Shown: piece by piece, positions 1 through 64,000 of the stretch | How positions within the stretch are numbered: position 1 is the first letter of the stretch | Layout of the letters: each line of letters opens with the position of its first letter | Assembly: GCA_964366875.1 (NCBI GenBank) | Contig: CAYIVF010000001.1 | Location: forward strand, 8,123 to 72,122 | DNA: 64,000 nucleotides | Reading direction: 5' to 3' | From: an uncultured Candidatus Saccharibacteria bacterium | GTDB lineage: Bacteria > Patescibacteriota > Minisyncoccia > Minisyncoccales > Staskawiczbacteraceae | Notes under the pieces: model-generated | What the model saw: the letters and a program-made list of their open reading frames with translations, nothing else | Database searches by the model: none | Told to the model about the DNA's origin: nothing | Made by a program: the position numbers and the translations under genes

Positions 1-461
1 AACCTTGATACAAGCTCTATTAAAACCACTCTTAAATCTCCAGCAATGGCCAAAAACATTTTTTTTAGGTTTTCTAACTTCTCTCGGGTAAGCGTCTTTC
101 TGTTTTTTATGTTAATTGCCAAAGAATAGCGGACTTTGCCAAGTTCTGAAATTTTTTCTATCAGTCGGCCGATTTCTTTGCCAAATTTTTTTTCTATCGT
201 TTGCATTTCAATCTTTTTTATGGAATCGGGAATGTCGTCTACTACGTCATGCAGTATTCCAAAAGCGACTGTTACGGGGTCAAGTTCCATCTTATCCAGC
301 ATTAAAGCCACTCTTGCGGCGTGATGGATATAGTTTTCTCCGGAAAGCCGGAATTTTTCTTTGTACGCTTCCTCGGCAAACTCAAAAGCCTCCTCAATCA
401 GTTTGGGATTCTGGCTTCTTTCCGCCAGCCGGCGGATTATTTTCTGTATGTCGTTTGCCAT
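1..461 (-). CDS. RelA/SpoT-family HD-domain protein ((p)ppGpp hydrolase/synthetase N-terminal region), 3'-truncated by window edge
   Basis: Manual reverse translation gives MANDIQKIIRRLAERSQNPKLIEEAFEFAEEAYKEKFRLSGENYIHHAARVALMLDKMELDPVTVAFGILHDVVDD..., the HD hydrolase motif of RelA/SpoT. Start is the ATG complementary to 459-461. Not in ORF track because no stop lies in the window. Confidence 0.6.
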   Translation of the reverse strand, partial: MANDIQKIIRRLAERSQNPKLIEEAFEFAEEAYKEKFRLSGENYIHHAARVALMLDKMELDPVTVAFGILHDVVDDIPDSIKKIEMQTIEKKFGKEIGRLIEKISELGKVRYSLAINIKNRKTLTREKLENLKKMFLAIAGDLRVVLIELVSR

Positions 462-2500
462 TGTTTGGCTTTAACGAAGTCGCACTCTTTGTTAGAACAC
501 TTTATCTGCTTTCTTTTTGTTTCTATTAGAATAGAATCGCACTTGGGGCAGAACTCATTTATGGGCTTGTCCCACAAGGCAAAGTCGCATTTTGGAAAGG
601 TGCTGCATCCATAGAATATTTTTCCTTTCTTTGTCTTTCTGACAACAATTTCTCCTTGTTGGCACTTTGGGCATTTTATGCCTAAGTTTTTGTTTTTATC
701 TTCTACAGATTCCGTATATTTGCATTCAGGGAATTTTGAGCAAGCGTAAAACTTCCCAAACTTTCCAAAGCGCTCGATTAACGGGGCTCCGCACTTGGGG
801 CAGATTTTATTTGTTTCTTTTACCAGGTCTGATTTTTTTACTTCTTTGTATTTTTCTTCAAGATTTTTTGAAAAAGGATTGTAAAAATCCCTGCAGGTTT
901 TCTGCCATGTATCTTTGTTTTCTGCTATTTCATCTAATTCTTTTTCCATTTTTGCCGTAAAATCAATATCAACTATTTCCGGGAAGTTTTTTACTAAGAC
1001 ATCATTTACTACAGTTCCTATTTCAGTGGGAACAAATCTTTTTTGTTCATTTTTTTCAACATAGTTTCTTTCTTGTATGGTAGATAGGGTGGGCGCATAG
1101 GTTGAAGGCCTGCCTATGCCGTATTTTTCAAGTATTTTTATCAAACTGGCCTCGGTATATCTTGCAGCAGGCTCTGTAAAATGCTGGATTGAGTCTAATT
1201 TTACAAGTTCTAAATTATCTTTCTTTTCTAAAGAAGGCAATTCTTTTTCTTCAAATTTTGTTGGGTATATTTTTAAGAATCCATCAAACTTTAATGTTTG
1301 TCCATTTGCTCTGAATGTGTAATCATTTGCCTTGATGTCAGCGGAGACAGAATCAAAAACTGCGGGTTGCATTTGGCAGGCAATAAACCTTTGCCATATT
1401 AAAGTGTATAACTTTAATTGCCTGCTATCAATGCCGCTTAAAGATTCTGGCGTTCTGTCTGCATAAGTGGGCCTTATGGCTTCGTGCGCTTCTTGGGCTC
1501 GGGGTGCCCCTTGGATCGTTTTTGTTTTGTATCTTACTATTTTTCCCACCCAATAATTTTCTCCGTATTTTTCTGTTATATGTTTTTTCGCGGAAGATAA
1601 AGAAGCGTCAGAAAGATTTAATGAGTCTGTCCTGTGGTAGGTGATGTGCCCTTCTTCATATAGGCGCTGAGCTAAAGACATTGTCATTTTTGCGGAAAAC
1701 TTAAACCTTTGCCAGGCCGCCTGCTGCAATGTGCTGGTAGTAAAGGGTGGAGCAGGATGTCTTTTTGTTTCCTTTCTTTCTACATTTTCAACTACATATT
1801 CAGCGCCTTTTAGGTTTTTGAGGATTTTGTCTCCTTCCTCTTTGTTTTTTATATACAACCTGTCTATTGCCTTATCGCTTTCTTTAATTAAGGAAGCTGA
1901 AAATTCTTCTCCTTCTTTTTTTAGCAGCGCTTCTATGCTCCAGTATTCTTCTGGCACAAATTTTTGAATTTCTCTTTCTCTTTCAACAACTAATCTTACA
2001 GCCACTGACTGCACTCTGCCGGCTGAAAGGCCTTTGCTGACCTTTTTCCACAAAAAAGGAGACAGCTTGTATCCTACAATCCTGTCTAAAATGCGCCTTG
2101 CCTGCTGAGCGTCTACTAAGTTCATATCAATGCGCCTTGGGTTTTTTATGGCCTCGTCAATGGCTGTTTTTGTAATTTCATGAAAAACAATTCTTTGAGG
2201 ATTATCCAGCTTTAAAGCTTCTTTCAAATGCCAGGCAATTGATTCTCCTTCGCGGTCTTCGTCGGTTGCCAGTATGGTGCTGTCTGCTTTGACTGATTCT
2301 TTTTTAAGAGTAGAAACAACTTTTCTGGCTTTTATCGGTATGACATATTTTGGTTCAAAATTATGTTCAATATCAACGCCAAGTTCTTTTTCAGGCAGAT
2401 CTCTTACATGGCCCATACTTGCAAGAACTTGATAATTTTTTCCTAAGAATTGTTTTAGAGTCCTCGCTTTAGTTGGACTTTCCACTATTACTAAATTCAT
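437..2500 (-). CDS. topA: DNA topoisomerase I with C-terminal zinc-ribbon repeats
   Basis: 687 aa. TOPRIM N-terminus (VIVESPTKARTL), conserved topo IA core, multiple C4 zinc ribbons (CPKCGAPL..., CPKCQQGE..., CPKCDS...). Confidence 0.9.
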   Translation of the reverse strand: MNLVIVESPTKARTLKQFLGKNYQVLASMGHVRDLPEKELGVDIEHNFEPKYVIPIKARKVVSTLKKESVKADSTILATDEDREGESIAWHLKEALKLDNPQRIVFHEITKTAIDEAIKNPRRIDMNLVDAQQARRILDRIVGYKLSPFLWKKVSKGLSAGRVQSVAVRLVVEREREIQKFVPEEYWSIEALLKKEGEEFSASLIKESDKAIDRLYIKNKEEGDKILKNLKGAEYVVENVERKETKRHPAPPFTTSTLQQAAWQRFKFSAKMTMSLAQRLYEEGHITYHRTDSLNLSDASLSSAKKHITEKYGENYWVGKIVRYKTKTIQGAPRAQEAHEAIRPTYADRTPESLSGIDSRQLKLYTLIWQRFIACQMQPAVFDSVSADIKANDYTFRANGQTLKFDGFLKIYPTKFEEKELPSLEKKDNLELVKLDSIQHFTEPAARYTEASLIKILEKYGIGRPSTYAPTLSTIQERNYVEKNEQKRFVPTEIGTVVNDVLVKNFPEIVDIDFTAKMEKELDEIAENKDTWQKTCRDFYNPFSKNLEEKYKEVKKSDLVKETNKICPKCGAPLIERFGKFGKFYACSKFPECKYTESVEDKNKNLGIKCPKCQQGEIVVRKTKKGKIFYGCSTFPKCDFALWDKPINEFCPKCDSILIETKRKQIKCSNKECDFVKAKQWQTTYRK

Positions 2501-2541
2501 TTTTTTGAATACATTTTTTTAACTATACCACAGATTTTTTA

Positions 2542-4479
2542 TTATCTTAACTTTTCTACTGCTTCTGATAAAATTTGGCTATACAAGTTTAAGCCGATTT
2601 TGTTTATTGCTCCGGATTGTTCTTTGCCTAAAATGTTTCCTGCTCCACGCAGTTCTAAGTCTTTTATTGCAACTCTGTACCCTGCGCCCAACTCTTTTGC
2701 ATCTTCTAATGCTCTTAGGCGTTCTTTAGCTGCTGTCGTTAAAGATTTTTGGTTGTATAAAAAGTAAGCAAAAGAATCTGTGTTTGACCGTCCGACTCTT
2801 CCCCTTATCTGGTGCGCCTGCGAAAGGCCCAGGCGCGTGGCGTCTTCTACTATAATGGTATTTACGTTTGGCAGGTCTAATCCGTTTTCAATAATTGTGG
2901 TGGCGACTAGTATGTTTGTTTTTTCTTTTTGAAAGTCGTCCATTATTTTTATCAATTGTTTTTCGTGCATCCTGCCGTGGATTGTGCCGATTTTAGCTCT
3001 CGGCGAAAGTTCTTTAATTTGTTGGGTTTTTGTTTCAATTGTTTGCACTTTATTGTGCAAGAAATAGACCTGGCCCTTCCTTTTTAGTTCAAAATTGATT
3101 GCTTTTTTAATTAGTTTTGTATTATATGGCAAAACCTGTGTTTTTATTGCCTGCCTGCCTTTTGGCGGAGTCTGAATCAAGCTTATATTCTTAAAAGCAG
3201 AAAGCGCCAAATATATGGTGCGGGGGATTGGTGTGGCTGACAAACTTAAAATATCCAAAGAGGATTTCGTCTGCCTTAGTTTTTCTTTTTGTTTTACGCC
3301 AAATCTCTGTTCGTCGTCAATTATTAACAGTTGAAGGTTTTTGAATTCTATATCTTTAGATAAGAGCCTGTGCGTGCCTATTACAATGTCTGTTCTTCCT
3401 TCTTTTAAATCTTTGGCTATCTTCTTTTGCTCTGCTCTTGTTTGCAGACGAGACAAAAGAGCTATTTTTATCGGGAACTTCTCAAATCTTTTTTTAAAGG
3501 TATTGTAATGCTGATTTGCCAAGATAGTCGTGGGGCAGATTATTGCTGTTTGTCTGTTGTTTGCTGAAGCTAATAAAGCAACTCTCATCGCTACCTCTGT
3601 TTTACCAAAACCAACGTCTCCGCAAACTATCCTGTCCATGGGTTTTTCTTTTTTTAAGTCCTTTTCTATATCTTCAATAGCTTGCAGCTGGTCTGGGGTT
3701 TCTTCGTATGCAAAGCCGGCTCTTAATTGGGATTCCATTTCTCTGTCTGGCAGATAGGCGGATCTCTGTGCTACTTCTTTTTGGGCGTATAAAACCAAAA
3801 GCTCTTTAGCTAGCTTTTCAACTTCTTCTTTAATCTTTCTTTTTGTTTTTTGCCAGAGATTAGACCCCAGCCTGGAAATTTTAGGGTCTGCAAACCCAAC
3901 GTATCTCGATAGTTTTCTTTCCAATCCTACGGGCACATACAGTTTGTCTTCCTGGCCGTATTCTAAAACATAATAGTCTTTTTCTATGCCCGCAAACCTG
4001 CCTATTCCATGGTCTAAATGCACTAAATAGTCATTGGGCTTTAATCCTTTTAGTTCTGAAAATAGTTTTTGAGATTTTAATTTCTTTTTTAGAATTTCTT
4101 TTGATTTCTTTTCATCTTCTATTTTTACATCCAGCAGTTTGAGCTCATCTATTTCATTTCCTAAAAAATCCAATCTAACAGCCTGCATTGTATTGATGGG
4201 GAACACATCTACTATCCCGCCCCTTTGAGAAAATTCGCCCGGAGCCTCAACCTTAAAAACCCTTTCATAACCCATTTCGTCTAATTTTCTTAAAAACTGC
4301 GAGAAGTTATAGCTGTGGTCTTTTTTAAGGAAAATAATGTTATCTTCGAAAAATGATTGGGAGCGCCTGGCTTCCAATATGCTCTGCAAGTTTTTCTCAA
4401 ACCAAAAAGCCTCCTTATCTAAAAAATAGGGGGTGATGCCAACTATTAAAATTTTATCTATATTACTTGTTGTACTCAT
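2542..4479 (-). CDS. mfd: Transcription-repair coupling factor, short form lacking N-terminal UvrB-homology domains
   Basis: 645 aa. CarD/TRCF RNAP-interaction domain (LVHLDHGIGRF) followed by DEAD/DEAH helicase motifs (GDVGFGKTEVA, DEQRFG, HGRM..., QLRGRVGR). Confidence 0.8.
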   Translation of the reverse strand: MSTTSNIDKILIVGITPYFLDKEAFWFEKNLQSILEARRSQSFFEDNIIFLKKDHSYNFSQFLRKLDEMGYERVFKVEAPGEFSQRGGIVDVFPINTMQAVRLDFLGNEIDELKLLDVKIEDEKKSKEILKKKLKSQKLFSELKGLKPNDYLVHLDHGIGRFAGIEKDYYVLEYGQEDKLYVPVGLERKLSRYVGFADPKISRLGSNLWQKTKRKIKEEVEKLAKELLVLYAQKEVAQRSAYLPDREMESQLRAGFAYEETPDQLQAIEDIEKDLKKEKPMDRIVCGDVGFGKTEVAMRVALLASANNRQTAIICPTTILANQHYNTFKKRFEKFPIKIALLSRLQTRAEQKKIAKDLKEGRTDIVIGTHRLLSKDIEFKNLQLLIIDDEQRFGVKQKEKLRQTKSSLDILSLSATPIPRTIYLALSAFKNISLIQTPPKGRQAIKTQVLPYNTKLIKKAINFELKRKGQVYFLHNKVQTIETKTQQIKELSPRAKIGTIHGRMHEKQLIKIMDDFQKEKTNILVATTIIENGLDLPNVNTIIVEDATRLGLSQAHQIRGRVGRSNTDSFAYFLYNQKSLTTAAKERLRALEDAKELGAGYRVAIKDLELRGAGNILGKEQSGAINKIGLNLYSQILSEAVEKLR

Positions 4480-5038
4480 TCATTGTCCTATCTAATCCTT
4501 CTTTGATAAAAAAATCAAGGGATTCTGCTGCTTTTTCAATTGTTTCGTTTATAATTTTTTGTTCATCTTCTGTAAATTTTTTAAGAACCAGTTTTTTTGT
4601 ATCTTGTATCTTGTATCTTGTATCTTGCGGTTTTATTCCGATGCGAAATCTGATAAGCCTGTCATTTCCAATGTTTTTAATTATACTTTCTACTCCTTTG
4701 TGTCCGGCAGAGCCGCGTTCTTTATTTATTTTTATTTTTCCTACCGGTAAATCTATATCATCGTGCACAATGAGTAAATTTGAAATTTGAAATTTGAAAT
4801 TTGAAATTATTTGCTTAACTGCTTTGCCCGAGTCATTCATAAATGTTTGGGGTTTTACCAAGACAATCTTATCCTCGCCAACCACGCCCTCCGAAACCAG
4901 TACCTCGGATTTTTTTTGCAGCTCAAATTCCGGAAAATCATTTTTCTCCGCAAATTTATCCAAAACCATAAATCCCACATTATGCCTTGTCCCTTCAAAT
5001 TTTTTGCCAGGATTCCCGAGTCCGACTATTATAATCAT
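4463..5038 (-). CDS. pth: Peptidyl-tRNA hydrolase
   Basis: 191 aa. MIIIVGLGNPGKKFEGTRHNVGF... is the canonical Pth N-terminus with catalytic His. Contains two 7-bp x4 tandem repeats. Confidence 0.9.
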   Translation of the reverse strand: MIIIVGLGNPGKKFEGTRHNVGFMVLDKFAEKNDFPEFELQKKSEVLVSEGVVGEDKIVLVKPQTFMNDSGKAVKQIISNFKFQISNLLIVHDDIDLPVGKIKINKERGSAGHKGVESIIKNIGNDRLIRFRIGIKPQDTRYKIQDTKKLVLKKFTEDEQKIINETIEKAAESLDFFIKEGLDRTMNEYNK

Positions 5039-5079
5039 ATTTATCTAATTTACCTTTTTTAACTTTATTTTTCAATTAT

Positions 5080-5931
5080 TTGCTTGAATTATTTCTCAAA
5101 AGGCGATATTGTAAAAAAAAGATGCTGAGTTTAAAATCAGAAAAATATTTTTTATTAATCGTTAAACCATATAATAATATGAATTCAAAAGAAATTGAGT
5201 CAATTGAAAAAAGATATTTTGAAGAGATTTATTTTTTTGTAGATAAAAATCTTTCGTTCTTCCTTGAAAGATTAAAATCAAAGAATGAAATAAAAAATGA
5301 TTGGCTAAAAATATTCAAAATAACAAGTAGGGCTGCATACAAAAAAGCTTCAGAATTAAATAAAGGCGCCGAAAGAGTGGTGCATAATTTATTTGGTCAA
5401 TATAGGTCATTTGCAGTTAATTCTTCGCCCATTGGTTCGGATTTAATGTTTGAAACTCCAGATGCTTTTATACATTTAGAAGTTAAAACTGCTACCGATT
5501 CTAATCCCGCAGATTTTAAAGGAAAAATACAAATAGCCCAAAATCAGACAACCTATGGAGTTAATCAGACAATAACAGGAAGTCGCTACCATTTTATACC
5601 TAGTTTACCTAAAATTTACTCAAACGGAAAAATCTGTTTGACTTATGTAATTCAAATAATACACGATAATGTAGAAGATTTACCCAAGATTATAATTTTA
5701 CTTTCAATACCCAATGGATTATTAAAGCGCACTTACGGTAATTGTATTAATTCCGGAAAACATTCGAAAAAATTAAACAAGTTAAAATCGAAAGGAGATA
5801 TAAGATTTTTATACAAGAAGGCTAAAAAATTCGAAAATTTAGAAAAAAAACCAAGTAGAATAAAAATTATTTATCCTCAAAGTTACTCTAAAAAATTACT
5901 TGAAGATTTTTTAGGACTGAAGGAATTATAA
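5080..5931 (+). CDS. Hypothetical protein; candidate Type II restriction endonuclease (PD-ExK-like motif). True start may be the internal Met at 5182
   Basis: 283 aa. Contains FETPDAFIHLEVKT (PD...ExK arrangement). Convergent with the adjacent DNA methyltransferase gene, 3' ends overlapping by 6 bp. Confidence 0.35.
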   Translation: MLELFLKRRYCKKKMLSLKSEKYFLLIVKPYNNMNSKEIESIEKRYFEEIYFFVDKNLSFFLERLKSKNEIKNDWLKIFKITSRAAYKKASELNKGAERVVHNLFGQYRSFAVNSSPIGSDLMFETPDAFIHLEVKTATDSNPADFKGKIQIAQNQTTYGVNQTITGSRYHFIPSLPKIYSNGKICLTYVIQIIHDNVEDLPKIIILLSIPNGLLKRTYGNCINSGKHSKKLNKLKSKGDIRFLYKKAKKFENLEKKPSRIKIIYPQSYSKKLLEDFLGLKEL

Positions 5932-7848
5932 TATTTTAATTTTATCACACCTTTTTTTTATAATATTTAGATAATCTTTTTGTAATTCTATACCAATTGA
6001 TTTTCTATTAAGTTCCCTTGCAACCTTTAAGCTTGTTCCACTTCCCACAAATGGATCTAAAACAATGCCGTTTACCGGACAGCAAGCCATTATAGCTTTT
6101 TTTGGTAGTTCTTCAGGAAATATTGCAAAATGGGAATCCTGTAATTTTCCAGTTGCAAAATCCCAAATATCACCAGGATTTTTACCTAACTCATGTGGTT
6201 TTACGGTTTGTAAAACATAATGCTCTTCAGTCATAATTTTATCGTATTTATCATCTTTAATTTCCAAAACTTTTTTTAGTTTTAACCAATCTTCTGGCTT
6301 AGGTAAACATCTTCCGCCTCTATCTGTCCTGAACCAATGTCCAGCAGTATCTTTATAGCCAAATATTTTATCTATTTCTTTACTTGAAATTCCTTTATTT
6401 TTTCTATAATTTTTTATGAAATGTATTATTTCAAGTTCTAAACTACTATCTATTTTGTGTTTTCTTTGTTTAGAATAAAATTCCCCATTAACAGATAATC
6501 TCGCCCCAGGCGAAGCGCCAAGATTTATTTTCTCAGTATTTTTAAATTTACCATTGTATTCATTTTTATTATTACTTGTTTTGTCTTTCCATTTTTCGTA
6601 TTCTTTGACAGATAGCGTTAATGGTAATTCTATTTTTTGATTATTTTTTTCCGTTAGTAAGATTTTTTGTTTAGAGGTTTTTTCTTTTTTCTCCCCATTG
6701 GTTTTATGTGCGATCCTAACAGAATCTAAATCAAAATAATATTCCGGTCTCAAATAACTATTAGGATTTTTAACAAATAAAAATATTGGTTCATAGGTGT
6801 TTGAAAATCTATCTTTTATCGACGAGGGCATTGCATTTGTTTTCCGCCATATTAAAACATTTCTTATTGCCCAACCATTTTTTTGCATTTCCATTGCTAG
6901 TCGAAAAGGGATCATTTGTAGATTCTTATCAACGTATTTATCTCCTATATTTAAAAAATATGCACCATCATCAGTTAAGACCCTTTTTAATTCATTTGTA
7001 ATGTCTATCATTTTTTTGATATATTCTTCTGGTGTTTTTTCATTGCCTATTTGTCCTCCCATTCCATAATCTCTTTGTCCCCAATAAGGTGGAGAGGTCA
7101 CAATGCAATTTATTGATTTGTCGGGTAGCATTTTTAACTTTTCTATAACATCACCAATAATCACTAGTGGTTCGGTATCTTTGGGTAAATCAATAAATTG
7201 ATGTTGGTTTGTTATTTTTTTTTGCAAAACCACTTTCTCTTTTAATTTTTCTAATTCTTCAAATTTTCTTATTATACTAACTACTTTTCCTTGTATTTCT
7301 AATTCTTTTACATAGATTGGTTTAAAATCAGGATTTGCCGGTTGTAGGCGAAATCCGTTTTTCTCTCTATAAATTTTTTTGAGAGTAGTTTCATTGCCAT
7401 TAATAAGCGCAACAACGCTTTCTCCGTTTTCTGCAGTGGATTGTCTTCTAATTATTACCTTGTCGCCGTTGAAGATACCCTCGTCAATCATACTATTGCC
7501 ACTTACCTCTAATGCAAAATTTTCACCGCTTTTGGATAGCAAATTTTTAGGAACTTTTATTTTCTCTGGAACATTGTATGTTATAAGCGGTTCGCCAGCT
7601 GTAATTGTTCCGAGCAAGGGAATCTCTACGAGTTCTGAATTTTTATTTTTTACCAATTCAATGGAGCGCGCCTTGTAATCTGTTTTTTCTAAATATTCTT
7701 TCTCTTTTAGTGTTTTTATGTATTGATGAGCTGTGGGTTTTTTTATTTTAAAATGCTTCGCAATTTCCTTGAGAGAAGGAGAGTAATCTTTTTTGCTAAT
7801 GTATTTTTTAATATAATCTAGAATTTGTTTTTGTTTCGGAGTTAACAT
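5926..7848 (-). CDS. Fusion protein: LexA-like repressor (HTH + S24 autopeptidase) joined to a beta-class DNA methyltransferase (SPPY motif, probably N4-cytosine or N6-adenine)
   Basis: 640 aa. Residues 1-200 align with LexA: IPLLGTITAGEPL (Ala-Gly cleavage site), EVSGNSM (catalytic Ser), TLKKIY (catalytic Lys). The rest carries motif IV (TSPPYWGQRDY) and C-terminal motif I (LDPFVGSGTS), i.e. the beta permutation of amino-MTases. Confidence 0.7.
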   Translation of the reverse strand: MLTPKQKQILDYIKKYISKKDYSPSLKEIAKHFKIKKPTAHQYIKTLKEKEYLEKTDYKARSIELVKNKNSELVEIPLLGTITAGEPLITYNVPEKIKVPKNLLSKSGENFALEVSGNSMIDEGIFNGDKVIIRRQSTAENGESVVALINGNETTLKKIYREKNGFRLQPANPDFKPIYVKELEIQGKVVSIIRKFEELEKLKEKVVLQKKITNQHQFIDLPKDTEPLVIIGDVIEKLKMLPDKSINCIVTSPPYWGQRDYGMGGQIGNEKTPEEYIKKMIDITNELKRVLTDDGAYFLNIGDKYVDKNLQMIPFRLAMEMQKNGWAIRNVLIWRKTNAMPSSIKDRFSNTYEPIFLFVKNPNSYLRPEYYFDLDSVRIAHKTNGEKKEKTSKQKILLTEKNNQKIELPLTLSVKEYEKWKDKTSNNKNEYNGKFKNTEKINLGASPGARLSVNGEFYSKQRKHKIDSSLELEIIHFIKNYRKNKGISSKEIDKIFGYKDTAGHWFRTDRGGRCLPKPEDWLKLKKVLEIKDDKYDKIMTEEHYVLQTVKPHELGKNPGDIWDFATGKLQDSHFAIFPEELPKKAIMACCPVNGIVLDPFVGSGTSLKVARELNRKSIGIELQKDYLNIIKKRCDKIKIL

Positions 7849-8422
7849 ATTGACATGTTTTTTATAAATACTATTATTATATTATACTAACATTTTACTA
7901 ACCTTGAAAGATGTCAACCTGTGGATAACTCAAAAGTTTACAAACTCTACGACCTCACCCAGGAGGGGATTAAAATCATGGAGAGTACGGGAGATTGAGA
8001 AAATGGAGAAGGAGAGGGTTTTTAATCAACTTAACTAGATAAAAATCCCCAATTGGAGATTTTTGCTAAATCATATTTTTGGTAAGGAAAGGAATTATCT
8101 AGTTCAATTTATCGTTACAATTAGCACGAATATAAAAATCCCTTAAATTAAGCCATATCCTTGTATATCTAAAAAATAATTATAATTCAGAATAGAACCT
8201 TCTAATGGCATTCCTTACCAAAAATCCGAAATGGTAAAAATCCTCGGGATAGCCCCTCGGGGTAGTCATTGATGAGCATTTTTTTCCAAGTCCCCCTTGA
8301 CATACAGCTATGAAGAGCGTAAGTTTAATTTAGGAGTTTTCATAGATTAAAGTAAATGAAAAAGAGTATTTTTATTTAGTTCATATTTTGTAAATTGTTT
8401 ATTATTAAGATATAATATAATT
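7849..8422. promoter_or_regulatory. Long AT-rich intergenic region with nested inverted repeats, four AAAAATCC motifs and one perfect DnaA box (TGTGGATAA, 7920-7928)
   Basis: 10-bp perfect inverted repeat aactagataa (8033-8042) / ttatctagtt (8100-8109) enclosing an inner hairpin aaaatc...gatttt; ttacca...tggtaa hairpin around 8210-8232. No ORF of 60 aa or more. Confidence 0.4.
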
Positions 8423-8815
8423 ATGACAAATCAAAAAGATCCACTCGCGTCACTTTTCACGAGCGACGCAAAAGCAATTGATAGGCAGAAGCTAGCAGAG
8501 CTTTTGGAGCCTTTTGTTATTATTGATGAGGGTTCCAAAGAGTTCAGTTTTCACGATACCTTTAATTCCCTGAAAACAAACATGCAAAAAATTGAAATCA
8601 TTCTTTCTGCTGCAAAAGCCAGAGCTCTGTTTTTCAATGAGGTCGATGGATTATCTCCAGGAGATATTATCACTCTTGGTGTTATGCCCGAGGGCAGCGT
8701 GAAGACAAGTCTAAAAAAACTTTTTGATAGGCACAAAATCAAGAAAGATAAAGATGGTAGATATTTTATACCCTCGTACCGTATTTCAGAATTGGTCAAA
8801 CAATTTAATAACTAA
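8423..8815 (+). CDS. Hypothetical protein, member 1 of a four-gene paralogous array
   Basis: 130 aa. C-terminal region (KIEIILSAAKARALFF...DGRYFIPSYRISELV) shares a pattern with the next three genes. Confidence 0.5.
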   Translation: MTNQKDPLASLFTSDAKAIDRQKLAELLEPFVIIDEGSKEFSFHDTFNSLKTNMQKIEIILSAAKARALFFNEVDGLSPGDIITLGVMPEGSVKTSLKKLFDRHKIKKDKDGRYFIPSYRISELVKQFNN

Positions 8816-8826
8816 CTTTTATTATT

Positions 8827-9240
8827 ATGACTACGAACAAAACAATTGAGCAGAGAGTGGAGGAGCTTGAAAAACGGGTGGCTACGCTAGAGAGGGCATC
8901 CTCGCGTGGTGTAGTATCTTCGGCGTTAAAAGCAAAAAAGTCATCTGCGAAAGAATTCCTTATGACAAAAGAACTCAAGACTGAGATACAAAAGACACTT
9001 GCGCTCGCTTATTATCTCGAGTATATGGAGGGATTCCAGAGCTTCAATGTTGCAGATCTTGAAGCTGTATTTCGTTCGGCAAAAGAGAAGCTTCCAAAGA
9101 ATATAAACGATGCAGTGAATAAAAACATTGCCCATGGTCTCATAATGGAAGCGGCAGAAAAAAAGGATAACAAGAAGGCGTGGGTAATTACATCAACGGG
9201 TGAGAAATATGTTGAAGAGGAGTTTAAAAAGTCTAATTGA
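8827..9240 (+). CDS. Hypothetical protein, member 2 of the paralogous array (N-terminal coiled coil)
   Basis: 137 aa. EELEKRVATLER coiled coil, then the shared domain (LALAYYLEYMEG...KKAWVITSTGEKYVEE). Confidence 0.5.
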   Translation: MTTNKTIEQRVEELEKRVATLERASSRGVVSSALKAKKSSAKEFLMTKELKTEIQKTLALAYYLEYMEGFQSFNVADLEAVFRSAKEKLPKNINDAVNKNIAHGLIMEAAEKKDNKKAWVITSTGEKYVEEEFKKSN

Positions 9241-9247
9241 AAAATAT

Positions 9248-9682
9248 ATGATTGAAAAATATATGGATAAGAATCAGTTGATACATAAATTAAACCAAGC
9301 ACAGGGCATTATTTCCGAGTGTCTTGCCGGCCTGCGAGAAGAAGAAATTAAAAAACCGGAAAAAAACGAGGAGAAGAGGGAAAAAAGTTTAACTATAGAG
9401 ATAGATTTTAGCAAGCCAATTCGTCCCTTTTTTAGGGAGTACACAGAGGGTAAAAGCGGACCTAAGAAATTCACCTTACTCGTTGCATATTCAACAAAAG
9501 GTGATATGTCGCAGTCAGTTTCGTTAAATGAGATCGAAAAACAGTGGAAAAAGATGAAAAGTTTGTTGGGTGGCGATTTCAATCGTTTTTATTCATCTCA
9601 AGCGAAAGATAAAGATTGGGTAGATTCGCCAAAGCAGGGTTTATACGTATTACGTCCGAATTGGAGGGAGGTTCTTAATTAG
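9248..9682 (+). CDS. Hypothetical protein, member 3 of the paralogous array
   Basis: Start chosen at the first ATG after the upstream stop (the track ORF begins at 9200). Shared domain FTLLVAYSTKG...KQGLYVLRPNWREVL. Confidence 0.45.
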   Translation: MIEKYMDKNQLIHKLNQAQGIISECLAGLREEEIKKPEKNEEKREKSLTIEIDFSKPIRPFFREYTEGKSGPKKFTLLVAYSTKGDMSQSVSLNEIEKQWKKMKSLLGGDFNRFYSSQAKDKDWVDSPKQGLYVLRPNWREVLN

Positions 9683-9685
9683 TTT

Positions 9686-10399
9686 ATGAATTTGCCACAA
9701 AATATAACAATTTTTCTCAAACAGTTCCCGCTTAAAGATATGAGTGGCGAGCAGGTTTTTGTGGCAATCTGCTATTATCTCGCAGGCGCGAAAAAGAGTG
9801 TTGAAGTTGAGGTACAAGATATAAAAAGTAAATGGAGTAAAACTCTAATAGGCAAAACTTACAATCCGGCATTTGCATATCGCGCCCAAAGATATTTAAA
9901 CCCTTGTGGCAAGGGGAGGGTATGTTTGACCGATGAAGGAATTGAATATATTGAGCCTTTGATTCAACCGACATTATTGTCTAGAATCGGACTCACTGTG
10001 TTCAAAAAGGGCAGTGCTTATTCATTTGATAAGTTTCTGCGCGGCATTTTTAAGAAAGCAACGAAAAATGTTGGTATTGCAGATACATATGTAGCCGGAA
10101 ACATTTTTGACAACCTTTTAGATGAAATTCCTAAGACTGTGCCGATTCAGTTTCTTTACGGGAGTGATACTGGCGGATTTACTTCCAAGTCTATACGATT
10201 TGCCAAAGAATATAATTTTCAAATGAAAGAGAGTAGGCAATTTCACGACCGTTTTATCATAGTTGATGGCAGGGGCTATATCATAGGCCCATCATTAAAG
10301 GATGCGGCAGACAAGAAACCATCCACACTAGTTGTTTTAAGCGATTCTGATTCCAGAAAGTTAGTTAGTCTTTTTTTAGATTTATGGAGCGGCAAGTAA
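9686..10399 (+). CDS. Hypothetical protein, member 4 of the paralogous array, with a C-terminal PLD-like (HxR...D...G.S) motif
   Basis: 237 aa. N-terminal shared domain (VFVAICYYLAGAKK...KGRVCLTDEGIEYIE). C-terminal FHDRFIIVDGRGYIIGPSL matches the HxKx4Dx6GS spacing of phospholipase-D family nucleases with K replaced by R. Confidence 0.4.
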   Translation: MNLPQNITIFLKQFPLKDMSGEQVFVAICYYLAGAKKSVEVEVQDIKSKWSKTLIGKTYNPAFAYRAQRYLNPCGKGRVCLTDEGIEYIEPLIQPTLLSRIGLTVFKKGSAYSFDKFLRGIFKKATKNVGIADTYVAGNIFDNLLDEIPKTVPIQFLYGSDTGGFTSKSIRFAKEYNFQMKESRQFHDRFIIVDGRGYIIGPSLKDAADKKPSTLVVLSDSDSRKLVSLFLDLWSGK

Positions 10400-10480
10400 A
10401 GATTAAGGAGGAATGTAAGGTGCTTGAAGTCATGCTTCAGTATCTGCTAGAGCCCGAGCTTGAATAATCCTGAATATGAC

Positions 10481-10501
10481 TTGGCCGACAAAAAAATTAG
10501 G
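10481..10501 (+). repeat. Repeated intergenic module, half-copy E1 (ttggccgacaaaaaaattagg)
   Basis: Near-identical to 10939-10960, immediately upstream of a gene start. Confidence 0.6.
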
Positions 10502-10509
10502 AGAAATTT

Positions 10510-10935
10510 ATGAAAAATTTAGATAGAAGTTTAGACAGCATAAAAGAGGCTAAAAAATTTTCTCTGGAAATGAAAATTTCTGCTTTACAGGAACTTATTT
10601 TGCAGAGATTTCAAGCACTTACAACGATTAGCTCGATAAGTTTTGCCGTTGCTGGAATTATAATTTCAACCAGAGGCGATCTAATCCGGAATGAAAAGCT
10701 TGCTTTTTTCTCGGCGGCCTTATTTATCGTTATTGCTATTACCAGCTTTGGACGGCATCTATGTTTGATTCGTAGCGACATCAAGGCCATAGCTAAAAAG
10801 ATAAAAGATTTACCAGGCGAAGATTGGAGCAAGCCGCTTGAAGAAAAAGAGTTTAAGGCCGATTGGTGGCCAGAAATATTGTATATCATTTTAGTTATTG
10901 GTGTTTTGTTATTCGGCTTATCTTTTTGTTTATGA
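10510..10935 (+). CDS. Small integral membrane protein (three predicted TM helices)
   Basis: 141 aa with hydrophobic stretches ISSISFAVAGIIIST, FFSAALFIVIAITSF, ILYIILVIGVLLFGLSF. Confidence 0.5.
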   Translation: MKNLDRSLDSIKEAKKFSLEMKISALQELILQRFQALTTISSISFAVAGIIISTRGDLIRNEKLAFFSAALFIVIAITSFGRHLCLIRSDIKAIAKKIKDLPGEDWSKPLEEKEFKADWWPEILYIILVIGVLLFGLSFCL

Positions 10936-10938
10936 AGA

Positions 10939-10996
10939 TTTGGCCAACAAAAAAATTAGGTCGAAAAATTAATTGAGAAATAATAAAAAATATGGC
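10939..10996 (+). repeat. Repeated intergenic module, full copy E2 (ttggccaacaaaaaaattagg + gaaaaattaattgagaaataataaaaaatatggc)
   Basis: First half matches E1 (10481-10501); second half matches E3 (11708-11740). Confidence 0.6.
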
Positions 10997-11159
10997 AAAG
11001 AAAATAAAAGAATCTGAAGGTTTTATAGTTAACTGGGGGAAGAAAAAAAGTAGAATGGTATTTTTCGTACGTTATAAAGATTTAGTTCCTCCAACTCCGG
11101 TTGATCCAATAGACCTTCCGAGGTTTCTTATTGATAAGATTAAGAAAATCAAAAAATAA
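10992..11159 (+). CDS. Small hypothetical protein (55 aa, MAKKIKESEGFIVNWGKKKSRMVFFVRYKDLVPPTPVDPIDLPRFLIDKIKKIKK)
   Basis: ORF found by manual translation directly after module E2; below the 60-aa track cutoff. Confidence 0.3.
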   Translation: MAKKIKESEGFIVNWGKKKSRMVFFVRYKDLVPPTPVDPIDLPRFLIDKIKKIKK

Positions 11160-11172
11160 AAAAGAGAAAAAT

Positions 11173-11724
11173 ATGATTGGTTTTTGGCACCCATTTGGTC
11201 CTCACGGGGGAGAAACGCGGAAACAAATTATTGAACGAAAACGTAAAGAAATTCAAAAGAACAGATGGACCCTTTGGTCTTTTCAGTACAGAACGGATAA
11301 AACATTAAATCAATGGATTGCTCAAATTAAAAAGAATAAGGGTCGTGTTTTTGTTTTCTGTTCTGACAGCGAGGGCGCGCGCGATCCAAAAGGTAAGAAA
11401 TTTTACGCTAAGCAATTTAGGTATCCTACATCTAGTACATGGAACAATATTCCATCTGCAATTGGTATCCCACATCCCTTCGGTAAAAAACCCCTCGCTT
11501 GCGCCTTCAAAGTAAAAAGCATTTATAATCCAGAAGTAATCAGAATACCGAAAGGGATTAAATGGCTTTGTGTGGGAGAAAATAAGTGGAGAGAGGATAA
11601 ATTACCCACCAGGGGAGAATATTTGTTAAAATCAGATGGCAGGTGCAAATTAAGGAAGGTTTATAAAATTTTAGAGTTAGTTTTTCCTTACTTGGTAGTT
11701 ATAAAAAGTCAAAAAATTAATTGA
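11173..11724 (+). CDS. Hypothetical protein
   Basis: Track ORF 11131-11724 overlaps the preceding small ORF; the internal Met (MIGFWHPFGPHGG...) is the more likely start. No recognisable domain. Confidence 0.4.
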   Translation: MIGFWHPFGPHGGETRKQIIERKRKEIQKNRWTLWSFQYRTDKTLNQWIAQIKKNKGRVFVFCSDSEGARDPKGKKFYAKQFRYPTSSTWNNIPSAIGIPHPFGKKPLACAFKVKSIYNPEVIRIPKGIKWLCVGENKWREDKLPTRGEYLLKSDGRCKLRKVYKILELVFPYLVVIKSQKIN

Positions 11725-11740
11725 GAAATAAAAATATGGC
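11708..11740 (+). repeat. Repeated intergenic module, half-copy E3 (gtcaaaaaattaattgagaaataaaaatatggc)
   Basis: Matches the second half of E2. Confidence 0.6.
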
Positions 11741-11816
11741 GATAGTCAAAAAGAAGCAATTGAAAAGAATGGATTGTATATAATTCAATTAACGGATTAA
11801 AATTTTTAATAAAAAA

Positions 11817-12056
11817 ATGGACGGGCAGAAGAGGGAAAATGTAAAAATTGGTGCGGAGGTGGATATTGTACTTAAGAAAGATCAGCCGACTGGAAAGCTT
11901 ACTCGCGGAAAAGTGGCGGAGATTTTGACGAGCGACAGTTTTCATCATCGCGGGGTTAAAGTGCGGTTGGAAGATGGCCAAGTCGGCAGGGTACAAAAAG
12001 TTTATCCATCATTCCCCAAGATAAATGGTCAAGAATATCAAGAAGGCATAATATAA
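11817..12056 (+). CDS. YwbE-like small protein (DUF2196 family)
   Basis: 79 aa. KIGAEVDIVLKKDQPTGKLTRGKVAEILT...GVKVRLEDGQVGRVQKV matches the YwbE family pattern. Confidence 0.6.
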   Translation: MDGQKRENVKIGAEVDIVLKKDQPTGKLTRGKVAEILTSDSFHHRGVKVRLEDGQVGRVQKVYPSFPKINGQEYQEGII

Positions 12057-12090
12057 ATTAAAAATCGCCGCCGCGGCGATTTTTAATTTA
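12057..12090. terminator. Bidirectional intrinsic terminator (aaaaatcgccgccgcggcgattttt)
   Basis: GC-only perfect hairpin flanked by A-run and T-run. Confidence 0.7.
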
Positions 12091-12098
12091 TAAAGGGT

Positions 12099-12167
12099 TG
12101 ACATCAGCTTTTATAATTATTATAATTTAAAAATCATAGCACACCTTAACCAAGGAAAGGAGGTGAG
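12099..12167 (+). promoter_or_regulatory. Consensus sigma70 promoter (TTGACA-17-TATAAT) followed by consensus Shine-Dalgarno AAGGAGGTGA
   Basis: TTGACA 12099-12104, TATAAT 12122-12127, AGGAGGTGA 12159-12167. No convincing ORF immediately follows. Confidence 0.5.
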
Positions 12168-12600
12168 TATAAAAGCACGACACAAAAGCACGACCAATTC
12201 GTAGGTGGGTTGTCGGAAGGGCAGAGAAGAGGCACTGTTTTTACAGCTTCTCTAACCCCTTTGCGAAGGATCGACCCTATGTCCAAGAAGATCAAGCGTA
12301 TGTCGTCATTGACGCCCGAAGAAAGAGAGTTTATCTGTTCCCACGCGCTCCCTGATGGGGACACTGTAGGCGGCAATCATGTCTACCGTGTCCGCCAGCT
12401 CTTTCACGGAAAGTTTGGCTTTCGGGTCGGCGATGCGACGGTACGTCGTCTTCTGACACAGAAACACTGGCGCAACGGAAATGGTTCTGGCAGCGGGGCG
12501 CAGCCGCCTCGCTACAAGCGGCCGAGTGTTGCGCTTTTGATCCATTAGGGATCATCGCCTTTCTTTTTTCGCATGAGCTGCGGCAAACCCTGTCGTAGCT
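12150..12600. other. GC-rich island of about 450 bp with overlapping ORFs on both strands; possible degraded foreign gene or mobile-element remnant
   Basis: Abrupt rise in GC relative to flanks. Track ORFs 12210-12548(+), 12306-12545(-) and 12331-12555(-) overlap one another. The + frame has an HTH-like stretch (FGFRVGDATVRRLL). Confidence 0.3.
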
Positions 12601-12688
12601 CTCTCTTTTTTTTACAAAAAGAATAGGGGCTTGTGCTAAGCTGAAAAATATGCTAAAATGAAGAATAAAAATTTAAGAAAATAGAAAA

Positions 12689-13237
12689 ATGACAGAAAAC
12701 AAATATTTATCTTTTACCTGGGAGCTTTTTAAGATAGCGGTCATTGCTTTAGTGATAGTGCTGCCTATCCGCTATTTTTTATTCCAGCCGTTTATAGTGA
12801 AAGGAGAATCAATGTCGCCCAATTTTAAATCGGGAGACTATTTGATAGTTGACGAAATCTCTTACAGGTTTGCGGAGCCCTCTAGAGGCGATGTTATTGT
12901 TTTTAAATATCCTAAAGACACAACTCAGAAGTTTATAAAACGGGTGATTGGATTGCCCAATGAAACAGTGGATATAAAAGATGGGCAGATTTCAATAATG
13001 AAAGACGGCAAAAGCTCTGTATTAAATGAAAACTATCTTCCTAAAGATTTAAAGACATACGGAACCGTAAACATTGCTCTGGGCTCTGGCGAGTTTTTCG
13101 TATTAGGAGACAACAGGGAATATTCTTACGACTCTCGAGTATGGGGAGTTATGCCAAAAAAAGATATAATAGGCAAAGCATTCTTGAGGATTTTCCCGGT
13201 AGCAGCCTTGTCTGGAATACCTAGCCCTGCTTATTAA
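12689..13237 (+). CDS. lepB: Signal peptidase I
   Basis: 182 aa. N-terminal TM, catalytic Ser motif GESMSPN, RGDVIVFKYP, KRVIGLPNETV, GDNR...S. Confidence 0.85.
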   Translation: MTENKYLSFTWELFKIAVIALVIVLPIRYFLFQPFIVKGESMSPNFKSGDYLIVDEISYRFAEPSRGDVIVFKYPKDTTQKFIKRVIGLPNETVDIKDGQISIMKDGKSSVLNENYLPKDLKTYGTVNIALGSGEFFVLGDNREYSYDSRVWGVMPKKDIIGKAFLRIFPVAALSGIPSPAY

Positions 13238-13250
13238 TCATATTTTTTTC

Positions 13251-14531
13251 ATGAGCAAAATAAGGTTTCAAAGTTTAACCGGCATGCACGATATCTTGCC
13301 CGAAGACCAGGTCTATTTTAAAAAGCTCCAAAAAGCAGTAGAAGCTATTGTTGACTATTACGGGTATGAAAAGATAGAAACCCCTATTTTAGAGTTGACT
13401 GAAGTTTTTTCAAAAGCAGTTGGCCAAAATACAGATATTGTGGAAAAGCAAATGTACACATTCAGGACAAAAGGAGGAGATTTAGTTTCTTTAAGGCCCG
13501 AAGGTACGGCTGCCATAATGAGAAGTTATATTGAGCATGGAATGCACAATTTGCCGCAGCCCGTAAAGCTTTGGTATTTGGGCCCATTTTTCAGATATGA
13601 AAGGCCGCAGGCAGGCAGATTCAGGCAGTTTCACCAGTTTGGTTTTGAAGCGTTAGGCGAACAAAACCCTTCTATAGACGGACAGATTATACAGATGAGC
13701 TACGATGTTTTAAAAGGATTAGGTTTTAAGAATATAAAAATAGAAGTTAACTCAATTGGAGATTCAGAATGCCGTCCGTATTTTAAAAAAATATTGGCTA
13801 GCTATTTCAGATCCCGAAGAGCATCCCTGTGTTCTGACTGCCAGAGAAGATTAAAAGATAATCCCTTGAGGATTTTGGATTGCAAAGAAGAAAAGTGCCA
13901 GAGAGTAAAAGCGGGAGCTCCCCAGATAATTGACCATCTTTGCGAAAACTGCCATGCGCATTTCAAGCAGGTGTTAGAGTTTTTAGACGAATTGGAGCTG
14001 CCCTACACCTTGAATCCATATTTGGTAAGAGGATTAGATTACTATACTAAAACAGTTTTTGAGATTGTAGAAAATTCCGAAACTGGCCAAGCGCAGGGAG
14101 CTTTACTGGGCGGAGGCAGGTATGACAACTTAGCAAAGACATTAGGCGGCAGAGATACTCCGGCTTGCGGGGCGGCAGGAGGAGTAGAGCGCATAATATC
14201 TTTAATTAAAGCCAAAGAAACCAAAACCCTTCCAAAACAAGAGCCTAAAATATTTTTAGCTCAATTGGGGCAACTGGCGAAAAGAAAAAGCATGAAGCTG
14301 TTTGAGGAATTCAGAGCAGCTAAAATACCGGTAGCTGAATCATTTTCAAAAGATTCATTGAAGACGCAATTAAGGACCGCCAATAAAATGGGAATAAGAT
14401 GGGTTTTGATTTTTGGCCAAAAAGAAGCATTGGAAGATTTTATTACTTTGAGAGATATGGATACTGGCACTCAAAAAGAAATAAAACTTGACAAGGTCGT
14501 AAAAGAAATGAAAACTAAAATTAAAAAGTAG
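13251..14531 (+). CDS. hisS: Histidyl-tRNA synthetase with a Cys-rich (zinc-ribbon-like) insertion
   Basis: 426 aa. Class II motifs (RPEGTAAIMRSY, FRYERPQAGRFRQFHQFG, GGGRYD). Insertion CRPYF...CSDCQRR...CKEEKCQ...CENCHAHF. Confidence 0.85.
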   Translation: MSKIRFQSLTGMHDILPEDQVYFKKLQKAVEAIVDYYGYEKIETPILELTEVFSKAVGQNTDIVEKQMYTFRTKGGDLVSLRPEGTAAIMRSYIEHGMHNLPQPVKLWYLGPFFRYERPQAGRFRQFHQFGFEALGEQNPSIDGQIIQMSYDVLKGLGFKNIKIEVNSIGDSECRPYFKKILASYFRSRRASLCSDCQRRLKDNPLRILDCKEEKCQRVKAGAPQIIDHLCENCHAHFKQVLEFLDELELPYTLNPYLVRGLDYYTKTVFEIVENSETGQAQGALLGGGRYDNLAKTLGGRDTPACGAAGGVERIISLIKAKETKTLPKQEPKIFLAQLGQLAKRKSMKLFEEFRAAKIPVAESFSKDSLKTQLRTANKMGIRWVLIFGQKEALEDFITLRDMDTGTQKEIKLDKVVKEMKTKIKK

Positions 14532-14532
14532 T

Positions 14533-14751
14533 ATGGTTTTACAAGTAAGAAGAAAAGAAAGAGAAACTTCCCAAAATTTAGTTCACCGTTTTACTAAGGT
14601 TGTAAGGCAATCAGGAGTTTTGCTCCAAATAAGGTCTAAGCAGTTTCACAAGAGGCCTAAGTCAGCCTTGGCAAAAAAGAGAAGCGCTTTAAGGCGAGTT
14701 GAACTTAAAGCCGAGAGAATAAAGCAAGACAAGTTAGCCAAACCCAAGTAA
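14533..14751 (+). CDS. rpsU: 30S ribosomal protein S21
   Basis: 72 aa, basic; VRRKERETSQNLVHRFTKVVRQSGVLLQIRSKQFHKRPK matches S21. Confidence 0.75.
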   Translation: MVLQVRRKERETSQNLVHRFTKVVRQSGVLLQIRSKQFHKRPKSALAKKRSALRRVELKAERIKQDKLAKPK

Positions 14752-14752
14752 T

Positions 14753-15250
14753 ATGTTAAAGCAGCAAATTCAAAATGCCGTGAATGAGGCATTAAAATCA
14801 GGCGACCAGCTGATGGCTGGCACCCTGCGCATGCTTTTAGCTTCTGTTATTACAAAAGAAAAAGAGAAGAGATATAAAATTTCAAAGCAAAAACCAGAAT
14901 TGAAAGAAGAAAATTTAGTAAAAGAATCTTTTTTGACAGATGAGGAAATAATTGAAGTTATATCCTCTGAAATTAAAAAAAGGAAAGACGCTGTAGTTTT
15001 ATATGAAAAAGGCAATAGGCAGGAATTGGCAGACAAAGAAAAAAAAGAAATTGAAGTTCTAAAGAAATATTTGCCAGAGCAGTTGCCAGAAGAGGAGCTA
15101 AAGAAATTAGTTGAAGAATCAATCAGCAATGTGGGGGCTAAAGAAATAAAAGATATGGGAAGAATTATGGCAGACTTAATGCCAAAAGTAAAAGGCAAGG
15201 CAGATTCAGGCGAAATCTCAAGAATTATAAAAGAGCTATTATCTAAATAA
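14753..15250 (+). CDS. yqeY: GatB/YqeY-domain protein
   Basis: 165 aa; conserved rpsU-yqeY arrangement; N-terminal KSGD...LRMLLA pattern. Confidence 0.7.
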   Translation: MLKQQIQNAVNEALKSGDQLMAGTLRMLLASVITKEKEKRYKISKQKPELKEENLVKESFLTDEEIIEVISSEIKKRKDAVVLYEKGNRQELADKEKKEIEVLKKYLPEQLPEEELKKLVEESISNVGAKEIKDMGRIMADLMPKVKGKADSGEISRIIKELLSK

Positions 15251-15251
15251 C

Positions 15252-15285
15252 AAAAAGAGCCCGGTGGATACCGGGCTTTTTGTTT
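15252..15285 (+). terminator. Intrinsic terminator (agcccggtggataccgggct + T-run)
   Basis: 8-bp GC stem then tttttgttt, directly after the yqeY stop. Confidence 0.75.
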
Positions 15286-15409
15286 AATTCGGCTTTACGA
15301 AGAAGGTTGCAAAAGTTTGACAAAATAATGGAATTTTAGTAGGGTAATTTATTGTTCCTTGTGTCACAAGTGTTGCTCTTTACATCGCAAACCATGGGAG
15401 GATGTTGCT

Positions 15410-15967
15410 ATGCACAATCCAAGATTTAGAGATGCTCTGAGCGAACAGTTTGATGCCACGGAAGTTCAGCAAATTGTTGACTTCGTGGAGAAAGGTTTTT
15501 CTCTGAACGGAGAAATTGTTGTTGTTAGCGTTTTTTTCTATGCCAAAGAGCATGGGAAATCGCTAGACGAGGTTTTTGCGGTTTGCGAAGCAGAATGGAT
15601 GAGAAGCTGGAAGTATCAGCACCCCGACATAAAGGGCGATCCTGATGCTCCCGGTGCTGCAGGACTTCAAAACAGGGTTTCGCTGGTCAATATCTACAAC
15701 GCGCTTGGAATTCCCAACCCTCACGAAGAGGGCAGAAAGATTCCCAAGGAACCGCTGATAATGAAGACCAGAAACTCGACCTACAGAATTGGTCCGGCAG
15801 ATGAAAACGGCGAACGGACCATAGCCAGAGATGGAAAGCCATTGGCATTCTCTCGTTGCAAGATAATCTTTCTCGCCAAAGGAAAGATCATGCAATGTGT
15901 GCCGCTCGGTTGCGCTGATATCCAGCAGTGGACCACATCTTGCATAGAGTCAGTAACTGTTGGTTGA
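15410..15967 (+). CDS. Hypothetical protein encoded in a GC-rich island
   Basis: Track ORF from 15359; likely start MHNPRF at 15410, preceded by GGAGG. Composition is markedly GC-richer than neighbours. No recognisable domain. Confidence 0.45.
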   Translation: MHNPRFRDALSEQFDATEVQQIVDFVEKGFSLNGEIVVVSVFFYAKEHGKSLDEVFAVCEAEWMRSWKYQHPDIKGDPDAPGAAGLQNRVSLVNIYNALGIPNPHEEGRKIPKEPLIMKTRNSTYRIGPADENGERTIARDGKPLAFSRCKIIFLAKGKIMQCVPLGCADIQQWTTSCIESVTVG

Positions 15968-16060
15968 TGCCAACGAGTTTCGACTTATTTTCTCTATTGG
16001 CTTACGACTCCGGTCGCGAGCCTTTTTATTTTCTTTCAAAAATAGGTTAAAATAGAAGAA

Positions 16061-16468
16061 ATGATTGAAATAAACAATCTTACAGGTTTTTCTGTGGATA
16101 AAAAATTTTTCACAGGGGTTGCAAAAAAAGTTTTAAAAGGCGAAAATAGAGGAAGAGAAAAAATATCTCTGGCTTTTGTTAATAAAGAAGAGATAAAAAA
16201 ACTTAACAAAAAATTCCGAAAGAAGAACGAAGCTACTGATGTTCTATCGTTTGAATTAAAAGAAAAGGATTTTTTAGGCGAAATCGTTATTTGTCCGGAA
16301 ATTGTAAAAGAAAACGCCACCAAGCGCAAAACGGCCGCAAAGCAAGAAATGGCAAAAGTATTTATACATGGTATTTTGCACTTGCTGGGGTATGAGCACG
16401 AAAAAACGAACAAGGATGCGGAAATAATGGAAAAAAAACAAGAAAAGTATTTATCAAAGCTCAGCTAG
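16061..16468 (+). CDS. ybeY: Endoribonuclease YbeY (rRNA maturation)
   Basis: 135 aa. HGILHLLGYEHE zinc-binding motif. Confidence 0.85.
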   Translation: MIEINNLTGFSVDKKFFTGVAKKVLKGENRGREKISLAFVNKEEIKKLNKKFRKKNEATDVLSFELKEKDFLGEIVICPEIVKENATKRKTAAKQEMAKVFIHGILHLLGYEHEKTNKDAEIMEKKQEKYLSKLS

Positions 16469-16471
16469 TTT

Positions 16472-17695
16472 ATGTCTAGAGGTAACATTGTTGCCGGTTT
16501 AGATATCGGAACAGGCAGTATTAAAGCATTGGTTGCCCAAAAGAAAGGAAAAGATTGGGAGGTTTTGTCATATGCAGAAATTCCTTCATTTGGTTTAAGA
16601 AAAGGAGCTGTAGTTGACATAGAAGAAACTTCAAAGAACGTGCAATTAATAATGTCTGGAATTGAGAAAGATTGCAACAGAAGAGTCAGCTCTGTGTTTG
16701 TAAATATTGGAGGCAATCATCTTTATGTTACTCCGTCTGACGGCATCATCTCTGTTTCCAGGGCCGACCAAAGAATTTCTAAAGAAGACGTTGAAAGAGT
16801 TTTACAGGCCACTAGAGCTGTTAATATTCCTTCCAATGAAGAGGTTCTTGATGTCTTCCCCCGAGAATTTATTATTGACGACCAAAAAGGCATAAAACAG
16901 CCTTTAGATTTAACTGGCGTAAGATTAGAGGCAAAAGTTCTGCTGCTTTGCGTTTTTTCTCCGTATTTTGTAAAACTTACTCAATCTGTTTTAAATGCTA
17001 AACTGCAGATTAATGATGTGGTGCCTTCTCCCTTGGCTGCTGCAAAAGCTGTTTTGACACCTCAGCAAAAAGAACTGGGAGTTGCCTTAATTGATATTGG
17101 AGCTAACACCACGAGCCTGGCGGTTTTTGAAGAGGGAGATTTGATACATCTTGCCGTATTTCCAATAGGGTCAGCTAACATTACAAATGACATTGCCATT
17201 GGTCTGCGCACCGAAGTGCCAATTGCAGAATCTATTAAAAAACAGCACGGCACATGTATGTTTGCTAAAACAGATAAAGACAAAAAAGAGCAATCTCGCA
17301 AAAAAATTGAAGTTTTTGATAAATCGTCTTCACTGTCTTTCACAAAAAAGAACTTAGTGGATATTATTGAGCCAAGGGTTTCTGAAATTTTAGATTTGAT
17401 TCAAAAAGAATTAAAAAAGATTGGCAGGCAGGAGCTTTTGCCCGGAGGAATTGTTTTAACCGGGGGCGGAGCTAAAATTCCAAGAATAAAAGAGCTTACA
17501 AAAGATACTTTAAAACTTGCCTGTGAAATAGGCATACCAAAAGGAATAATGGGGTTAGAAGAAGATCCTTCATTGGCCACTGTTGCGGGGTTGGCCTTAG
17601 GAGGGGTTGATTTTGATGAAGAAGCAGGTATACTGGGAGTTGCAAAGGGATGGGGCGCTAGAATTAAAAAGTTTTTCAGGGCCTTTATTCCTTAA
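16472..17695 (+). CDS. ftsA: Cell division protein FtsA
   Basis: 407 aa. Actin-like ATPase motifs (GLDIGTGSIKALVA, DIGANTTSLAVF, VLTGGGAK); located directly upstream of ftsZ. Confidence 0.85.
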   Translation: MSRGNIVAGLDIGTGSIKALVAQKKGKDWEVLSYAEIPSFGLRKGAVVDIEETSKNVQLIMSGIEKDCNRRVSSVFVNIGGNHLYVTPSDGIISVSRADQRISKEDVERVLQATRAVNIPSNEEVLDVFPREFIIDDQKGIKQPLDLTGVRLEAKVLLLCVFSPYFVKLTQSVLNAKLQINDVVPSPLAAAKAVLTPQQKELGVALIDIGANTTSLAVFEEGDLIHLAVFPIGSANITNDIAIGLRTEVPIAESIKKQHGTCMFAKTDKDKKEQSRKKIEVFDKSSSLSFTKKNLVDIIEPRVSEILDLIQKELKKIGRQELLPGGIVLTGGGAKIPRIKELTKDTLKLACEIGIPKGIMGLEEDPSLATVAGLALGGVDFDEEAGILGVAKGWGARIKKFFRAFIP

Positions 17696-17701
17696 AGATT
17701 T

Positions 17702-18622
17702 ATGAATCCGCAAATTAAAGTAATAGGAGTGGGAGGCTCTGGCTCTAATACCGTTTCTCGCATGGCTAAGTTTAACATTCAAGGCGTTGAACTTGTTGCC
17801 GTGAATACTGATGCTCAGGCCTTGCATTTTGTAAAAACTAAGGAGAAGATTCTAATTGGTAAAAATATTACCCGCGGTTTAGGCACTGGCATGGATGTTG
17901 TTTTGGGTAAAAAGGCGGCCGAAGAAAGCAGGCAAGAGCTATCAGAAAAATTAAAAGGGGCAGATATGGTTTTTATTACAGGAGGAATGGGAGGCGGCAC
18001 GGGTTCGAGCGCCGCACCAGTTATTGCCGAGCTCTCAAAAGGTCTTGGCATTTTAACTGTTGCCGTGGTAACAACTCCTTTTTCTTTTGAGGGCGAGCAG
18101 AGAAAAAAAGTGGCAGCGCAGGCCCTAGAAAGATTAAAAGCTCAGGTTGATTCTTTGCTAGTTATATCCAACGACAATCTTTTAAAAATAATTGACGAGA
18201 AGACTACGGTATCAAATGCTTTTGAAATTTGCGACGGGATTTTACACGAAGCAGTGCAAGGCATCACTGATTTAATTTTAGTGCCCGGGATTATAAACAT
18301 TGATTTTGCTTCAGTGGTTTCAATTATGAAAAATTCAGGTCACGCTCTTTTTGGAGTCGGCAAAGCAACAGGTGAAAACCGCGCAGTAAAGGCAGCCCAA
18401 GCAGCAATTAATTCTCCTTTGTTGGATTTTTCAATCAAGGGAGCTAAAGGAGTTTTGTTTTCTGCTTTTGGAAACGATATAACTTTAAACGAGATTCAAG
18501 AAGCGGCAAAAATTATTACAGAAAACGTTGATTCAAAAGCGCAGATAATTTTCGGCGCAGTAAAAGACAACAGTTTGAAAAAAGGCGAAATAAAAATCAC
18601 CGCAATCGCAACGAATTTCTAA
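17702..18622 (+). CDS. ftsZ: Cell division GTPase FtsZ (core only, no C-terminal linker/tail)
   Basis: 306 aa. GVGGSGSN, tubulin signature GGGTGSS, NTDAQAL; ends immediately after the core domain. Confidence 0.85.
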   Translation: MNPQIKVIGVGGSGSNTVSRMAKFNIQGVELVAVNTDAQALHFVKTKEKILIGKNITRGLGTGMDVVLGKKAAEESRQELSEKLKGADMVFITGGMGGGTGSSAAPVIAELSKGLGILTVAVVTTPFSFEGEQRKKVAAQALERLKAQVDSLLVISNDNLLKIIDEKTTVSNAFEICDGILHEAVQGITDLILVPGIINIDFASVVSIMKNSGHALFGVGKATGENRAVKAAQAAINSPLLDFSIKGAKGVLFSAFGNDITLNEIQEAAKIITENVDSKAQIIFGAVKDNSLKKGEIKITAIATNF

Positions 18623-18693
18623 AAACAACACAAAATGTCCTAATTTCGGGGCATTTTTTATTGTTTTGCGTCTGATGGGACATGGGTCGCACT

Positions 18694-18702
18694 TATCCAC
18701 AG
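18694..18702 (+). promoter_or_regulatory. Perfect DnaA box TTATCCACA upstream of nrdD
   Basis: Exact 9-mer consensus about 30 bp upstream of a TTGACC-16-TAAAAT promoter-like sequence (about 18729-18760). Confidence 0.45.
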
Positions 18703-18934
18703 ATTTAATATACAAAGTGGGGCTTGACCTGCTTTTTGCTTGGAGTAAAATATAGAAATGGCTTCGCCATTTATGTAATTAATCGCTCGGTTGGAATAAA
18801 AGTTTACTTTTATTCCTTCCTTACTCATAATTATAGTAATGCATTAGACCTCTTACTTAAAAATTTTTTATCCCGAAGATTTTTAAGTTTTAAAATTAAT
18901 AAAAGCCGTGAGGCATTTTTTTGTCCCCAATTTC

Positions 18935-21900
18935 ATGACACCAAGAAAAGAAAAAATAAAAAATCACATTGAAAAAGTACAGAAAAGAGATGGAAGAATC
19001 GCTGATTTTGAGCAGCAAAAAATAACTGACGCTATTTTTAAAGCAATCACTGTAGCTGACCAGGGCGATGGAGTAAAATCAAAAAGAGCGTCGGAAAAAG
19101 TTGCGCAAATTCTAAACAGAAGATTCAAAATAGGAGAAATCCCCAGCATTGAACAAATACAAGACATTGTAGAAGAAGTTTTGATACTAGAAGGCCTAGT
19201 TGATACGGCTCGCGCATATATTCTTTATAGAGAGCAGAGAAGAAGGATCAGAGAGATGGGTACGATTTCTGATGAGTCTTCAGAAAAAATTGATAGCTAT
19301 CTAAAAGAGCTTGATTGGCAGATAGCTGAAAACGCCAACATGACATTTTCTTTGCAGGGACTGAACCAATATGTGGGTTCATTCATTTCTAAAAAATATT
19401 GGCTAAACAAGATTTATCCAAAAGAAATAAGGGAGGCAGCAGCTTCAGAAGATTTTCATATCCATAATTTAGAGCTGCTTGCACCGTATACATTTTTCGG
19501 GAGGGAAGTTATAATTGTTAAAAAAAATAACAGAATAAAATTATCCTCCTTTAAAGATATATATGAAGAGATCGAACAACAAGAAATTTTACTGAATGAA
19601 AAAGACGGTGCTTGGGCAAAATACCCCGAGGGTTTATTTATACTAGATAATGATGGATGGGTTAAGGTTTCCCGGTTAGTGAGAAAAAATAAAGAGAGAG
19701 AAATGAGATTTATAAAATCTGAACAAGGTAGAAGCGTTATTGTTACCGATAACCATCCGTTTATAATAAAAAGAAACGATAAAGAAATAGAAATAGAATC
19801 TAAAGATGTAAAAGAATCTGACCTAATTTTTTCCGCCGATATCCGTTATCTTTTAAAAAATGAAGGTCTTTTTTCGAAGAAATATATATACTTGGCCGAA
19901 GAATTGATTAATAAAAAACACAATGAATTTTTTCTTGAGGGATTTGACTGGCAGGATTTTGTCAATAATTGGGGCGGGTCATTGCAGGCAAAGGGGACAC
20001 TTAGCGTTTCTAACGGAGCCAACAGCCTGGATAATTATTTTGAATTGACAGAAGATATTGGATATTTAGTCGGTATTTTCATAGCAGAGGGAAATTATCA
20101 TAGCTGGAAACTGCAGATTACCAACAGCGACGAAGAAATTATTAAAAAAATTCAAAGGATAGGCGCTTCTATCGGAGTAAGGTCATATATTAACGAAAAG
20201 GAAGGCGCCAAAGCAGTTACCTTTAATTGCAGTACTCTAAAAATGATTTTTGAAAAAGTTTTTCAGATAAAGGAGCTCAGTAAAAATAAAAATTTGCCGC
20301 CAGATATATTAACTTACAATACAGATTTTATAAAAGGCATTATCGCTGGCATCATTGACGGAGATGGCAGTGTCCGCTCGCATAAAAGCAAGCATGACGA
20401 TTCCTTGTCGCAGGTTTTGATTAGAGTCTCTTCGCGAACTTTGCTGGAACAACTATCAGTTCTTCTTCAGTTTTTCGGGATTGTGGCAAGAGACAGAATT
20501 AGTAGCGAAGATATTGGAAAGGTAAATATTTTTAGAGGGAAAGAAATTATACAAAATTATCCGATATACGGACTTTGTTTTTCAAAAAAGCAGGGAATTA
20601 ATTTTCCTTCATTTAAATATCAGAAAGCGGCTGCTACTTCAAAACATTGGAGGGCAGAAGAATACGGATGGAATAAAGTTTTAAATAATAAATTTACCAC
20701 AGTTGCTGATGAAGAAATTTTTGATATTACCACCGAATCTGGCACTTTTATTTGCAATGGACTGTTGGTGCACAACTGCGCGGGGTGGGACTTATACGAT
20801 TTTTTAAAAAGAGGATTTGGCGGAGTTTCGGGAAAAATAGAATGCAAACCTCCAAAACATTTGGGCGTGGCTTTAAGCCAACTGGTAAACGTTTTATATA
20901 CCTTGCAGGGAGAAACAGCGGGAGCCAACGCTGTTTCTAATTTTGATACTCTTTTAGCTCCGTTCATCAGGTACGACCATTTAACATACAAAGAAGTAAA
21001 GCAGGCAATGCAGGAATTTTTATTCGGCTGCATGGTGCCAACTCGCGTTGGTTTTCAAACCCCGTTTTTAAATGTATCTTTGGATATAAAACCGCCCACA
21101 TTTCTTGCAAAACAGCCGGTAATTATTAAAGGAGAACCGCAGAAAGAAACTTATGGCGAGTTTCAGGAAGAGATGAACATGTTTATCCGCGCATTTTATG
21201 AGGGTTTAATGGAGGGAGACGCGAAAGGCAGGCCGTTTACTTTTCCCATACCAACCGTTTCTATCGGTAAAGATTTTGACTGGAATAATTCTAATTTAGA
21301 TGCCTTGTGGGAAGCGACTGCAAAATATGGCATAAACTATTTTTCAAATTTTATACATTCAGATATGAGTCCAGAGGATGCTCGCTCGATGTGTTTGGAT
21401 TCCAAAGAAGAAATTTTGATAAGAAATTCCAAAAAAATTAAAAGAATGTCTATTAAGGAGACAGCTGATAACTATAAAGTTGGCGATTTTGATAGAGAAG
21501 GGTGGGCAGAATGCGAAAAGGAAAAAAACCTGGAAGTTTTATCTTTAAATCCAGACAACTTAAAAACAGAATGGTCTCCGGTAAAAAGATTTTTCAGAGT
21601 TTTTGATGATAAGGCTGTCGAAATTTTTACAGAGGATGGTAAAAGCGCTGTTTTTTCGCAAAAGCATCCTATGCCAGTTTTAACAGAGAGAGGTATTGAA
21701 ATGAAATGGTCAAAAGACATAGAAAAAGGAGATTATCTTCTTTCTATAAAAAAAGCAGAAGATGTTTTAGCAAAGGAGTATCAAAAAATAAATGACTTGG
21801 ACTTAGACAATGATTTGTCGTCTATTTTAGGATATTTTATTGCCGACGGAAATTATCTTTTTGAAAGTAGGAGAAGATATAAACATTATGGAGAACCAAG

Positions 21901-24793
21901 AGGGATGCAGTTTACATTTAAAACTGGAGACAAAGAAAACATAAAAACAATAAAAGGTTTAGTTAAAAAAGTATTTGGCATAGATTGTAAAGAAAAACAA
22001 GACCCAAGGTACAATACTTATTATTTATATATTTATAATACAGAGCTTGCAAGAAGGTTGCATAATGCAGGATTTAAGAAATACGGCAGATTACCTCAAG
22101 TCATATTTAATTCTCCCATAGAAGTTATCAGAAAATTTTTAGAGTTTCATTTTAAGGGTGATGGTTATAAAAAGAGGGGTGAAATTCATATCAATGATTT
22201 GGAACTATCAAGAGATTTAGTTTTATTATATTCTTTGACCGGTCAACCAGTGACCTATAAATTAAGGAAGAACAGCCAGGTTATACGTTTACAACATTCA
22301 AAATCTAAAATAAAAAAGAATAATGGCTGGTTAAATAACCCAATTCTATCAGAAAGAGTGCCGGGGTGGATGGGATTTTCAACATTTAAAGTGCCCGGTC
22401 TTACAAAATCGAGAATGGTAGGATTTGATGTATTAGAAAAATATAATGCGCACACAGAAAATAGTCTAAAAATTAAAAATAGCGACATTTATGTTAGCAG
22501 AGTTAAAAATGTAAGCACAAAAAATTATAAAGAATTGAAAGAGTTTTATGATGTAGAGTTGGAAAAAAATCATTTATTTTTGCATTCCTTGGGACAAGTG
22601 TCTTTTAATTGTTGCCGGCTTCGTTTAGACAACAGGGAACTTTACAAAAGAGGCGGCGGATTGTTTGGTTCGGCCCCCTTAACCGGTTCAATCGGGGTTG
22701 TTACGATTAACATGCCCAGGATTGGATATTTATCAAAAACTAAAAAAGATTTTTTTGAAAGATTGGGCCACTTGATGGATTTAGCAAAAGAAAGTTTGGA
22801 AATTAAAAGAAAGGCGCTGGAGAACTTTATGGATAAAGGCCTTTATCCTTATTCTCGCCACTATTTAGACGGAGTTAAGCTTTTAAGAAACTCATATTTT
22901 GGAAATCATTTTTCTACTATCGGGCTGATAGGAATGAATGAAATGCTTTTGAATTTTCTAGAAGAAAACATAGCTTCAAAAAATGGCAAGAAGTTTGCTT
23001 TAGAAGTTTTAGATTTTATGAGAGAGAGGATGATAAAATATCAAGAAGAAACAGGCAATTTATATAACTTGGAGGCGACTCCGGGCGAAGGAACAAGCTA
23101 CAGGCAGGCAAAAACAGACAAAGAAAAGTATCCGGATATTATTACGGCAGGCACCGAAGAGGTTCCATATTATACGAATTCAACTCATTTGCCGGTGGAT
23201 TATACTACAGATCCCTTTGAGGCGTTAAAACTGCAAGATGAACTTCAAACAAAATATACTGGCGGCTGCATAGAGGGGGGAAATAAGGTTTTAACAGATA
23301 AAGGATTGTTGCTCATTGAAGATATTGTGAAAAATTTTGATGAATTAAAACCTATCAAAGCGTTAAGCTATAACAAAGACCAAAAAAATAGCGAATGGGA
23401 TAAAATTTTGGAAGCAGTAAAAATTGATGTAAAAAAACATAATAAAATCAAGATAAAAGGAGAAAAAAACTTAGATATTGTTACATCTGATTGGCATCCT
23501 TTTTTTGTTCTGAAAAGATTTAAGCCAAATCCCGCTTGCCCTATTTGCCACACAGAAACATTTACTCTTAAAGGATTTGCTGGTCATATTAGATGGTATC
23601 CAGATTGCGGTAGAAAATATCAGGATTTTCCCAAGTACCATGTAATAGAAAAAAGAGCAGATGAATTAAAGGTGGGCGATTATATCCTGCAGAATTCATA
23701 TAATTTATATCCTGAAAAAGAAACAGAGCTCAATAATGATTTAATGTGGCTCATTGGATTTTTTATCGGTGACGGCTCTATCTCAAAATATATTGATAAT
23801 AGGGGCGGAAACAATTTAGAGAGGCATAAAATTAGGTTTTTTAGCGAGCACAAAGAAGCATTAAATAAAATAGTAGAAATCCTTAATAAATATTTTTCTG
23901 CTGAAGTAAAAATTATTAAAAACGATAAAAGAAGCGAAAAACTTTTAGAGGTTGCAAGTTCTAAAAAAGATATAGTAGATTTCTTTTTCAAATATGGATT
24001 TTGGGCAGGTGAAAAATCCAGCCGCATATTTATTCCTGATAAAGTGAAAAACAATATCAATAAAGAAAATATTTTTTCTTTATTATCTGGTTTAGCAGAC
24101 AGCGATGGGCATATAAGCAAACGTGATGGAGATTTTGAATATTATTCTATTTCCCAAAAATTGGCTGATGATATTTTAGAAATATGTTCTATTGCCGGAA
24201 TTATGTTCAGCAAGGCTATAAAAAAGACTAAAAGAAAAAACGAATTAGACATCTGGAGGATAAGAATACCCGCCTATGAAGTTACGAAAATAAAATCCCA
24301 CCTAACAAACACTATTCATCTTTTAAGAATTAAAGAGAATTTATCAAACAGAAAGAAACGTTATTTGCCCGTTGTGAGAGTAAAAGAAGTTTCTAAAGTT
24401 GACGTAAAAGATAATCAATTTTACGACTTGATGACAGAAAATAACCACAATTATTTGGCAGGAAAAGATAGTTTAGTATTTGTCCACAATACCGTCTGCC
24501 ACTTGTTTTTAGGAGAGAAAATTTCTGACCCCCAAATGGCAAAAAACTTAGTCAGAAAAGTTTTTGAGAAATTCCATTTGCCGTATATAACGCTTACACC
24601 AACTTTTTCAATTTGTCCTACGCATGGCTATTTATCAGGAGAGCACTTTGAATGCCCGCAATGTACGGTAAAGCAGCCCTGCGAGGTTTATTCAAGAGTA
24701 GTGGGGTATATAAGGCCGGTTCAGCAGTGGCATAAAGGCAAAAAGCAAGAATACAAAGAAAGAAAAGAGTATAAGATGCCAGCTGCAGTATAG
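18935..24793 (+). CDS. nrdD: Anaerobic (class III) ribonucleoside-triphosphate reductase interrupted by three inteins
   Basis: Track ORF 18908-24793 (1961 aa); start more likely MTPRKE at 18935. ATP-cone N-terminus; extein segments match NrdD blocks (HIHNLE, CAGWDL...KPPK, TPF, GGGLFGS...IGVVTINMPRI, YYTNSTHL, C-terminal CxxC...CPxC glycyl-radical/Zn region). Estimated extein total about 720 aa. Confidence 0.85.
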   Translation: MTPRKEKIKNHIEKVQKRDGRIADFEQQKITDAIFKAITVADQGDGVKSKRASEKVAQILNRRFKIGEIPSIEQIQDIVEEVLILEGLVDTARAYILYREQRRRIREMGTISDESSEKIDSYLKELDWQIAENANMTFSLQGLNQYVGSFISKKYWLNKIYPKEIREAAASEDFHIHNLELLAPYTFFGREVIIVKKNNRIKLSSFKDIYEEIEQQEILLNEKDGAWAKYPEGLFILDNDGWVKVSRLVRKNKEREMRFIKSEQGRSVIVTDNHPFIIKRNDKEIEIESKDVKESDLIFSADIRYLLKNEGLFSKKYIYLAEELINKKHNEFFLEGFDWQDFVNNWGGSLQAKGTLSVSNGANSLDNYFELTEDIGYLVGIFIAEGNYHSWKLQITNSDEEIIKKIQRIGASIGVRSYINEKEGAKAVTFNCSTLKMIFEKVFQIKELSKNKNLPPDILTYNTDFIKGIIAGIIDGDGSVRSHKSKHDDSLSQVLIRVSSRTLLEQLSVLLQFFGIVARDRISSEDIGKVNIFRGKEIIQNYPIYGLCFSKKQGINFPSFKYQKAAATSKHWRAEEYGWNKVLNNKFTTVADEEIFDITTESGTFICNGLLVHNCAGWDLYDFLKRGFGGVSGKIECKPPKHLGVALSQLVNVLYTLQGETAGANAVSNFDTLLAPFIRYDHLTYKEVKQAMQEFLFGCMVPTRVGFQTPFLNVSLDIKPPTFLAKQPVIIKGEPQKETYGEFQEEMNMFIRAFYEGLMEGDAKGRPFTFPIPTVSIGKDFDWNNSNLDALWEATAKYGINYFSNFIHSDMSPEDARSMCLDSKEEILIRNSKKIKRMSIKETADNYKVGDFDREGWAECEKEKNLEVLSLNPDNLKTEWSPVKRFFRVFDDKAVEIFTEDGKSAVFSQKHPMPVLTERGIEMKWSKDIEKGDYLLSIKKAEDVLAKEYQKINDLDLDNDLSSILGYFIADGNYLFESRRRYKHYGEPRGMQFTFKTGDKENIKTIKGLVKKVFGIDCKEKQDPRYNTYYLYIYNTELARRLHNAGFKKYGRLPQVIFNSPIEVIRKFLEFHFKGDGYKKRGEIHINDLELSRDLVLLYSLTGQPVTYKLRKNSQVIRLQHSKSKIKKNNGWLNNPILSERVPGWMGFSTFKVPGLTKSRMVGFDVLEKYNAHTENSLKIKNSDIYVSRVKNVSTKNYKELKEFYDVELEKNHLFLHSLGQVSFNCCRLRLDNRELYKRGGGLFGSAPLTGSIGVVTINMPRIGYLSKTKKDFFERLGHLMDLAKESLEIKRKALENFMDKGLYPYSRHYLDGVKLLRNSYFGNHFSTIGLIGMNEMLLNFLEENIASKNGKKFALEVLDFMRERMIKYQEETGNLYNLEATPGEGTSYRQAKTDKEKYPDIITAGTEEVPYYTNSTHLPVDYTTDPFEALKLQDELQTKYTGGCIEGGNKVLTDKGLLLIEDIVKNFDELKPIKALSYNKDQKNSEWDKILEAVKIDVKKHNKIKIKGEKNLDIVTSDWHPFFVLKRFKPNPACPICHTETFTLKGFAGHIRWYPDCGRKYQDFPKYHVIEKRADELKVGDYILQNSYNLYPEKETELNNDLMWLIGFFIGDGSISKYIDNRGGNNLERHKIRFFSEHKEALNKIVEILNKYFSAEVKIIKNDKRSEKLLEVASSKKDIVDFFFKYGFWAGEKSSRIFIPDKVKNNINKENIFSLLSGLADSDGHISKRDGDFEYYSISQKLADDILEICSIAGIMFSKAIKKTKRKNELDIWRIRIPAYEVTKIKSHLTNTIHLLRIKENLSNRKKRYLPVVRVKEVSKVDVKDNQFYDLMTENNHNYLAGKDSLVFVHNTVCHLFLGEKISDPQMAKNLVRKVFEKFHLPYITLTPTFSICPTHGYLSGEHFECPQCTVKQPCEVYSRVVGYIRPVQQWHKGKKQEYKERKEYKMPAAV
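19502..20776 (+). mobile_element. Intein 1 in nrdD with LAGLIDADG homing-endonuclease domain (N-terminal boundary uncertain)
   Basis: Ends ...NGLLVHN followed by Cys+1 (CAGWDL). Block B-like TDNHPF. LAGLIDADG motifs IGYLVGIFIAEGNY and IKGIIAGIIDGDGS. The first residue is not the expected Cys/Ser. Confidence 0.6.
21392..22609 (+). mobile_element. Intein 2 in nrdD with LAGLIDADG homing-endonuclease domain
   Basis: Begins CLDSKEEILI after ...ARSM; ends ...VSFN followed by Cys+1 (CRLRLD aligns with NrdD GCRSF). LAGLIDADG motifs ILGYFIADGNY and KFLEFHFKGDGY. Confidence 0.65.
23267..24490 (+). mobile_element. Intein 3 in nrdD with LAGLIDADG homing-endonuclease domain and an internal zinc ribbon
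   Basis: Begins CIEGGNKVLTDKG after ...KYTGG; ends ...SLVFVHN followed by Thr+1. LAGLIDADG motifs LMWLIGFFIGDGSIS and LLSGLADSDGHIS. Cys cluster CPICHTE...CGRK. Confidence 0.65.
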
Positions 24794-24806
24794 AAATAGC
24801 GTAATT

Positions 24807-25529
24807 ATGATAATCGCTGGTCTCCAAAAAACAACTTTAATTGATTATCCAGGCAAAATAGCCTGCACGGTTTTTTTGGCTGTTTGTAATTTTCGTTGCC
24901 CGTGGTGCTATTCGGGGGAGCTTGTCTTGCCCGAAAAAATTATAAAACAACCAAGAATACAGGAAAAAGATTTTTTTAATTTTTTAAAAGAAAGACAAGG
25001 CCTTTTAGATGCGGCTGTAATTTGCGGCGGAGAGCCAACAGTGAATAAAGATCTGCCAGCTTTTGTAGAGAAAATAAAGAAAATAGGCTTTTTAGTAAAG
25101 CTTGATACAAATGGTTCCAATCCGGAAATGCTAAAAGATTTAATCAAAAGAAACTTGATAGATTATGTGGCAATGGATATAAAAACAAGTCAAAAGTCAA
25201 AAGTCAAAAGTCAAAAGTTATTGTATGAGTCGATTATGACAGATGGGATTACAATGAATAAAATACGAGAAAGTGTAGATTTTTTAAAGAAGGGTTTGGT
25301 TGATTTTGAGTTTAGGACAACCGTAGTAAATACAATCCACAAAAAAGAAGATTTTTTAGAAATTGCCAAATGGATAGGCGGCCAAAATGTAAAATATTAT
25401 TTGCAGAACTTTGTGCCGGAAAAGACAATTGACCCAGAATTTGAAAAAGTAAAACCATTTGGCAAAGAATTCTTAGAAAACATTGCAAAAGAAATTTCTC
25501 CTTATTTTAAAGTTTGCCAGGTAAGATAA
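24807..25529 (+). CDS. nrdG: Anaerobic ribonucleotide reductase activating protein (radical SAM)
   Basis: 240 aa. CNFRCPWC (CxxxCxxC radical-SAM cluster motif), glycine-rich SAM site GGEPT; directly downstream of nrdD. Contains a 7-bp x4 repeat (25188-25216). Confidence 0.8.
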   Translation: MIIAGLQKTTLIDYPGKIACTVFLAVCNFRCPWCYSGELVLPEKIIKQPRIQEKDFFNFLKERQGLLDAAVICGGEPTVNKDLPAFVEKIKKIGFLVKLDTNGSNPEMLKDLIKRNLIDYVAMDIKTSQKSKVKSQKLLYESIMTDGITMNKIRESVDFLKKGLVDFEFRTTVVNTIHKKEDFLEIAKWIGGQNVKYYLQNFVPEKTIDPEFEKVKPFGKEFLENIAKEISPYFKVCQVR

Positions 25530-25585
25530 CCTTTTAGTTTTCGTAAAAGTAAAATAAAAGAGCCTCCTGCGAAAAAATTTCGCTG

Positions 25586-25640
25586 AAGGCTCAAGGTGTC
25601 AAGAGAGACAAGTCCTCAAGACTTCAAGGCTCAGAACTTC
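25586..25640 (-). repeat. Array of five CTTGA motifs (coding-strand sense) in the 3' end/3'UTR of GC-rich gene A
   Basis: ggctcaaggtgtcaagagagacaagtcctcaagacttcaaggctc has TCAAG every 8-9 bp. Similar array at 27150-27212. Confidence 0.5.
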
Positions 25641-26386
25641 CGAGTGGACGAGACGCCCAAGAAGTCGTAGGGGGAGTCACCCCAGCCGCCGCTGACACCG
25701 AGACCCTCCGAATCGAAGCGGCCGACGCTGACACGGCCGCCGCCCGAATCCACAGAGGATGTGCGGACGTAGATGTGCTCGAACAGCCGTTCGCCAGTAG
25801 CCAGGTAGTGGCCGATGATGGTATAGACCATCACTTGAGCACTGGGCACTTCATCGTCCTTGCTGAGCAGTGCCTGCTGCTCTTGCCAGTTCTGCGAAGT
25901 GGAATTGTCCACTGGGGTCTTGCGAACCAACTGCCAAGTAATTTCGCCGTGCTTTTTGGAAAATGACTTCTTGTTATAGCAGTCCTGATTGTAGAACAAT
26001 CCCTTGTCCTGCACCTTGCCCCGGATTTCAAGGATCGAGAGCGTGAACACTGCCACGAGCACGTGCGTGTCCTTCGAGTGCCCGAGCACTGCCTCGGAGA
26101 ACGGAATCTCCGAAAGAGCTGCGAATTGCTGGCGGATTGGATTGACCCCGAAGTGCTTGATGGCTTTTTCGACTCCGAAGAAGTTGCGTCCCATAATCTC
26201 ACGGGCACGCTTCTGACTGGTCGTTGGTTCGAATCCGCCGCTAATGGCAAACTTTGCCAAACGACCGACAAATTCGGGATTAGAATTGACCCGAGTGATG
26301 ACAGCATCGGCATCATCGCCTAGGGCTGTGAGAAACTGGTGCCCGGCAGCGTACACGCTACCACTTTCAATCTGTGTCCATTTCAT
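25631..26386 (-). CDS. Hypothetical protein A of a GC-rich paralogous pair (unknown function)
   Basis: 251 aa. Strong RBS AAGGAG 6 nt upstream of ATG. GC much higher than flanks. Paralogous to gene B (shared segments N.EFVGRLAKFAISGGFEP / NEEVGSSYGYLSGYKP; ERLFEHIY...SGGG / ERLQHYD...SDGGDG). Confidence 0.55.
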   Translation of the reverse strand: MKWTQIESGSVYAAGHQFLTALGDDADAVITRVNSNPEFVGRLAKFAISGGFEPTTSQKRAREIMGRNFFGVEKAIKHFGVNPIRQQFAALSEIPFSEAVLGHSKDTHVLVAVFTLSILEIRGKVQDKGLFYNQDCYNKKSFSKKHGEITWQLVRKTPVDNSTSQNWQEQQALLSKDDEVPSAQVMVYTIIGHYLATGERLFEHIYVRTSSVDSGGGRVSVGRFDSEGLGVSGGWGDSPYDFLGVSSTRKF

Positions 26387-26659
26387 GACATTCTCCTTTG
26401 CCGTTAACTCTTGCGAGCGATCGGCTCTGGATATTCTGCAAACGTGCAGTTACGGTCTATCTCGGAATGAGACGAGCGGTTTACCCCTGTTTTTCAGGGA
26501 CAAAACGCTCGCCTCATATTTCTGAACCATAATTTCAAAGAGCTCCCCTTGTATATTTCTATTATAACAAACCATATGAAAATGTCAAGTTTTTAGAGGC
26601 ATTTTTTATTTTAATAATTTTTAAAATAATAATTTGTGGTATTATAAAAAATATAAACC

Positions 26660-26902
26660 ATGATGACTCCGTCAAAAATACTTTTTTATTTTTGCATTTC
26701 ATTTATTGTGGGAATATTTTTAGAGTCAATTATTAAAATTCCCTCAATTTTTATTTGGGGGATTTTAATTTTTGCAACTTTAATTATTTTTATTTGCCTG
26801 CTTTTGTCCATCCTTATCACTGGAAGTAGAGGTTTACTTTCTATATTTGCAGAACTATATCCTCGCATTCCTGTATTTTATGCAGTAGCACCAAGTTTTT
26901 GA
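26660..26902 (+). pseudogene. Duplicated comEC promoter/5' fragment (first ~50 codons of ComEC) without the rest of the gene
   Basis: 26669-26810 is nearly identical to 28339-28481 (MMTPSKILFYFCISFIVGIFLESIIKIPSIFIWGILIFATLIIFICLLLS vs ComEC N-terminus); similarity decays on both sides. Confidence 0.6.
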
Positions 26903-27094
26903 TGAAACCCAGACCTACTCTAGATAAAAGCAAGCAGTATCTCCTAAATCAGCTCGCTCTCGGAAACCTTAATCGCCAAGATTCTGGCTGTTTTCTCTTT
27001 TAAGAGAGATTTCGGCGTTAGCAATCCTTGAACTGCCAAACATTAGCCTACTTTCGTTTTTTATTATACTAAAAAATACAATTATTGGAAGTCA

Positions 27095-27160
27095 GTGTAA
27101 AAAAAGAAGGGGTTGCTTGCATTGTTAGTGCAAGACAATCCCTTTTTGTCGCCGACTTCA
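27095..27160. terminator. Bidirectional terminator-like hairpin (aggggttgcttgcattgttagtgcaagacaatccct flanked by A-run/T-run)
   Basis: Nested stems gggg/ccc and cttgca/tgcaag with aaaaaaa upstream and ttttt downstream. Confidence 0.5.
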
Positions 27161-27212
27161 AGAAATCAAGTGTTAATGGCTCAAGAGAGCCAATGACTCA
27201 AGATTTCAAGAG
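27150..27212 (-). repeat. Array of five CTTGA motifs in the 3' end/3'UTR of GC-rich gene B
   Basis: gacttcaagaaatcaagtgttaatggctcaagagagccaatgactcaagatttcaagagtc. Confidence 0.5.
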
Positions 27213-28080
27213 TCAGACTGCGGGAGGAAGGCGGAGGCCGAACCATAGCTGCCGTCGGCATTGCTAATCCAGCGCGCGCCGAACCTGATCTTGCCATCGT
27301 CGAACTTGAAGAAAGGCGCGAGCCCGAACTGACCATCACCCCCGTCAGAAAACTCAGCACCAGCGCAGTCGATCCAGAGATCGTCGTAGTGCTGTAAGCG
27401 TTCCGGATGCGTCAGAAGCATGCAGGCGACCGCGAAGGGATCGAGACCGAACTGGTAAGAGCTCATGACCTTGCGTGCCCTTCGCACGGACTTGCCAGCG
27501 TGGAGCTTGCCGAACTGGCAGGCAACAACAAGAATGTCATAGTCCTTCTGCTCGTTGCCGAGCTTGTCAAAGGCTTTGACGTTCTTTTGATGCTGACGCA
27601 GGTACTGCGGACCAAGCTTGCCCTCGCGGTAGTTGTAGAACTTGCCGTCGCGGGTTTGCTTGATGAGGTCAAGGACCTTTTGCAGTGCCTCGCCGTAGGT
27701 CTGAGCGATCTTCTGCCACCTTGTGATAGCGAACCACCCCTCGGCATTGGCTGGAAGCGGCTGTTCTGCCAGCTTCTCATCGGCGAACCCGACGCCCGAA
27801 ATTAGCTGACGCAGGCGGTTGGTCTGCTCGGTGATGCCCTTGGGCTTGTAGCCCGAGAGGTAGCCGTAGCTGGACCCAACCTCCTCGTTGGCGAACTGGT
27901 TGGATACCGAGAGCCTCTGAATGGAGGCCACGATGTCGGCTTGGAACACGTCGCCGTTCGCGAAGAGCTTCTGAAGCCCATCCTTGTCGAGATTGACTTC
28001 GGTGAGCGCCTTGTCCCCGGCGTCCTCGACAAACCTTTTGTACTGCTTGACCTGACCGGACGTGATCGACAATGTCGTCA
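27206..28080 (-). CDS. Hypothetical protein B of the GC-rich paralogous pair
   Basis: Track ORF 27206-28147. Likely start MTTLSIT (complement of 28078-28080), preceded by AAGGAG at a 7-nt spacing. High GC; paralog of gene A. Confidence 0.55.
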
Positions 28081-28297
28081 TCGTCAAACTCCTTTTTCCT
28101 TGAGGAATACACTCGAGATTTCCAGAATTCCGCTGGAACGGACTCATCCTCCTTTAAGGCGAGTATTAAAAACACTAACATTTAGTCAATATTCTTAATA
28201 CTCGCCTCAATTTATTCTATTAAAGAACAATACCTATATTATATCGAGAACTAGAGTTTATGTCAAGGGGAGCGTATCAAATTGATAATTATATGAT

Positions 28298-29782
28298 TTG
28301 GCACGTTTATGCTATAAAATAATAATAATCATGATAACCCCGTCAAAGATATTATTTTATTTTTGCATTTCATTTATTGCCGGAATATTTTTAGAGTCAA
28401 TTATTAAAATTCCCTCAATTTTTATTTGGGGGATTTTAATTTTTGCAACTTTAATTATTTTTATTTGCCTGCTTTTGTCCAAGCGATCACTCGGACAAGA
28501 GAAAGGTTTTATTATTGGCTTCTGCCTGCTGTTTTTAATTTTTGGCATTTTGCGCATGCAGATTTCAGAATTCAATATTGCAAGCGATAAGCTGAGCAAA
28601 TCTAACGGCAAAGGACAAATTGTTTTGACTGGAATTATTTCTAATGAACCGGATATAAGAGACACCTATCAAAAAATAAAGGTAAAAACTAGAGATAGCA
28701 CGATTTTAGTAGCAACAAATCGTTATCCTGAATATAAGTATTTAGACAAAATAAAGCTAACGGGAAAGTTGGAGACGCCCGCAGAAACAGAAGAATTCAG
28801 TTATAAAAACTATTTAATAAAAGACGGAATTTATTCTGTGATGAATTTTCCGAAAATTGAAGCGGCGGGCAAAGCTCGTGGAGGCCCGTCCTCCACGGTT
28901 TATGCTGGAATTTTGTTTTTAAAGCAAGGACTAAGAGAAAGTATCCGCCATAATTTTTTACCTCCACAGAGCTTTATATTAGAGGGCACTATTTTGGGAG
29001 ACAATGGAGCTATGAGTAATGATTTAAAAAATAAGTTAAACATTACAGGACTTCGTCACATTATAGCGGTTTCCGGCACACACGTAGTTATTTTAGGGTC
29101 AATTATAATGTCCCTTTTGTTGGCTATGGGATTTTGGAGAGGGCAGACATTCTATATTGCCATAATTTTTATTTGTTTATATGTCGCGCTTACGGGCTTG
29201 CCTTCTTCGGGCGTAAGAGCAGGAATTATGGGCGGACTCTATCTTTTAGCCCAAAAATTGGGAAGGCAGAGTTCAGGTTTAAGGGTGATAGCAATGGCTT
29301 GCACAGTAATGCTTTTGATTAACCCCTTGCTTTTACTTTACGATGTCGGCTTCCAGCTTTCTTTTTTAGCAGTAATGGGCCTTATATATCTAGAACCCTT
29401 TTTGAAAAAGATTATGAAAATTAGCATTATTTCAACAACTTTTGCAGCCCAAATCTTTACTTTGCCCATAATGGTTTATAACTTCGGCAATATATCTTTT
29501 GTTTCGCCCATCACCAATCTTTTGGTTTTGCCTGTTGTTTATTGGCTTATGGTTTTTGGATTTTTATCTTCTTTGTTGGGAATTGTATCGCAATTTTTAG
29601 GCTGGATTTTTTTTATACCTTGCTGGTTTTTGCTCACTTATTTTATAAAAATAATAGATTTTTTTTCTCAGCTGGGGGCGTTAAAAACGATTGAAAATGT
29701 TCACTGGATTTGGCTGTTTATCTCTTATTTACTAATCGGTTTTTCTGTTAGATTTCTTAATAAAAAATATTCCCAATATTAA
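28298..29782 (+). CDS. comEC: ComEC/Rec2-family DNA internalisation channel (competence domain only, no metallo-beta-lactamase domain)
   Basis: 494 aa polytopic membrane protein; DUF4131-like N-terminus; competence-domain motifs (RHIIAVSGTHVVILG, GFQLSFLAV). Confidence 0.75.
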   Translation: MARLCYKIIIIMITPSKILFYFCISFIAGIFLESIIKIPSIFIWGILIFATLIIFICLLLSKRSLGQEKGFIIGFCLLFLIFGILRMQISEFNIASDKLSKSNGKGQIVLTGIISNEPDIRDTYQKIKVKTRDSTILVATNRYPEYKYLDKIKLTGKLETPAETEEFSYKNYLIKDGIYSVMNFPKIEAAGKARGGPSSTVYAGILFLKQGLRESIRHNFLPPQSFILEGTILGDNGAMSNDLKNKLNITGLRHIIAVSGTHVVILGSIIMSLLLAMGFWRGQTFYIAIIFICLYVALTGLPSSGVRAGIMGGLYLLAQKLGRQSSGLRVIAMACTVMLLINPLLLLYDVGFQLSFLAVMGLIYLEPFLKKIMKISIISTTFAAQIFTLPIMVYNFGNISFVSPITNLLVLPVVYWLMVFGFLSSLLGIVSQFLGWIFFIPCWFLLTYFIKIIDFFSQLGALKTIENVHWIWLFISYLLIGFSVRFLNKKYSQY

Positions 29783-29813
29783 AATTTTTTAAGAATTAAG
29801 GTATAATAAGAAT

Positions 29814-31127
29814 ATGGTAAATGATAGCAAACAAAAGGTTTACCCTGAGCCGAGCCGAAGGGCATGGGTTGTGGCAGCTGACATGGGTTACGGCCACCAG
29901 AGAACTGCATATCCGTTCAGGGATATTGCTTTTGGTTCTAAAATTATTAACGCCAACAACTACGAAGGTATTCCAGAAAAAGACAAAAAGGTTTGGCACA
30001 CAAGCAGGTCTTTATATGAGTTTATTTCAAGATTTAAAAGAATTCCGTTGTTGGGCGATGTTATTTTTTTCTTCTTAGACAGGTTTCAAAAAATTATTGT
30101 CTATTACCCAAAAAGATATATGTCTAAACCTAACTTTAACCTTAAGAGTGTTTTTTATTTTATTAAAAAAGGATGGGGCAAAGACTTAATTGGCAGACTT
30201 AAAAAAAATTCCATTCCGCTGCTGACAACCTTTTTTACGCCCGCTTTTATGGCAGAAGAGTTTGATTATCCCAATGAGATATATTGCACAATATGCGATG
30301 CTGACGTTAACAGGTCGTGGGTTTCTTTAAAACCAGAAAATAGCAGGATAAAATATTTTGCGCCAAATACATGGGCAAGAGACAGGCTAAAGCTCTATAA
30401 CGTGAAACCGGAAAACATTTTCTTTACAGGATACCCTTTGCCCAAAGAAAACATCGGAGAAAACATGGTAATTTTAAAAAGTGACTTAAAATACAGGCTG
30501 GCAAACCTTGATCCTAAACAAAATTATAGAAAATTATACAAACCCTTAATCCAGGATTATTTAGGAGAGCTTCCTCAAAAATCAGACCACCCTTTAACTA
30601 TAATGTTTTCTATAGGAGGAGCTGGCGCGCAGAAAGAAGTTTGTCTAAAAGCAATAAACAGTTTAAAAGAGAAAATAAAAAAAAATAAACTCAGGTTTAT
30701 TGTCGCCGTAGGAGTAAGGCAAGAGCTTAAAAAATATTTTGCAGAAAACATAAAAGATTTAAAGCTTGACCATGCGGTGCATATATTATCTGCTCAAACT
30801 ATTAGTGATTATTTTAAAAAGTTTAACGAAGCTTTGCGGGAAACCGATGTTTTGTGGACAAAGCCGTCTGAACTTTCTTTTTATGCAGGTCTTGGCATCC
30901 CTATAATTATAGCTCCGCCCATCGGCTCTCAAGAAGATTTTAATAAAAGGTGGCTTTTGCACATAGGAGCTGGAATTGCCCAGGAAAATCCAAAATACAC
31001 AGACCAGTGGTTTTTTGATTTATTAAACGCCGGAGATTTTGCAGAAATAGCAATGCAGGGTTTTGTTGAAATAGAAAAGATGGGCACATATAATATTGAA
31101 AAAATAATAAACAGCAAGAACTTATGA
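29814..31127 (+). CDS. GT-B fold glycosyltransferase (MGDG-synthase/MurG-like, GT28 family)
   Basis: 437 aa. N-terminal AADMGYGHQRTAYPF resembles the G-x-G-H nucleotide-sugar transferase N-domain motif; C-terminal Rossmann-like half (FSIGGAGAQ). Confidence 0.45.
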   Translation: MVNDSKQKVYPEPSRRAWVVAADMGYGHQRTAYPFRDIAFGSKIINANNYEGIPEKDKKVWHTSRSLYEFISRFKRIPLLGDVIFFFLDRFQKIIVYYPKRYMSKPNFNLKSVFYFIKKGWGKDLIGRLKKNSIPLLTTFFTPAFMAEEFDYPNEIYCTICDADVNRSWVSLKPENSRIKYFAPNTWARDRLKLYNVKPENIFFTGYPLPKENIGENMVILKSDLKYRLANLDPKQNYRKLYKPLIQDYLGELPQKSDHPLTIMFSIGGAGAQKEVCLKAINSLKEKIKKNKLRFIVAVGVRQELKKYFAENIKDLKLDHAVHILSAQTISDYFKKFNEALRETDVLWTKPSELSFYAGLGIPIIIAPPIGSQEDFNKRWLLHIGAGIAQENPKYTDQWFFDLLNAGDFAEIAMQGFVEIEKMGTYNIEKIINSKNL

Positions 31128-32152
31128 ATAAGATAGTTATAGCGACTGATATGTGGCGCCCGGAGGTAAACGGAGTGGTAAGGGCGATAGAGGGCGTATT
31201 GCCTTTTCTTGAAAAGAATAATTTTAAAATTGTGATAATCCACCCGGAACTTTTTTTTACTATGCCCTTTTTCTTTTATCCCGATATAAGAATTCCGCTT
31301 TTTCCCAAAAAAATCGTTAGAAAAATAATTGAGAAAGAAAAGCCGGATTATATCCATATTGTCACTGAAGGAATGATCGGATTAGCCGCAAGAGCAATTT
31401 GTTTGCAAAAAGGAATTAATTTTACAACTGCATATCACGGCAATATTCCAGACTATATGGAGCACTACATTAAAATAAGGGTTAGCTTTATTGTAAAATT
31501 AGCTTATGCTTATTTCCGCTGGTTTCATAATTCAGCTTCAAAAACTATAGTAAGCACAAAAAGCCTAAAACAAAAATTGGAAGGGAGGGGTTTTACTAAT
31601 GTGGCTGTTTGCCCTTTTGGGGTTGACGCTGGTTTATTTGTGAGAAATTTACAATTATCAATACAGAAATATAAAAACTTTGTCCCTCCCGTCTTTGTTT
31701 ATTTTGGCAGGGTCGCTGTAGAAAAAAACATTGAAGAATTTTTAGAATGCAATTTGCCTGGCACGAAACTTGTAATTGGAGATGGCCCTGCAAGAAAAAA
31801 ACTTGAAAAAAAATACAAGGGAAAAGCCATATTCATAGGCTGGAAGACAGGAAAAGAACTTGTGGATATGCTTTCTTTATGTGATGTTTTTGTTTTTCCA
31901 TCTAAAACAGACACTTTTGGATTCGTGATAATAGAGGCGCTTGCTTGCGAGCTTCCTGTGGCGGCTCACAATGTTATGGGGCCCAAAGATATTATTACAA
32001 ATGGCGTTGATGGATATCTTGATGAAGACCTCAAAAAAGCAGCTCTTTTATGTTTAAATCTTTCAAGAGAAAATTGCCGGAAAAAGGCTTTAGAGTTTTC
32101 TTGGAAATCATCCGCAGAGTCTTTTATTAATAATTTAGTTAAAACTGAGTAA
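31124..32152 (+). CDS. Glycosyltransferase family 4
   Basis: 342 aa. PSKTDTFGFVIIEALACELPVAA has the EX7E motif typical of GT4. Confidence 0.75.
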   Translation: MNKIVIATDMWRPEVNGVVRAIEGVLPFLEKNNFKIVIIHPELFFTMPFFFYPDIRIPLFPKKIVRKIIEKEKPDYIHIVTEGMIGLAARAICLQKGINFTTAYHGNIPDYMEHYIKIRVSFIVKLAYAYFRWFHNSASKTIVSTKSLKQKLEGRGFTNVAVCPFGVDAGLFVRNLQLSIQKYKNFVPPVFVYFGRVAVEKNIEEFLECNLPGTKLVIGDGPARKKLEKKYKGKAIFIGWKTGKELVDMLSLCDVFVFPSKTDTFGFVIIEALACELPVAAHNVMGPKDIITNGVDGYLDEDLKKAALLCLNLSRENCRKKALEFSWKSSAESFINNLVKTE

Positions 32153-33166
32153 ATGAAAAAGCTCATTAAAATATCTCTTTTAGTCGCGATAGTTATAATA
32201 ACATTAATTTTCGTTGCTTTCTTTTATTTTTTTGTCGGCAAAGCCCCAAAAGCAAAAAATATACTTTGGGGCGTTAATTTTTCTCAAATGCAAGCAGAAG
32301 CCCTAAGGCTTGATTGGCAAAAAACTTATTTGGCTCTTTTTGACGAATTGGGAGTTAAAAATATAAAACTGCTTACACAGTGGGATTGGATTGAGGGCAA
32401 AAAAGACGATTATTATTTCAACGATATAGACTGGCAGGTTTCTGAGGCAGAAAAATACGGGGCAAAGCTAATATATGTAGTGGGCATAAAAACCGGACGG
32501 TGGCCCGAATGCCACATACCGTCTTGGGCGCAGGGCCTTTCTAAAAAAGAGCAGCAGACAGAGATTATAAAATACATAAGGGAAGTTATTTTAAGATATA
32601 AAAACAGTAAGGCTATAACGGCCTGGCAGGTTGAAAACGAACCCCTGCTTGTTTTCGGCCAGTGTCCGTGGTATGACAAGTCTTTTCTAAAAAAGGAAGT
32701 TGAGCTGGTAAAGTCTTTAGATGTTACCAGGCCAATAATTATTTCAGATAGCGGTGAGCTGTCATCTTGGTTTAGCGTAGCTAAGATTGGTGATATTGTA
32801 GGCACCACAATATATAGAAAAGCATGGGTTAGTATAACAGACAACCTTGGTTTTTACGGCACATATCCTATTCCCCCCGTATTTTACTGGCGTAAGGCCC
32901 AACTCATAAGCAAAATATTTAATAAAAAAGTAATATCCGTTGAGTTACAAACAGAGCCATGGGCCCAAAGGCCATTTTATGATGTTCTTGTAGAAGAACA
33001 AGAAAAAACAATGAATTTAAGCCAGTTCAAAAAGAATATTAAATATGCTAAAAACACAGGGCTTGATACTTTTTATCTTTGGGGAGCAGAATGGTGGTAT
33101 TGGATGAAGGAAACACAAAATCGTCCAGAGATATGGAATGAAGCTAAAAAGTTGTTTACTAACTAA
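32153..33166 (+). CDS. Membrane-anchored glycoside hydrolase-like protein (clan GH-A TIM-barrel signatures)
   Basis: 337 aa. N-terminal TM; WQVENEP (NEP acid/base motif) and later VELQTEPW (candidate nucleophile Glu). Confidence 0.45.
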   Translation: MKKLIKISLLVAIVIITLIFVAFFYFFVGKAPKAKNILWGVNFSQMQAEALRLDWQKTYLALFDELGVKNIKLLTQWDWIEGKKDDYYFNDIDWQVSEAEKYGAKLIYVVGIKTGRWPECHIPSWAQGLSKKEQQTEIIKYIREVILRYKNSKAITAWQVENEPLLVFGQCPWYDKSFLKKEVELVKSLDVTRPIIISDSGELSSWFSVAKIGDIVGTTIYRKAWVSITDNLGFYGTYPIPPVFYWRKAQLISKIFNKKVISVELQTEPWAQRPFYDVLVEEQEKTMNLSQFKKNIKYAKNTGLDTFYLWGAEWWYWMKETQNRPEIWNEAKKLFTN

Positions 33167-33175
33167 AAATTATTT

Positions 33176-33433
33176 ATGAATATTAAGATTGTAAAAAATA
33201 GATATCTGAACGCTTTATTGATTTTATTGCTTTTTTCAGCTATATTGCATGCAGTCCTGCTTTTGTTTTTAGTCTTAAAAACAAAAGATTTGTACGTCAT
33301 CAACTATTTTAATATTTTAGGTGTTGGTTATTTTTATCCGAACATATTTAACAGCTTCTTAGGCAACGCCTTTTCAATTGTTTCAATAGTAGTAATATAT
33401 TTGGTCATATTAAAGAAAAACAAGCTAGACTGA
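33176..33433 (+). CDS. Small membrane protein
   Basis: 85 aa with two hydrophobic helices. Confidence 0.35.
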   Translation: MNIKIVKNRYLNALLILLLFSAILHAVLLLFLVLKTKDLYVINYFNILGVGYFYPNIFNSFLGNAFSIVSIVVIYLVILKKNKLD

Positions 33434-33437
33434 TTGT

Positions 33438-34133
33438 ATGCTGTCTATTATTATTCCGACCTTAAACGAAGAAAAATATTTACCCCTGCTTTTAGACTCA
33501 ATCAAAAAGCAGAACTTTTTTAATTGTGAAATAATTGTTGCTGACGGCGGTTCAAAGGACAAAACCGTTGAAGTTGCAGAAAAATATGGATGCAAGGTTA
33601 TAGATGGCGGCTTGCTGTCTAAAGGCAGAAATAATGGTGCAAAGGTAGCCAAAGGCGATACCCTTTTGTTTGTAGACGCTGATATAGTTTTGCCTCCTGA
33701 TTTTTTAGACAAAGCTATCAAAGATTTTGATAAAAGAAATTTAGGCATTGCCAGCTTTCTTATCATGCCCCTAAATGGCAAAAGAATTGATAAGTTTGTC
33801 CACCTTTTTTTCAATAAATATTCAGCGTTAATTCAAAAATTTTCACCCCATGTGAACGGAGTAATTTTAGTAAGAAAAGATGTCCACCAAGCTATCGGCG
33901 GATTTGATGAAAAGATTGTGTTTATAGAAGACTATCCTTATGCTAAAGCTGCCAGAAAGCTCACAAAACATGGTTTAATAAAAGAAACTTTTTTCACTTC
34001 AATGAGACGGTATGATAAAGACGGGAGACTAAATGTATATGTTAAATATTTTTTAGCTGAACTTCACATACTTTTTTTAGGCCCTATAAGGTCAAATATG
34101 TTTAATTACAAATTTAATCATTATAAAGATTAA
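33438..34133 (+). CDS. Glycosyltransferase family 2
   Basis: 231 aa. LSIIIPTLNEEKYL, VADGGSKDKT, FVDADIV (DxD). Confidence 0.75.
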   Translation: MLSIIIPTLNEEKYLPLLLDSIKKQNFFNCEIIVADGGSKDKTVEVAEKYGCKVIDGGLLSKGRNNGAKVAKGDTLLFVDADIVLPPDFLDKAIKDFDKRNLGIASFLIMPLNGKRIDKFVHLFFNKYSALIQKFSPHVNGVILVRKDVHQAIGGFDEKIVFIEDYPYAKAARKLTKHGLIKETFFTSMRRYDKDGRLNVYVKYFLAELHILFLGPIRSNMFNYKFNHYKD

Positions 34134-34137
34134 AACT

Positions 34138-35412
34138 ATGAACAGCCCATACGAATTACCAAAATTTGATTTTTCAAAAATAAAAGCTCAAGCTTTAAAG
34201 CTCTACCCTTTAGTTGTTATAGGTTGCGTTATCGGTGTTTCTGCCGTGGCAATCTCTTTTCAATATTTTCCAGAACAAGCAGAGAAGTTTTCGCAGTACT
34301 TTAATATACCTCAATTTCAAATACCTGAAGTCAGAAATACACAGCTACACGAAAATTTATATACCTCGGATGTATCTTATGAGCAGGCAATAATAGACGC
34401 AGTTAAGAATGCGACGAGTTCGGTTGCGAGTATTGTCATCTCAAAAAATCTGCCCGTGTACGAACAGCAGTGGGTAAATCCCTTTGGAGATAACAGCCCT
34501 TTTGATTTTCAAATTCCCCAATATGTGCAAAAAGGCAGCAAGCTGCAGGAAGTTGGTGCTGGCTCTGGTTTTATAGTTTCAGAAGACGGCTTGGTTTTAA
34601 CAAACAAGCACGTTGTTTCAGATAAAGCCGCAGAATACACTGTTTTTACAAATGACGGTCAAAAATATTCAGCGAAAGTTTTAGCCATAGACCCCGTGCA
34701 GGATTTGGCGGTGGTAAAAATCCAGTCAGACAAGAACTTCCAGCCAGTAAAATTAGGAGATTCTTCTGGCATTCAGCTTGGCCAGACAGCAATAGCTATT
34801 GGAAACGCTTTGGGAGAATTCCGCAACACTGTATCTGTTGGTATAATTTCTGGGCTTGGAAGAACTGTATCAGCTTCTAACCAGACAGGAAGTTTTTCAG
34901 AAACTTTAGAGGGTATAATACAGACAGATGCCGCCATTAACGCAGGAAATTCAGGTGGGCCATTGTTAAATCTTAAAGGCGAGGTTATCGGGATTAATAC
35001 TGCAATGGCGCAAGGCGCTGAAAATATTGGTTTTGCCATTCCTATTAACATGGCAAAAAAAGATATTGAACAGGTTGTAAAGACTAATAAAATTGTTTAC
35101 CCATTCTTGGGGGTAAGACATGTTTTAGTCAATGCCGAGATAAAAGACAAATATAAATTAACGGTTGATTACGGCGCATTGGTTTTAAAGGGAGACAAAG
35201 GAGAAGCTGCGGTAACTTCGGGATCTGGCGCAGATAAAGCCGGGATTAAAGCTGGTGACGTGATTTTAGAAATTAACTCTGAAAGAATTACTCAAGATAA
35301 TTCAATGGCAAAAATAATTAGAAACTATAATCCAGGAGACAGCGTGGTTTTGAAAATTTTACGAGATGGAAAAGAAATAAATATAGATGTTACTTTAGGC
35401 GAGAGAAGCTAA
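34138..35412 (+). CDS. htrA: HtrA/DegP-family serine protease with PDZ domain
   Basis: 424 aa. TNKHVV (His), D, GNSGGPL (Ser) catalytic triad; C-terminal PDZ (GALVLKG..., GDVILEING). Confidence 0.85.
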   Translation: MNSPYELPKFDFSKIKAQALKLYPLVVIGCVIGVSAVAISFQYFPEQAEKFSQYFNIPQFQIPEVRNTQLHENLYTSDVSYEQAIIDAVKNATSSVASIVISKNLPVYEQQWVNPFGDNSPFDFQIPQYVQKGSKLQEVGAGSGFIVSEDGLVLTNKHVVSDKAAEYTVFTNDGQKYSAKVLAIDPVQDLAVVKIQSDKNFQPVKLGDSSGIQLGQTAIAIGNALGEFRNTVSVGIISGLGRTVSASNQTGSFSETLEGIIQTDAAINAGNSGGPLLNLKGEVIGINTAMAQGAENIGFAIPINMAKKDIEQVVKTNKIVYPFLGVRHVLVNAEIKDKYKLTVDYGALVLKGDKGEAAVTSGSGADKAGIKAGDVILEINSERITQDNSMAKIIRNYNPGDSVVLKILRDGKEINIDVTLGERS

Positions 35413-35458
35413 TAGGTCGTTTTTTATATAAAAAAGCAGGGACTGGGGAGAACCTGTG

Positions 35459-35490
35459 CATATCTCCTTGGCTTCGCCAAGGAGATATCT
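35459..35490. terminator. Perfect 14-bp-arm palindrome gatatctccttggc-ttcg-gccaaggagatatc after htrA (terminator hairpin or operator)
   Basis: Perfect inverted repeat; weak downstream T-run; overlaps the -35 region of a TTGACA-16-TAAACT promoter-like sequence (35494-35521). Confidence 0.55.
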
Positions 35491-35660
35491 TATTGACACG
35501 GTTATTTGTTTTTGATAAACTTAAAATATCTATGAATCAAATCAGCCTTGTAAAAAAGAATTGGTTTTATTTCTTTTTTAGCTTCTTTAGGAAAGAGGTT
35601 GGTTTTGGCAAAATTAAAAAGCAAAAATAAAAAATTAAAATTTTTAATAATCAAAGCGAG

Positions 35661-35689
35661 CCCCTTTCCCAAGAAAGGGGTTTTTGTTT
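35661..35689 (+). terminator. Intrinsic terminator (cccctttc-ccaa-gaaagggg + tttttgttt)
   Basis: GC stem followed by T-run on the + strand, about 165 nt downstream of the promoter-like element at 35494. Confidence 0.6.
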
Positions 35690-35724
35690 CAGTTCTTTAC
35701 CAACCCAGCTCAAAGGAGCGAGCA

Positions 35725-35979
35725 ATGATCATCACAATGGTGGAAAGGGAAAATAGTTCTGCTGAAAGAACCGCAGAAATTATTAGGAGGAATGAGGGCC
35801 ATTTTATGCCCGAAGGAAAAAAAAGAAGAGTGGCTCTCGGTGTTTTGAGAAGTGGCAAGTTGGAAGTTGTTGAAGTTTTGCCTGGGGAAAATGGTATTAT
35901 GGAGCCATACATACCATTAGACGATCTCTTGTTGTCGCTTCCTGAAAAAATCAGGGCAGAAATTCTGTCGGCAAGATAA
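35725..35979 (+). CDS. Small hypothetical protein (85 aa)
   Basis: Track ORF 35599-35979 reads through the terminator hairpin at 35661-35689; the internal Met at 35725 is the more plausible start. Confidence 0.35.
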   Translation: MIITMVERENSSAERTAEIIRRNEGHFMPEGKKRRVALGVLRSGKLEVVEVLPGENGIMEPYIPLDDLLLSLPEKIRAEILSAR

Positions 35980-36114
35980 GCTTGCTTGTCTTGTCTTTGC
36001 GGGTTGGTGCGCCAGTCCGCTTTTTTTGTAAAAAAATAGCGGACCTCTCAAATTGAGACCCGCTCTATGTGCTATTTGTCTACAGTATGCATGCGACGGT
36101 GACGCGGCTTTTGC

Positions 36115-36399
36115 TCACCACTCGTTTTTGCAGTCTTTGCATATATAGATGAGGTAGCCGTCTTTTCCGCGCTTTGCCGGTATAAGCTCCTCGCCTCCGC
36201 ATTTTGGGCAATAGATATTGCCTGCGCTAGCGATAGCGAGGAGGCCGGCAGTGATTACCGCTAACGCAACTACAGCGATTAGGGGACCAAGCCACCACAT
36301 AGCGACCTCCTCTGTTTTCAGTGGAACTGCTGAAAAGAACTGTAATACAGCGCGCTGTATTTTCTGCTTTATTTTATGCCTAATTATAATTTTTGTCAA
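36115..36399 (-). CDS. Small membrane protein with C-terminal zinc ribbon
   Basis: 94 aa. TM helix (LGPLIAVVALAVITAGLLAIASA), then CPKCGGEE...CKDCKNEW. Confidence 0.45.
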   Translation of the reverse strand: MTKIIIRHKIKQKIQRAVLQFFSAVPLKTEEVAMWWLGPLIAVVALAVITAGLLAIASAGNIYCPKCGGEELIPAKRGKDGYLIYICKDCKNEW

Positions 36400-36456
36400 G
36401 TTTTTTAGTCCATTCTTCCTCTTGATTTTTGTTTAATTTTAAACTAAAATAAAACC

Positions 36457-39162
36457 ATGAATGGAGGAGCCAATTTCACAAACAAAGCCCAGGACGTTTT
36501 GATGCAGGCCCAGCAGATAGCTCAAGAAAAAGGACAGGCGCAAATAGATGCCCTGCACCTGCTGTTTTCTTTGGTTTCACAGGAAAGCAGTATTATCATA
36601 ACTATTTTGCAAAAATTGGGAGTTGACATTGAATCTTTACAGAAAAAAGTTGAGATACAGATTGGAAAGATTCCAACCATTTCAACTCCGGCAGCTTTTG
36701 GCCAGTTTTATTTAACCCAGGATATGGCAAAGGTTTTAGACAGAGCCAGGCAAGAGGCAATAAAAATGAATGACGAATTCATATCGGTTGAGCATTTATT
36801 TTTAGCATTGCTTGATACAAAATCAACTGCCAAAGATGTTTTAGAAAAAGTATCATTTTTAACTTCGGGGGAGGCGAATTCTTTGAAAACGTCAAAATTG
36901 GATTATGATGCGGTTTTAAAAATACTTTCTCAAATAAGAGGCGGCCAAAGAATTACCGACCCGGAGCCGGAATCAAAATACCAAGTAGTTGAAAAATACA
37001 CAAGAAATCTGACAAACTTGGCTGCATCGGGAAAAATTGACCCGATTATCGGCAGAGATAACGAGATAAGAAGATTAATGCAGATAATTTCAAGAAGAAC
37101 AAAAAACAACCCTGTGTTGATTGGCGAGGCCGGAGTTGGAAAAACAGCTATTGTTGAGGGTTTTGCCCAAAGGATTGCCAGGGGCAATGTTCCGGAGTTT
37201 TTAAAAAACAAAGAAATAATTTCTTTGGATTTAGGAGCCATAATCGCGGGAACTAAATACAGAGGCGAGTTTGAAACAAGAATAAAGGCGTTATTAAAAG
37301 AGGTGGTCAGAGCGGCTGGAAAATACATTTTATTTATTGACGAACTGCATACCTTGGTGGGGGCAGGGGCGGCGGAAGGGGCGATTGACGCTTCAAATTT
37401 ATTAAAGCCGGCTTTGGCGCGTGGAGAGTTGAGGGCAATTGGAGCCACCACCTTAAAAGAATATCAAAAATACATTGAAAAAGACCCGGCATTAGAAAGA
37501 AGGTTCCAGCCGATTTATGTTCAAGAGCCAAATATTGATGACGCCACAGCCATTCTCCGCGGCATTAAAGAAAAATACGAAGTTCATCATGGCGTAAGAA
37601 TAAAAGATTCTGCCATTAAAGCCGCTGTTGAGTTAGCCAACCGCTATATTTCAGACAGATTTTTGCCGGATAAAGCGGTTGATTTGATGGATGAAGCTGC
37701 TTCAGCTTTAAGGTTGGAAATTGAATCTCAGCCGCAGGAAATTGAAAAGTATAACGAAGAGATTACGAAGCTGGAAATTGAAAAGCAAGCCCTGAAAAAA
37801 GAAGGCGGCTCTGAAAGGAGATTAAAAGCCATTGCCAGGGAGCTGGCTGACTTAAAAGAAAAAACAAAAGGGTTAAAAGCCAAATGGGACGCAGAAAAAG
37901 AGTTAATTGACAAGATTAAAAATATCAGGGAAAAAATAGACAATCTTTCTTACCAGACAGAAATTGCCCAGAGGGAAGCTGATTTAGAAAAAGTGGCGGA
38001 AATAAAATATGGGAAAATTCCCGAATTATTAAAAGAGCAGAAGCAAACAGAGCAAAAATTGATAAAACTTCAGCAGACGCATCACTTTTTGAAAGAAGAA
38101 GTTACAGAAGAAGATGTGGCTCGAGTTGTTTCACTCTGGACGGGAATTCCGGTCACCCGTTTAATCACAGAAGAAGCAAAGAAACTTGAAACAATGGAAA
38201 CTACTTTGAATAGAAGAGTAATTGGTCAGGAAGAGGCAATTTCAGCCATATCAAGAGCTATAAGAAGAGCAAGGGCCGGCATATCTGAAGAAAACAAACC
38301 CCTTGGTTCTTTTATGTTTTTGGGTCCCACCGGCGTTGGCAAAACAGAAACCGCCAGAGCATTAGCTGAGTTTTTGTTTGACGACGAAAAAGCAATGATT
38401 CGCCTTGATATGTCTGAATATATGGAGCGTCATACGGTTTCTAAAATAATCGGCTCTCCTCCGGGATATGTAGGCTATGAAGAAGCAGGCCAATTAACAG
38501 AAAAAGTAAGACGCAGGCCCTACTCTGTGATTTTATTGGACGAAGTTGAAAAAGCGCACCCTGAAGTGTTTAATATTTTGCTTCAAATTTTTGAAGACGG
38601 CCGTTTGACCGATTCCAAAGGCAGAGCCGTGTCTTTTAAAAACACCATTATTATAATGACGTCAAACCTGGGCTCTGACTACATAAATAAAATGTCTTCT
38701 ATAGGATTTAATACCAAAGAAGAAATTGCCGAAAGAGAATCAATGAGAGAAAAAATAATGGACTCCTTAAAAGAAGCGTTCAGGCCAGAGTTTTTAAACC
38801 GTCTTGACGAAGTTGTCATATTCAATTATCTGACAAAGCCGGAAATAAAGAAGATTGTGGATTTGGAATTGTCAAAAGTTGAAAAGAGATTAAAGGCTAA
38901 AGAAATTAGAATTCAGATTTCTGAAAAGGCAAAAGAATTATTGGTAAAAGAAGGATTTGACCCAAACCTGGGGGCCCGCCCGTTAAAGAGAGTTATTCAG
39001 AGATTAATTTTAGACCCTTTGTCTATAAAAATAGTTACCAATGAAATTTCCGAAGGCAGTAATATTTTAATTGATGAAAACCTCGGAAAAATTGTTTTTG
39101 ATTTGCCTAAAATTCTCATTCATCCAAAAGACCTGCCCAAGCTGGCAAAAGCCAAGAAATAA
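36457..39162 (+). CDS. clpB: Chaperone ClpB (AAA+ disaggregase)
   Basis: 901 aa. Clp N-domain, two AAA+ modules ([16 protein letters not shown]), long coiled-coil M-domain, sensor motifs. Confidence 0.9.
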
Positions 39163-39182
39163 AAAGTATAATTGCGTATGGC

Positions 39183-39210
39183 TTGACACAGGTTTATATG
39201 GGTATATAAT
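39183..39210 (+). promoter_or_regulatory. Consensus sigma70 promoter TTGACA-16-TATAAT immediately upstream of the clpB terminator hairpin
   Basis: TTGACA 39183-39188, TATAAT 39205-39210; predicted start site about 10 nt before the terminator stem at 39228. Confidence 0.45.
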
Positions 39211-39227
39211 ATAATTAATATGAACAC

Positions 39228-39258
39228 TACCCCTGCTTCGGCAAGGGTAGTTTTTTAT
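39228..39258 (+). terminator. Intrinsic terminator (ctacccctgc-ttcg-gcaagggtag + ttttttatttt)
   Basis: GC-rich stem, UUCG tetraloop, T-run. Confidence 0.75.
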
Positions 39259-39284
39259 TTTAGATAGTAGTATAATTATTTTAC

Positions 39285-39851
39285 ATGAATAATTCTAAAA
39301 CCGAAGAAAAGGTTGCTGTTTATATAGATGGAAGCAATTTTTACGGCTACTTAAAAGATAAAGAAATAAATTTTCCACATGGTGTTAAGTTTGATTTCAA
39401 AACTTTTGTGGATTTTTTAATTGGTGAGAGAAAATGTGTTTCAAAAAGATATTATACCGGAGTTTTTAGAAACATAGATGGAACCGAAAAAAGTCAAAAA
39501 TTAGTTTATGGACAGCAAAAATTCTTTACAAATCTTGAAAAGGATGGATTCAAAATAAAACGTGGTAGAATCATGCCCACTGGCGGAACATACAAAGAAA
39601 AAGGCACCGATGTTAAAATTGCGGTAGATTTAATAGTTGGCGCTGTTGATAATATGTATGATGTGGCTATTTTAATAAGTTCTGATACGGATTTAATTCC
39701 TGCTATTAGTTATATTAAATACAAAGAGAAAAAACTTGAATATGTTGGTTTTGCCCATGCCCCATCTTTAGGAATGCAAAAATATGCAAATATATCAAGG
39801 CTTTTGTTGCCGGAGGATATAGAAAAATTCAAAGAGAAAACTTTGTTATAA
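39285..39851 (+). CDS. NYN-domain (LabA-like) protein
   Basis: 188 aa. VAVYIDGSNF...ISSDTDLIPA is the characteristic NYN/PIN-like acidic motif arrangement. Confidence 0.7.
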   Translation: MNNSKTEEKVAVYIDGSNFYGYLKDKEINFPHGVKFDFKTFVDFLIGERKCVSKRYYTGVFRNIDGTEKSQKLVYGQQKFFTNLEKDGFKIKRGRIMPTGGTYKEKGTDVKIAVDLIVGAVDNMYDVAILISSDTDLIPAISYIKYKEKKLEYVGFAHAPSLGMQKYANISRLLLPEDIEKFKEKTLL

Positions 39852-40130
39852 TTTTATTAAACAGGTTCTAACGCTGTCCATTATTTCTTCAGGGCGTTTA
39901 ATAGCCCCCTCTTTTTTGTCTTAATTTGCATAGTTTTTAATAAAAGGTGTATAATATATTAACTACTGCAATTATATGCTAAAGCTTTCTAAAAAAAATT
40001 GGGTTTTTGTGTTTATATCAATTTTTCTCATTGGTTTTGCGCTGGGATACCTTGCAATAACCTTTGTGTCGTACAAAAATCCAAGAAACAATCAAAATTT
40101 TTGGCAAATATTAAGCCCTTTTTAGGGTGA

Positions 40131-40157
40131 TTTCTACTTAGCTTAGCTAAGTAGAAA
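40131..40157. promoter_or_regulatory. 27-bp perfect palindrome tttctacttagct-t-agctaagtagaaa overlapping the RBS region of the 40168 gene
   Basis: 13-bp arms, single central nt, zero mismatches; ends 10 bp before ATG 40168. Confidence 0.55.
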
Positions 40158-40167
40158 CTTAAAACTT

Positions 40168-40725
40168 ATGTTTAAAGAAATTTCAAAATACATAGGAGTT
40201 GCTGTGATAGGTTTTTTAGTTTTTTATTTAGGATACATAGCTGGCTGGGAAGCAAAACATTATTTGGACAACTGGAAAATCCTCAGAAAAGTGGACGCAT
40301 TTAATAATGCAATTATTCAAATGTTTAAAAACGACACCTTCGGCGGCAAAACCCCGGAAGAAACATATAATTTATTCGTTGACGCCTTAAAAAAACAAGA
40401 CGTTGAATTAGCCGTGAAGTATTTTATTCTTGATGCAGAAAGGCGAGCAAGATACAAAAAAGAGTTTAATGATAAAAAACAAAAAGGCGAATTGGAAAAA
40501 TACGCTAATGCTTTTCCCAAATGGGAAGAGTTTACCCAAGTTAAAGACCAAGAAAATGACTGGGAAAGTCAAGCAGAAGTTCGGTTCTCTAAAACGATTG
40601 ATAAAGCCATGATTATTTATGATTCTTTGTTGGGAAAAGAAAGGGAAATTCAACCAGGGACATATCTTCAACAGGATATAATTTTTACCAAAAACATAAA
40701 TATCTGGAAAATAAGCTCGCTATAA
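40168..40725 (+). CDS. Hypothetical membrane-anchored protein
   Basis: 185 aa. N-terminal TM (IGVAVIGFLVFYLGYIAGW); no recognisable domain. Confidence 0.45.
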   Translation: MFKEISKYIGVAVIGFLVFYLGYIAGWEAKHYLDNWKILRKVDAFNNAIIQMFKNDTFGGKTPEETYNLFVDALKKQDVELAVKYFILDAERRARYKKEFNDKKQKGELEKYANAFPKWEEFTQVKDQENDWESQAEVRFSKTIDKAMIIYDSLLGKEREIQPGTYLQQDIIFTKNINIWKISSL

Positions 40726-40727
40726 AC

Positions 40728-43700
40728 ATGAGCAAAAAACAAAGTATAATCTTTTTTACAGTTCTACTGATAGTATCAGCGGGGCTGTTTTTTGTTTTTA
40801 ACAACAATACAGAAGCTTACGGAACAGGCAGTACGCATCCTTTTTTAACAAAACAAATAGCTAATTTATACAACGCAATTTATACTCCAAAACTTACTGA
40901 CGAACAAATAAAGCAAATGATAGAGGGCAGTGTTGATGAAGATACTATGCCAAGGTGGATAAACCATTTTTACGACCCCACAACTGGAGACGGCTTGCTC
41001 GGTAAGCGCTTAGGGGATTTGCCGTCAGAAGATATAATAGGATTTATCAAAGTGGTTTTTAACGAGATTCCATCTTCAACTTTAGATTGGGTTCATAACC
41101 AGGAACTGCAGCAAAACAGCTATGCTTTGTTTGAAGGCAACAGAACATTTGAAAGCGCTGCCTTGTCTTATGTAGACAATAAAAACAGCGAGGCATATTA
41201 TAATTTGGGCTATGTTTTGCATAATATTGAAGATATGGCAGTGCCAGCTCATACCAGACAGGACAGCCATTTTGATATGCAAATTCCAGACATTATACAA
41301 AACCAATTGCCTATAAAACTTGATAAAGGAGAACCGTATGAAAAATGGGCAGAAAGCTATACAAGATATAATCCAATTGATTTAGCGGAAACTCTAAAAA
41401 AGGATTATAAACCAATATGCGATTCTTTGGATAATTGCTTAAGAACTTTAGCTGAATATTCTAATGAAACCTTTTTTAGTAGCGATACAATCAAGGATGA
41501 GGAGTATAATTTGCCTAAAATAACTTATGTTATAGACAAAAAAGATGGAGAGGCGGGAGATATAATCAGCACTTATTTTTCATCAGATAATACTCCTCTT
41601 GCTAGAGCGAAAATTAACATAGATCTTGGAGAAATTGAGGGTCCATCATTAAAATATTCAGATATTCATCAAGCCTACTGGGATAGATTAGCGCCGAAAG
41701 CTGTGTTGGCTGGGGTTGAAGTGATTAGATATTTTCAAGACCAGGCAGAAAAAGCAAAGAAAGGAGAAATTACTATTAATAGGGTATCAGAAACAATTAA
41801 TCCTATTGAAGATTTAAAAAACTTCTCGCCTTATGGCCAATTTGTTTTAATGTACAACGAAGGCAAAGCATCTGTTCAGGATTTTTGGGACAGACTGAAA
41901 AATTTACCTAGCGATTTTGCTTCACATTTTACAGATACTTTGAATGAAGGCAAGGCATCTGCGCAGGATTTTTGGCATAAATTAACTAACTTCGGAAACG
42001 ATATCACAAGCAAGTTTAATGATTTGTTAGACGGGCTTGGCATAAGGGCATTTTTAACATCAATTTTGCCTGGTTTTGCTTTACAGGAGTCAAATTCAGA
42101 AAACAGTAATGCAAATGATAATTCTGCGGGTAATAATCAAGTAAATCAAGACATAGTTAATTTAACAGATTACACAGGCGCAGGCGGACCCAGTCCAGCT
42201 TTAACAACAGACCAAGAAAGGCAGGATTTATTAGATGATATCGCAGAACAGTTAGATATTATAGCCCAGCAAGTGCGAGAGTTGCAGAATAAGCGTCAGC
42301 GGCAAAACCTCGGCCAAACTCCAAATCCTAATCAAAATTCAGACACTCAGAATAGCCAGAGCAATAATCAGAATACGAATAATAACATCAATAGCAGTGG
42401 TAGTGGCAATAGCAGTAGTGGAGGCGGCGGAGGCAGTTCAATAGTTTTTCCTAAAATATTGATTTCTGAGGCGCAGGCTGCAAGCATCACAGATTCAAAA
42501 GAGGAGTTTGTTGAATTATATAATCCAAATGACGCAGAGGTTGATTTAACCAGCTGGTATTTGCAGAGAAAAACAACTGCTGGTTCTGATTATTCAACTT
42601 TTGCTCCAAACACTTTGTTTTCCGGCAAAAAGATAGGAGCTAAGGGATATTTTGTTATCGCTAGAACAGGATATTTTTCAAGCATAGCAGATATTTTAGT
42701 TGATGCTCCAATTACAGACGACAATTCTTTTGTATTGAAAAATCCCAATGGAGAGGTCTCTGATAAATTAGGTTTTGGCCAAGCGCAGGATTATGAATCA
42801 GTTTCAGCTTCAAATCCGGGAGCTGGCCAAAGCATAGGCAGAAAAGTTTTGACTGACGACACAGAGCAGGATACTGATAATAATTCTGCGGATTTTGAAC
42901 TGCAGAGCCCGACGCCAAAAGTAAAAAACAGCACGCTTATTGCGCCGCCTCTACCGCCACTTCCTGTAGACACATTAGCTCCGCAGATTGCATTCAACTT
43001 AAATGCTGTGCAAACTGACCTTAGTTTTGCAATTGATTTTACTATTACAGACCCTTTGGACACAGTATCACCCTCAGGAATAGACAGATATGTTTTTCGC
43101 TGGCAGGAGCAGGGAGGCAGCTGGCAGGAAGATGCGCCTGCAGAAGTTAGAGGCCCGTCCTCCATGGATATTGCGAGAGATTTTACTGGCGAGGATGAAA
43201 AAACATATTATTTTCAGGCAAAAGCCAGGGATATAGCTGGCAATGAATCAGATTGGTTGCCCGAAACTCCGGCTTTCACAAAAATAAGAATTCCCAAAAA
43301 GATTGTTATAAACGAAATACAAACTGACAGCATTGTTGACCCCGGAGGAACAAACAACGATTGGGTTGAGCTGTATAATCCAAATAATGCAGATGTTTCT
43401 TTAACTGACTGGTCTTTGCAAAAACATAGCAAAGACGACCCTTGTTCTTTGGATGCGGCATTTAAAAAGATAAATTTTCCCGATGATGCTGTAATTACAG
43501 CCAAAAGTTATTTTCTGATTGTTAGAAATAGCGCCAATCAAGAATTATTAGATATAGCTGATATAACATCGTCTTATTTGCAACTAAGCGCGGATAATAC
43601 AATTTATTTGGTTAGAAATCAAGACAAAATTGAGAGCGATGCAGATACCGATATTGCAGATAAAGTTGGGTTTGGCTCAGCTTGTTATAGCGAAACCAGC

Positions 43701-46010
43701 CCAGCGCCAGCTCCGCCAGAAGCTAAAAGCATTGAAAGAAGAATACCAAGTCAGGATACAGACAATAATAGCCAGGACTTTAAAATTTCAGATGAACCTA
43801 CCCCTAGGGCAGGTTCGCCAAAGACATTTATAGAAGATGCCACCAATTATGAAACTTGCGGCGGCAGCAGTTTGCCTGGAACACTTTATTGTTATCTTAA
43901 AATTAAATGGTGGAGCCCCAGTCTGGTATCTTCATATCAGATTCAGTACAAATTAAACAACGTTGACTGGAAGGATTGGTTAGCGGATACAACTGCAACA
44001 GAAGGAACTCTCCAGACCCCGTATTCTTTATTTAACGACAATATTTATCGTTTTAGAGTAAGGGCAAAAGATACGGAAGGAAATATAGGGGATTGGGCAG
44101 AGATAGAGAAAGAGGTTGAGCTTGTAAATCCGGTGTCTATAAACGAGGTGGCGCTATTTGGCACAAATTCCTCAAGAGATGACCAATGGGTTGAACTTTA
44201 TAACAAAAGCGACAAGGATGTGGATTTGACTGGCTGGAAACTTGTTTCAGACAGCGGGACGATTGAGCTTGAAGGAACAATTTTAGCTAAAGGGTATTTC
44301 CTGTTGGAGAGAAATGACACAAATTTTACAGAGACCTTGGGAACCAGTAGTCTTAATTTGATAAATGAAAATAGCAGGTTTATAGATCAGATTTATGCGC
44401 CCCAAGGCGGCTGGACGAGCGATAGATTTATAATAGAAGATAATTATTACACATTAGAGAGGATAAGCCCTTACTCTTTTGGAATGGATGATAAAAATTG
44501 GAGAATAAATAACGGGATAGCTAACGGAACCCCAGCTCGCCAAAATAGCGTTTATCAGATTTATACTTCTTATTATTTAGGTTTCGAAGAAGACACAATT
44601 CTTAGAAAAGAATTAAGTCCATATTTGTTTTGGGGGCCTTGGATGTGGGTTTTTAAGAATCATACTCTAACCATTGAGCCGGGAACTATTATTAAGTTTT
44701 CTAATGGCGGTTTAACCATAGGGGGCACTTTAAAAGCAATAGGAACTCCAGATCAAAAAATCATTTTTACCTCTTTTATGGATGATGATTGCGGCACAAC
44801 TCCGGCCTGTGGCGATACTGATGGCGATGCCGGTATATCGCAGCCAAATCCCGGAAATTGGTTTGGCATTTATCTTACTAAAGACAGCACTGGCTCGGAA
44901 TTAGAAAATGTTAACATCCGTTATGCTGGAGGTTACTTTGGTAATGATTTCGGCGCTGCCATTAAAGCCGACCGGTCAGATTTTTCTTTGAAAGATTCTG
45001 TTATTGAAAAAAACAGCAACAATGGATTGCGGCTTATTGATTCTCATTCTATTGTTGACTCTGTGCGGTTCCTTGAGAATAAAACTGCAGAATGGCCCAG
45101 TGCAGCAAAAGCAATTTATATAGAAGGCGAAAATCCAGAAATTAGAAATAGTTATTTTAAGGATAATAAATACGGTATTTTTATTACTCATTGGTATGAC
45201 TCAGAAAAAGACATAAGGGTGCCGGCCATTCCTGTGATTGAAAATAATATTTTTGAGGAAAATAGCACTCCTATATGGATCGGTTCTTATTCTCACCCCT
45301 CTTTAACAAATAATTCCGGGACAAATAATGACCGTAACGCAATTGTGTTTTCAGGTCCAGTTGAAGAAGATACGACTCTAAAGCCAGATATTCTGCCATA
45401 TTTTATAGAAATAATGGTGACTGTTTCCCAAGGTGCAACTTTAACCGTTGAGCCGGGAACTATTGTTAAGTTTTCTAATTCTGGTTTAATTATAGACGGA
45501 ACGTTAAAAGCAGTAGGAACTCCAGACTCCCCAATAATTTTTAAACCATACTTTGAAGAGGACCGGGTGTCGCCCGGAAATTGGCTTGGCATTTATTTCA
45601 CTAAAAACAGCGTTAATTCGGAGCTGGAAAATGTAGATATAAGTTATGCTGGAGGATATTTCGGCAGTGATTTTGGAGCTGCGATTAGAGTTGACCAGTC
45701 GTCTATTTTTTTGAAAAACTCTAAATTGTGGAAAAACGCTAACAACGGAGTCCGGCTGATTGGCTCGGCTTCAGTCATTGATAACGTGAAATTTTTTGAG
45801 CATAGGATTCCGAGCGAAAATGCCAGCGCCGTTTTAATACAAGGCGGAGCTCCGGAAATAAAAAATTCGCATTTTCAAGGTCAAGTCTACGGGATTTATA
45901 AAAACACATGTCCTATGGCAAACCTGCACACATCAGACCCTGAAGATCCAGAGAGAAATTATTTTATAGACAGTGAGATAATGGATATTTTTGACCCAAC
46001 TCCGCCTTAA
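40728..46010 (+). CDS. Giant surface protein: N-terminal zinc-dependent phospholipase C-like domain, low-complexity linker, three lamin-tail (LTD) domains, two tandem right-handed beta-helix modules
   Basis: 1760 aa. N-terminal TM/signal. PLC-like signatures NHFYDPTTGDGL and YVLHNIEDMAVPAHT (cf. Bacillus PLC SHFYDPDNG, HYLGDVNQPMHA). LTD repeats (EEFVELYNPNDAEVDLTSWYL, NDWVELYNPNNADVSLTDWSL, DQWVELYNKSDKDVDLTGWKL). Two ~250-aa modules about 70% identical (LTIEPGTIIKFSNGGL... / LTVEPGTIVKFSNSGL...). Confidence 0.7.
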   Translation: MSKKQSIIFFTVLLIVSAGLFFVFNNNTEAYGTGSTHPFLTKQIANLYNAIYTPKLTDEQIKQMIEGSVDEDTMPRWINHFYDPTTGDGLLGKRLGDLPSEDIIGFIKVVFNEIPSSTLDWVHNQELQQNSYALFEGNRTFESAALSYVDNKNSEAYYNLGYVLHNIEDMAVPAHTRQDSHFDMQIPDIIQNQLPIKLDKGEPYEKWAESYTRYNPIDLAETLKKDYKPICDSLDNCLRTLAEYSNETFFSSDTIKDEEYNLPKITYVIDKKDGEAGDIISTYFSSDNTPLARAKINIDLGEIEGPSLKYSDIHQAYWDRLAPKAVLAGVEVIRYFQDQAEKAKKGEITINRVSETINPIEDLKNFSPYGQFVLMYNEGKASVQDFWDRLKNLPSDFASHFTDTLNEGKASAQDFWHKLTNFGNDITSKFNDLLDGLGIRAFLTSILPGFALQESNSENSNANDNSAGNNQVNQDIVNLTDYTGAGGPSPALTTDQERQDLLDDIAEQLDIIAQQVRELQNKRQRQNLGQTPNPNQNSDTQNSQSNNQNTNNNINSSGSGNSSSGGGGGSSIVFPKILISEAQAASITDSKEEFVELYNPNDAEVDLTSWYLQRKTTAGSDYSTFAPNTLFSGKKIGAKGYFVIARTGYFSSIADILVDAPITDDNSFVLKNPNGEVSDKLGFGQAQDYESVSASNPGAGQSIGRKVLTDDTEQDTDNNSADFELQSPTPKVKNSTLIAPPLPPLPVDTLAPQIAFNLNAVQTDLSFAIDFTITDPLDTVSPSGIDRYVFRWQEQGGSWQEDAPAEVRGPSSMDIARDFTGEDEKTYYFQAKARDIAGNESDWLPETPAFTKIRIPKKIVINEIQTDSIVDPGGTNNDWVELYNPNNADVSLTDWSLQKHSKDDPCSLDAAFKKINFPDDAVITAKSYFLIVRNSANQELLDIADITSSYLQLSADNTIYLVRNQDKIESDADTDIADKVGFGSACYSETSPAPAPPEAKSIERRIPSQDTDNNSQDFKISDEPTPRAGSPKTFIEDATNYETCGGSSLPGTLYCYLKIKWWSPSLVSSYQIQYKLNNVDWKDWLADTTATEGTLQTPYSLFNDNIYRFRVRAKDTEGNIGDWAEIEKEVELVNPVSINEVALFGTNSSRDDQWVELYNKSDKDVDLTGWKLVSDSGTIELEGTILAKGYFLLERNDTNFTETLGTSSLNLINENSRFIDQIYAPQGGWTSDRFIIEDNYYTLERISPYSFGMDDKNWRINNGIANGTPARQNSVYQIYTSYYLGFEEDTILRKELSPYLFWGPWMWVFKNHTLTIEPGTIIKFSNGGLTIGGTLKAIGTPDQKIIFTSFMDDDCGTTPACGDTDGDAGISQPNPGNWFGIYLTKDSTGSELENVNIRYAGGYFGNDFGAAIKADRSDFSLKDSVIEKNSNNGLRLIDSHSIVDSVRFLENKTAEWPSAAKAIYIEGENPEIRNSYFKDNKYGIFITHWYDSEKDIRVPAIPVIENNIFEENSTPIWIGSYSHPSLTNNSGTNNDRNAIVFSGPVEEDTTLKPDILPYFIEIMVTVSQGATLTVEPGTIVKFSNSGLIIDGTLKAVGTPDSPIIFKPYFEEDRVSPGNWLGIYFTKNSVNSELENVDISYAGGYFGSDFGAAIRVDQSSIFLKNSKLWKNANNGVRLIGSASVIDNVKFFEHRIPSENASAVLIQGGAPEIKNSHFQGQVYGIYKNTCPMANLHTSDPEDPERNYFIDSEIMDIFDPTPP

Positions 46011-46022
46011 CGCCCAGTATAA

Positions 46023-46031
46023 TTATCCACA
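46023..46031 (+). promoter_or_regulatory. Perfect DnaA box TTATCCACA in a hairpin-forming intergenic region
   Basis: Exact consensus 9-mer within ccacagg...cctgtgg inverted repeat. Confidence 0.35.
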
Positions 46032-46136
46032 GGTGAAACTCGCAGGAACCTGTGGTACAATAATTAAATTCTTAATTTTAAGAGAAAGTATTTTTGTACT
46101 TTGACTTTTCGTTTGTTTTTTGATAGTTTGAGAGGA

Positions 46137-46751
46137 ATGGAAGATAGATTTGTCAAGCTTACAAATGCAGTTTATAAGGTGCTGGAATTTTTTCCAGAGG
46201 CAGACCCATTAAAAAACAGGGCAAAAGACAAAACCTTGGTGATAATGGATAATTTGTCTTTGGTTTTTGGCACCGAGGGCTGGGCGTCTATGCAAAAAGA
46301 AAGCGCTAAACACTGGCTTTCAGAAGATATTGATTTACTTTTAAGCTATTTGAAAATAGGGGAAAAACAGGGCTGGCTTAGCCCAATCAATTATATTATA
46401 ATCTCCAACGAATACGAAAAGCTCAAGAAAGAAATAAGACCCGTCAGCGGGTACCCCGCAAAAGAGATAACTCAAAAATTACCGAATATGGAGTCAGTAT
46501 TATTAGATAATGTAGTTACAGAACCCCAAAAACCAAAAGTTTTAAACCTTTCAACCCGCCAAACAAAAATACTCAAATTTTTAGAAGAAAAAGAAACAGC
46601 CCAAGTTATGGACCTGCAAACGGTTCTGCCAGATATTACCAAGAGAACAATAAGAAGAGATTTGGATGAGTTATTAAAAATGGGTAAAATAACCAGGATA
46701 GGGGAATGGAATCAGGTGGTATATAAAATAGCGGAAAAACCAATAGTTTAG
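46137..46751 (+). CDS. Hypothetical protein with C-terminal winged-HTH (DeoR-like) domain
   Basis: Track ORF from 46101; likely start MEDRFV at 46137 after AGAGGA. C-terminal LSTRQTKILKFLEEKETAQVMDLQTVLPDITKRTIRRDLDELLKMGKI. Confidence 0.5.
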   Translation: MEDRFVKLTNAVYKVLEFFPEADPLKNRAKDKTLVIMDNLSLVFGTEGWASMQKESAKHWLSEDIDLLLSYLKIGEKQGWLSPINYIIISNEYEKLKKEIRPVSGYPAKEITQKLPNMESVLLDNVVTEPQKPKVLNLSTRQTKILKFLEEKETAQVMDLQTVLPDITKRTIRRDLDELLKMGKITRIGEWNQVVYKIAEKPIV

Positions 46752-46891
46752 ATAGGACAAAGGGTTTGTCCTATTAAATAATATGTTTTGTCCTATCAAA
46801 TCTCCTTGACGAAGCTAAGGAGAAAATAAGCCTAAATAAGCCTAAAAACTTGATTTTTTACGATATTTGTATTAAAGTATAGTCTTAGCAG

Positions 46892-47398
46892 ATGAATAGT
46901 CCAAAAGAACAATTTAGCCAGATTTACGACCAATATATTGAGAAAATATATAGGTTTGTTTATTTAAAGGTAAATTCCCAGGAAATAGCTGAAGACCTTA
47001 CTTCTAAGGTGTTTTTGAAGGGCTGGGAGGCCTATCAAAATCAGGGTGATAATATCAAAAACCCTGGCTCCTTTCTATACCAAATAGCCAGAAACACGGT
47101 CGTTGACCATTATAGGGAAAAAGGTAGGACAAAGACCATATCAGCTGATTTTGCTTTGCAAATAGCAGATCCTAAGACAAGTGCTCATGACAAAGCTATT
47201 TTAAGCGCAGATGTGTCGGTTATTAAGACAGCCATACAAGGCCTGAAAAAGGAATATCAGGATATAATAATTTGGCACTATTTAGACGATATGCCTATTG
47301 CCGAGATAGCTAAAACATTAGGCAAGCCAGCAGGAACTGTCAGGGTAATGCTGCACAGAGGATTAAAGGACTTGAAAGCTCTAATCAAAGAGGCCTAA
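46892..47398 (+). CDS. ECF-family RNA polymerase sigma factor (sigma-70 regions 2 and 4)
   Basis: 168 aa. Region 2 (IYRFVYLKV...EDLTSKVFLKGWEAY), region 4 HTH (IAEIAKTLGKPAGTVRVMLHRGLKDLK). Confidence 0.8.
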   Translation: MNSPKEQFSQIYDQYIEKIYRFVYLKVNSQEIAEDLTSKVFLKGWEAYQNQGDNIKNPGSFLYQIARNTVVDHYREKGRTKTISADFALQIADPKTSAHDKAILSADVSVIKTAIQGLKKEYQDIIIWHYLDDMPIAEIAKTLGKPAGTVRVMLHRGLKDLKALIKEA

Positions 47399-47448
47399 AT
47401 CTGTAACAAATAGGCCTGCTCTAGCGTCATAAATATAATACAGCAATT

Positions 47449-48168
47449 ATGCCAAAAATGAACGAAAAACAACTCATTGAGGCCATAAGAGAACTCAAAG
47501 AAATCAAGCCCAGACAAGAATGGGTTTCTTTAGTTAAATCTCAGATTTTACCCAACAAGACATGGAGTATTGGAAATATCTTGACGTATTTGCCGCAAAT
47601 AAATGAGCAAAGGAGATTAGCATACGCTTTTGCCACCCTTGTTTTTATAATCGTGGGTATGTTTGGATTTGCCCAGTATACAGTGCCTGGCGACTTGCTG
47701 TTTTCAGTGAAAAAAATTACAGAGTCGCAGGACCCTTTTCAGATTGCATATAACAGGTCAGAAGAGTTAGTTCAGATTTTAAAAGAGAACAAAACACAGA
47801 ATATAGCTCCTGCGGTAGGCGAGTTTAAAGCCAGCATATCTGGCGCGGCAAAGGATCTGGTTTTGAGCTTGACGCAGGACCCAAAGGTTACCCCCAATAA
47901 AAAATCACTAAAAGAAATTGCAGCCGAGGTTAAAAAAATACAGGATAATCAAAAACAATTAGAAACTTTAGGTATAGATATTAGTAAAACAGAAGAGGCA
48001 AAAGAATATGATAATGCTTTAGCTTCATTGGTTAAAAATCAGATTGAGGACTTAGAAAAATCAACTTTGGCAGAAAGCCAGCAAAAAGCATTAATACAGG
48101 CAAAGGATTTATACAGCCAGCAGAAGTATTCGGACGCATTAGAGGAAATATTGCTGATAAACAATTAA
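47449..48168 (+). CDS. Putative anti-sigma factor / membrane protein partner of the ECF sigma
   Basis: 239 aa. Single TM (LAYAFATLVFIIVGMFGFA); position immediately downstream of the ECF sigma gene. Confidence 0.4.
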   Translation: MPKMNEKQLIEAIRELKEIKPRQEWVSLVKSQILPNKTWSIGNILTYLPQINEQRRLAYAFATLVFIIVGMFGFAQYTVPGDLLFSVKKITESQDPFQIAYNRSEELVQILKENKTQNIAPAVGEFKASISGAAKDLVLSLTQDPKVTPNKKSLKEIAAEVKKIQDNQKQLETLGIDISKTEEAKEYDNALASLVKNQIEDLEKSTLAESQQKALIQAKDLYSQQKYSDALEEILLINN

Positions 48169-48318
48169 TTTAATAATGGACGAGTCGTTGTTCGTGATTA
48201 GTACGTAAAATCGCGAACCAAAAATGGTCGACCGACGAGAAATAAGTCGACCCCAGTTAAATATTTGCTAATGCAAATTTAACGGGGCAAGTATAATTAA
48301 AAGAAAAAACACACAAAA

Positions 48319-51300
48319 ATGAGTATACGAAAAACAATTATAACAACCATAGTGGCTTTAGCCGTGGTTGCAGTAGTTGCTCCTGGTGTGGCTATAGGTA
48401 CAACAATTGATGACCTATTGGCGCAAATTGCCCTATTACAGGCTCAATTAGTAGCCCTGCAAAGCGGCGGTTCAACTGGCGCTGGCACAGGCGCCTGCGC
48501 CGGAGTCACATTTACAAGAAACTTGACAGTTGGCTCAACTGGTTCAGATGTAAAATGCTTACAGCAAATTCTGAACAGCGGCGCGACTACAAAAGTTTCA
48601 ACAACAGGAGCAGGCTCACCTGGTAATGAAACAACTTACTTTGGTTCAAGAACCTTAGCAGCTGTTAAAATTTATCAGGCAGAGCACGGATGGACACCTG
48701 CAAATCAGGTAGGTCCATTAACAAGACAGGCATTAAACGCATCTCTTGGAACAACCGGTGGAACAATTCCTCCAATTATAGTTCCAACAGGCGGAGGAAT
48801 AACAATTGGTTTAGCTGCAAGCACTCCCGCTGCCGCAAATGTGCCAAAAGGAGCATTTAACCAGCCAATCACAAATATCAATTTAACAGCCGGCACTACG
48901 GATGTTAAAATATCTAAAATTACTATAACTAGGAGCGGATTGAGCGCGAATACTGATATTGATTTGGTAAAATTATTTGTTGGCACCATCCAAAAAGGCA
49001 ATGGCGCTTCACTTAATTCCAATAATCAGGCAGTATTTACTCTTACTACCCCAATTACAGTAGCGGCAAATACTACTACAGTTTTGACTGTGAAAGCCGA
49101 CATTAAGTCCACAGCTACCAGCGGAGCGACCCTTGGTTTTAACGTTGCTGCCGCAACAGATGTAGTATCTGATGCTTCAACAACAACTGGGACAGCTGTA
49201 GGAAATTTAATGAGCGTGGTAGGAACCACAATCGGTTCAATAACCATTGCCGCTGGTCCCAATAGTCCATCAAGCAACCTGGCGCCAGAAGTAGGTAACA
49301 CAGGTGTCAGAATATTGCAAATGAATTTGCAGACAGGTTCTACTGAAAACGTTGAAGTAAGGCAAGTTATTGCGGTAAAAGTTGGAACAGTCAACACTAC
49401 TGATATCAGTAAGGTTGAGCTGTATAACGATACTGACGGAGCATCTTTAGGCTCAGTTACCACCTTTGACGCAGAAGGAAGAGCTACTTTTGATTTGGCT
49501 TCTCCTTTGCTTATTTTAAAGGGTGAAAGCAAAAATCTATCTGTAAAGGTAGACATTGCTTCTGGCTCTGGCAAGACAATTTCTGCTAAAGCCAAGGATT
49601 CAGGCGCTTACACTGTTACAGCCGTAGGCAAGACCTATGGATTCGGTGTAGGATTTGCCTCTTCTACTTGGGACGGCACAGCTACTTCACAAACAATAGC
49701 TGCCGGCTCCTTGGTTGTAACTAAATCAGCTTCTACCCCAGCTACAGGTTTTGTGGCTCCAGGCGGAAGCAATGTTCCGATTACGACCTTTAACTTGGAA
49801 GCCAAGGGAGAAGGCGTAACTATTACTGAATTCAGCAACACTGTTATTTTGGGAACCGCTACATACGCTAATATAACTGCCTGTAAGTTAGTTGATGAAA
49901 GCGGCAATGTAGCCGCAGGTCCGGTAGATACAACTGCGGTTGGCACAGCTGATACCACTCACGATGATTACATCCGCTTTACAGACACCTTCACAGTGCC
50001 TTTGGGAGTTCACAAATATACTGTTCAATGTAAGCTTGCCAGCTCAATAACATCAGGCACAATCCAGATTGGCTTTGACGATTCTAACATTGAAGAGAAT
50101 GCCAGTGGTAATGACCCTTATGTGGCTATTACTGCCAAAGGAGCTGTTTCCAACGATACCATTACAGCCACTCCACAGGACTCGGATGTTTTGGGCAATG
50201 CATTAACCTTCCAGGCAGCCGCATTGACAGTTACCAACCTGACTACTCCGGTTCTGGCCAGTATTGTTCCAGGCCAGCAAAATATCCATTTTGCCAACGT
50301 TTCGCTTGGCGCGGCATCTGCTGGAGAAAACATTAATATCACCTCAATTGTTGTTACCGATGATGTCTCAGGCGCCGGCGATCCCCAAGGAGCCGACATT
50401 CAAAACTTGAGATTATTTGACAGTTCAATCACTCAGGCGAATTGTACCGGAACAGGCAGAGCATGGGATTCAACATTAACAATGTGCCGTTTGGCTCCTA
50501 TTATGCAGCCGGACAGCACTACTGTTGACACTGATGATACAACTACCTTTACCTTGAGCACGCCTTTGGTTGTTCCAAAAGCTGGTTCTTCGCTGGTAAA
50601 GGTTTACGGTGACTTCAAGTCATCAGGACCAGCCGCCAATGAAGTGCATACATTCTATGTTGCCGCAGTAACTGACATTACGGCAATCGGCGCTACCACG
50701 GGAACTACTCTGACAACCGCGATGAAGGGTTCAACTACATCAGGAACTGGACAGGCAATGACCTACGCATCCGTAGGAACATTGACCACTACCTTGGATT
50801 CAGGCAAGCCAAATTCCGCTAACATCGCAGTTGGCGACTACGGCATAACCGCTGTACCAATGACCAAGATTAAACTTTACGCCCCGACAGAAGCCGTTGA
50901 TGTTGATTATGTTAATTTAACCAGAACATCGGGCGGCACGGGCGTTCCAGCTGACATTGCTAATGTCTATGTTTATGGTAGCTATACTGGTTCCGATGCT
51001 AATACTCTTCTGGCAACTGGTACGTATACAGGCAGTTCTGTTTGGAAGTTTGATTTAACCAACTTCACTGTTCCAGTCAAAGGAACCAGGTACTTGACAG
51101 TTAGAGCTGACCTTAATGGCGTATTGAACGGCGCTACCACTGCTTACAGAGACGCGTTTGACTTGGCGGCCACAGGCGATTTGGTTGCCACAGGCCAAGC
51201 ATCCGGCACAACTATTAATGCTTCTGCCGTGGTTAACACCCAGCCAGATATGTATTTGTACAGGTCAGTCCCAATTCTTAGCGTTGTTACTCCTTCAAGC

Positions 51301-51804
51301 ACTACCTTAGTTGCTTCTAATGACCAGGAAATCATTAGGATAAATGTAAAAGCAGATTCAGCCGGCGACATAGAGTTTGTTACTGGCCAATCAAATTACA
51401 TCCGCTTTACTATGGGTGGCGCCGCAGTTGATAACGACACTACCAGCACAACTGAGAACTTTGTTCTAAAGAATGTTACCGATAATGAGACTTTAGACAC
51501 AGTAACCACAGATGTTTCTCAACTTGTGGCTGGCACTGCCAGTTTTGGTTCTGATGGAGTTGCGTATATGGTGAAGTTTGACTTTACCGACAACGCTCTT
51601 ACAATTCCAGCCGGATTAACTAAAGTTATTAAAATGGAAGCAGACCTTAATGACTTTGAAGCTGGAACCGTAAGCAACTACATAAGTGCTACCATTGCTA
51701 ATAGCGCTTCTGACTTTACTTGGAGCGATCTTGACACTGATGCCGTTGCCAACAATACCTTCTTTACTTGGCTGCCATTACAAGGTCTTACTCTGTCAAA
51801 CTAA
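48319..51804 (+). CDS. Large Thr/Gly/Ala/Ser-rich cell-surface protein with N-terminal membrane anchor and peptidoglycan-binding (PG_binding_1-like) domain
   Basis: 1161 aa. N-terminal TM; PG-binding-like segment (GSTGSDVKCLQQILN...YFGSRTLAAVKIYQAEHGW); then about 1000 aa of low-complexity Ig-like repeats. Confidence 0.65.
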   Translation: MSIRKTIITTIVALAVVAVVAPGVAIGTTIDDLLAQIALLQAQLVALQSGGSTGAGTGACAGVTFTRNLTVGSTGSDVKCLQQILNSGATTKVSTTGAGSPGNETTYFGSRTLAAVKIYQAEHGWTPANQVGPLTRQALNASLGTTGGTIPPIIVPTGGGITIGLAASTPAAANVPKGAFNQPITNINLTAGTTDVKISKITITRSGLSANTDIDLVKLFVGTIQKGNGASLNSNNQAVFTLTTPITVAANTTTVLTVKADIKSTATSGATLGFNVAAATDVVSDASTTTGTAVGNLMSVVGTTIGSITIAAGPNSPSSNLAPEVGNTGVRILQMNLQTGSTENVEVRQVIAVKVGTVNTTDISKVELYNDTDGASLGSVTTFDAEGRATFDLASPLLILKGESKNLSVKVDIASGSGKTISAKAKDSGAYTVTAVGKTYGFGVGFASSTWDGTATSQTIAAGSLVVTKSASTPATGFVAPGGSNVPITTFNLEAKGEGVTITEFSNTVILGTATYANITACKLVDESGNVAAGPVDTTAVGTADTTHDDYIRFTDTFTVPLGVHKYTVQCKLASSITSGTIQIGFDDSNIEENASGNDPYVAITAKGAVSNDTITATPQDSDVLGNALTFQAAALTVTNLTTPVLASIVPGQQNIHFANVSLGAASAGENINITSIVVTDDVSGAGDPQGADIQNLRLFDSSITQANCTGTGRAWDSTLTMCRLAPIMQPDSTTVDTDDTTTFTLSTPLVVPKAGSSLVKVYGDFKSSGPAANEVHTFYVAAVTDITAIGATTGTTLTTAMKGSTTSGTGQAMTYASVGTLTTTLDSGKPNSANIAVGDYGITAVPMTKIKLYAPTEAVDVDYVNLTRTSGGTGVPADIANVYVYGSYTGSDANTLLATGTYTGSSVWKFDLTNFTVPVKGTRYLTVRADLNGVLNGATTAYRDAFDLAATGDLVATGQASGTTINASAVVNTQPDMYLYRSVPILSVVTPSSTTLVASNDQEIIRINVKADSAGDIEFVTGQSNYIRFTMGGAAVDNDTTSTTENFVLKNVTDNETLDTVTTDVSQLVAGTASFGSDGVAYMVKFDFTDNALTIPAGLTKVIKMEADLNDFEAGTVSNYISATIANSASDFTWSDLDTDAVANNTFFTWLPLQGLTLSN

Positions 51805-51880
51805 GAGCTGATTGAAGTTTTAGTGAGAACTTAAAAACACTCAGGCCCGGATAATGCGCTAAAGGCATTAGTCCCAGCCA

Positions 51881-51918
51881 AAAACACCCCCGCTTTTTAG
51901 CGGGGTTGTTTTTTTATA
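51881..51918 (+). terminator. Intrinsic terminator (cacccccgc-ttttta-gcggggttg + tttttttat)
   Basis: GC stem followed by a T-run after the surface-protein stop. Confidence 0.75.
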
Positions 51919-51952
51919 AAGTTTTTGCTAAAATCTATTTATAATTATTAAT

Positions 51953-52117
51953 AACCTTGAATTACGAAATGACCTTCAACTCTTTGTATTTTGGTTTTGG
52001 CTACGACTTCGCAAAAATCTTTCGGCAGAATACTCTGTATATGCCTCAAAATTTTTGCTTCGTCTCGCCCGAAAACTAAAACAAAATAGTTCGGAAGGCA
52101 TTTCGTAACTCAAGGTT
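51953..52117. repeat. Imperfect 24/25-bp inverted repeats (51953-51977 and 52094-52117) flanking a 116-bp segment directly upstream of the polysaccharide locus
   Basis: aaccttgaattacgaaatgaccttc vs reverse complement of gaaggcatttcgtaactcaaggtt (23 of 25 match); right repeat ends 12 nt before ATG 52130. Confidence 0.55.
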
Positions 52118-52129
52118 AATAAAAAATTT

Positions 52130-52807
52130 ATGATAAATTTGAGGAATAAAAAACTTATTTTAGCAATTATTATTGTCGCAGTTTTAATTGGAGCAGGAGC
52201 TTTTGAGCTTGTCAAAACAAAACCCTGGCAGTCAAAACCAGAGGGGTTTCCTTATGCGATAGATTTTTCCGAAATTCAAAATATATCAGGAGAGCAATTA
52301 GAAAGATTAAAACAGAATTATCAGACAGCCAAAGAAAAATATGAAAAAGCTCCTAATAGTTTTAGCGCTTTGATGACTTTTGCTTTTGTTTATTATCAAA
52401 TAGGCGATTATGAAAACGCCCGCGACGTTTATATCAAGGTGGGAGAAAACAGCCCCAAAAACTATAATTCCTTTTGGAATCTTGGGAATACTTATATGAA
52501 ATTGCAGGATTATGTTAATGCCGAAAAGGCGTATTTAAAAACTATTGAAAACGGGCCCGACCAATCAAGGCATTATTTAGCGCTCGGAGAATTGTATTGG
52601 TATATGCCGGAAAAGAAAAGCCAGATTCCTGATTTATATAAAAAAGGCCTGGAAACACTGCCAGGCAATTATGATTTATTAATTGCTTTAGCCCAATATT
52701 ACAAAGACGCGGGCGACAAAACCAACGCTATAAAATACTATCAGGAGATAATAGAAAAATATCCGGATAGCAAAGAAGCGATTGAAGAAGAAATAAGAAA
52801 CCTTTAG
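52130..52807 (+). CDS. TPR-repeat protein with N-terminal membrane anchor
   Basis: 225 aa. TM (LILAIIIVAVLIGAGAF) then several TPR-like AxxYxxxG helices. Confidence 0.6.
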   Translation: MINLRNKKLILAIIIVAVLIGAGAFELVKTKPWQSKPEGFPYAIDFSEIQNISGEQLERLKQNYQTAKEKYEKAPNSFSALMTFAFVYYQIGDYENARDVYIKVGENSPKNYNSFWNLGNTYMKLQDYVNAEKAYLKTIENGPDQSRHYLALGELYWYMPEKKSQIPDLYKKGLETLPGNYDLLIALAQYYKDAGDKTNAIKYYQEIIEKYPDSKEAIEEEIRNL

Positions 52808-55125
52808 CGGAGGGTCTGTAAAAACTCATCTACCAGTTTTTTTGTTTCTGCCGAGTTGTTGATTTCAAGTATTTTTTGGGCTGTTTCTCTTGCCATTTTA
52901 TAATTGCCGATAACTTTATAATTATAAGCCAAAGCCGCATAGTATTGAATATTTTTTGGGTCTGAGGCAATTAATTTTTGGTGGATTTCAATGAGTTCTT
53001 CGTATTTTTTTGTTTCAAGATAAACTTTAATCAATTGAGAGAGAGAAGAAAAGGAATCAATATTATAGCGGTAGTATTGGGCTTGCGCAAAGTCCTTTTT
53101 TGTTTCTTCTGTATTATTCAGATAGATATTGGAAAGCCCTTTGAGCCACCAGCATTCTTCCATTGTCGGGGACAAATCAATGCATTGCTGGGCTATTTCC
53201 GCCGCTTGTTTGTAATCCTTGATTAAATAATATGTTTTTATACGCTCAACAAATATCTCCTGCCTCTTGAGAGAAAGTTGGCCGGCTTTTTGGAAATAGT
53301 AGTCCGCTTTATTTTTTAATTCGTCTCTTTCTTTTTGGTCTTTAGAATTTTGGAGTAGAAAATTGGCATAAATGCCGAGAGTGAGCCAATTTCTGGTATA
53401 AGTCGGTCTTATCTCTGTATTTTTTTCAAGGACGGTTACGGCTTTTTTAACCATTTTTACGCTTTCAGAAGTCGGAGTTGTTTTAAGACATTCGTTCACG
53501 GTGTTGGCATATTTAATTCCCAGATAATGGTCTAAAAAACTGCGGCTTTCCATAATTTTTTCCATTGCCGGCAAGACCTTTTGGCAACTGCCAAGTTTTG
53601 GAGCAGAGTTTATTTCTGCGTTAATTTGCAAAGGTTTTATATTGTATGTCCAGATAAACAATACAAGCGAAACAAACAATGCAATGATTATTTGGGTTTT
53701 ATATTTAATAATTTGGTTTGCGATTGTTTCTCCACTGAAGTCACGCTGATTGGCGCTGAAATTTTCAGTGGTACTTGATGAAATCAGGTATAAAGAGAAA
53801 GCGATTAGCAAAAATAGAATAAGATAACTTGAAAAGGAATCAAAGACAAAAAGATTGTTGACAAAATAGCCCAAAAAAGCGGCTTGCATGCCGTGGCAAA
53901 ATAAATAATTTTCCGGCTGCTTTTTTTTAATTTTTTGCAAGCCATAGAATAGGGCGCCAAGAACTGAAATATAAATTATTACAGCCGGGATGCCAGCCGT
54001 AACCCCGATATCAAGCAAAAAATTATGGGCTTTGTCATACCAACTGCCCCAACTTTTATCAATGTAGGGTAAAGAAGGATCGTAATGTTTGTCAAAAGCA
54101 ATTGAAAAATTTTCCGGACCCCAGCCCAAAATCGGTTTTTCTTTTATTGCTTCCAAAGAAATCAGCCAATTGGCGAAGCGGGGGTCAGCTAAAGCCAATT
54201 TTATGGAAAACCGAGACCAAGCGCCCAGAGCCATATTGTTATTTTCTAAAACTTGAGGCAACTTAGGATGAGTATTTATGTAATAGACCCCGCCGGCTAT
54301 TGTTAAAAAAATAATAACAGCCAAAATTCGCAGGGCTATAATAATTTTTTTCCATTTGGCGGAAAATGAACTTTTAGGCCAAGCAAAAATAAAATAAACA
54401 AAGCCAATCAATAAGCCCAAAAAGGTTCCCCGACTTTGAGTAAGCAAAATAACAAAAAGGAACAGTAAAAAAGAAAATAAATAAAAAATCCTTTTTTTCC
54501 ATATTTCCTCTTTTAAAAAATAAGATAAGGTTATAAAAACCAAGAGCAGGAGATAAGCAGATAATAATACAGAATTACCGATAGTTGAGCCCGGCCTACC
54601 CTCGGCTATAAAGGTTTTGCCAAGAATATTATACTGCTGGAAAACAGCAAAAATTGAGACCAAAATGCCGATGAATATGCTGAAATCCCACATTTTTTGC
54701 CAGTCCTTTTTTTGCAGAATCAAAAAGGCCAAGAGAGAAAAAATAATATAAGAGCCAAAAGTTAAAAACCCTCCTGCCCTGTGAGGGTCTCCAAAAAAGC
54801 TATAAAGAGAATCTTGGGAAAAAATAGCAGATAAAAGAAAAGTCGTGAAAAGTGCCAGTAAAAGCCAAAAATATAAAGATATTGATTTGAGTTTTAGGAT
54901 AATGCCGTTTTTTTCAGAGAGCAATTGCCGGATAAAAAGAAATAAAATTATAGAAAGAATAACTCGGAAAACAATAACCTTGCCCCAGTCGGGCGGAGAA
55001 AGCCAGGCGGGTAAGTCAAAGAACGGCAGGGCATTTAAGACAGGCAAAGCCAAAATTATAAAAAAGCCGATTAAATAAACAAGATACGATTTATTTTTAG
55101 AGGTTATTTTATTATTGATTTTCAT
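52804..55125 (-). CDS. O-antigen ligase/polymerase-like (Wzy_C) polytopic membrane protein fused to C-terminal TPR repeats
   Basis: 773 aa. More than 10 TM helices; Wzy_C-like central loop (LTQSRGTFLGLLIGFVYF); C-terminal TPR repeats. Confidence 0.65.
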   Translation of the reverse strand: MKINNKITSKNKSYLVYLIGFFIILALPVLNALPFFDLPAWLSPPDWGKVIVFRVILSIILFLFIRQLLSEKNGIILKLKSISLYFWLLLALFTTFLLSAIFSQDSLYSFFGDPHRAGGFLTFGSYIIFSLLAFLILQKKDWQKMWDFSIFIGILVSIFAVFQQYNILGKTFIAEGRPGSTIGNSVLLSAYLLLLVFITLSYFLKEEIWKKRIFYLFSFLLFLFVILLTQSRGTFLGLLIGFVYFIFAWPKSSFSAKWKKIIIALRILAVIIFLTIAGGVYYINTHPKLPQVLENNNMALGAWSRFSIKLALADPRFANWLISLEAIKEKPILGWGPENFSIAFDKHYDPSLPYIDKSWGSWYDKAHNFLLDIGVTAGIPAVIIYISVLGALFYGLQKIKKKQPENYLFCHGMQAAFLGYFVNNLFVFDSFSSYLILFLLIAFSLYLISSSTTENFSANQRDFSGETIANQIIKYKTQIIIALFVSLVLFIWTYNIKPLQINAEINSAPKLGSCQKVLPAMEKIMESRSFLDHYLGIKYANTVNECLKTTPTSESVKMVKKAVTVLEKNTEIRPTYTRNWLTLGIYANFLLQNSKDQKERDELKNKADYYFQKAGQLSLKRQEIFVERIKTYYLIKDYKQAAEIAQQCIDLSPTMEECWWLKGLSNIYLNNTEETKKDFAQAQYYRYNIDSFSSLSQLIKVYLETKKYEELIEIHQKLIASDPKNIQYYAALAYNYKVIGNYKMARETAQKILEINNSAETKKLVDEFLQTLR

Positions 55126-55169
55126 ATTATTTTATGATACGAATTAAATATACAAAACACAAGGTTTTT

Positions 55170-55610
55170 ATGAAAATCGTAATAACTTCTGGCTACTTTA
55201 ACCCGGCGCATATCGGCCATATAAACCTAATCAGAGAAGCAAAAGAGCTTGGTGATTTTTTGGTTGTTATCGTGAACAATGATAAGCAGGTAAAAGTCAA
55301 GGGAAGCGTCCCTTTTATGCCAGAGCAAGAGCGAATTGAGATAATAAAGGCGCTAAGATATGCCGATGAGGTTATTCTGTCGGTTGATAATGATAGAACC
55401 GTTGCTGAAAGCTTAAAGATGATTGCCCAAAAATATCCAGGGCAATCATTATATTTTGCCAAAGGAGGAGATAGAAATTCAGATAATATTCCAGAAAGCG
55501 AAAAAAAAGTTTGTAAAGAATTTAAAATTAAAATAATCAATGGAGTGGGGGGAGACAAGGTTCAAAGCTCTTCCTGGCTATTAACTAAAGCAAATGGAAA
55601 TAAAAAATGA
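55170..55610 (+). CDS. Cytidylyltransferase-family nucleotidyltransferase (HxGH motif)
   Basis: Track ORF from 55134; likely start MKIVITSGYFNPAHIGHINLI. GYFNPxHxGH is the signature of glycerol-3-phosphate cytidylyltransferase / RfaE domain II-like enzymes. Confidence 0.65.
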   Translation: MKIVITSGYFNPAHIGHINLIREAKELGDFLVVIVNNDKQVKVKGSVPFMPEQERIEIIKALRYADEVILSVDNDRTVAESLKMIAQKYPGQSLYFAKGGDRNSDNIPESEKKVCKEFKIKIINGVGGDKVQSSSWLLTKANGNKK

Positions 55611-57076
55611 AATTAAATATAAGAAATTTTCTTTTAGAAAATATAGGAATTAAGCAGACAATTTTAAAGAATACTTTTTGGCTGACATTAGCCGAAATAA
55701 TCAGGCGCCTTTCAAGCGTGGTTCTACTGATTTACGCCGCAAGGATTCTTGGAGCCACCGGCTACGGAAGATTTACTTTTGCTCTGTCTTTTGTTTCTCT
55801 ACTTATTGTATTAGCCGATTTAGGGCTTTACGAAATTGTTACCAGGGAATTTGTTAAGCATAAAGAAGCTGAAAAAGAATATCCTTCCATATTTTCCTTA
55901 AAGATATTTCTTAGCGCCGCCGCATTAATTATAATGCTTGTTGGTTCTTTTTTTATCACAAATGACCCGATTGTCCGCAAAGCCATTTGGCTCTTTTCTT
56001 TTTTTATCGCAATTACCAGTTTTTTTAGTTTGATTTGCGCTTTTTTCCGCGCCCGCCAAAAAATGGAATATGAGGCGTTAGCCATCGCCGTTCAAATGGT
56101 TTTAATAATAGCCATCGGATTTTTTGTTTTAATTTGGTTTCCATCTGTTTTAAATTTAATCGCCGGTTATTTAATTGCCAATCTGATAACCCTTTGTTTA
56201 ATTGTTGTTTTATTTCATTTTTTCATTTATCCTATTAAATTTGGTTTTGACAAAGCGGTTTGGAAAAAATTTCTAAAATATTCTTGGCCGTTGGCTTTCG
56301 GGCTTACTTTTGGTTGGGTTTTAATATATATTAATTCAGCGGTAATGGGGTATTTTGGTCAGCTTGCTCAAATTGGCTGGTATAACGCTGCCTATAAAAT
56401 TTTGGGAGCCATTGTTATTTCTGCTGCCATAATATCAAAAAGTTTTTATCCGGCTTTAAGCAAATTATTTAAAGAACCAAAAGAAAATTTTTTGAAAATA
56501 TGGGGGTACCAAATGGGAGCAATGGGTATTATAGCGATTCCTATCTTGGTAGGGGGCTTTATTCTTGCCCCCAAAATAATTCTATTTTTTTACGGTTCCG
56601 ATTACATGCCTTCCATACCGATATTCCGATTACTGCTTTTTATCTGTGTTGTTGATTTTATTTATTATCCCTACGCCACGGTGATGGCAATTTCAAATCG
56701 GCAAAACAAACTTTTTTACATTATGCTTGTTGGAGTAACATTAAATACTGTTTTGACGATATTGCTTGTCCCGAAGTACAGCTATTACGGAGCGGCGGCC
56801 GCGGCGATTTTAAGCTCTTTTATAGCGCTAATAACTGTAATAGCGCAGTCAGCTCGCGCGGTTCCCTTCTTTTCGGTTCCGGGGCTTTTGAAATTGTTTT
56901 TTTACAGCGCGGTAGCCAGCGGCCTGATGGCTGCGGTCATCAGCTATAAAGGCATTGGCGATTTTAATGTTCTTTTTATCGCCGCTTTAGGAATATTGAC
57001 ATATTTTTCCGCTTTATCTTTTTTTTACAGAAAACATCTAAAAACAATATTATTGGAATTAAAAACAATTAAATGA
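55607..57076 (+). CDS. Wzx-type polysaccharide flippase (MOP/polysaccharide biosynthesis protein family)
   Basis: 489 aa with about 12-14 TM helices; polysaccharide-locus context. Confidence 0.6.
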   Translation: MKLNIRNFLLENIGIKQTILKNTFWLTLAEIIRRLSSVVLLIYAARILGATGYGRFTFALSFVSLLIVLADLGLYEIVTREFVKHKEAEKEYPSIFSLKIFLSAAALIIMLVGSFFITNDPIVRKAIWLFSFFIAITSFFSLICAFFRARQKMEYEALAIAVQMVLIIAIGFFVLIWFPSVLNLIAGYLIANLITLCLIVVLFHFFIYPIKFGFDKAVWKKFLKYSWPLAFGLTFGWVLIYINSAVMGYFGQLAQIGWYNAAYKILGAIVISAAIISKSFYPALSKLFKEPKENFLKIWGYQMGAMGIIAIPILVGGFILAPKIILFFYGSDYMPSIPIFRLLLFICVVDFIYYPYATVMAISNRQNKLFYIMLVGVTLNTVLTILLVPKYSYYGAAAAAILSSFIALITVIAQSARAVPFFSVPGLLKLFFYSAVASGLMAAVISYKGIGDFNVLFIAALGILTYFSALSFFYRKHLKTILLELKTIK

Positions 57077-57966
57077 ACAATCAGCCATTAGTTTCAGTAA
57101 TTATCCCCACTTATAATAGGAAAAAATATGTTGTTAAAGCAATTGACAGCGTTTTAAAACAAACTTATAAAAATATAGAAATAATAGTGATTGATGATGG
57201 CTCGGCAGATGGAACAGATGAGATTATTTCCGAATTTAGCAAAAAGAATCCGGGAATAATTTCTATAAAAAATAAAACTAATTTAGGTTTTGTAAAAACT
57301 CTTAATAAGGGAATATCATCGGCAAAAGGCAAATATATTGCCCGTTTAGACGATGACGATTTTTGGCGCGATTCCCAAAAATTAGAAAAACAAGTTGAAT
57401 TTTTTGAAAAGAATCCAGAATACGCGCTAATTGGCGGCGGAGTGATAAAAATAGATAAAGAAGGCAGGGAAATTGTAAGATTTTTGGTGCCAGAAACCGA
57501 TGAAAATATCAGGAAAGCAATTTTAATAAGCAATGTGTTTGCGCACAGTGCGGTCATTTTTAAAAAAGATAATTGGGAGCGGGCTGGCGATTATGATGAA
57601 GAATTCGGTTTTTTTTCAGATTGGGATTTATGGTTGAAACTTGGAAAGTTTGGCAAATTTTATAATTTCCAGGAATTTTTTATTTATTATTCAGACCAAG
57701 AGCAGAATTCAGGCCGCACTACGCACGATTATGAAATACGGCGCAAGTTGACAACAAATATCAAATTAAAAAATAAATACAAGAATTATTATCCAGGATA
57801 CAAAAAAGCCATATTAATTTGTTTTGCCAATTATTTTTATTCTTTTTTGCCTTTTAGAAAAAAGTTATGGCCAACGATTTTCTGGTTCAGAAAGTTAATT
57901 TTTGGGCCCTCGCCGTATAAATATTCCGAGCTTTACAATAAAAAAAATGAAAATAAAAAAATTTAA
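57073..57966 (+). CDS. Glycosyltransferase family 2
   Basis: 297 aa. VSVIIPTYNRKKYV, IIVIDDGSADGT, DDDD acidic motif. Confidence 0.75.
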   Translation: MNNQPLVSVIIPTYNRKKYVVKAIDSVLKQTYKNIEIIVIDDGSADGTDEIISEFSKKNPGIISIKNKTNLGFVKTLNKGISSAKGKYIARLDDDDFWRDSQKLEKQVEFFEKNPEYALIGGGVIKIDKEGREIVRFLVPETDENIRKAILISNVFAHSAVIFKKDNWERAGDYDEEFGFFSDWDLWLKLGKFGKFYNFQEFFIYYSDQEQNSGRTTHDYEIRRKLTTNIKLKNKYKNYYPGYKKAILICFANYFYSFLPFRKKLWPTIFWFRKLIFGPSPYKYSELYNKKNENKKI

Positions 57967-59275
57967 AATTTGTATTGTCGGGACAGGTTATGTAGGATTG
58001 GTTTCTGGCACTTGTTTTGCCGAAATTGGGCATAGTGTTGTTTGTGTAGATAACAATAAAAAAAAGATTGAAATGCTTCAAAGGGGCGTATCGCCAATTT
58101 ATGAACCTGGTTTAGATAAGTTGATTATAAAGAACAAAAAAAGAGGAAGATTATTTTTTAGCTCAGATATTAAGGAAGCCGTTAAAAATTCAGATATTAT
58201 TTTTATTGCAGTTCATACTCCGACAAAAGAGAATGGAGAAACCGACCTTCGTTACGTGGAAGATGTTTCAAAAGAAGTAGCAAAAGCAATGGATAAGTAT
58301 AAGATTATAGTTAGTAAAAGCACAATGCCCGTAAAAACTGGACAAAAAATAAAAGAAATAATCAGTAAATTTTGTTGTAAAAATATTAGTTTTGATGTAG
58401 TATCAAACCCAGAGTTTTTAAGAGAAGGAACGGCTATTAAAGATTTTTTGGAACCTGACAGAATTGTAATCGGAGTAGAAAGCGAAAAAGCAGAGAGGAT
58501 TATGAGAGCTCTTTATAATCCAATTAAGGCACCGATTATCTTTACAAATATTGAATCAGCTGAAATTATAAAACATACTTGTAATGCATTTTTGGCCACA
58601 AAAATTTCATTTATAAACGCAATTGCCAATATTTGTGAAAAAAATGGAGCCAACATAACAGAGGTGGCATTTGCCATGGGCCTTGATAAAAGAATAGGTA
58701 ATGCTTTTTTGAATCCTGGCATAGGTTTTGGAGGGAGCTGTTTACCCAAAGACATAAGTGCCTTTATTAATATTGCTGAAAAAAGCAATTATAATTTTAG
58801 TTTGTTAAAAGAAGTTAAAAAAATCAATCAATGGCAAAGAAAAAGTTTTGTTGAAAAGCTCAAAAAAAATATTTTAGGAATAAAAAACAAAAAAATAGGA
58901 ATATTAGGTCTATCTTTCAAGCCAAATACCGATGACATGAGAGAAGCTCCTTCAATTGATATTATTAATGGGCTATTAAAAAGAGGAGTGCATATCAAAG
59001 CTTTTGACCCGGCGGCAATGGGAAAAGCTAAAGAAATTTTTCAAAATAAGATTATTTATTGCTCTGACATTTATAAAACCGCTAAAGATTGCGACGCTTT
59101 GATTATCTTAACCGAGTGGGACGAGTTTAAAAATATGGATCTGGGAAAAATAAAAAAACTGCTGAAATCACCTATTATTTTTGACGGTAGGAATATTTTT
59201 AATCCCAAGAAGATGAAAAAATTAGGTTTCGATTATTCTTCTATCGGCAGAAAATGGCATGAAAAACAAAATTAA
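57947..59275 (+). CDS. ugd: UDP-glucose/GDP-mannose 6-dehydrogenase family enzyme
   Basis: Track ORF from 57902; start MKIKKFKICIVGTGYVG (NAD Rossmann); catalytic Cys motif GFGGSCLPKD. Confidence 0.8.
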   Translation: MKIKKFKICIVGTGYVGLVSGTCFAEIGHSVVCVDNNKKKIEMLQRGVSPIYEPGLDKLIIKNKKRGRLFFSSDIKEAVKNSDIIFIAVHTPTKENGETDLRYVEDVSKEVAKAMDKYKIIVSKSTMPVKTGQKIKEIISKFCCKNISFDVVSNPEFLREGTAIKDFLEPDRIVIGVESEKAERIMRALYNPIKAPIIFTNIESAEIIKHTCNAFLATKISFINAIANICEKNGANITEVAFAMGLDKRIGNAFLNPGIGFGGSCLPKDISAFINIAEKSNYNFSLLKEVKKINQWQRKSFVEKLKKNILGIKNKKIGILGLSFKPNTDDMREAPSIDIINGLLKRGVHIKAFDPAAMGKAKEIFQNKIIYCSDIYKTAKDCDALIILTEWDEFKNMDLGKIKKLLKSPIIFDGRNIFNPKKMKKLGFDYSSIGRKWHEKQN

Positions 59276-60182
59276 AAAAATTTTAATCACTGGTTCAAGC
59301 GGCACAATTGGCGCCCGGCTTTTTGAAAAATTATTAGAGCAAGGCTACAAAATCCGTGGTTTTGATAAAAAATTCAATAAATGGCATTCTCGCTTAAATA
59401 AGCTGACTATTATCGGAAACCTATTAAATAAAAAAGATATTAAAAAAATACCAACTGATTTTGATTTAATAATTCATTTAGCAGCTAACGCCAGGGTTTA
59501 TGATTTAGTTTTGAAACCAGATTTAGCTCGAGACAATATTATTACCACCTATAATATTCTTGAATTTGCTCGTAAGAATAATATTAAAAATATTATTTTT
59601 TCAAGCAGCAGAGAAGTTTATGGTAATAGAAAAAATATAATAGCCAAAGAAAGGGACATTGATTTACAGCTCTGTGAAAGCGCTTATTCGGCTAGCAAAA
59701 TTTCAGACGAAGCGCTGATATATTCTTTTTCTAAATGCTATGGGATTGATTATATTATTTGCCGTTTTTCCAATGTTTATGGCATGTATGATGAAAGCGA
59801 GAGATTTATCCCTATAATGATAAAAAATATAAAGAAGAATAAAGACATAAAAATATTTGGCAAAGATAAAATTTTAGATTTTACTTATATTGATGACTGT
59901 ATTAGCGGAATAATTAAATGTGTTGAAAGATTTTTTAAAGTTAAAAATAATGTTTTTAATATTGCATCGGGGGAGGGCGTAAAACTCATTGATGCGGCTA
60001 AAATTATTAAGCAAAAAATAAATAGTAAAAGTAAAATTTTAATAGAAAAAAATCGGCAAGGAGAAGTAATAAGGTTTGTTGCCGATATTTCTAAAGCAAA
60101 TAAAATGTTGGGGTACAAGCCAAAATATTCTCTTTTGAAGGGCCTGAAATTGACTATTGATTGGTACCAAAAGAGGCGCTAA
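59259..60182 (+). CDS. NAD-dependent nucleotide-sugar epimerase/dehydratase (extended SDR)
   Basis: 307 aa. ILITGSSGTIG (Rossmann), YSASK (YxxxK). Confidence 0.75.
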   Translation: MKNKIKKILITGSSGTIGARLFEKLLEQGYKIRGFDKKFNKWHSRLNKLTIIGNLLNKKDIKKIPTDFDLIIHLAANARVYDLVLKPDLARDNIITTYNILEFARKNNIKNIIFSSSREVYGNRKNIIAKERDIDLQLCESAYSASKISDEALIYSFSKCYGIDYIICRFSNVYGMYDESERFIPIMIKNIKKNKDIKIFGKDKILDFTYIDDCISGIIKCVERFFKVKNNVFNIASGEGVKLIDAAKIIKQKINSKSKILIEKNRQGEVIRFVADISKANKMLGYKPKYSLLKGLKLTIDWYQKRR

Positions 60183-60200
60183 TATTATTAATATCTTTGT

Positions 60201-61025
60201 ATGAATCACGAAATTATTATTAAGCCCAAAAAAGGGTTTGCAACCGTAGATTTTAAAGAGCTATGGCGCTACAGGGAGCTTCTCTATTTTTTTGCCTGGA
60301 GAGACATTAAATTACGTTACAAACAAACTGTTATTGGGATTGGTTGGGCGATTTTACAGCCATTTTTAATGATGGTGGTTTTTTCAATTATTTTTGGGAG
60401 CATTGCCAAGGTGCCTTCGGATAATATCCCTTATCCTATTTTTTCTTATGCCGGTCTTTTGTTCTGGAATATTTTTTCCAATTCTTTGAATAATGCCAGC
60501 CAAAGTTTGGTTGTAAGCTCCAATATTATTCAGAAGGTTTATCTGCCCAGAATAATTTTACCAACTGCCTCTATTATTGTTACTCTGGCCGATTTTTTCT
60601 TCGCATTTTTGGTTTTTGCGGGTATTTTAATTTATTATCAGTTTATGCCGAATTTTTTAGGATTAGTTCTTCTACTACCCCTTTTGTTTATAACTATTAT
60701 AGCTTCTATGGGTTTGGGTTTATTTTTGTCGGCTTTAAATGTCAAATATCGCGATGTTCGCTACGCGCTTCCTTTTTTTATCCAACTTTTAATATTTATT
60801 ACCCCGGTTATTTATCCCATAAGCATTGTTGCCGAAAAATATAGATGGATTTTAGCGTTAAATCCAATGACAGGAATTATTGAAACTTTTAAGTCGGCCC
60901 TTTTGGGGACCACAGCTATTGATTGGATAACTTTGTCAATTTCTGTAATTACAAGCTTAGTTTTTTTGCTTTTTGGCCTTTGGTATTTTTTAAAAACAGA
61001 AAAAATATTTGCTGACATAATTTAA
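60201..61025 (+). CDS. ABC-2 type polysaccharide export permease (Wzm/TagG-like)
   Basis: 274 aa, six TM helices; adjacent ATPase gene. Confidence 0.7.
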   Translation: MNHEIIIKPKKGFATVDFKELWRYRELLYFFAWRDIKLRYKQTVIGIGWAILQPFLMMVVFSIIFGSIAKVPSDNIPYPIFSYAGLLFWNIFSNSLNNASQSLVVSSNIIQKVYLPRIILPTASIIVTLADFFFAFLVFAGILIYYQFMPNFLGLVLLLPLLFITIIASMGLGLFLSALNVKYRDVRYALPFFIQLLIFITPVIYPISIVAEKYRWILALNPMTGIIETFKSALLGTTAIDWITLSISVITSLVFLLFGLWYFLKTEKIFADII

Positions 61026-61027
61026 AT

Positions 61028-62314
61028 ATGAATTTCATTATAAAAGTCGAAAATTTGTCAAAAAGATATTGGATTTCGCACCAAAAGAGGGCGCCTTATA
61101 GCACCCTGCGTGAAGATTTAATAAATGTCTTTAAAAAACCAATACATTGGCTGAACGGCCGTAGAAAAAACAAAGAACATATCTGGGCATTAAAAAATAT
61201 TAACTTTTCAGTAGAGCCCGGAGAGATACTTGGGGTTATTGGACCCAATGGAGCGGGTAAATCCACTCTTTTAAAGATTTTAACTAGGATTACCCCTCCG
61301 ACAGAAGGCAAAGCGGTTGTAAGGGGTCGGATAGGCAGTTTATTAGAAGTTGGTACCGGTTTTCACCCGGAGCTGACTGGAAGGGAAAATATATATCTTA
61401 ATGGCGCCATTTTGGGAATGAAAAGAAAAGAAATTAATGGGAAATTTGATGAAATCGTAGAATTTTCAGGCGTGGAAAAATTTTTAGACACTCCTTTAAA
61501 ACGTTATTCCAGCGGAATGAATGTAAGATTGGCATTTTCTGTGGCCGCTCATTTAGAGCCGGAGATTTTATTGATTGATGAAGTTCTGGCTGTTGGCGAT
61601 GCCGCTTTCCAAAAGAAATCATTGGGTAAAATGGAAGAGGTGAGCCGCAAAGGCAAAACAGTGCTTTTTGTTTCGCATAATATGGCCAGCGTGATGAATC
61701 TTTGTCCCAGAACTATTCTTTTGGACTCGGGTAAAATAGTGATGGATGGTCCTACGTCGAATGTTATTGAACACTATATGGGCTTGAAAGAAAATAAAAT
61801 TGCTCAAGTTGTATGGCAAGATCCTCTTTCAGCTCCGGGCAACGAAGAAGTACGGCTTCACAAGGTGCGCGTTTTATCAAACGAGGGGAAGCCAATTTCT
61901 GAAGCAGACATCCAAAAAGAAATTATTGTTGAATTAAGTTATTGGAATCTTAAAGAGGGAGCCAAGCTTTTAACTTCAATTCATTTAGTTAACAGCCAAG
62001 GTGTTACCGTGTTAACAACTTTTAACGCGCCGTCTGCCAGTTTAACCCCTGATTCTTGGTACCATAAGGCAAAACCAAAAGGTTTATTTCGTTCTGTTTG
62101 CAAAATTCCGGGAAATTTTTTAAATGAAGGCCTTTATTTTATTAATGTTTATGTCGCAAGTTATGACGGAACTATAATAGCTCATGTAGCTGAAGAAAAG
62201 GTTATTTCTTTTAATGTTGTTGATACCGGCTCAATGCGCAAGGAATACAGTGGGCCCTGGCTTGGAGTAGTTAGACCCCGTCTTGCTTGGGACACAAAAT
62301 ATCAAGGAGATTAA
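61028..62314 (+). CDS. ABC transporter ATP-binding protein for polysaccharide export (Wzt/TagH-like) with C-terminal extension domain
   Basis: 428 aa. Walker A GPNGAGKST, signature YSSGM, Walker B LLIDEVLAVGD; about 180-aa C-terminal beta-rich extension. Confidence 0.8.
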   Translation: MNFIIKVENLSKRYWISHQKRAPYSTLREDLINVFKKPIHWLNGRRKNKEHIWALKNINFSVEPGEILGVIGPNGAGKSTLLKILTRITPPTEGKAVVRGRIGSLLEVGTGFHPELTGRENIYLNGAILGMKRKEINGKFDEIVEFSGVEKFLDTPLKRYSSGMNVRLAFSVAAHLEPEILLIDEVLAVGDAAFQKKSLGKMEEVSRKGKTVLFVSHNMASVMNLCPRTILLDSGKIVMDGPTSNVIEHYMGLKENKIAQVVWQDPLSAPGNEEVRLHKVRVLSNEGKPISEADIQKEIIVELSYWNLKEGAKLLTSIHLVNSQGVTVLTTFNAPSASLTPDSWYHKAKPKGLFRSVCKIPGNFLNEGLYFINVYVASYDGTIIAHVAEEKVISFNVVDTGSMRKEYSGPWLGVVRPRLAWDTKYQGD

Positions 62315-62322
62315 GATAAATT

Positions 62323-63444
62323 ATGGAAGAAATAAAACCATATTTAAGCATTATTATGGCCTCCCGCAATGATGATTATCAGGGCAACGCGCTAAGCCGC
62401 TTGCAGATGGTTGTTAACAATCTTATTGACCAGGCAAAGCAATATAATTTAAGAGCGGAATTGATAATTGTGGACTGGAATCCACCATCAGATAAGCCGT
62501 TATTGAAAGACGCTGTTTTTTTGCCAGATGATTTGGGGCCCTCTATTGTTAGATTTATTACGGTGCCTTCTTCTATCCATAAAACTTACAGATGTTCTGA
62601 TAAAATAAAGATAATTACCGTAGCGGCTTTGAATGTTGGAATCAGGCGGGCTGAAGGAGAATTTATATGGACGACAAATTCTGATTTATTGTTTTCTGAC
62701 GAGTTGATGCGCTTTTTATCTTCAGAGAAATTAGAAAAAGGTCGTTTTTACAGAGCTTTCAGGTATTCTGTCCGTGAAGATGTTTTGAAATTGAAAGATG
62801 CTCCTTTAAAAGAGCGGTTGGATTTTTGCCAGAATAATATTGTTTTTATCCACCCCAGAAATACTGTTTCCATTCATGGTCTGCCCGACCATCCTATTCT
62901 TCAAACCGCCACTGGAGGCGATTTTATAGTATTTTCAAAAGAGCACTGGCATTTATTGCACGGCTATGTTCAGCTTAACAATCTGGGAGGGTTTACCGAT
63001 TGGTTATTATGTTACATATGTTATTTAGCCGGGCTTAAAGAAAAAATATTAGACGATTCAATGAGAGTTTATCACATCGACCATGCGAGACACGCCAAAC
63101 AGCGGGAAGAATTCTCTAAGGGCATTATTAATACTCTCAGGTATAAGATTTTCCCTAAGATTGATGACAATAATAAATTAAAAATATTAGCAAGAAAAAT
63201 TAATAATTTAAAAAATAAAACATTAGACCTTTTTACAAACATTTTTTACCGTCTATTCGGAAGATTTATAAGAAAATATGGCCCGCCAGGAATCTGGGAC
63301 CGCAATCTTCGCTATTTATATTGGGAATTTCATAAGCTGCTTTTGGATATGCTAAAAGGAAAAAGGTCGTATGTTTATAACGACGATAATTGGGGCCTGC
63401 CCAATGAAAACTTTGCGGAGTTTGTAATAAAAAATGAATCATAA
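62323..63444 (+). CDS. Hypothetical protein, putative glycosyltransferase-like; tandem paralog 1
   Basis: 373 aa. N-terminal YLSIIMASRNDDYQGN...ELIIVDWNPP. Shares a 289-bp identical block with the downstream paralog. Confidence 0.4.
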   Translation: MEEIKPYLSIIMASRNDDYQGNALSRLQMVVNNLIDQAKQYNLRAELIIVDWNPPSDKPLLKDAVFLPDDLGPSIVRFITVPSSIHKTYRCSDKIKIITVAALNVGIRRAEGEFIWTTNSDLLFSDELMRFLSSEKLEKGRFYRAFRYSVREDVLKLKDAPLKERLDFCQNNIVFIHPRNTVSIHGLPDHPILQTATGGDFIVFSKEHWHLLHGYVQLNNLGGFTDWLLCYICYLAGLKEKILDDSMRVYHIDHARHAKQREEFSKGIINTLRYKIFPKIDDNNKLKILARKINNLKNKTLDLFTNIFYRLFGRFIRKYGPPGIWDRNLRYLYWEFHKLLLDMLKGKRSYVYNDDNWGLPNENFAEFVIKNES

Positions 63445-63446
63445 GC

Positions 63447-64000
63447 CATATTTAAGCATTGTTATAACTTCCCGCAATGATGATTATCAAGGTAATGGAT
63501 TTATACGGATGCAGACATCTGTTAATAGTCTTTTGGTTCAGGCAAAGCAATATAATTTAAGAGCGGAATTGATAATTGTGGACTGGAATCCACCATCAGA
63601 TAAGCCGTTATTGAAAGACGCTGTTTTTTTGCCAGATGATTTGGGGCCCTCTATTGTTAGATTTATTACGGTGCCTTCTTCTATCCATAAAACTTACAGA
63701 TGTTCTGATAAAATAAAGATAATTACCGTAGCGGCTTTGAATGTTGGAATCAGGCGGGCTGAAGGAGAATTTATATGGACGACAAATTCTGATTTATTGT
63801 TTTCTGACGAGTTGATGCGCTTTTTATCTTCAGAGAAATTAGAAAGGGATTGCTTTTACAGGGCTTTCCGCTATGATGTTAACGGAGATGTTTTAAAATA
63901 TAACTCTCAAAAAGAGCGGTTGGACTTTTGCAAAAATAATATTATTCAGGCCTTTTTGGAAACAAAAAACTCCATTCATGGTTTGCCTAATTATCCTATT
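63447..64000 (+). CDS. Tandem paralog 2 of the putative glycosyltransferase-like protein, 3'-truncated by window edge
   Basis: Manual translation MNHKPYLSIVITSRNDDYQGNGFIRMQ...; runs off the window end. Confidence 0.4.

Follow-up and report, generated by a model that had tools for sequence, protein, structure and literature searches.

What would a complete LexA repressor, self-cleavage site included, be doing at the front of a DNA methyltransferase that lies tail-to-tail with a restriction endonuclease gene? The question is raised by a locus of an uncultured groundwater bacterium, contained in the 64-kb stretch of DNA that was analysed (hereafter the window; the features and their coordinates are collected in Table 1). 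Because Type II restriction enzymes do not depend on their methyltransferases for activity, a cell must somehow keep its own DNA from being cut. Reviews of restriction-modification (R-M) systems describe promoter methylation, methyltransferase-repressor fusions, antisense transcription and C proteins as modes of Type II control (all four are named in the 2025 review; the 2013 review treats them under different headings). None of these modes responds to DNA damage, and neither review gives a damage-responsive control for independent Type II enzymes.

Table 1. Features of the LexA-methyltransferase locus (positions are those of the window)
Feature	Position	Strand	Basis
M gene, 640-aa LexA-S24-methyltransferase fusion	5926-7848	-	single-frame ORF, three Pfam domains
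LexA winged-HTH DNA-binding domain, residues 2-61	7666-7845	-	PF01726, 49 bits
Predicted self-cleavage bond Ala84-Gly85	7594-7599	-	aligned with E. coli A84-G85
Peptidase S24 domain, residues 77-190	7279-7620	-	PF00717, 103 bits
Catalytic Ser119	7492-7494	-	aligned with E. coli LexA S119
Catalytic Lys157	7378-7380	-	aligned with E. coli LexA K156
S24-methyltransferase linker, residues 196-225, FEELEKLKEKVVLQKKITNQHQFIDLPKDT	7174-7263	-	AF2 and homologue comparison
Beta-class N6_N4 DNA methyltransferase domain, residues 246-632	5953-7113	-	PF01555, 169 bits
Motif IV TSPPYW, residues 251-256	7081-7098	-	sequence
Motif I LDPFVGSGTS, residues 597-606	6031-6060	-	sequence
TTATAA palindrome, 6-nt tail-to-tail M/R overlap holding both stop codons	5926-5931		sequence
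Restriction endonuclease (R) gene, 250 aa, MwoI/BglI/SfiI family	5179-5931	+	homologue starts, fold comparison
R catalytic candidate D88 (GSD), invariant acidic residue	5440-5442	+	homologue alignment
R catalytic candidate E101	5479-5481	+	E101-x-K103
R catalytic candidate K103	5485-5487	+	E101-x-K103
Predicted operator GTTAGTA-aaat-GTTAGTA, 11-bp-period tandem direct repeat	7885-7902	-	conservation, helix covariation
TATAAT, predicted -10 of M promoter, overlapping second operator repeat	7881-7886	-	sequence, kept in related loci
TTATCCACA (7920-7928) abutting TTGACA (7912-7917)	7912-7928	-	upstream edge of conserved cassette
Promoter-like site on opposite strand, TTGACA-16-TATTAT, 11/12 matches	7850-7877	+	sequence

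An initial annotation, made from the letters of the sequence, had read the 640-aa minus-strand product as a beta-class methyltransferase whose first 200 or so residues are a complete LexA, with the Ala-Gly bond and the catalytic Ser and Lys in register with those of E. coli LexA. The protein bears out this reading: an HMM search matched LexA_DNA_bind, Peptidase_S24 and N6_N4_Mtase, the NCBIfam 'lexA' equivalog TIGR00498 scored 184.6 bits (cut-off 110.95), and A84-G85, S119 and K157 align with A84-G85, S119 and K156 of the E. coli protein. The closest solved structure is that of T. maritima LexA (3k2z), matched over residues 2-195 (E 2.5e-33). Judging from these residues, the LexA part is apparently cleavage-competent. 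As to the enzyme, the PF01555 match is full-length (profile positions 1-221 of 221) and PADLOC calls the domain MTase_II (254 bits); motif IV precedes motif I, with a target-recognition insert between the two, and this order identifies a beta-class methyltransferase. The SPPY form of motif IV is typical of N4-cytosine methyltransferases, and the target base is probably N4-cytosine. The AF2 model comprises three folded modules, with helices 4-20, 26-33 and 37-49 in the winged HTH (recognition helix region PTAHQYIKTL), and between them a low-confidence linker of about 30 residues (pLDDT <50 at residues 196-215) whose length differs among homologues.

Such a fusion could in principle arise from a frameshift, a missed stop codon or a chimeric assembly joining lexA to a separate methyltransferase gene. 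The 640-aa sequence is, however, identical on two independently assembled replicate contigs (L001, L002), its architecture is kept in at least 28 full-length homologues (43-80% identity; JGI, ENA, NCBI, Logan), and 60 further fusions, read directly from metagenome DNA, are uninterrupted ORFs. Nothing was found in favour of an artefact, to which we attach practically no probability; the fusion is real, as had been proposed.

The fusion is one case of a large, widespread class that has its own operator cassette, so that the 'unusual regulatory architecture' of the initial annotation proved to be an understatement. A search for the same fusion in relatives found it again and again: about 64 of the 80 nearest metagenomic LexA relatives, which come from Patescibacteria, Omnitrophica and Elusimicrobia, carry a fused methyltransferase, and the partner methyltransferases belong to at least four unrelated Pfam families. 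Related systems with this design number in the hundreds, and it is frequent in Patescibacteria. No description of it was found in the literature searched (a study of the Patescibacteria SOS response lay outside that search).

Of the possible roles of the LexA part, we favour, as reasonably probable, that of an autorepressor which cleaves itself when RecA is activated and so lets methyltransferase expression rise. Alternatively, LexA could serve as a mere dimeric DNA-binding domain whose self-cleavage is vestigial and without physiological role: methyltransferase-repressor fusions devoid of signal input are an established design, and the position of the operator (see below) suits simple autorepression. 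Yet catalytic residues that are no longer used are expected to drift, and these have not. Indeed, Ala84-Gly85, Ser119 and Lys157 are invariant in two sets of diverged fusions (20 in A2 and 60 in A3), including fusions to unrelated methyltransferase families; together with the surrounding S24 motifs, the Ala-Gly, Ser and Lys residues are invariant in more than 60 fusions, although the LexA parts are down to 28% identical to that of the window (P0112, P0116) and at least four methyltransferase families are involved. This invariance argues that cleavage itself is under selection and makes a static repressor unlikely. Note that the conservation could partly reflect recent descent from a cellular LexA, which counts against the self-cleaving model.

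The gene facing the fusion had been annotated as a convergent 283-aa reading frame (5080-5931) overlapping it at the 3' end and encoding a candidate PD-(D/E)xK nuclease. The reading frame and the overlap (6 nt) hold, but the start does not: the frame opens with TTG, and all 120 homologues among the matches listed, typically 250 aa long, align only from Met34 on (query coverage is 88% for most of those listed), which sets the start of the R gene at 5179. Similarly, the proposed fold was upheld, the modelled R protein being predicted to fold as a PD-(D/E)xK restriction endonuclease of the BglI/SfiI type with conserved catalytic residues, whereas the Asp of 'TPD', previously taken as the motif residue, varies between homologues and precedes the same strand that bears the ExK; the invariant D88 is preferred. 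Sequence searches with the R family against solved structures gave no match, and the kinship is visible by fold comparison only: the R protein is just 16-17% identical to BglI and SfiI. Unlike the system of the window, the known BglI, SfiI and MwoI systems have no LexA-fused methyltransferase. Site avoidance in the window gives no guide to the recognition sequence: the BglI site GCCN5GGC occurs 5 times (8.3 expected) and the SfiI site GGCCN5GGCC does not occur (0.4 expected).

M and R lie side by side and travel together. The same pair is found in L001, L002, L003, L007, L164 and L165, and M and R genes co-occur on many shared contigs; in keeping with the initial proposal, this linkage and the predicted endonuclease fold point to a Type II R-M system composed of a MwoI/BglI/SfiI-type endonuclease and a beta-class methyltransferase. 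The neighbouring downstream gene of the fusion is convergent in 38 of 45 loci, with ends at most 32 bp apart, and at least 22 of these convergent genes belong to recognisable restriction endonuclease or nuclease families; R is co-directional with M in the other 7 loci and in L003. A sequence scan detected no terminator-like site between the M and R genes. A Woesearchaeota genome (L164) has the same pair tail-to-tail without LexA, L165 has it with a different LexA cassette, and LexA modules borne by the same R-M pair are only 45% identical. The LexA-fusion module travels with R-M genes within defence islands; no tRNA or Rfam element marking an integration site was found in the window. Nor does the locus look like a C-protein R-M system, in which a small controller has its own gene and C-boxes stand in front of both C and R: in the window, M and R have no small HTH gene between them or next to them, and a 51-aa ORF ahead of M is seen only in L164, the archaeal relative that lacks LexA.

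Upstream of the methyltransferase gene, the fusions carry a promoter cassette of about 82 bp with a tandem operator of 11-bp period. In the window, the predicted operator is GTTAGTAaaatGTTAGTA; it overlaps the -10 and is the sole exact copy in 64 kb. Most of 80 related loci have a period-11 repeat at the corresponding place, in the stretch that separates the -35 region from the -10. The sequence of the repeat unit also changes in step with the recognition helix: an H-[QE]-H helix accompanies TTCGG units in 27 of 27 cases and TTCTA units in 0 of 17, and the TTAGT unit of the window pairs with an HQY helix. The M promoter is less clearly delineated. Its -35 is doubtfully TTGACA (7912-7917), whose distance to TATAAT (25 nt) exceeds that of a standard sigma-70 promoter, and probably the weak TTTCAA beside the operator, which leaves promoter strength uncertain. 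At the upstream edge of the cassette, TTATCCACA matches the DnaA-box consensus exactly (the window has 4 copies, 0.57 expected), and TTATNCACA occurs within 160 nt upstream in 46 of 81 loci; similarity to other loci stops at 7930. The promoter-like site on the opposite strand takes its -35 from the conserved 'GTCAAT' immediately before the M start codon (32 of 79 loci have GTCAA no more than 45 nt from the start, compared with 3.4% of background windows), and the operator would fall at +1 to +18 of this site. A conserved divergent partner driven from it was ruled out: the upstream neighbours are heterogeneous defence-island genes, and the 130/137-aa gene pair found upstream is common to the window and L023 only.

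The operator also bears on whether the fusion could be the global SOS repressor of the cell, to which a methyltransferase happens to be attached, SOS regulation being primary and the R-M link secondary. E. coli LexA does have the domain order, cleavage bond, Ser/Lys dyad and, as predicted for the fusion, autoregulated promoter; the fusion exceeds the LexA equivalog cut-off, its homologues are named 'transcriptional repressor LexA' in their sources, the window contains no other LexA, and many fusions share a TTTCGGT repeat with stand-alone Patescibacteria LexA genes (L022, L027, L065). Direct-repeat LexA motifs are reported for several phyla, Patescibacteria among them, in work cited in PMC7739468. 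LexA itself, however, stands alone, has about 200 residues and governs an SOS regulon of many genes, whereas the fusion has 640 residues, includes an enzyme and has an operator that, in the 64 kb inspected, occurs at no promoter but its own; host-type TTCGGT-N5-TTCGGT SOS boxes gave only chance-level matches in the window. Operator specificity has diversified among paralogous cassettes, which suits private control, and one contig carries two fusions 6 kb apart with different operators, as expected of private, non-cross-talking circuits. Given, in addition, that the module accompanies R-M genes in defence islands and that one R-M pair can bear LexA modules as different as those described above, a global repressor is improbable.

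A self-cleaving autorepressor, our preferred reading, has a partial precedent. M.SsoII, M.Ecl18kI, M.EcoRII, M.MspI and M.ScrFIA likewise have an N-terminal DNA-binding domain on a Type II methyltransferase; by binding an operator over the methyltransferase promoter they autoregulate, which indirectly sets the R:M ratio (reviews). The fusion resembles these dual-function proteins in its N-terminal winged HTH and in the predicted operator overlapping its own promoter. It differs from them in three respects: the short HTH of these proteins lacks signal input, whereas the window has a LexA of about 200 aa with an intact S24 autoprotease and cleavage site; R and M of SsoII and Ecl18kI are divergent, share a control region and have competing promoters, whereas in the class of the window R is usually convergent with overlapping 3' ends; and the 11-bp-period direct repeat is unlike the operators of dual-function methyltransferase repressors.

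The model is as follows; in it we infer DNA binding and repression, RecA-dependent cleavage, what becomes of the methyltransferase once cleaved, and the antisense effect on R. The fusion would dimerise via its S24 domain and bind GTTAGTA-N4-GTTAGTA over the -10 of its own promoter, thereby repressing its own synthesis and setting the methyltransferase level, as the N-terminal HTH of SsoII-, Ecl18kI- and EcoRII-type methyltransferases does. RecA would be activated by single-stranded DNA, whether produced by damage, by self-restriction breaks or by incoming or phage DNA, and would stimulate cleavage of Ala84-Gly85 by the Ser119/Lys157 dyad (recA was not found in the 64-kb window; from general knowledge of its group, the source genome presumably encodes RecA). 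Cleavage would free the S24-methyltransferase part from the DNA-binding domain, the promoter would be derepressed and the methyltransferase level would rise. The tail-to-tail genes overlap at their stop codons and have no terminator between them; strong transcription of M would therefore continue across R as antisense and reduce R expression. Converging transcription does lower endonuclease expression, and delays the endonuclease on establishment, in EcoRI and Eco29kI (review); there, reverse promoters lie inside co-directional genes, whereas in the window the whole M and R genes converge and interference is the predicted consequence. In loci where R is co-directional, derepression would raise R too, so that 'M up, R down' is not a universal logic.

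R itself seems to escape operator control: no operator copy occurs upstream of R within 3 mismatches in the window, or near R within 2 mismatches in 29 other loci, and the R-upstream regions of the window and L007 have no motif in common. An endonuclease that stays on would also fit a damage-triggered suicide switch, resembling an abortive-infection or toxin-antitoxin system, in which cleavage would uncover degradation signals, the S24-methyltransferase part would be destroyed, methylation would lag and the cell, damaged or infected, would die by its own endonuclease. R-M systems are indeed toxin-antitoxin-like and induce the SOS response when unbalanced (review). Against such a switch, cleavage would at the same time derepress the synthesis of new fusion, and in the AF2 model the methyltransferase is a separate folded module beyond a long linker; we give this outcome little chance. 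The cleavage fragments of E. coli LexA are protease substrates, and a similar degradation of the S24-methyltransferase fragment could, by analogy, reverse the outcome predicted by the autorepressor model.

With self-cleaving autorepression, the net effect would be protection in response to damage, a process that would be for Type II systems what restriction alleviation is for Type I, and M-before-R timing on entering a new host would be provided as well. The analogy with Type I alleviation, in which ClpXP degrades HsdR after DNA damage, is proposed at the level of function only: in both cases self-restriction would be lowered when damage or recombination makes unmodified sites, but Type I alleviation is post-translational and acts on the restriction subunit, whereas here control would be transcriptional, the methyltransferase being derepressed by repressor self-cleavage. 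WYL-type regulators likewise tie the expression of anti-phage defence to DNA-damage signals; they are separate factors with a ligand-sensing WYL domain, neither autoproteolytic nor fused to an effector enzyme.

Self-cutting threatens most when a system becomes established in a new host and when repair or recombination has left sites unmodified. With a self-cleaving, RecA-responsive repressor joined to the methyltransferase, Type II control would gain a mode that answers to a signal, and R-M homeostasis would be tied directly to the SOS response. More tentatively, and with the odds somewhat against it, the class as a whole may be a modular control system for Type II R-M, a portable unit in which a promoter/operator of about 82 bp and a cleavable LexA have been grafted repeatedly onto unrelated methyltransferases, with orthogonal operators, so as to turn methylation up and, by way of tail-to-tail transcription, restriction down on RecA activation across the Candidate Phyla Radiation. 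This would make it the first 'restriction alleviation' mechanism of independent Type II enzymes to respond to damage, and a natural set of orthogonal LexA/operator pairs. The co-varying helix/operator pairs also offer a natural series for the study of repressor-specificity evolution and for orthogonal damage-inducible switches. Patescibacteria are tiny-genome episymbionts, mostly without CRISPR and dependent on R-M. As the design is common among them, it bears on defence and DNA uptake in a large part of bacterial diversity.

The initial annotation described the 640-aa product of the M gene as a complete LexA fused to the N-terminus of a DNA methyltransferase, and both parts of this description were borne out. 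Three Pfam domains lie in a single reading frame: LexA_DNA_bind (residues 2–61, 49 bits), Peptidase_S24 (residues 77–190, 103 bits) and N6_N4_Mtase (residues 246–632, 169 bits, the whole profile being covered). The protein scores 184.6 bits with TIGR00498, the NCBI lexA equivalog (cut-off 110.95), and its residues 2–195 align along their whole length with solved structures of LexA (best match T. maritima 3k2z, E 2.5e-33; E. coli LexA, E about 1e-24). In this alignment, Ala84-Gly85, Ser119 and Lys157 are in register with A84-G85, S119 and K156 of E. coli LexA; the feature coordinates were confirmed by translation. The order of motif IV (TSPPYW, residue 251) before motif I (LDPFVGSGTS, residue 597) places the methyltransferase domain in the beta class. 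The AlphaFold model (mean pLDDT 79.9) comprises three folded modules, wHTH (1–65), S24 (73–193) and methyltransferase (225–640), joined by a low-confidence linker (196–215). By every LexA sequence criterion the fusion qualifies, though it is no stand-alone regulon repressor. G+C content is 0.26–0.32 over 5–8 kb of the window, compared to about 0.38 in the flanks.

The fusion is genuine: two contigs assembled independently (ENA ERZ1292632 and ERZ1292626, from replicate Hainich groundwater 0.1-um samples) encode exactly the same protein, and a search of 5.8 billion proteins (sources including JGI, ENA, NCBI and Logan) returned about 30 homologous clusters with all three domains, at 43–80% identity. 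Two homologues, one from Patescibacteria and one from an Omnitrophica MAG, bear the NCBI name 'transcriptional repressor LexA'. A scan of metagenome contigs with the LexA part as sole query gave 80 loci, out of more than 551 relatives, whose ORFs we read straight from the DNA. A long C-terminal extension follows LexA in 60 loci (total length 428–888 aa from the match where the ORF is complete), four ORFs are already beyond LexA length at the contig end, and 11 encode a stand-alone LexA of 194–237 aa. All 60 fusions contain LexA_DNA_bind and Peptidase_S24, and A84, G85, S119 and K157 are conserved without exception. Their C-terminal family is N6_N4_Mtase (39 fusions), MethyltransfD12 (Dam-like; 14), Eco57I/N6_Mtase/MmeI-type gamma-class (about 10–11) or C5 DNA_methylase (one). 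When residues 1–200 were run in an exhaustive HMMER search against 1.84 billion representatives, 44 of the 50 best matches exceeded 235 aa and carried LexA N-terminally. Among reference genomes, fusions occur in Patescibacteria (Paceibacterota, Saccharibacteria, Levybacteria, Berkelbacteria, Ryanbacteria and Taylorbacteria) and, outside them, in Omnitrophica and an Elusimicrobia MAG; the matches in Firmicutes and others are ordinary LexA proteins of 192–208 aa. The window fusion is one member of a widespread family. In a rough neighbour-joining tree of its methyltransferase family, the fusions form at least 3–4 separate clades with stand-alone enzymes between them, and the homologous protein P0007 is 79% identical to it in the methyltransferase and only 45% in the LexA part. 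Judged from such comparisons, LexA and methyltransferase identities are uncoupled between relatives.

The convergent partner was initially read as a 283-aa ORF starting at 5080 (5080–5931, +). All 120 homologues listed align only from Met34 (typical length 250 aa), so the R gene is shorter and begins at 5179. These homologues are assigned to PF27366 (MwoI_N) in precomputed Pfam annotation, and PADLOC classifies the two genes of this restriction–modification (R–M) pair as MTase_II and REase_II. The proposed PD-(D/E)xK motif held in part: D88 and K103 are invariant among homologues and position 101 holds E or D, but the 'PD' aspartate varies, which makes D88, in GSD, the better catalytic candidate. 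The 3' ends of M and R share six bases, TTATAA, which hold both stop codons, and the window sequence contains no terminator-like site between the genes. The same pair, tail-to-tail with a 6-nt overlap, is found in a Woesearchaeota locus (L164), where the methyltransferase lacks LexA; enzymes of the stand-alone type, many of them from DPANN archaea, share 74–82% identity with the window's methyltransferase domain. Note that in L164 a 51-aa ORF (2859–3014, +) with a strand-helix-helix pattern and sub-threshold Pfam matches only (RepB-RCR_reg, DUF6364) overlaps the M gene start; possibly it encodes a small ribbon-helix-helix controller in the place held by LexA in the bacterial versions.

Features of the R–M pair and of the M promoter region (window positions)
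Feature	Position	Strand	Basis
M gene, 640-aa ORF	5926-7848	-	ORF reading
R gene	5179-5931	+	homologue extents
TTATCCACA	7920-7928	-	sequence
TTGACA	7912-7917	-	sequence
Predicted operator, tandem repeat GTTAGTA-aaat-GTTAGTA	7885-7902	-	sequence
TATAAT, overlapping second repeat	7881-7886	-	sequence

The 18-nt repeat upstream of M is present in a single copy in the 64 kb, weaker matches being at chance level, and a repeat with an 11-bp period occupies the equivalent position in nearly all related loci. Its unit is not the same in every locus and changes together with the LexA recognition helix: among these phylogenetically non-independent loci, TTCGG goes with H-[QE]-H (27 of 27), TTCTA with H[YFH][YH] or N-H-Y and never H-[QE]-H (17 loci), TTCGT with Q-Y (two loci, L006 and L021) and TTAGT with HQY (the window), a pattern consistent with that expected of cognate operator/repressor pairs. 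At the DNA level, the window ceases to resemble other fusion loci exactly at 7930, just beyond the TTATCCACA box; the window and two related loci (L004, L005) have a near-identical 5' leader despite differing methyltransferases; another locus (L165) combines the same R–M pair with a different cassette and a TTTCGGT operator; and two fusions 6 kb apart on a 523-kb contig have different operators, the palindrome CCGACCAtttGGTCGG and a TTTCGGT direct repeat. The comparison therefore points to a mobile unit consisting of the ~82-bp promoter/operator and the LexA module. No operator copy was found near the R genes of the window or of 29 other loci, and each cassette copy appears to control no promoter but its own. 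Since TTGACA lies 25 nt from TATAAT, the functional -35 of the M promoter is probably a weak hexamer beside the operator.

Other signals surround this promoter. The exact DnaA-box consensus TTATCCACA occurs four times in the 64 kb (0.57 expected), at 7920–7928 (-), 16093–16101 (-), 18693–18701 (+) and 46023–46031 (+); the copies at 18693 and 46023 are intergenic, just 5' of promoter-like hexamers, and precede the 1961-aa ORF and an ORF at 46101. In 46 of 81 LexA or fusion loci, TTATNCACA is present in the 160 nt upstream, in one orientation or the other and irrespective of operator type. The box may be a DnaA site, or another factor's site within the promoter cassette. A conserved GTCAA(T) occurs just 5' of the fusion start codon (45 nt searched) in 32 of 79 loci, compared to 3.4% of background windows. 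On the opposite strand it forms TTGACA-16-TATTAT (7850–7877, +), a near-consensus putative promoter directed away from M, of which the operator would span +1 to +18; the mirror arrangement is seen in some loci (L036, L039, L060, L064 and L075). No conserved divergent gene was found for it among related loci, and promoter competition or a small RNA may be its role. The 574-bp intergenic region upstream of the cassette (7930–8422) contains no ORF, only a 53-nt match to a related locus (L035) beyond 7930, and G+C-rich inverted repeats, e.g. ccgaggggctatcccgagg near 8245–8262; a terminator-like hairpin (8441–8472, -) lies within the start of the 8423–8815 ORF.

We also examined the 45 genes located at most 40 bp 3' of a fusion. 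Thirty-eight are convergent with it, the 3' ends overlapping or being at most 32 bp apart. At least 22 can be assigned to known restriction or nuclease families (MvaI_BcnI 10, BsaWI 5, EcoRV 2, BglII 1, R.Pab1 1, HNH 2, plus EndoVII/His-Me and NERD), five encode a second methyltransferase, and the remainder have no Pfam match, as is common for restriction enzymes. Genes 5' of the fusions are unrelated defence-island genes, e.g. AbiJ, OLD-TOPRIM, ThsB-TIR and Vsr. Several defence genes lie within 10 kb in L003 (8208–17791, in a 523-kb Patescibacteria-type contig): AbiEi/AbiEii, a GIY-YIG gene, a NERD protein, two LexA-methyltransferases (the second of 507 aa) and an MwoI-type R gene, co-directional after the first of them. 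Between the R–M system and lepB, the window itself has a series of small genes without Pfam matches (8423–11724, +; 130, 137, 144/160, 237, 141 and 197 aa), in what looks like a small defence island; the 237-aa protein (9686–10399) is a PADLOC match to PDC-S05, a candidate defence family (E 4.5e-16), and homologues of the 130-/137-aa pair lie upstream of, and divergent from, another LexA-methyltransferase (L023). Elsewhere in the window, G+C content peaks at 0.54 at 27–28 kb, over a minus-strand ORF (27206–28147), and at about 0.42 at 12.1–12.6 kb (12146–12555), over a background of about 0.36; two ORFs (18908–24793 and 40728–46010, +) encode 1961 and 1760 aa, very large for a small-genome organism; and no tRNA or Rfam match was found anywhere in the window.

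From the architecture, the conserved cleavage apparatus, the identity of R, its linkage to M and the position and covariation of the operator, all shown here, we infer a circuit in which a fusion dimer would bind the tandem repeat and repress its own promoter, and RecA-stimulated self-cleavage would free the DNA-binding domain and derepress M. If the S24-methyltransferase fragment were degraded after cleavage, the outcome would be inverted and the system would be a suicide switch. With derepression of M, strong M transcription would lower R, by collision or antisense, because no terminator separates the convergent genes and R lacks an operator. This interference step cannot be universal, since R is co-directional with M in seven of the 45 loci and in L003. 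On entry into a new host, derepression and interference would be expected to time M before R; upon DNA damage, they would shift the balance toward protection, a Type II analogue of restriction alleviation. According to R–M reviews, unbalanced R–M activity induces SOS, and a feedback loop can be envisaged in which self-restriction breaks would activate RecA and thereby raise the methyltransferase.

Among known systems, the nearest is the 'dual function MTase repressor' (Ecl18kI, SsoII, EcoRII), one of four Type II control modes in R–M reviews. Like these repressors, the system has an N-terminal fusion and an operator overlapping the promoter; unlike them, by homology and layout, it has a full LexA with its S24 protease, a direct-repeat operator and a convergent R gene. 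A direct-repeat LexA motif is known for Patescibacteria, as indicated by a citation in PMC7739468. In the full-text literature searched, no description of a LexA-methyltransferase fusion was found, and 'LexA' is absent from a 2025 review of R–M biology. The initial interpretation as a LexA-methyltransferase R–M system is supported by the domains, catalytic residues, R identity and recurrence, and the sequence data suggest a methyltransferase-repressor fusion whose repressor would be a signal-responsive autoprotease, a hypothesis that is specific, concerns an arrangement common in a major uncultured radiation and is testable by simple biochemistry.

Follow-up and report, generated by a model that had tools for sequence, protein, structure and literature searches.

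A winged-helix and PLD-domain gene cassette beside a restriction-modification locus: a probable accessory defence module found mainly in Patescibacteria

The P1-P4 operon and its surroundings

We analysed a window of 64,000 nucleotides from an uncultured Candidatus Saccharibacteria bacterium. Positions 8423-10399 of its forward strand hold one tight operon of four genes, here named P1 to P4, with gaps of 3-11 nt between them. The first-pass annotation of this DNA had placed open reading frames at 8423-8815 (P1, 130 aa), 8827-9240 (P2, 137 aa), 9248-9682 (P3, 144 aa) and 9686-10399 (P4, 237 aa). We recovered all four at these positions, and genes called independently on identical metagenome contigs encode proteins of the same lengths. 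The start codon of P3 (ATG at 9248) is backed both by these calls and by the lengths of its homologues. With pI values of 8.8-9.4, P1 to P4 are all basic, and a DNA-mimic or anti-restriction role of the small proteins was rejected for this reason. No significant match to Pfam, NCBIfam or PHROGs was found for P1, P2 or P3. A promoter-like site, TTGTAA-17-TATAAT, lies on the forward strand at 8388-8416 and ends 7 nt 5' of the P1 start codon. It is a consensus match only, in a region where the count of promoter-like sites is not above shuffle expectation, and we consider it a possible promoter of the operon. The downstream gene at 10510-10935 was left out of the cassette described below because no homologue of it follows P4 at other loci.

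Outside the operon and beside it, a type II restriction-modification (RM) pair occupies 5080-7848. It is made up of an REase-like gene on the forward strand (5080-5931) and a LexA(S24)-N4/N6 methyltransferase fusion on the reverse strand (5926-7848), which agrees with the RM locus that had been annotated next to the four genes. The intergenic region between this pair and P1 (7849-8422, about 575 nt) had been described as long and structured. Its folding was no better than that of shuffled sequences (z values of -0.7 and -1.0) and it matched no Rfam family, and we therefore rejected the label "structured".

Winged-helix domains in the four proteins

At the N-terminus of P4, AlphaFold predicts a winged-helix (wHTH) domain covering residues 1-95 (9686-9970, forward strand), with helices at residues 21-32, 43-48, 62-66 and 83-92 and a wing formed by strands 71-75 and 78-81 (pLDDT 88-96). 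In P3 (9248-9682), a helical segment at the N-terminus precedes a complete copy of this module (residues 52-136, nt 9401-9655). Pairwise BLAST between P3 and the P4 N-terminus gave an E-value of 2.8e-4, comparison of their profiles with hhalign gave a probability of 98.9% and an E-value of 2.1e-17 over 81 columns, and the two families find each other reciprocally in phmmer/hmmsearch searches. Judged by sequence, P3 is clearly paralogous to the N-terminus of P4. A search of PDB sequences with the P3 profile returned nothing useful.

P2 (8827-9240) begins with a coiled-coil-like helix (residues 5-24), continues through a basic linker and ends in a probable winged helix at about residues 53-134 (nt 8983-9228). 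Against the P4 N-terminus and P3, hhalign gave E-values of 7.8e-4, 4.1e-3 and 2e-4 with probabilities of 8-47%, in register across the whole domain; the best comparison had an E-value of 2e-4 and a probability of 47%. No match was found for the P2 profile among PDB sequences. More than 218 homologues of P2 occur in the same kind of cassette, and one natural chimera (L003_5018) joins a P2 N-terminus to a wHTH of the P4 N-terminal type. We regard P2 as a probable relative of the winged helix of P3 and P4.

P1 (8423-8815) opens with a small alpha/beta unit that bears a conserved DPLxxL motif; a winged helix at about residues 53-114 (nt 8579-8764) and a C-terminal helix follow. In its AlphaFold model (pLDDT 93.8, pTM 0.85), helix 1 spans residues 53-71 and the wing lies at about 107-114. 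Foldseek and a PDB profile search gave weak matches, all of them to wHTH regulators (MarR, ArsR, GntR, TFE, Lrp), and members of the P1 family, which comprises 183 representative clusters, show weak similarity to the wHTH portions of AbiEi and Csa3. Profile similarity of P1 to P2, P3 and the P4 N-terminus was not significant (hhalign E-values of 0.04-0.4). Going by its model, P1 is a separate winged-helix family that has the fold alone in common with the other three proteins. In other phyla, P1 is fused to an X-type wHTH of the same cassettes. A scan for these P1-X fusions with a single protein gave nothing, and a four-sequence alignment led to one locus (L096), which is suggestive and without Pfam support; the fusion alignments were too diverse for a pattern scan.

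The first-pass annotation had proposed a segment common to all four proteins, namely a hydrophobic helix followed 40-60 aa later by a hairpin-like end, located C-terminally in P1-P3 and N-terminally in P4. The placement was correct, and in the AlphaFold models of P4 and P1, both of which show the winged-helix fold for which structure prediction had been suggested, the picked segments are helix 1 and the beta-wing. In sequence, the similarity of the segment stood firmly for P3 and P4, was marginal for P2 and was not significant for P1. The comparisons support a winged helix as the domain common to the four proteins, with specific homology for P3 and P4 and probably for P2. The three-helix bundle with a beta-hairpin wing is predicted by AlphaFold in P4 and P1, follows in P3 from homology to P4 and is suggested in P2 by hhalign.

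The PLD-type domain of P4

Fold and profile matches place the remainder of P4 (residues 101-237, 9986-10399 including the stop codon, forward strand) in the phospholipase D (PLD) superfamily, as a domain of HDR type. The AlphaFold model of the whole protein (pLDDT 87.7) combines the wHTH with a PLD fold, whose alpha/beta sandwich covers residues 102-235 (pLDDT of about 82-95). Foldseek matched NucT, Nuc, Zucchini, MITD1, PLD3 and F13 with E-values of about 1e-7 to 1e-5, in line with the PLD fold foreseen for the fourth protein, and viral PLD proteins also match P4 structurally. A search of PDB sequences with the full P4 profile gave Munc18 as its sole result, and we rejected it as spurious.

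The putative active-site motif H187-D188-R189-x4-D194-x6-G201-P-S203-L-K205 (codons at 10244-10300, forward strand) is invariant in 45 family members, as is a second acidic residue, D133 (10082-10084, forward strand). The FHDRFIIVDGRGYIIGPSL motif, invariant in the family, had been read earlier as an HxK-x4-D-x6-G-S spacing with K replaced by R; the H-x-R-x4-D-x6-G part is present including the replacement, and the Ser stands one residue later (G-P-S). Compared to the canonical HxK(x)4D(x)6GSxN, the spacing of His, Asp and Gly is canonical, with Arg189 in place of Lys and Lys205 in place of Asn. In a profile alignment, HDRF..D of P4 falls on HDK..D of Nuc, where H187 and R189 stand opposite His94 and Lys96 of Nuc and D194 stands opposite the Nuc Asp. 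Of 63 distant relatives, 60 retain the P4-type motif, and distant relatives fused to ORF6N/RhuM-N show no variation in H, D, R, D, G and S and almost none in K. Nuc, NucT and Zucchini resemble P4 in fold (Foldseek E-values of 4e-7 to 3e-6) and carry one motif per chain; they differ in having Lys where P4 has Arg and GSxN where P4 has G-P-S-L-K.

Replacement of K by R has been described before, as the HDR motif of MIT_C/PB-PLD1 (PMC12065111), and the HDR type is defined by a conserved Asp/Glu after beta-2 together with the HDR motif before beta-5 (PMC12065111). P4 has both the invariant D133 and H187-D188-R189, with model strands at residues 129-137 and 189-193. The C-terminus of P4 carries the HDR variant of the HKD motif, as in MIT_C and Menshen PB-PLD1. 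The same D133-type acid and HDR motif are found in the MIT_C domain of MITD1, the PB-PLD1 of NsnC and the C-terminus of BrxL, and in Menshen NsnC and BrxL an HDR-type PLD is predicted to be the effector domain (PMC12065111). The partners in these proteins differ from those of P4, being a ParB/PIN context in Menshen, an AAA+ ATPase in BrxL and an MIT domain in MITD1. The connection of P4 to MITD1 (2ymb, 4a5z) is by structure only (E-values of 3e-6 to 5e-5), and Pfam MIT_C gave no match to P4 at E<=1. The PADLOC NsnC model matches P4 weakly (E-value of 7e-4), and VPA1262_N_dom matches its C-terminus with an E-value of 3e-8. With 13 bits (E-value of 0.096), P4 does not reach the gathering score of Pfam PLDc_2 (27 bits); 25 of the 45 family members match PLDc_2 below threshold, with a best E-value of 2.8e-5, and distant relatives score up to 25.9 bits.

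Some properties of P4 speak against an effector reading: the canonical Lys and Asn are replaced, PLDc_2 stays below threshold, and the top whole-protein structural matches are the non-catalytic TrmBL2 and TrmB. MITD1, the best-studied structural relative of the HDR-type PLD, is known to bind membranes (cited in PMC12065111), which points the same way.

Among the closest described systems is PDC-S05, a single gene that joins an ORF6N/RhuM-N DNA-binding domain to an HDR-type PLD. Its PADLOC model matches P4 with an E-value of 4.5e-16, the PLD part (model positions 173-281 of 306) aligning to P4 residues 104-211. The C-terminal domains are homologous, and both proteins have a DNA-binding domain followed by a PLD domain with an HDRFxxxD...G-x-S-x-K motif. 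The N-terminus is ORF6N/KilA-N-like in PDC-S05 and a winged helix in P4, and P4 accordingly lacks the N-terminal ORF6N/RhuM-N part of the PDC-S05 HMM and does not match it over its full length. While PDC-S05 is a single gene, P4 follows 1-4 small winged-helix genes wherever upstream sequence was available, one of them paralogous to its own N-terminus. A representative of PDC-S05 gave about 1000-fold protection against T7 and T5 in one preprint (10.1101/2024.09.26.614923); the protein concerned has an N-terminal domain unlike that of P4. In a crude phmmer search with CPR Hsd proteins, the sampled ORF6N-PLD relatives were mostly not RM-adjacent, which we do not read as showing that such a linkage is lacking.

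Distribution and probable role of the cassette

We found the cassette at some 25 loci, the majority in Patescibacteria; its small wHTH genes vary, and a constant P4 comes after them. The gene order P1-P2-(X/Y)-P3-P4 is fixed across proteins down to about 35% identity, and homologues of P1 and P2 occur almost only 5' of P4-type genes. The make-up of the cassette varies, many loci being without P1 or without P2. Wherever upstream sequence was available, P4 is preceded by 1-4 cassette genes, of which at least one small coiled-coil plus wHTH gene directly adjoins it. Relatives of P4 that are 67-76% identical to the copy in the window occupy different contexts. In one protein (P0070), the same wHTH (62% identity) is joined to Ymh/HEPN without a PLD domain, and at locus L015 a wHTH-Ymh gene lies 3' of P4; Ymh is an RM-linked HEPN family (PMC3710099). 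A phage-borne origin was dropped, since IMG/VR held only three distant matches to the C-terminal domain and no full-length P4.

The cassette lies between hsdM and hsdS at L003 and L008/9, a slot that RhuM-type genes classically fill (PMC3710099). At L010, L014 and L024, hsdS is directly 3' of P4, and L014 has kept the cassette with an orphan hsdS. Further copies follow an MmeI-like enzyme (L006/7/12) or, on one JGI contig, an nSTAND/SLFN-helicase/S24 gene. At roughly half of the loci (L001, L002, L013, L020, L022, L090, L092), no gene adjoining the cassette could be recognised as RM or defence. The survey of neighbourhoods bears out the defence or accessory setting proposed at first.

On balance, we lean towards an RM-linked accessory effector module in which P4 would act as a phosphodiesterase dimer, with the small wHTH proteins as its regulators or decoys. 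The operon would be a mobile accessory cassette that travels with RM systems, mainly in Patescibacteria, and P4 would be its effector, with a winged-helix domain for binding nucleic acid and a single HDR-type PLD domain. BfiI similarly has a DNA-binding domain fused to a single-HKD PLD. Since there is one HKD-type motif per P4 chain, a dimer is implied; by analogy with Nuc, NucT, BfiI and Zucchini, two P4 chains would pair their PLD domains to form one metal-independent active site with His187 as nucleophile, and the dimer would cut nucleic acid bound by the winged helices. P1-P3 would most likely be winged-helix partners that restrain or direct P4. They might repress their own transcription, or else serve as decoys or partners acting on the same sites or the same interface, and P4 would be released once RM is overwhelmed or inhibited. 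The module would then provide second-line defence or abortive infection, comparable to PrrC, RloC, RhuM and Ymh-HEPN in RM operons. PrrC, RloC and Ymh-HEPN are RM-embedded second-line effectors (PMC3710099), and the P4 cassette likewise lies in or beside RM operons; Ymh-HEPN is moreover shared with a close relative of P4, in which HEPN replaces the PLD. Systems of the PrrC/RloC type differ in that the P4 cassette has no ABC-ATPase or MORC sensor and combines a PLD-type effector with winged-helix paralogues as accessories.

The genomes of Patescibacteria are small, few defence systems besides RM have been recognised in them, and a recurrent RM-embedded cassette is therefore a concrete candidate for a second layer. 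The cassette is probably an accessory defence module that has so far been uncharacterised. It offers a compact model for asking whether the HDR (MIT_C-like) branch of PLD proteins, to which human MITD1 and the C-terminus of BrxL belong, has enzymatic activity, and for the control of an effector by paralogues of its own targeting domain. A bolder form of the proposal, which we advance only tentatively, is an undescribed multi-component immune system of CPR/Patescibacteria, in which a wHTH-targeted HDR-PLD (or, after a domain swap, HEPN) nuclease would be gated by a combinatorial set of wHTH proteins, some of them decoy copies of its own DNA-binding module. Functionally, the system would be tied to type I RM and perhaps directly to HsdS, because the adjacency of P4 and hsdS is kept even without hsdM and hsdR. 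If this holds, the HDR/MIT_C branch of the PLD superfamily would gain its first assigned function.

A toxin-antitoxin or addiction module, with P4 as DNA-targeting toxin and one or more small wHTH proteins, especially P3, as antitoxin and autorepressor, would have no dedicated anti-phage role and would instead stabilise the RM/hsdS locus or its island. The small DNA-binding-type gene that is always directly 5' of P4, here with a 3-nt gap, is the classic type II layout, the P1 family weakly resembles the AbiEi antitoxin wHTH, the L014 cassette persists beside its orphan hsdS, and the distribution is patchy and context-independent. Nevertheless, two to four different small genes exceed the needs of a toxin-antitoxin pair, and the effector-domain family has been reported as phage-protective in a single gene without antitoxin. 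We consider this explanation rather unlikely, and it overlaps with the accessory effector module because toxin-antitoxin and abortive-infection functions are not mutually exclusive.

The operon could also encode transcription factors only. P4 would then be a nucleoid protein or a regulator like TrmB/TrmBL2, with a non-catalytic PLD-like domain that serves in ligand binding or oligomerisation; P1-P3 would be further regulators, and the cassette would control neighbouring RM genes such as hsdS in the manner of controller proteins. The best whole-chain Foldseek matches of P4 are indeed the archaeal TrmBL2 and TrmB (5bpd, 5bpi, 5bqt, 3qph; E-values of 1e-9 to 8e-7), which have the same succession of wHTH, linker helix and PLD-like fold; all four products are basic winged-helix proteins, and P4 is repeatedly found just 5' of hsdS. 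However, the invariant His/Arg/Asp/Ser/Lys set, whose counterparts in Nuc include the catalytic His and Lys, is lost in TrmBL2, where the His, Arg, Ser and Lys of P4 are absent and D/L/P stand at the H/D/R positions of the same alignment. Pfam TrmB and Regulator_TrmB gave no match to P4 or its 45 homologues at E<=0.1, and the genomic behaviour of TrmB/TrmBL2 is unlike that of a mobile, RM-linked, multi-gene cassette. The exchange of PLD for a HEPN RNase domain in P0070 is how effectors behave, unlike sensor domains, and the same C-terminal domain is the sole candidate enzymatic part of PDC-S05. These observations make a purely regulatory role distinctly improbable. Should the cassette prove to be no more than a regulator set or a toxin-antitoxin pair, it would remain useful for marking variable, RM-associated regions of CPR genomes.

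We find it hardly credible that the four genes form no unit and that only P3 and P4 are linked, by local duplication, with the rest a generic likeness of small helix-rich proteins: the non-significant profile similarity of P1, the probability of 47% at most for P2 and the absence of P1 or P2 from many loci would fit this, but the near-exclusive position of P1 and P2 homologues before P4-type genes in a set order, the L003_5018 chimera and the fusion of P1 to an X-type cassette wHTH in other phyla argue for a common cassette.

The four genes and the fold of their products

The genome of the window is Patescibacteria-like, its nearest genome matches being Patescibacteria, Paceibacterota, and Parcubacteria MAGs, and P4 copies identical to that of the window were found on Hainich groundwater metagenome contigs. 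Four adjacent genes on the + strand encode P1 (8423-8815, 130 aa), P2 (8827-9240, 137 aa), P3 (9248-9682, 144 aa), and P4 (9686-10399, 237 aa), with spacings of 11, 7, and 3 nt between consecutive reading frames. The first-pass annotation had placed them at the same positions, and independent gene calls on identical contigs gave the same four lengths. A promoter-like site upstream of P1 ends 7 nt from its start.

The AlphaFold model of P4, built from 45 homologues (pLDDT 87.7), has three parts, namely a winged helix (about residues 20-92), a flexible linker (94-99), and an alpha/beta domain (102-235). Foldseek against the PDB placed TrmBL2 and TrmB on top (E 1e-9 to 8e-7), which share with P4 the architecture of a winged helix and a PLD-like domain, followed by NucT, FAM83, Nuc, Zucchini, MITD1, PLD3, and poxvirus F13 (E 4e-7 to 1e-5); in a viral structure library only PLD-superfamily proteins were matched. 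Residues D133, H187, D188, R189, D194, G201, S203, and K205 are invariant in the P4 family, and 60 of 63 distant relatives, spread over many phyla, retain the HDRFxxxD...G-x-S-x-K motif. Using a broad-set profile, HDRF..D falls on the HDK..D of Salmonella Nuc, with its catalytic His and Lys, this being the best PDB sequence match at an E value of only 0.019, whereas TrmBL2, in a weaker alignment, has D, L, and P at the H, D, and R positions of P4 and lacks the Ser and Lys. PLDc_2 was matched by 25 of the 45 family members, all below threshold; the PLD domain of P4 also matches PDC-S05, a PADLOC candidate defence system (E 4.5e-16), NCBIfam VPA1262_N_dom (E 3e-8), and NsnC (E 7e-4). An analysis of Menshen describes a PLD variant, common to the MITD1 MIT_C domain and the BrxL C-terminus, in which beta-2 is followed by an acidic residue and beta-5 is preceded by an HDR motif (PMC12065111); the C-terminal domain of P4 is exactly of this kind. 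The annotation of the fourth protein as an HKD type with K replaced by R was therefore correct, and corresponds to a named HDR branch of the PLD superfamily that is only predicted to be enzymatic (PMC12065111).

The helix and hairpin segments originally noticed in the four proteins correspond to helix 1 and the wing of the winged helix in the models of P4 and P1 (pLDDT 93.8 for the latter). Residues 52-136 of P3 and 1-82 of P4 are paralogous along their full length (hhalign E 2.1e-17, probability 98.9%), with a pairwise BLAST E value of 2.8e-4 between P3 and the P4 N-terminal winged helix (P4-N) and reciprocal phmmer/hmmsearch matches of the two families in fetched loci. P2 aligns with P4-N and P3 in register over 71-74 columns, with hhalign E values of only 7.8e-4, 4.1e-3, and 2e-4 (probability 25%, 8%, and 47%); a natural protein (L003_5018) joins a P2-type N-terminal helix to a P4-N-type winged helix, and a PDB sequence search with P2 gave no match. 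For P1, no significant profile similarity to P2, P3, or P4-N was found, and its model and profile searches returned only generic winged-helix regulators, weakly. Because the paralogy of P3 and P4-N is clear, that of P2 marginal, and P1 lacks profile similarity, the domain proposed to be shared by all four is better described as a shared fold, with common descent demonstrable for P3 and P4-N and probable for P2. We give the domain assignments high confidence. A DPLxxL motif at P1 residues 6-12 (8438-8458), nearly invariant in the P1 family, falls where the model is least confident and may be a docking peptide.

Composition and setting of the cassette

Homologues of P4 formed 71 clusters, which we traced into about 25 distinct loci. 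P4 is constant in these loci and always comes last. The small genes ahead of it number one to four per locus, belong to five families, and keep the order P1-P2-(X/Y)-P3-P4; X proteins (110-125 aa) combine a coiled coil with a 'GFF' winged helix, and Y proteins have about 190 aa. In high-GC organisms and in locus L021, P1 is joined to an X-type winged helix in proteins of 220-275 aa. All P2 homologues on long contigs lie within P4-type cassettes. Carriers are mostly Patescibacteria, with few Acidobacteriota and Elusimicrobia, and IMG/VR yielded no full-length P4 copy.

In L003 and L008/L009 the cassette is flanked by hsdM and hsdS; in L010, L014, and L024 hsdS follows P4, its start no more than about 20 nt away. 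The cassette is preceded by an MmeI-like type IIG enzyme in L006, L007, and L012, by a ResIII helicase in L018, and on one JGI contig by an nSTAND3/SLFN-helicase/S24 protein adjoining MazE/MazG; other loci have only housekeeping neighbours. P4 proteins 67-76% identical to the window copy sit in differing contexts, and the cassette is therefore mobile. Cassette and hsdS occur in L014 (2447-5256) and L024 (521-3172) and the retrieved flanks contain neither hsdM nor hsdR; around L014, both are missing within 7 kb, the neighbours are housekeeping genes, and the P1 gene is shortened to a 54-aa fragment. These two loci are either decaying type I operons or functional cassette-HsdS units.

Upstream of P1 in the window are a type II REase-like gene (5080-5931, + strand) and, adjoining it, a single 640-aa reading frame (5926-7848, - strand) in which a LexA DNA-binding domain and S24 peptidase are joined to an N4/N6 DNA methyltransferase. 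This fusion, the cassette's upstream neighbour, could render the restriction-modification (RM) system at 5080-7848 SOS-responsive. LexA or S24 genes also lie directly upstream of the cassette in L011 (LexA) and on the JGI contig.

Effector exchange and proposed mechanism

On a 973-nt ENA contig, a P4 relative (P0070) has, behind a P4-type winged helix (62% identity), a Ymh domain (PF09509, E 2e-33, with an R-x4-H motif) in place of the PLD domain, and in L015 a gene for an X-type winged helix-Ymh protein (5273-5965) follows P4. Ymh, a HEPN family, is known for its occurrence with RM operons, and a second-line effector role like that of PrrC has been proposed for it (PMC3710099). An effector, but not a ligand sensor, would be expected to trade PLD for HEPN while its targeting domain stays unchanged. 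More than 335 genome matches join a P4-type C-terminal domain to ORF6N (KilA-N-like) or RhuM-N DNA-binding domains, the architecture of PDC-S05, one representative of which is reported to have lowered T7 and T5 plating about 1000-fold in E. coli B (preprint 10.1101/2024.09.26.614923). If that protein has the same architecture, HDR-PLD is its sole candidate enzymatic part.

In Bacilli and Adlercreutzia loci (L052 6575-8334, L068 6428-9058), two ORF6N-PLD(HDR) genes stand in tandem; their products may form heterodimers, a parallel to the P3/P4 duplication. In L096 (1631-3308), a metagenome contig of high GC, a 300-aa multi-winged-helix protein ending in an X-type domain overlaps a 269-aa reading frame with an RNKRDFGH (R-x6-H) motif and a winged-helix-like C-terminal tail; a Pfam search found nothing. 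The pair may represent a comparable system whose effector is HEPN-like.

In Nuc-type single-HKD enzymes, two PLD domains form one metal-independent active site. By analogy, two P4 molecules would pair so that their HDR-PLD domains form one such site with His187 as the putative nucleophile. The winged helix of P4 would bind nucleic acid. The small proteins, all basic, would most simply be regulators, repressing the operon or competing with or capping P4; P3 in particular carries a copy of the P4 binding module. The decoy or regulator role is tentative in its details. The position of the cassette within RM loci suggests that it serves as a back-up should restriction fail. This picture of an effector, its regulators, and a back-up role is the one we lean towards, if only slightly. 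A plain toxin-antitoxin or addiction module, which overlaps it, seems to us unlikely. A purely regulatory TrmB-like set is less probable still, since both the HEPN swap and the invariance of the catalytic-type residues speak against it. That there is no real four-gene unit is very improbable, as conserved gene order and fusions contradict it.

Winged helices, HDR-type PLD, and RM-embedded accessory effectors are known kinds, and the P4 C-terminal domain is already under a PADLOC candidate label. In the literature searched we found no description of a multi-gene cassette whose winged-helix partners are paralogous, of its distribution in CPR, or of its hsdS link, and Pfam, NCBIfam, PHROGs, and PADLOC do not contain it.

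Other features of the window

A 21-nt direct repeat, TTGGCCRACAAAAAAATTAGG, for which chance expectation is none, occurs at 10481-10501 and 10940-10960 and flanks a gene for a 141-aa predicted membrane protein (10510-10935); the repeat may reflect duplication of a 5' region or be the trace of an insertion. Rfam over the whole 64-kb window (1-64000) gave no family at its gathering score. One kilobase (27001-28000) is GC-rich (GC 0.54), and a 1961-aa reading frame (18908-24793, + strand), judged from its translation only, resembles ribonucleotide reductase with three LAGLIDADG-type intein-like insertions.

Follow-up and report, generated by a model that had tools for sequence, protein, structure and literature searches.

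Two GC-rich genes, A and B, lie between nrdG and comEC in the window, by which we mean the whole 64 kb stretch of DNA that was analysed. We propose, with a probability of about 0.8, that they are target genes of a Patescibacteria-specific clade of diversity-generating retroelements (DGRs), and that the machinery of the element is gone from the window. DGRs with such hypervariable targets are frequent among ultra-small bacteria of groundwater. Three results bear on this reading: the membership of both genes in large families with a C-terminal variable region (VR), a template-RNA leader that stops short of its template repeat (TR), and the presence of related genes in the same interval of some relatives. 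The features of the locus are collected in Table 1, and the loci and contigs used for comparison are labelled L001, L002 and so on.

Table 1 Features of the nrdG–comEC region (window positions)
Feature	Position	Strand	Basis or remarks
nrdG, radical-SAM activase	24807..25529	+	Pfam Radical_SAM; left border of the variable interval
Hairpin and T-run ending module A, intrinsic-terminator-like	25551..25592	-	sequence
CTTGA array, module A	25591..25628	-	five units, ~8-9 nt apart
Gene A, 251 aa, putative DGR variable protein (A family)	25631..26386	-	VR ~last 40 codons (25634-25755)
Gene A 5' UTR, structured, ~165 nt	within 26387..26588	-	
Gene A RBS	26393-26398	-	within the 26387..26588 upstream region
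Gene A promoter, perfect TTGACA-16-TATAAT	26561-26588	-	sequence
X1, extra comEC start (~15 nt upstream and first 50 codons)	26646..26810	+	not continuous with comEC
Microhomology junction, antisense comEC / leader 3' end	26791..26810	.	TGGACAAAAGCAGGCAAATA on the minus strand
DGR template-RNA leader, complete 5' structured domain	26811..27051	-	blastn, nhmmer; ~240 nt
-10 box of the leader	~27063-27068	-	just upstream of the leader
Hairpin and T-run ending module B	27099..27142	-	sequence
CTTGA array, module B	27158..27210	-	five units; first overlaps the stop codon
Gene B, 291 aa, putative DGR variable protein (B family)	27206..28081	-	VR ~27209-27340; starts MTTLS
Gene B RBS	28089-28094	-	within the 28082..28266 upstream region
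Gene B 5' UTR long hairpin	28154-28210	-	
Gene B promoter, perfect TTGACA-17-TATAAT	28238-28266	-	sequence
X2, functional repeat copy	28317..28481	+	continuous with comEC, ATG 28331, gene to 29782

Genes A and B and their protein families

As described in the original prediction, both genes are encoded on the minus strand and are GC-rich. They form two islands of 55–60% GC, compared with 37% across the window. The strong AAGGAG ribosome-binding sites that it reported are seen 7–8 nt upstream of each ATG. Its coordinates stand for gene A; the right-hand coordinate of gene B is corrected from 28080 to 28081. The promoters of both genes match the consensus at 12/12. The 5' UTR of gene A shares homology with those of loci from both families, L069, L063, L002 and L001 among them; for the 5' UTR of gene B, the blastn comparison of loci gave no match elsewhere.

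Searches returned more than 1000 homologs for each gene (1094 for A, with 58–77% identity to family members, and 1521 for B, with 64–76%), and the named ones are mostly "hypothetical protein". The two genes had been described as divergent paralogs with collinear blocks. This is not supported, given a BLASTP E of 0.11, an hhalign probability of 8–32% and a sole common motif, S-x-(K/R)-RARE(I/V)M-x-x-N-x-FG. Because similarity between A and B is undetectable and each is 60–77% identical to hundreds of proteins elsewhere, a simple recent tandem duplication is rejected, in agreement with what had been argued from the sequence before.

Far from being unrecognised, the genes fall into two large Patescibacteria (CPR) protein families, whose members act as DGR variable proteins in dozens of homologous loci. 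In protein alignments of both families, hypervariable columns are found solely in the last ~40 residues. Copies of the gene 3' end (TR) accompany A homologs at L001, L011, L018, L019, L021, L030, L038 and L120, and B homologs at L002, L041-L047, L050-L053, L062, L070-L072, L077, L082, L090, L095 and L114-L118. The copies are 110–133 nt long and 80–94% identical, and the mismatches fall almost all at adenines of the TR copy (for example 17/17, 23/23 and 21/21). Genes for bAvd and RVT_1 adjoin the TR/VR pairs in homologous loci of both families. An RT gene is present in 34 homologous loci, and approximately half of the sampled family loci have no local RT.

Family membership and the confinement of variability to a C-terminal VR suggest that A and B are DGR target genes. 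The window VRs also carry a probable adenine-mutagenesis footprint, which in the absence of the cognate TR could be assessed only indirectly. Compared with heterologous TRs, mismatches at TR adenines number 20/30 for L011 and 9/11 for L021; 67% of TR adenines are mismatched (20/30 adenines for L011) versus ~11% elsewhere. On this basis, two large families whose named members are mostly hypothetical proteins can be annotated as DGR variable proteins.

A truncated template-RNA gene and the loss of RT, Avd and TR

The window does not contain a complete DGR. There is no match to the RTs of L001 and L002 by tblastn across the 64 kb, no match to Avd by tblastn or by an HMM (38 sequences) run on the six-frame translation, and no second copy of either VR, that is, no TR. 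What remains is a template-RNA gene with a complete leader and no TR. The leader is matched by blastn against >50 loci and occurs once in the window, at ~27050-26811 (nhmmer E 6.4e-49, model positions 2-237, with a model built with the window left out). Its fold has compensatory changes in 39/48 predicted pairs, and the comparison with Rfam gave no match.

In intact elements the leader precedes the TR, as in L001, where GGATG-AAAGCTGGCAAATA is followed by the TR. In the window the leader ends ~15 nt short of the expected TR start and joins antisense comEC sequence at the microhomology junction. From X1, the extra comEC start, an 80-aa pseudo-ORF (26660-26902) runs on into the leader. The junction is a microhomology joint that severs the DGR template region, which suggests illegitimate recombination or deletion.

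An intact element of the clade has a separate small transcription unit in which the TR comes after the structured leader of ~240 nt. The RT/Avd complex copies the TR, erring at adenines, and the cDNA replaces the last ~125 nt of the target gene (VR). The features above suggest that the TR, avd and RT of module B were removed at a ~14–20-nt microhomology between the leader 3' end and antisense comEC, which would have left the 165-nt duplicate of the comEC start. What module B retains is the promoter, the gene with its VR, the CTTGA array, the terminator and the complete leader. Module A, which directly adjoins nrdG, is a further target module unrelated to B and has no DGR remnant. With the diversifying machinery gone from the window, both VRs would be frozen, except if another part of the genome has a DGR that works in trans. 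The locus would then record DGR decay in which RT, avd and TR are deleted and a target gene with strong expression survives.

The arrays and leader are undecayed, which would fit a loss in the very recent past as well as a system still in use. In the second case A and B would be live remote targets, with one or more complete DGRs elsewhere in the genome supplying RT/Avd and TR RNAs. Non-adjacent or remote targets are known in other DGRs (PMC5758913, PMC8144416), the arrays, the terminators and the B leader are wholly intact, and the many family loci that lack a local RT would fit as well. Against this, the unrelated VRs of A and B would require two different TRs, and B's own TR is deleted at this locus. 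The VRs are also identical in three replicate consensus assemblies, and remote targets were found solely outside the CPR set in the NAR survey (PMC5758913). We therefore regard continued diversification in trans as rather unlikely, and favor loss of the machinery.

The comEC repeat and the variable nrdG–comEC interval

X1 and X2 are 93% identical over 165 nt, and their final ~100 nt are identical. The earlier observation of two nearly identical copies of the comEC 5' end, the second alone running on into intact comEC, is borne out. The supposed promoter portion of this copy is weakly conserved, as identity drops upstream of the ATG.

Such a repeat could be an artefact of chimeric assembly over the 165 nt, or the result of a recent tandem duplication with diverged gene copies. 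A unit-like periodicity of 1582–1671 nt and the end of one replicate contig (L010) exactly at 26810, the repeat end, would favor this. However, three independent replicate assemblies give the window region base for base, and two of them cross both repeats and every junction at 100% identity, so mis-assembly, which had been named as a possible refutation, is contradicted. The X1-leader junction is present in no simple parent, and A and B come from separate families, each of them widespread. We consider artefact or tandem duplication barely credible.

The interval between nrdG and comEC varies among relatives. It is empty in L121, L122, L125 and L126, whose ComEC proteins are 84–67% identical to that of the window; in L121 and L125 nrdG is syntenic and abuts comEC directly. 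One target-family gene is present in the interval in L124 and one in L069; the two are in opposite orientations and come from different subfamilies. The number of target genes is therefore zero in four relatives, one in two and two in the window, so the proposal of an insertion hotspot holds. In these reduced genomes, a fixed position in the chromosome gains and loses target genes.

Site-specific insertion or cassette exchange that regenerates the comEC 5' end had been suggested as the cause. In this integron- or integrase-like scenario, cassettes would enter at the comEC 5' end, with array plus hairpin as the recombination site. The presence of different target genes in the same interval (window, L069 and L124) and its emptiness in four relatives are as expected from it, as are the 56–116-nt direct repeats that flank whole DGR cassettes in L001, L011, L005 and L102. 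These repeats are the ends of host genes or tRNAs. Bracketing repeats occur in 9/49 loci, not clearly more often than non-bracketing ones (7/49). No integrase had been seen, and none was found by tblastn searches of the window with two serine recombinases or by Pfam on 10 proteins of the nrdG/comEC neighbourhood; within this limited scan a recombinase is absent near the locus, as it is within the bracketed cassettes. Moreover, the X1 junction lies inside the DGR RNA gene and not at the array, every module carries a consensus promoter, which sets it apart from integron cassettes, and the L124 gene is oppositely oriented. A microhomology joint suggests illegitimate recombination or deletion rather than a site-specific mechanism that regenerates comEC, and we judge the latter quite improbable. 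The duplication may instead be the product of recombination, homology-assisted or illegitimate, or of a Campbell-type integration with a later deletion, in either case with no dedicated recombinase; we give this explanation roughly even odds.

CTTGA arrays downstream of the variable region

Five CTTGA units had been reported between stop codon and hairpin of each gene. This is correct for gene B; gene A has four exact units and one CTTGT. Clusters of TCAAG (+ strand; CTTGA on the coding strand) occur in the 64 kb only at these two arrays, and the module B array is most like that of the syntenic L069. Rather than being an unrecognised local oddity, the arrays flank the VR on its 3' side throughout this DGR clade and are conserved there. 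Of 106 loci, 72% have at least four YTTG[AGT] motifs within 100 nt past the stop codon; for 100-nt windows drawn at random from these loci the figure is 2.9%. In 38 DGR loci, at least four motifs follow the VR in 31/38 and the TR in 0/38. On the 3' side of the VR, both genes have a structured element of a kind missing downstream of the TR; its form is unlike that of the BPP-1 hairpin. In module A the array contains an inner 5-bp hairpin (GAGGR-CTTGW-YCCTC), and the terminator-like helix is maintained through compensatory changes (90.6% of cells paired in 16 A-family loci). Array cores are conserved and spacers variable, and an outer helix is without support. Arrays persist in orphan genes (those of the window, L069, L014 and L015) and are absent in the most divergent RT-less homologs, a comparison that is confounded because array-less orphan loci are mostly distant family members.

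To our knowledge, how DGR cDNA finds and replaces the VR is unresolved, and all that is known of target recognition comes from one phage element. Based on its position, the array plus hairpin could well be a cis signal that marks the VR, and not the TR, as cDNA recipient, and would then correspond to the hairpin/cruciform of phage BPP-1; we put this at about an even chance. Alternatively, the array may be an RNA-level 3'-UTR element (stability, termination control or regulator binding) unrelated to homing. It sits between stop codon and intrinsic terminator, its inner hairpin is preserved by compensatory changes as in structured RNAs, it is kept in orphan genes, and an mRNA 3'-UTR element would likewise be missing after the TR, since the TR does not form the 3' end of an mRNA. 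However, the array is tied to DGR-type members and missing from the most divergent RT-less homologs, and its conserved cores, variable spacers and unsupported outer helix resemble a series of binding sites more than a single fold. In BPP-1, homing depends on an element downstream of the VR and specific to it (PMC3240598). We see the 3'-UTR explanation as possible but the less probable of the two, and retain the recipient mark. The clade's VR-flanking units would then be a different, highly conserved and easily mutated cis signal, testable in a reconstituted system, as is the leader, a covariation-supported RNA absent from Rfam.

More speculatively, the array, typically of five units, may be the recipient mark of this clade and be read by RT/Avd, of which Avd is a pentamer. 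Target modules, with or without the RT, would in this view move between related cells as DNA that recombines into the genome via carried host sequence, a combination that we think unlikely. If true, integration of this type would produce long direct repeats of the X1/X2 kind and turn sites like nrdG–comEC into cassette hotspots with no dedicated recombinase.

Comparison with known systems

The modules resemble integron cassettes (attC) in being short, in holding a single gene each with an imperfect palindromic element behind it, and in being stacked at one site. They differ in that IntI was not found among the neighbouring proteins scanned, each gene has its own strong promoter and terminator, orientation varies among genomes and the junction lies off the palindrome. 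With no recombinase in the limited scan and 12/12 consensus promoters on both genes, an integron cassette array was rejected. A type III toxin-antitoxin system was rejected as well: ToxIN-like systems have ~36 nt tandem RNA repeats upstream of the toxin gene with a terminator between, whereas the repeats here are 5-nt cores ~8–9 nt apart, downstream of the gene. PADLOC returned nothing beyond weak partial SIR2 matches (E 0.001–0.03).

Remote DGR targets in Treponema, Legionella and cyanobacteria (PMC5758913) resemble the window in having target genes without an adjacent RT. They pair with a TR of the same genome, whereas B's TR is deleted. A close counterpart is the CPR-restricted DGR lineage described as "DGR clade 2" (Roux et al. 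2021, PMC8144416) and the "CPR set" (Wu et al. 2018, PMC5758913). It has the same hosts (Nealsonbacteria, Staskawiczbacteria, Paceibacterota), consists of cellular elements, and has targets with a C-terminal VR and without a recognisable domain or transmembrane segment. Like the homologous loci of A and B it includes bAvd, RVT_1 and TR, whereas the window has the targets and a TR-less leader only. The system itself is thus of a known kind. For its conserved flanking signals, the CTTGA array and the leader 5' of the TR, and for the GC-rich targets, we found no description in the literature searched (Paul et al. 2017 lies outside this search).

The functional RNA spacer of BPP-1 is located on the 3' side of the TR, and the conserved RNA domain of the window clade on its 5' side. 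The BPP-1 target site (IMH and hairpin/cruciform) has one 7–10-bp GC stem with a GRNA tetraloop 4–34 bp after the VR (Guo et al. 2011, PMC3240598). As in BPP-1, the cis element of the window clade lies directly 3' of the VR, is absent after the TR and includes a structurally conserved hairpin. It differs in consisting of 4–6 CTTGA units ~8–9 nt apart with a small inner hairpin, followed by a long terminator hairpin ~45–60 nt past the stop codon.

GC-rich islands between nrdG and comEC

The window is AT-rich, with a GC content of 37% that rises sharply in two islands, one at about 25.5-26.5 kb and the other at 27.1-28.2 kb. ORF calls and the GC profile bear out the original prediction that these hold two GC-rich minus-strand genes, A and B, with AAGGAG sites (7-8 nt upstream of the ATG in both), and each has a 5' UTR of 150-165 nt. 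Five CTTGA-type units lie between the stop codon and a terminator (hairpin and T-run) in both genes, as had been described, and in a scan of the entire 64 kb TCAAG clusters occur only at these two array sites. A and B are real genes with strong promoters and are probably expressed (Table). The surrounding genes (ftsA, ftsZ, nrdD and nrdG, then comEC, a DUF6938 gene and a glycosyltransferase) are housekeeping genes syntenic with relatives.

The start of comEC (X2, 28317-28481) and an extra copy of it (X1, 26646-26810) are 93% identical over 165 nt. The copy had been predicted to comprise the promoter as well as the first codons. The final ~100 nt are indeed identical to the real start, but on the promoter side similarity fades upstream of the ATG. 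The step in identity, from 88% in the left 65 nt to a perfect match in the right 100 nt, hints at a tract of crossover or conversion. Mis-assembly across the repeat had been named as a concern. The window agrees exactly with three replicate assemblies from its groundwater site at all junctions and in both C-terminal regions; one of the three ends at 26810, where the repeat would be expected to break it. The described features are thus real and do not stem from mis-assembly.

At 12090-12610 on the plus strand lies a further small island of high GC content (56%), with no relation to A or B. In it, a short ORF (about 89-112 aa) with a T-run behind it is accompanied by a perfect TTGACA-17-TATAAT promoter and an AGGAGG site; an Rfam search with this island gave no match.

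Table. Features of the window and of other loci (ComEC percentages are identities to the ComEC of the window)
Sequence	Feature	Position	Strand	Details
Window	Gene A	25631-26386	minus	251 aa; sole ORF of left GC-rich island
Window	Gene A promoter	26588-26561	minus	perfect sigma-70 consensus, score 12/12
Window	Gene B	27206-28081	minus	291 aa from MTTLS start; sole ORF of right GC-rich island
Window	Gene B promoter	28266-28238	minus	perfect sigma-70 consensus, score 12/12
Window	Leader	26811-27051	minus	profile built without window sequence; match at 27050-26811; E 6.4e-49; full model covered; sole window match
L001	Direct repeat	5580-5635 and 8695-8750		56 nt
L011	Direct repeat	4762-4835 and 7772-7845		74 nt, 97% identity
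L005	Direct repeat	5664-5778 and 9460-9574		116 nt
L102	Direct repeat	3875-3977 and 7046-7146		103 nt
L121	nrdG-comEC interval			ComEC 84%; empty; nrdG stop overlaps comEC ATG (TAATG)
L125	nrdG-comEC interval			ComEC 69%; empty; nrdG and comEC overlap
L126	nrdG-comEC interval			ComEC 67%; empty; 100-nt spacer
L122	nrdG-comEC interval			ComEC 71%; empty; about 180-nt spacer
L124	nrdG-comEC interval			ComEC 70%; single target gene of the B superfamily (42% identity to B; 60% GC) with an array; opposite orientation
L069 (Nealsonbacteria)	nrdG-comEC interval			ComEC 54%; one B-type gene in window's orientation; array and terminator most similar

A and B are target genes of diversity-generating retroelements

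Comparison of A and B with Pfam, PHROGs, NCBIfam, PADLOC and PDB sequences returned nothing meaningful. For each of them, Patescibacteria metagenomes contain >1000 homologs (58-77% identical). Genes for bAvd and RVT_1 proteins directly adjoin the A homolog in L001 and the B homolog in L002. At both loci the last 123-130 nt of the gene are repeated ~500 nt downstream with 88-89% identity, and all or nearly all of the mismatches are adenines in the downstream copy. Such a bias marks a diversity-generating retroelement (DGR), the downstream copy being its template repeat (TR) and the 3' end of the gene its variable region (VR).

The pattern recurs across 29 A-family and 80 B-family loci, dozens of which have a TR with 85-100% of mismatches at adenines and adjoining genes for the accessory protein Avd and a reverse transcriptase (RT); the TR either follows the gene or lies upstream of it in divergent orientation. 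The family alignments show strong conservation, broken only by variable positions scattered among the last ~40 residues. A C-type-lectin fold would be expected of such proteins. Differences between the window VRs and the TRs of other family members also favour TR adenines, as in changes from AAC to GGC or CGC. The family, listed as unrecognised in the original prediction, is therefore one whose homologs carry an adenine-biased TR, bAvd and RVT_1. Published work describes a cellular DGR clade, confined to CPR bacteria, whose targets have no recognisable domains (PMC8144416; PMC5758913), and the A- and B-family loci match that description. Retron, type III toxin-antitoxin, integron, IS110-like and IS200-like readings were rejected because of the anatomy and because their defining proteins are lacking.

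The window locus is a decayed member of this known system. No RT was found in the window by tblastn and no Avd by tblastn and HMM search; there is no TR in the window, and the VRs of A and B have no second copy. Diversification of A and B is frozen, unless a DGR elsewhere in the genome acts on their VRs in trans. The window spans 64 kb only, and we regard such action as possible though rather unlikely.

A structured leader RNA precedes the template repeat

The 290 nt between the B terminator and X1 are 70-84% identical to the noncoding stretch between terminator and TR in >50 loci. An alignment of 24 sequences gives a consensus structure with compensatory changes in 39 of the 48 predicted pairs. 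This conserved leader of about 240 nt was found in all 41 TR-bearing loci, directly upstream of the TR (for example in L001, L002, L011, L042, L045 and L108), and has its own -10 box. Because its orientation tracks the TR and not the target gene, leader and TR form a separate RNA gene; with this orientation and a -10 box of its own, the leader resembles a 5' domain of the clade's DGR template RNA. An Avd pseudogene to the right of X1 had seemed possible from a match seen by eye (LMKPRPTLDKSKQY) and a tblastn hit with E 6; we rejected it, the Avd HMM being negative and the stretch being leader RNA. Rfam has no family for the leader and gave no match at gathering score across the whole window; in the region itself it returned nothing meaningful, a single hit to a miRNA family being weak, below threshold and attributable to chance.

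Two target families and their GC content

A and B had been proposed to be divergent paralogs, a relationship we could not detect. BLASTP gives E 0.11, and profile-profile comparison with three hhalign set-ups gives probabilities of 8-32% that rest on one short common motif, S-x-(K/R)-RARE(I/V)M-x-x-N-x-FG. L001 and L002 have RTs of high similarity over their whole length, and the 5' UTR of window A (26387-26560, minus) is homologous to 5' UTRs of both target families. It is more apt to regard A and B as two target families that a single DGR lineage serves.

The loci sharing a homologous 5' UTR with window A are L069, L063, L002, L001 and L054, and the 22-mer CTTTGAAATTATGGTTCAGAAA is common to window A and L069. 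The 5' UTR of window B has no match among the compared loci. Both window 5' UTRs begin with a GAGGCGAG hairpin.

Across 71 distinct family loci, target genes are consistently GC-richer than their flanks or host, by a mean of 14.7 points, and GC3 in the gene body averages 0.66 among family loci. In these cassettes RT and avd share the AT-rich composition of the host (35-39% GC). No strand-specific avoidance of adenine was seen in the target-gene body.

Variation and origin of the nrdG-comEC interval

The interval is empty in four relatives and holds a single target gene in two others (Table). These alternative states show that it is variable, in line with the insertion hotspot first proposed. 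No RT or TR is found near the target genes of L124 or L069. An A-family gene is also present in L124, between ftsZ and nrdD, which suggests that the ftsZ-comEC neighbourhood has several preferred landing sites. The orphan target genes of L124 lie at the ftsZ/nrdD (594-1376) and nrdG/comEC (4914-5807) junctions, and the start of a leader is still present downstream of the former.

The L122 spacer (6692-6872) is GC-richer, with long inverted repeats (CGCTTGGCAACAAACT...AGTTTGTTGCCTCGC), and may be a footprint or small mobile element. The window nrdD ORF (18908-24793, plus) encodes 1961 aa, compared with 716-723 aa in L121, L122, L124 and L126; insertions, presumed to be inteins, make up the extra length of about 1200 aa. 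An intein is found in nrdG instead in L121 (Pfam Intein_splicing).

The window leader gene ends ~15 nt before the TR position. The minus strand there reads ...CCAGTGATAAGGA-TGGACAAAAGCAGGCAAATA-AAAATAATT, and intact leaders at the same point read GGATG-AAAGCTGGCAAATA, followed by the TR. The ~14-20 nt at the leader end are the antisense of comEC codons ~44-50. Because of this shared sequence, we identify the point where the DGR remnant meets X1 as a microhomology junction that removed TR, avd and RT. Among RT-less loci, 12 of 44 retain leader, from 50 nt up to full length, and the truncated leaders indicate that decay from the RT side is recurrent.

A simple recent tandem duplication is excluded because A and B are unrelated, as the original prediction had argued on other grounds. 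It had favoured site-specific insertion or cassette exchange while seeing no integrase. We found no recombinase near the locus either, using tblastn with two serine recombinases and Pfam on 10 neighbouring window proteins, and the sole sharp junction is the microhomology inside the DGR RNA gene; a dedicated recombinase is thus not indicated. The most economical account is a two-step origin. A B-type DGR would first have come to lie beside comEC with a duplicated comEC 5' segment, through single-crossover integration of segment-bearing DNA or homology-facilitated illegitimate recombination. A microhomology-mediated deletion would then have removed RT, avd, TR and the remainder of the comEC duplicate.

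Whole DGR cassettes (target, TR, avd and RT) at L001, L011, L005 and L102 are flanked by direct repeats (56-116 nt) of the 3' end of a host tRNA or host gene, with no integrase inside the cassettes. They are compatible with single-crossover-type or homology-assisted integration and recall X1 and X2. Such repeats are not established as a general rule, being bracketing in 9/49 and non-bracketing in 7/49, an enrichment that is not clear.

CTTGA arrays and comparison with known systems

We defined an array as at least four YTTG[AGT] motifs within 100 nt 3' of the stop codon. By this definition 72% of 106 loci carry one, compared with 2.9% of random 100-nt windows from the same loci. In 38 complete elements the array follows the VR in 31 and the TR in none. 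The CTTGA arrays, initially described as unrecognised, are a property of the DGR clade. The definition holds for 79% of RT/TR-linked loci versus 45% of well-flanked orphans, a comparison confounded by the fact that orphans without an array are for the most part the most distant homologs.

Alignment of 16 A-type arrays shows spacers that vary around CTTGA cores with almost no change. An inner 5-bp hairpin (GAGGR-CTTGW-YCCTC) is maintained via compensatory changes, and the terminator helix 3' of the array is well supported. RNAfold drew the array as a single long imperfect hairpin with CTTG opposite CTTG, which we rejected since a count of pairs in the alignment leaves the outer positions mostly unpaired and supports the inner stem alone.

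The terminator hairpin after many B-type arrays holds GGGGTTATCCACA...TGTGGATAACCCC, an inverted pair of perfect DnaA-box-like 9-mers (TTATCCACA). The pair is present in L002 (6935-6965), L046, L082 and L092, and also in L087, L097 and L100; it is absent from the window B hairpin.

In the accessible literature, whose coverage of CPR work is incomplete, we found no description of a VR-specific CTTGA array or of a covariation-supported leader 5' of a TR, and no account of the GC excess of target genes. The closest parallel to the array is in phage BPP-1, where homing needs a hairpin/cruciform just 3' of the VR that is absent 3' of the TR (PMC3240598). The VR/TR asymmetry of the array would fit a role as an mRNA 3'-UTR element equally well. 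Like the BPP-1 structure, the clade array sits 3' of the VR and not of the TR, and by position and asymmetry it is the best candidate for a counterpart of the BPP-1 homing signal, an analogy to which we give even odds.

Follow-up and report, generated by a model that had tools for sequence, protein, structure and literature searches.

A pair of inverted repeats lies directly upstream of a surface-polysaccharide locus in the window, the 64-kb stretch of DNA that we analysed, and raises the question of whether the enclosed segment is a promoter that is flipped to switch the locus or a piece of DNA with a different origin. Invertons such as E. coli fimS and the capsular-polysaccharide promoters of Bacteroides have short inverted repeats around a segment of ~100-300 bp upstream of genes for surface structures. 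They carry a promoter inside the segment, are served by a site-specific recombinase, occur in two orientations, and have neither flanking target-site duplications (TSDs) nor IS ends. The window locus resembles them in its short inverted repeats around a segment upstream of surface-structure genes, but none of the features that distinguish invertons is found there. Our analysis instead points, with a probability of about 0.93, to an IS982-type MITE inserted in the leader of a gene for a TPR-repeat protein.

Boundaries and fold of the element

The inverted repeat reported in the first-pass annotation is present. The left arm at 51953-51977 (AACCTTGAATTACGAAATGACCTTC) differs from the reverse complement of the right arm at 52094-52117 (AACCTTGAGTTACGAAATGCCTTC) by one substitution and one 1-nt indel, and the right arm does end 12 nt before the ATG at 52130, as had been described. 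None of the window shuffles contains a match to the 25-mer with up to three mismatches, so the repeat stands far above chance. The arms had been taken to enclose a distinct interior of 116 bp. However, a repeat finder extends them to 51940-51998 and 52072-52130, well past 25 nt, and complementarity runs through almost the entire segment to give one hairpin. The minimum-energy fold of the 201-nt region is a single continuous imperfect hairpin on either strand, at -63.9 kcal/mol (z -9.5) for the plus strand and -74.5 kcal/mol (z -11.4) for the minus strand; the corresponding values for the MITE body alone (51955-52115) are -57.6 and -68.7 kcal/mol. The inverted repeat is the base of this hairpin, which covers the entire 161-bp element. 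The locus comprises the following features:

51888-51916, plus strand: intrinsic terminator (stem at 51888-51905, then a T-run) that serves the upstream 1161-aa gene, conserved in orthologs and outside the MITE
51926-51934, plus strand: candidate extended -10 (TGnTAnAAT), TGCTAAAAT, for the TPR gene, upstream of the insertion point
51948-51954, no strand: left TSD copy, TTAATAA, 7 bp, a direct repeat of 52116-52122
51955-51971, plus strand: left TIR, CCTTGAATTACGAAATG, an exact 17-mer common to at least 120 genome loci and to the ends of ~1-kb IS982-family elements
51955-52115, no strand: MITE body, 161 bp, non-coding, an imperfect foldback throughout, bounded by TIRs and TSD
52099-52115, minus strand: right TIR, reverse complement CCTTGAGTTACGAAATG, 16/17 identical to the left TIR
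52116-52122, no strand: right TSD copy, TTAATAA; deleting 51955-52122 gives collinearity with the ortholog at locus L124
52130-52807, plus strand: TPR-repeat protein gene (225 aa; Pfam TPR families), whose leader now holds the MITE

The terminal 17-mer common to both arms is CCTTGARTTACGAAATG. The arms as first annotated are a real inverted repeat, but the outer 2 nt of each (AA and TT) lie outside the element and belong to the 7-bp TSD. Since TTAATAA is nearly its own reverse complement, it mimics an extension of the inverted repeat. We also considered a boundary one base further out, which would give an AC start and a 5-bp TSD. The window copy fits both models, and family members at loci L070 and L064 favour the CC start and 7-bp TSD because the ends of their 7-bp TSDs are not complementary. 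A TA target-site duplication of the IS630/Tc1-like kind, prompted by the A/TA before the TIR, was rejected because direct repeats of 6-8 bp explain the flanks much better. Two ORFs touch the element, one of 40 codons inside it and one of 79 codons on the minus strand that overlaps it, both with TTG starts.

Empty sites and the leader of the TPR gene

Pfam matches bear out the surface-polysaccharide genes that had been annotated downstream of the repeat (TPR, Wzy_C, glycosyltransferase and others). The TPR gene is followed by a gene for a Wzy_C O-antigen-ligase-like protein on the opposite strand, and further downstream lie genes for a cytidylyltransferase, a flippase, a GT2 glycosyltransferase and a UDP-glucose dehydrogenase. 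At six orthologous loci, with TPR proteins that are 56-74% identical, the gene order sigma70, DUF5667, ~1160-aa protein (1161 aa in the window), TPR, Wzy_C is kept. The spacer between the large protein gene and the TPR gene measures 95-171 nt at these six loci, all of which are without the element, and 325 nt in the window. Deletion of the element and one TTAATAA (168 nt) from the window leaves a spacer of 157 nt that aligns base for base with that of the closest ortholog, L124 (restored window, ...ATTATTAATAAAAAATTTATG; L124, ...AAAATTAATCTAAAAAATTTATG). Judged by this alignment, the window and its orthologs are a classical filled-site/empty-site pair, and by the same comparison the insertion is recent and postdates the split from the nearest sampled relatives.

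The orthologs are also informative about the promoter of the TPR gene. In all seven lineages a terminator follows the large gene, which agrees with the terminator first annotated upstream of the repeat in the window, and a few bases on there is a motif resembling TGnTAnAAT. The versions of this motif in the six orthologs are TGCTATAAT, TGTTAAAAT, TGCTATAAA, TGCTATATT, TGCTATAAA and TGTTATTAT, and this conservation suggests that it is the extended -10 promoter of the TPR gene. A promoter scan that demands a -35 box did not flag the motif at 51926-51934, and it found no -35/-10 (sigma-70-type) pair inside 51955-52115 on either strand. The distance from the -10 box to the ATG is 6-29 nt in the orthologs; in the window, 20 nt separate the -10 box from the MITE and 14 nt separate the MITE from the ATG. 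Should this be a true promoter, transcription of the TPR gene would start near 51941 and the whole element would fall within the 5'UTR. Given its position between the conserved -10 box and the ATG, the MITE is probably transcribed, so that the TPR mRNA would carry it as a strongly folded 5'UTR. A long 5'UTR stem had been listed as an alternative to the invertible promoter; such a stem probably does exist, as a consequence of the MITE having landed between the -10 box and the start codon and not as a separate origin of the repeat.

The interval from the stop codon of the 1161-aa gene to its terminator holds two further small hairpins, at 51815-51880, which orthologs retain although their proteins are no more than 62-74% identical. 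Compensatory changes are seen in the first stem (AGCGA/TCGCT, AGTGA/TCACT, GCAA/TTGC), and the second hairpin reads TAATGC-GCTAAAG-GCATTA. They have no Rfam match and are a candidate for a conserved 3'UTR element or a small RNA.

The absence of a recombinase gene from the window, which the first-pass annotation had pointed out, is in line with our domain scan: none of the 40 window ORFs of at least 150 aa that were scanned, a set that leaves out three ORFs at 60201-63444, has a recombinase domain. All three independent assemblies of the locus, two of them full and one partial, have the segment in a single orientation.

Elsewhere in the window, a 640-aa ORF at 5926-7848 on the minus strand combines LexA DNA-binding, Peptidase_S24 and N6_N4 DNA methyltransferase domains, an unusual fusion of a LexA-like repressor with a methyltransferase. 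At 18908-24793 on the plus strand, an anaerobic ribonucleotide reductase (NrdD) of 1961 aa is split by several inteins, with Intein_splicing matches in three stretches as well as LAGLIDADG_3 and Hom_end homing-endonuclease domains. The GC content rises to 0.48 within 26001-28000, compared with ~0.36 elsewhere, and no Pfam family matches the two closest ORFs, which lie on the minus strand at 25631-26386 and 27206-28147.

The dispersed family and its IS982-type partners

We scanned the terminal 17-mer against one genome per species of bacteria and archaea (596 Gb) and found it at 120 genome loci or more, mostly in MAGs of Patescibacteria. By our own calculation, chance alone should produce ~140 single matches in a collection of 596 Gb, and we therefore take as evidence only copies that are paired or that bear TSDs. 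Among the matches listed, many MAGs have several loci, many loci consist of a plus/minus pair 100-320 nt apart, and most host labels are Staskawicz-, Sacchari-, Doudna-, Kuenen-, Kerfeld-, Morani- or Vogelbacteria. At least 62 elements with paired TIRs exist besides the window copy; they range from 34 to 358 bp, with lengths clustering near 140 and 171 bp, and 52 of the 62 lie outside ORFs of at least 100 aa. Nearly all family members have strongly structured interiors, and several unrelated interiors occur between identical ends. Copies that are 84-90% identical to the window element are present at unrelated loci in other MAGs of Patescibacteria (L094, L055, L093 and L008). No second copy was found within the 64-kb window, either with the 25-mer at three mismatches or with blastn-short. 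A MITE had been the other alternative offered by the first-pass annotation, which had named dispersed copies of the repeat beforehand as counting against an inverton; with such copies found in related genomes, that alternative is the one that holds.

The flanks of the family members were compared in 64 non-redundant elements with both ends, the window copy included, using the boundaries CCTTG...CAAGG. Direct repeats of 5-8 bp flank 37 of these 64 elements (7 bp, n = 21; 6 bp, n = 12; 8 bp, n = 2; 5 bp, n = 2), whereas random re-pairing of the flanks yields ~2 elements whose repeat is at least 5 bp long. The commonest TSD in the family is thus 7 bp long, as in the window, and the preferred target is AT-rich, roughly T-N5-A.

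Several other occurrences of the TIR deserve mention. Minimal elements of 34-35 bp, which consist only of two TIRs back to back, are found at L027 3632-3666, L041 2328-2362 and L053 263-296; the first is flanked by a 6-bp duplication and the other two by only 2-3 bp. Seven loci of Candidatus Anammoxibacter OFTM134 (L005, L018, L039, L068, L092, L114 and L117) hold a different repeat in which the 17-mer happens to occur. The sequence upstream of the 17-mer is conserved there (...ATCATCAAGGCTAAAG|CCTTGAGTTACGAAATGTARCTCA...), and no partner arm was found within the distance usual for a MITE; this repeat probably represents the end of a separate family. MAGs labelled 'uncultured Gammaproteobacteria' (L002, L027, L041, L051, L069 and L089) and a 'Lysobacteraceae' MAG (L099) also contain TIR-bounded elements, several of which have TSDs. 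The local GC content at these elements is 0.30-0.45, and they point either to hosts outside Patescibacteria or to unreliable record labels. Matches in Epilithonimonas, Bifidobacterium, Streptococcus, Acidobacteriaceae and beta- and delta-proteobacteria were set aside as chance, having no partner arm and mostly a different GC content. Viral contigs gave four single TIR matches, one of which may belong to a full-length element of ~1.1 kb with the same TIRs at L212 7361-8501 (IMGVR_UViG_3300032203_000026, classed as viral) and may hint at a vehicle of transfer.

The same ends also bound transposase genes. At locus L032, the TIRs lie 1001 bp apart within a 6-bp TSD and enclose an ORF of 277 aa that matches the NCBIfam transpos_IS982 equivalog at 133.4 bits (cut-off 130) and Pfam DDE_Tnp_1_3 at 9.5e-31. 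With this transposase as the query, we retrieved 80 metagenomic loci encoding relatives at 47-77% identity. TIRs of the type C[CT][TG]TGAATTACGAAA bound 58 of them at 969-1037 bp, including five with a near-exact match to the 17-mer, and a further 19 have one end only, mostly on short contigs. TSDs of 7 bp are common among these IS982-type loci, one of which (L143) belongs to the Hainich H43 assembly that also contains the window's contig. Judged by these common ends, the partner elements tie the MITE to IS982-family transposases. No transposase was found in the 64-kb window itself by tblastn with the IS982 transposase.

IS982-family elements are ~1 kb long and encode one DDE transposase, and their direct repeats vary in length (7 bp for IS1187); their ends mostly start with AC, with a CC start in 5 of the 69 ISfinder members, and the IR consensus is 5'-AC(N)6T(N)5TT (PMC7335449). 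Insertions of IS982 members in promoter regions can alter expression, including by creating promoters. The full-length relatives found here agree with this description in their length of 969-1037 bp, their single DDE transposase ORF above the IS982 cut-off and their short TIRs, while the 7-bp direct repeats match those of IS1187 and the CC start is shared with the minority of ISfinder members. The window element differs in being 161 bp long and without a transposase, and the hosts here are Patescibacteria. Its TIR fits the consensus only in part, with T at position 9 but with a CC start (as placed by the TSDs) in place of AC, and AT in place of TT at positions 15-16. Its similarity to the full-length IS is limited to the terminal ~17-21 nt, and we therefore set aside the idea that internal deletion of the IS gave rise to the MITE interior.

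Comparable elements are known from other bacteria. An IS982-derived MITE, MITECca01, has been described in Cardinium (PMC9769881). Like the present family, it is short and non-coding, has IS982-like inverted repeats and many copies, and is presumably moved by intact parental copies. However, its TIR sequence is different, it is ~240 bp long as opposed to 161 bp, and it is confined to one endosymbiont lineage, whereas the present family spans many lineages of Patescibacteria in several subfamilies with unrelated interiors. The bcr1 elements of the Bacillus cereus group, ERIC and Correia are likewise intergenic elements of 100-170 bp with TIRs, short direct repeats and long hairpins (PMC3184786). 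Their sequences and transposase partner are unrelated to those described here.

Taken together, these comparisons suggest how the locus may have arisen. An IS982-type transposase would have recognised the 17-nt TIRs and mobilised the element in trans. Insertion at an AT-rich target (roughly T-N5-A) by a 7-bp staggered cut, followed by repair, would have produced the duplication of TTAATAA. The TPR gene would have received the element in its short leader after the split from the nearest sampled relatives, and transcription through it would now place a hairpin with a ~60-bp stem (~ -58 kcal/mol, plus strand) in the TPR 5'UTR. It may in this way have some effect on TPR expression.

Conservation of the hairpin and alternative readings

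The hairpin has been maintained by paired changes. Seven copies of the window subfamily from four assemblies, aligned at a mean column identity of 83%, have a full-length foldback in common; of its 60 pairs, 17 have changes on both sides that keep the pairing. Column shuffles give 9.2 +/- 1.9 such pairs, none of 500 shuffles reaches 17, and slid controls give 0-4. The 171-bp sister subfamily (18 copies) has 36 compensatory pairs out of 63, compared with 16.1 +/- 2.2 in shuffles, none of which reaches 36 in 500 attempts, and 10-15 in slid controls. Either selection on the hairpin, as DNA or as RNA, or conversion of one arm by the other could account for this pattern. Upkeep of a hairpin by compensatory change has been documented for other bacterial MITEs, such as bcr1 (PMC3184786). 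The sister subfamily also has an almost invariant unpaired GC(A/T)ATAAT at columns 70-77 (for example, L004 2255-2262), which resembles a -10 box. We considered this internal TATAAT box as a mobile promoter, a role that is doubtful given its inconsistent orientation to neighbouring genes.

The compensatory changes bear on a reading in which the element is a MITE by origin and has since been selected as a regulatory 5'UTR module, its hairpin altering the TPR mRNA in its stability, its translation or its processing, for example by RNase III or RNase E. Expression from the conserved promoter requires transcription through an element that sits between the -10 box and the ATG, and there are precedents. 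The bcr1, ERIC and Correia elements are often co-transcribed with neighbouring genes, and some co-transcribed MITEs affect mRNA stability, among them ERIC, which introduces an RNase E cleavage site; compensatory changes are also known in bcr1, a transcribed element (PMC3184786). However, six orthologs function without the element, and the covariation can equally be explained by the needs of transposition or by arm-to-arm conversion. Moreover, the orientation and position of family members relative to neighbouring genes are inconsistent, which argues against a uniform role at the RNA level. We therefore consider selection as a 5'UTR module unlikely, while noting that it would be an addition to the MITE origin.

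A small-RNA gene or cis-regulatory RNA of a non-mobile kind, possibly encoded by the minus strand, would fit the strong structural covariation and the better fold of that strand (-74.5 as against -63.9 kcal/mol). However, no promoter or terminator brackets the element on the minus strand, and its presence/absence polymorphism, its TSDs and its copies at unrelated loci are the marks of mobile DNA. The whole window has no Rfam match at gathering thresholds; searches by E-value of 51700-52300 and of the sister element return only generic long-hairpin miRNA models, far below threshold, the best being a plant miRNA-precursor model at 32 bits vs 195. We regard this reading as very improbable. A scan of the window for tRNA and tmRNA found none. 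The long hairpin also suggested 6S RNA or SRP RNA, which we rejected since it has no central bubble and no Rfam support, and REP/RAYT-type palindromes were set aside in view of the TSDs and the link to IS982.

Least probable of all is an inverton in which a serine or tyrosine invertase flips a promoter segment and so switches the TPR/O-antigen-ligase/glycosyltransferase locus: the geometry does fit, with inverted repeats of ~24 nt around ~116 bp directly upstream of the locus, but an inverton cannot explain the TSD, the empty site in all six orthologs or arms that serve as TIRs throughout a dispersed family with 7-bp TSDs and also bound IS982 transposase genes, and the near-palindromic interior without a detected -35/-10 pair, the conserved -10 box outside the element, the lack of a recombinase among the 40 ORFs scanned in 64 kb and the single orientation leave the first-pass proposal unsupported.

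The IS982-type MITE thus replaces a tempting but wrong annotation of a phase-variable promoter with a recent insertion that is mapped to the base. It also brings to light a widespread family of MITEs and IS982 elements that share a very conserved 17-nt end across many lineages of Patescibacteria. A literature search covering MITEs and IS982 in Patescibacteria and the candidate phyla radiation yielded no account of the present family, which seems undescribed, although its biology is ordinary. Patescibacteria have small genomes with short intergenic spacers. Repeats of this kind break assemblies, and several family copies do lie at contig ends; they can also change the expression of adjacent genes, and their presence or absence at a site can be used to track strains.

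With its strong compensatory evolution, the hairpin offers a clean data set on why MITEs retain their structure. It is conceivable, if improbable on present evidence, that the IS982-type MITEs of Patescibacteria are directly selected for their ~60-bp foldback and that the hairpin is hence functional. If so, mobilisation in trans might depend on the hairpin, which could, for instance, bring the two ends together as one duplex when the DNA is single-stranded. Alternatively, it might act as a portable RNA module that gives any gene behind it a new level of mRNA stability or translation, in which case the TPR gene beside the O-antigen-ligase cluster of a genome-reduced symbiont would have come under the control of a MITE-borne 5'UTR.
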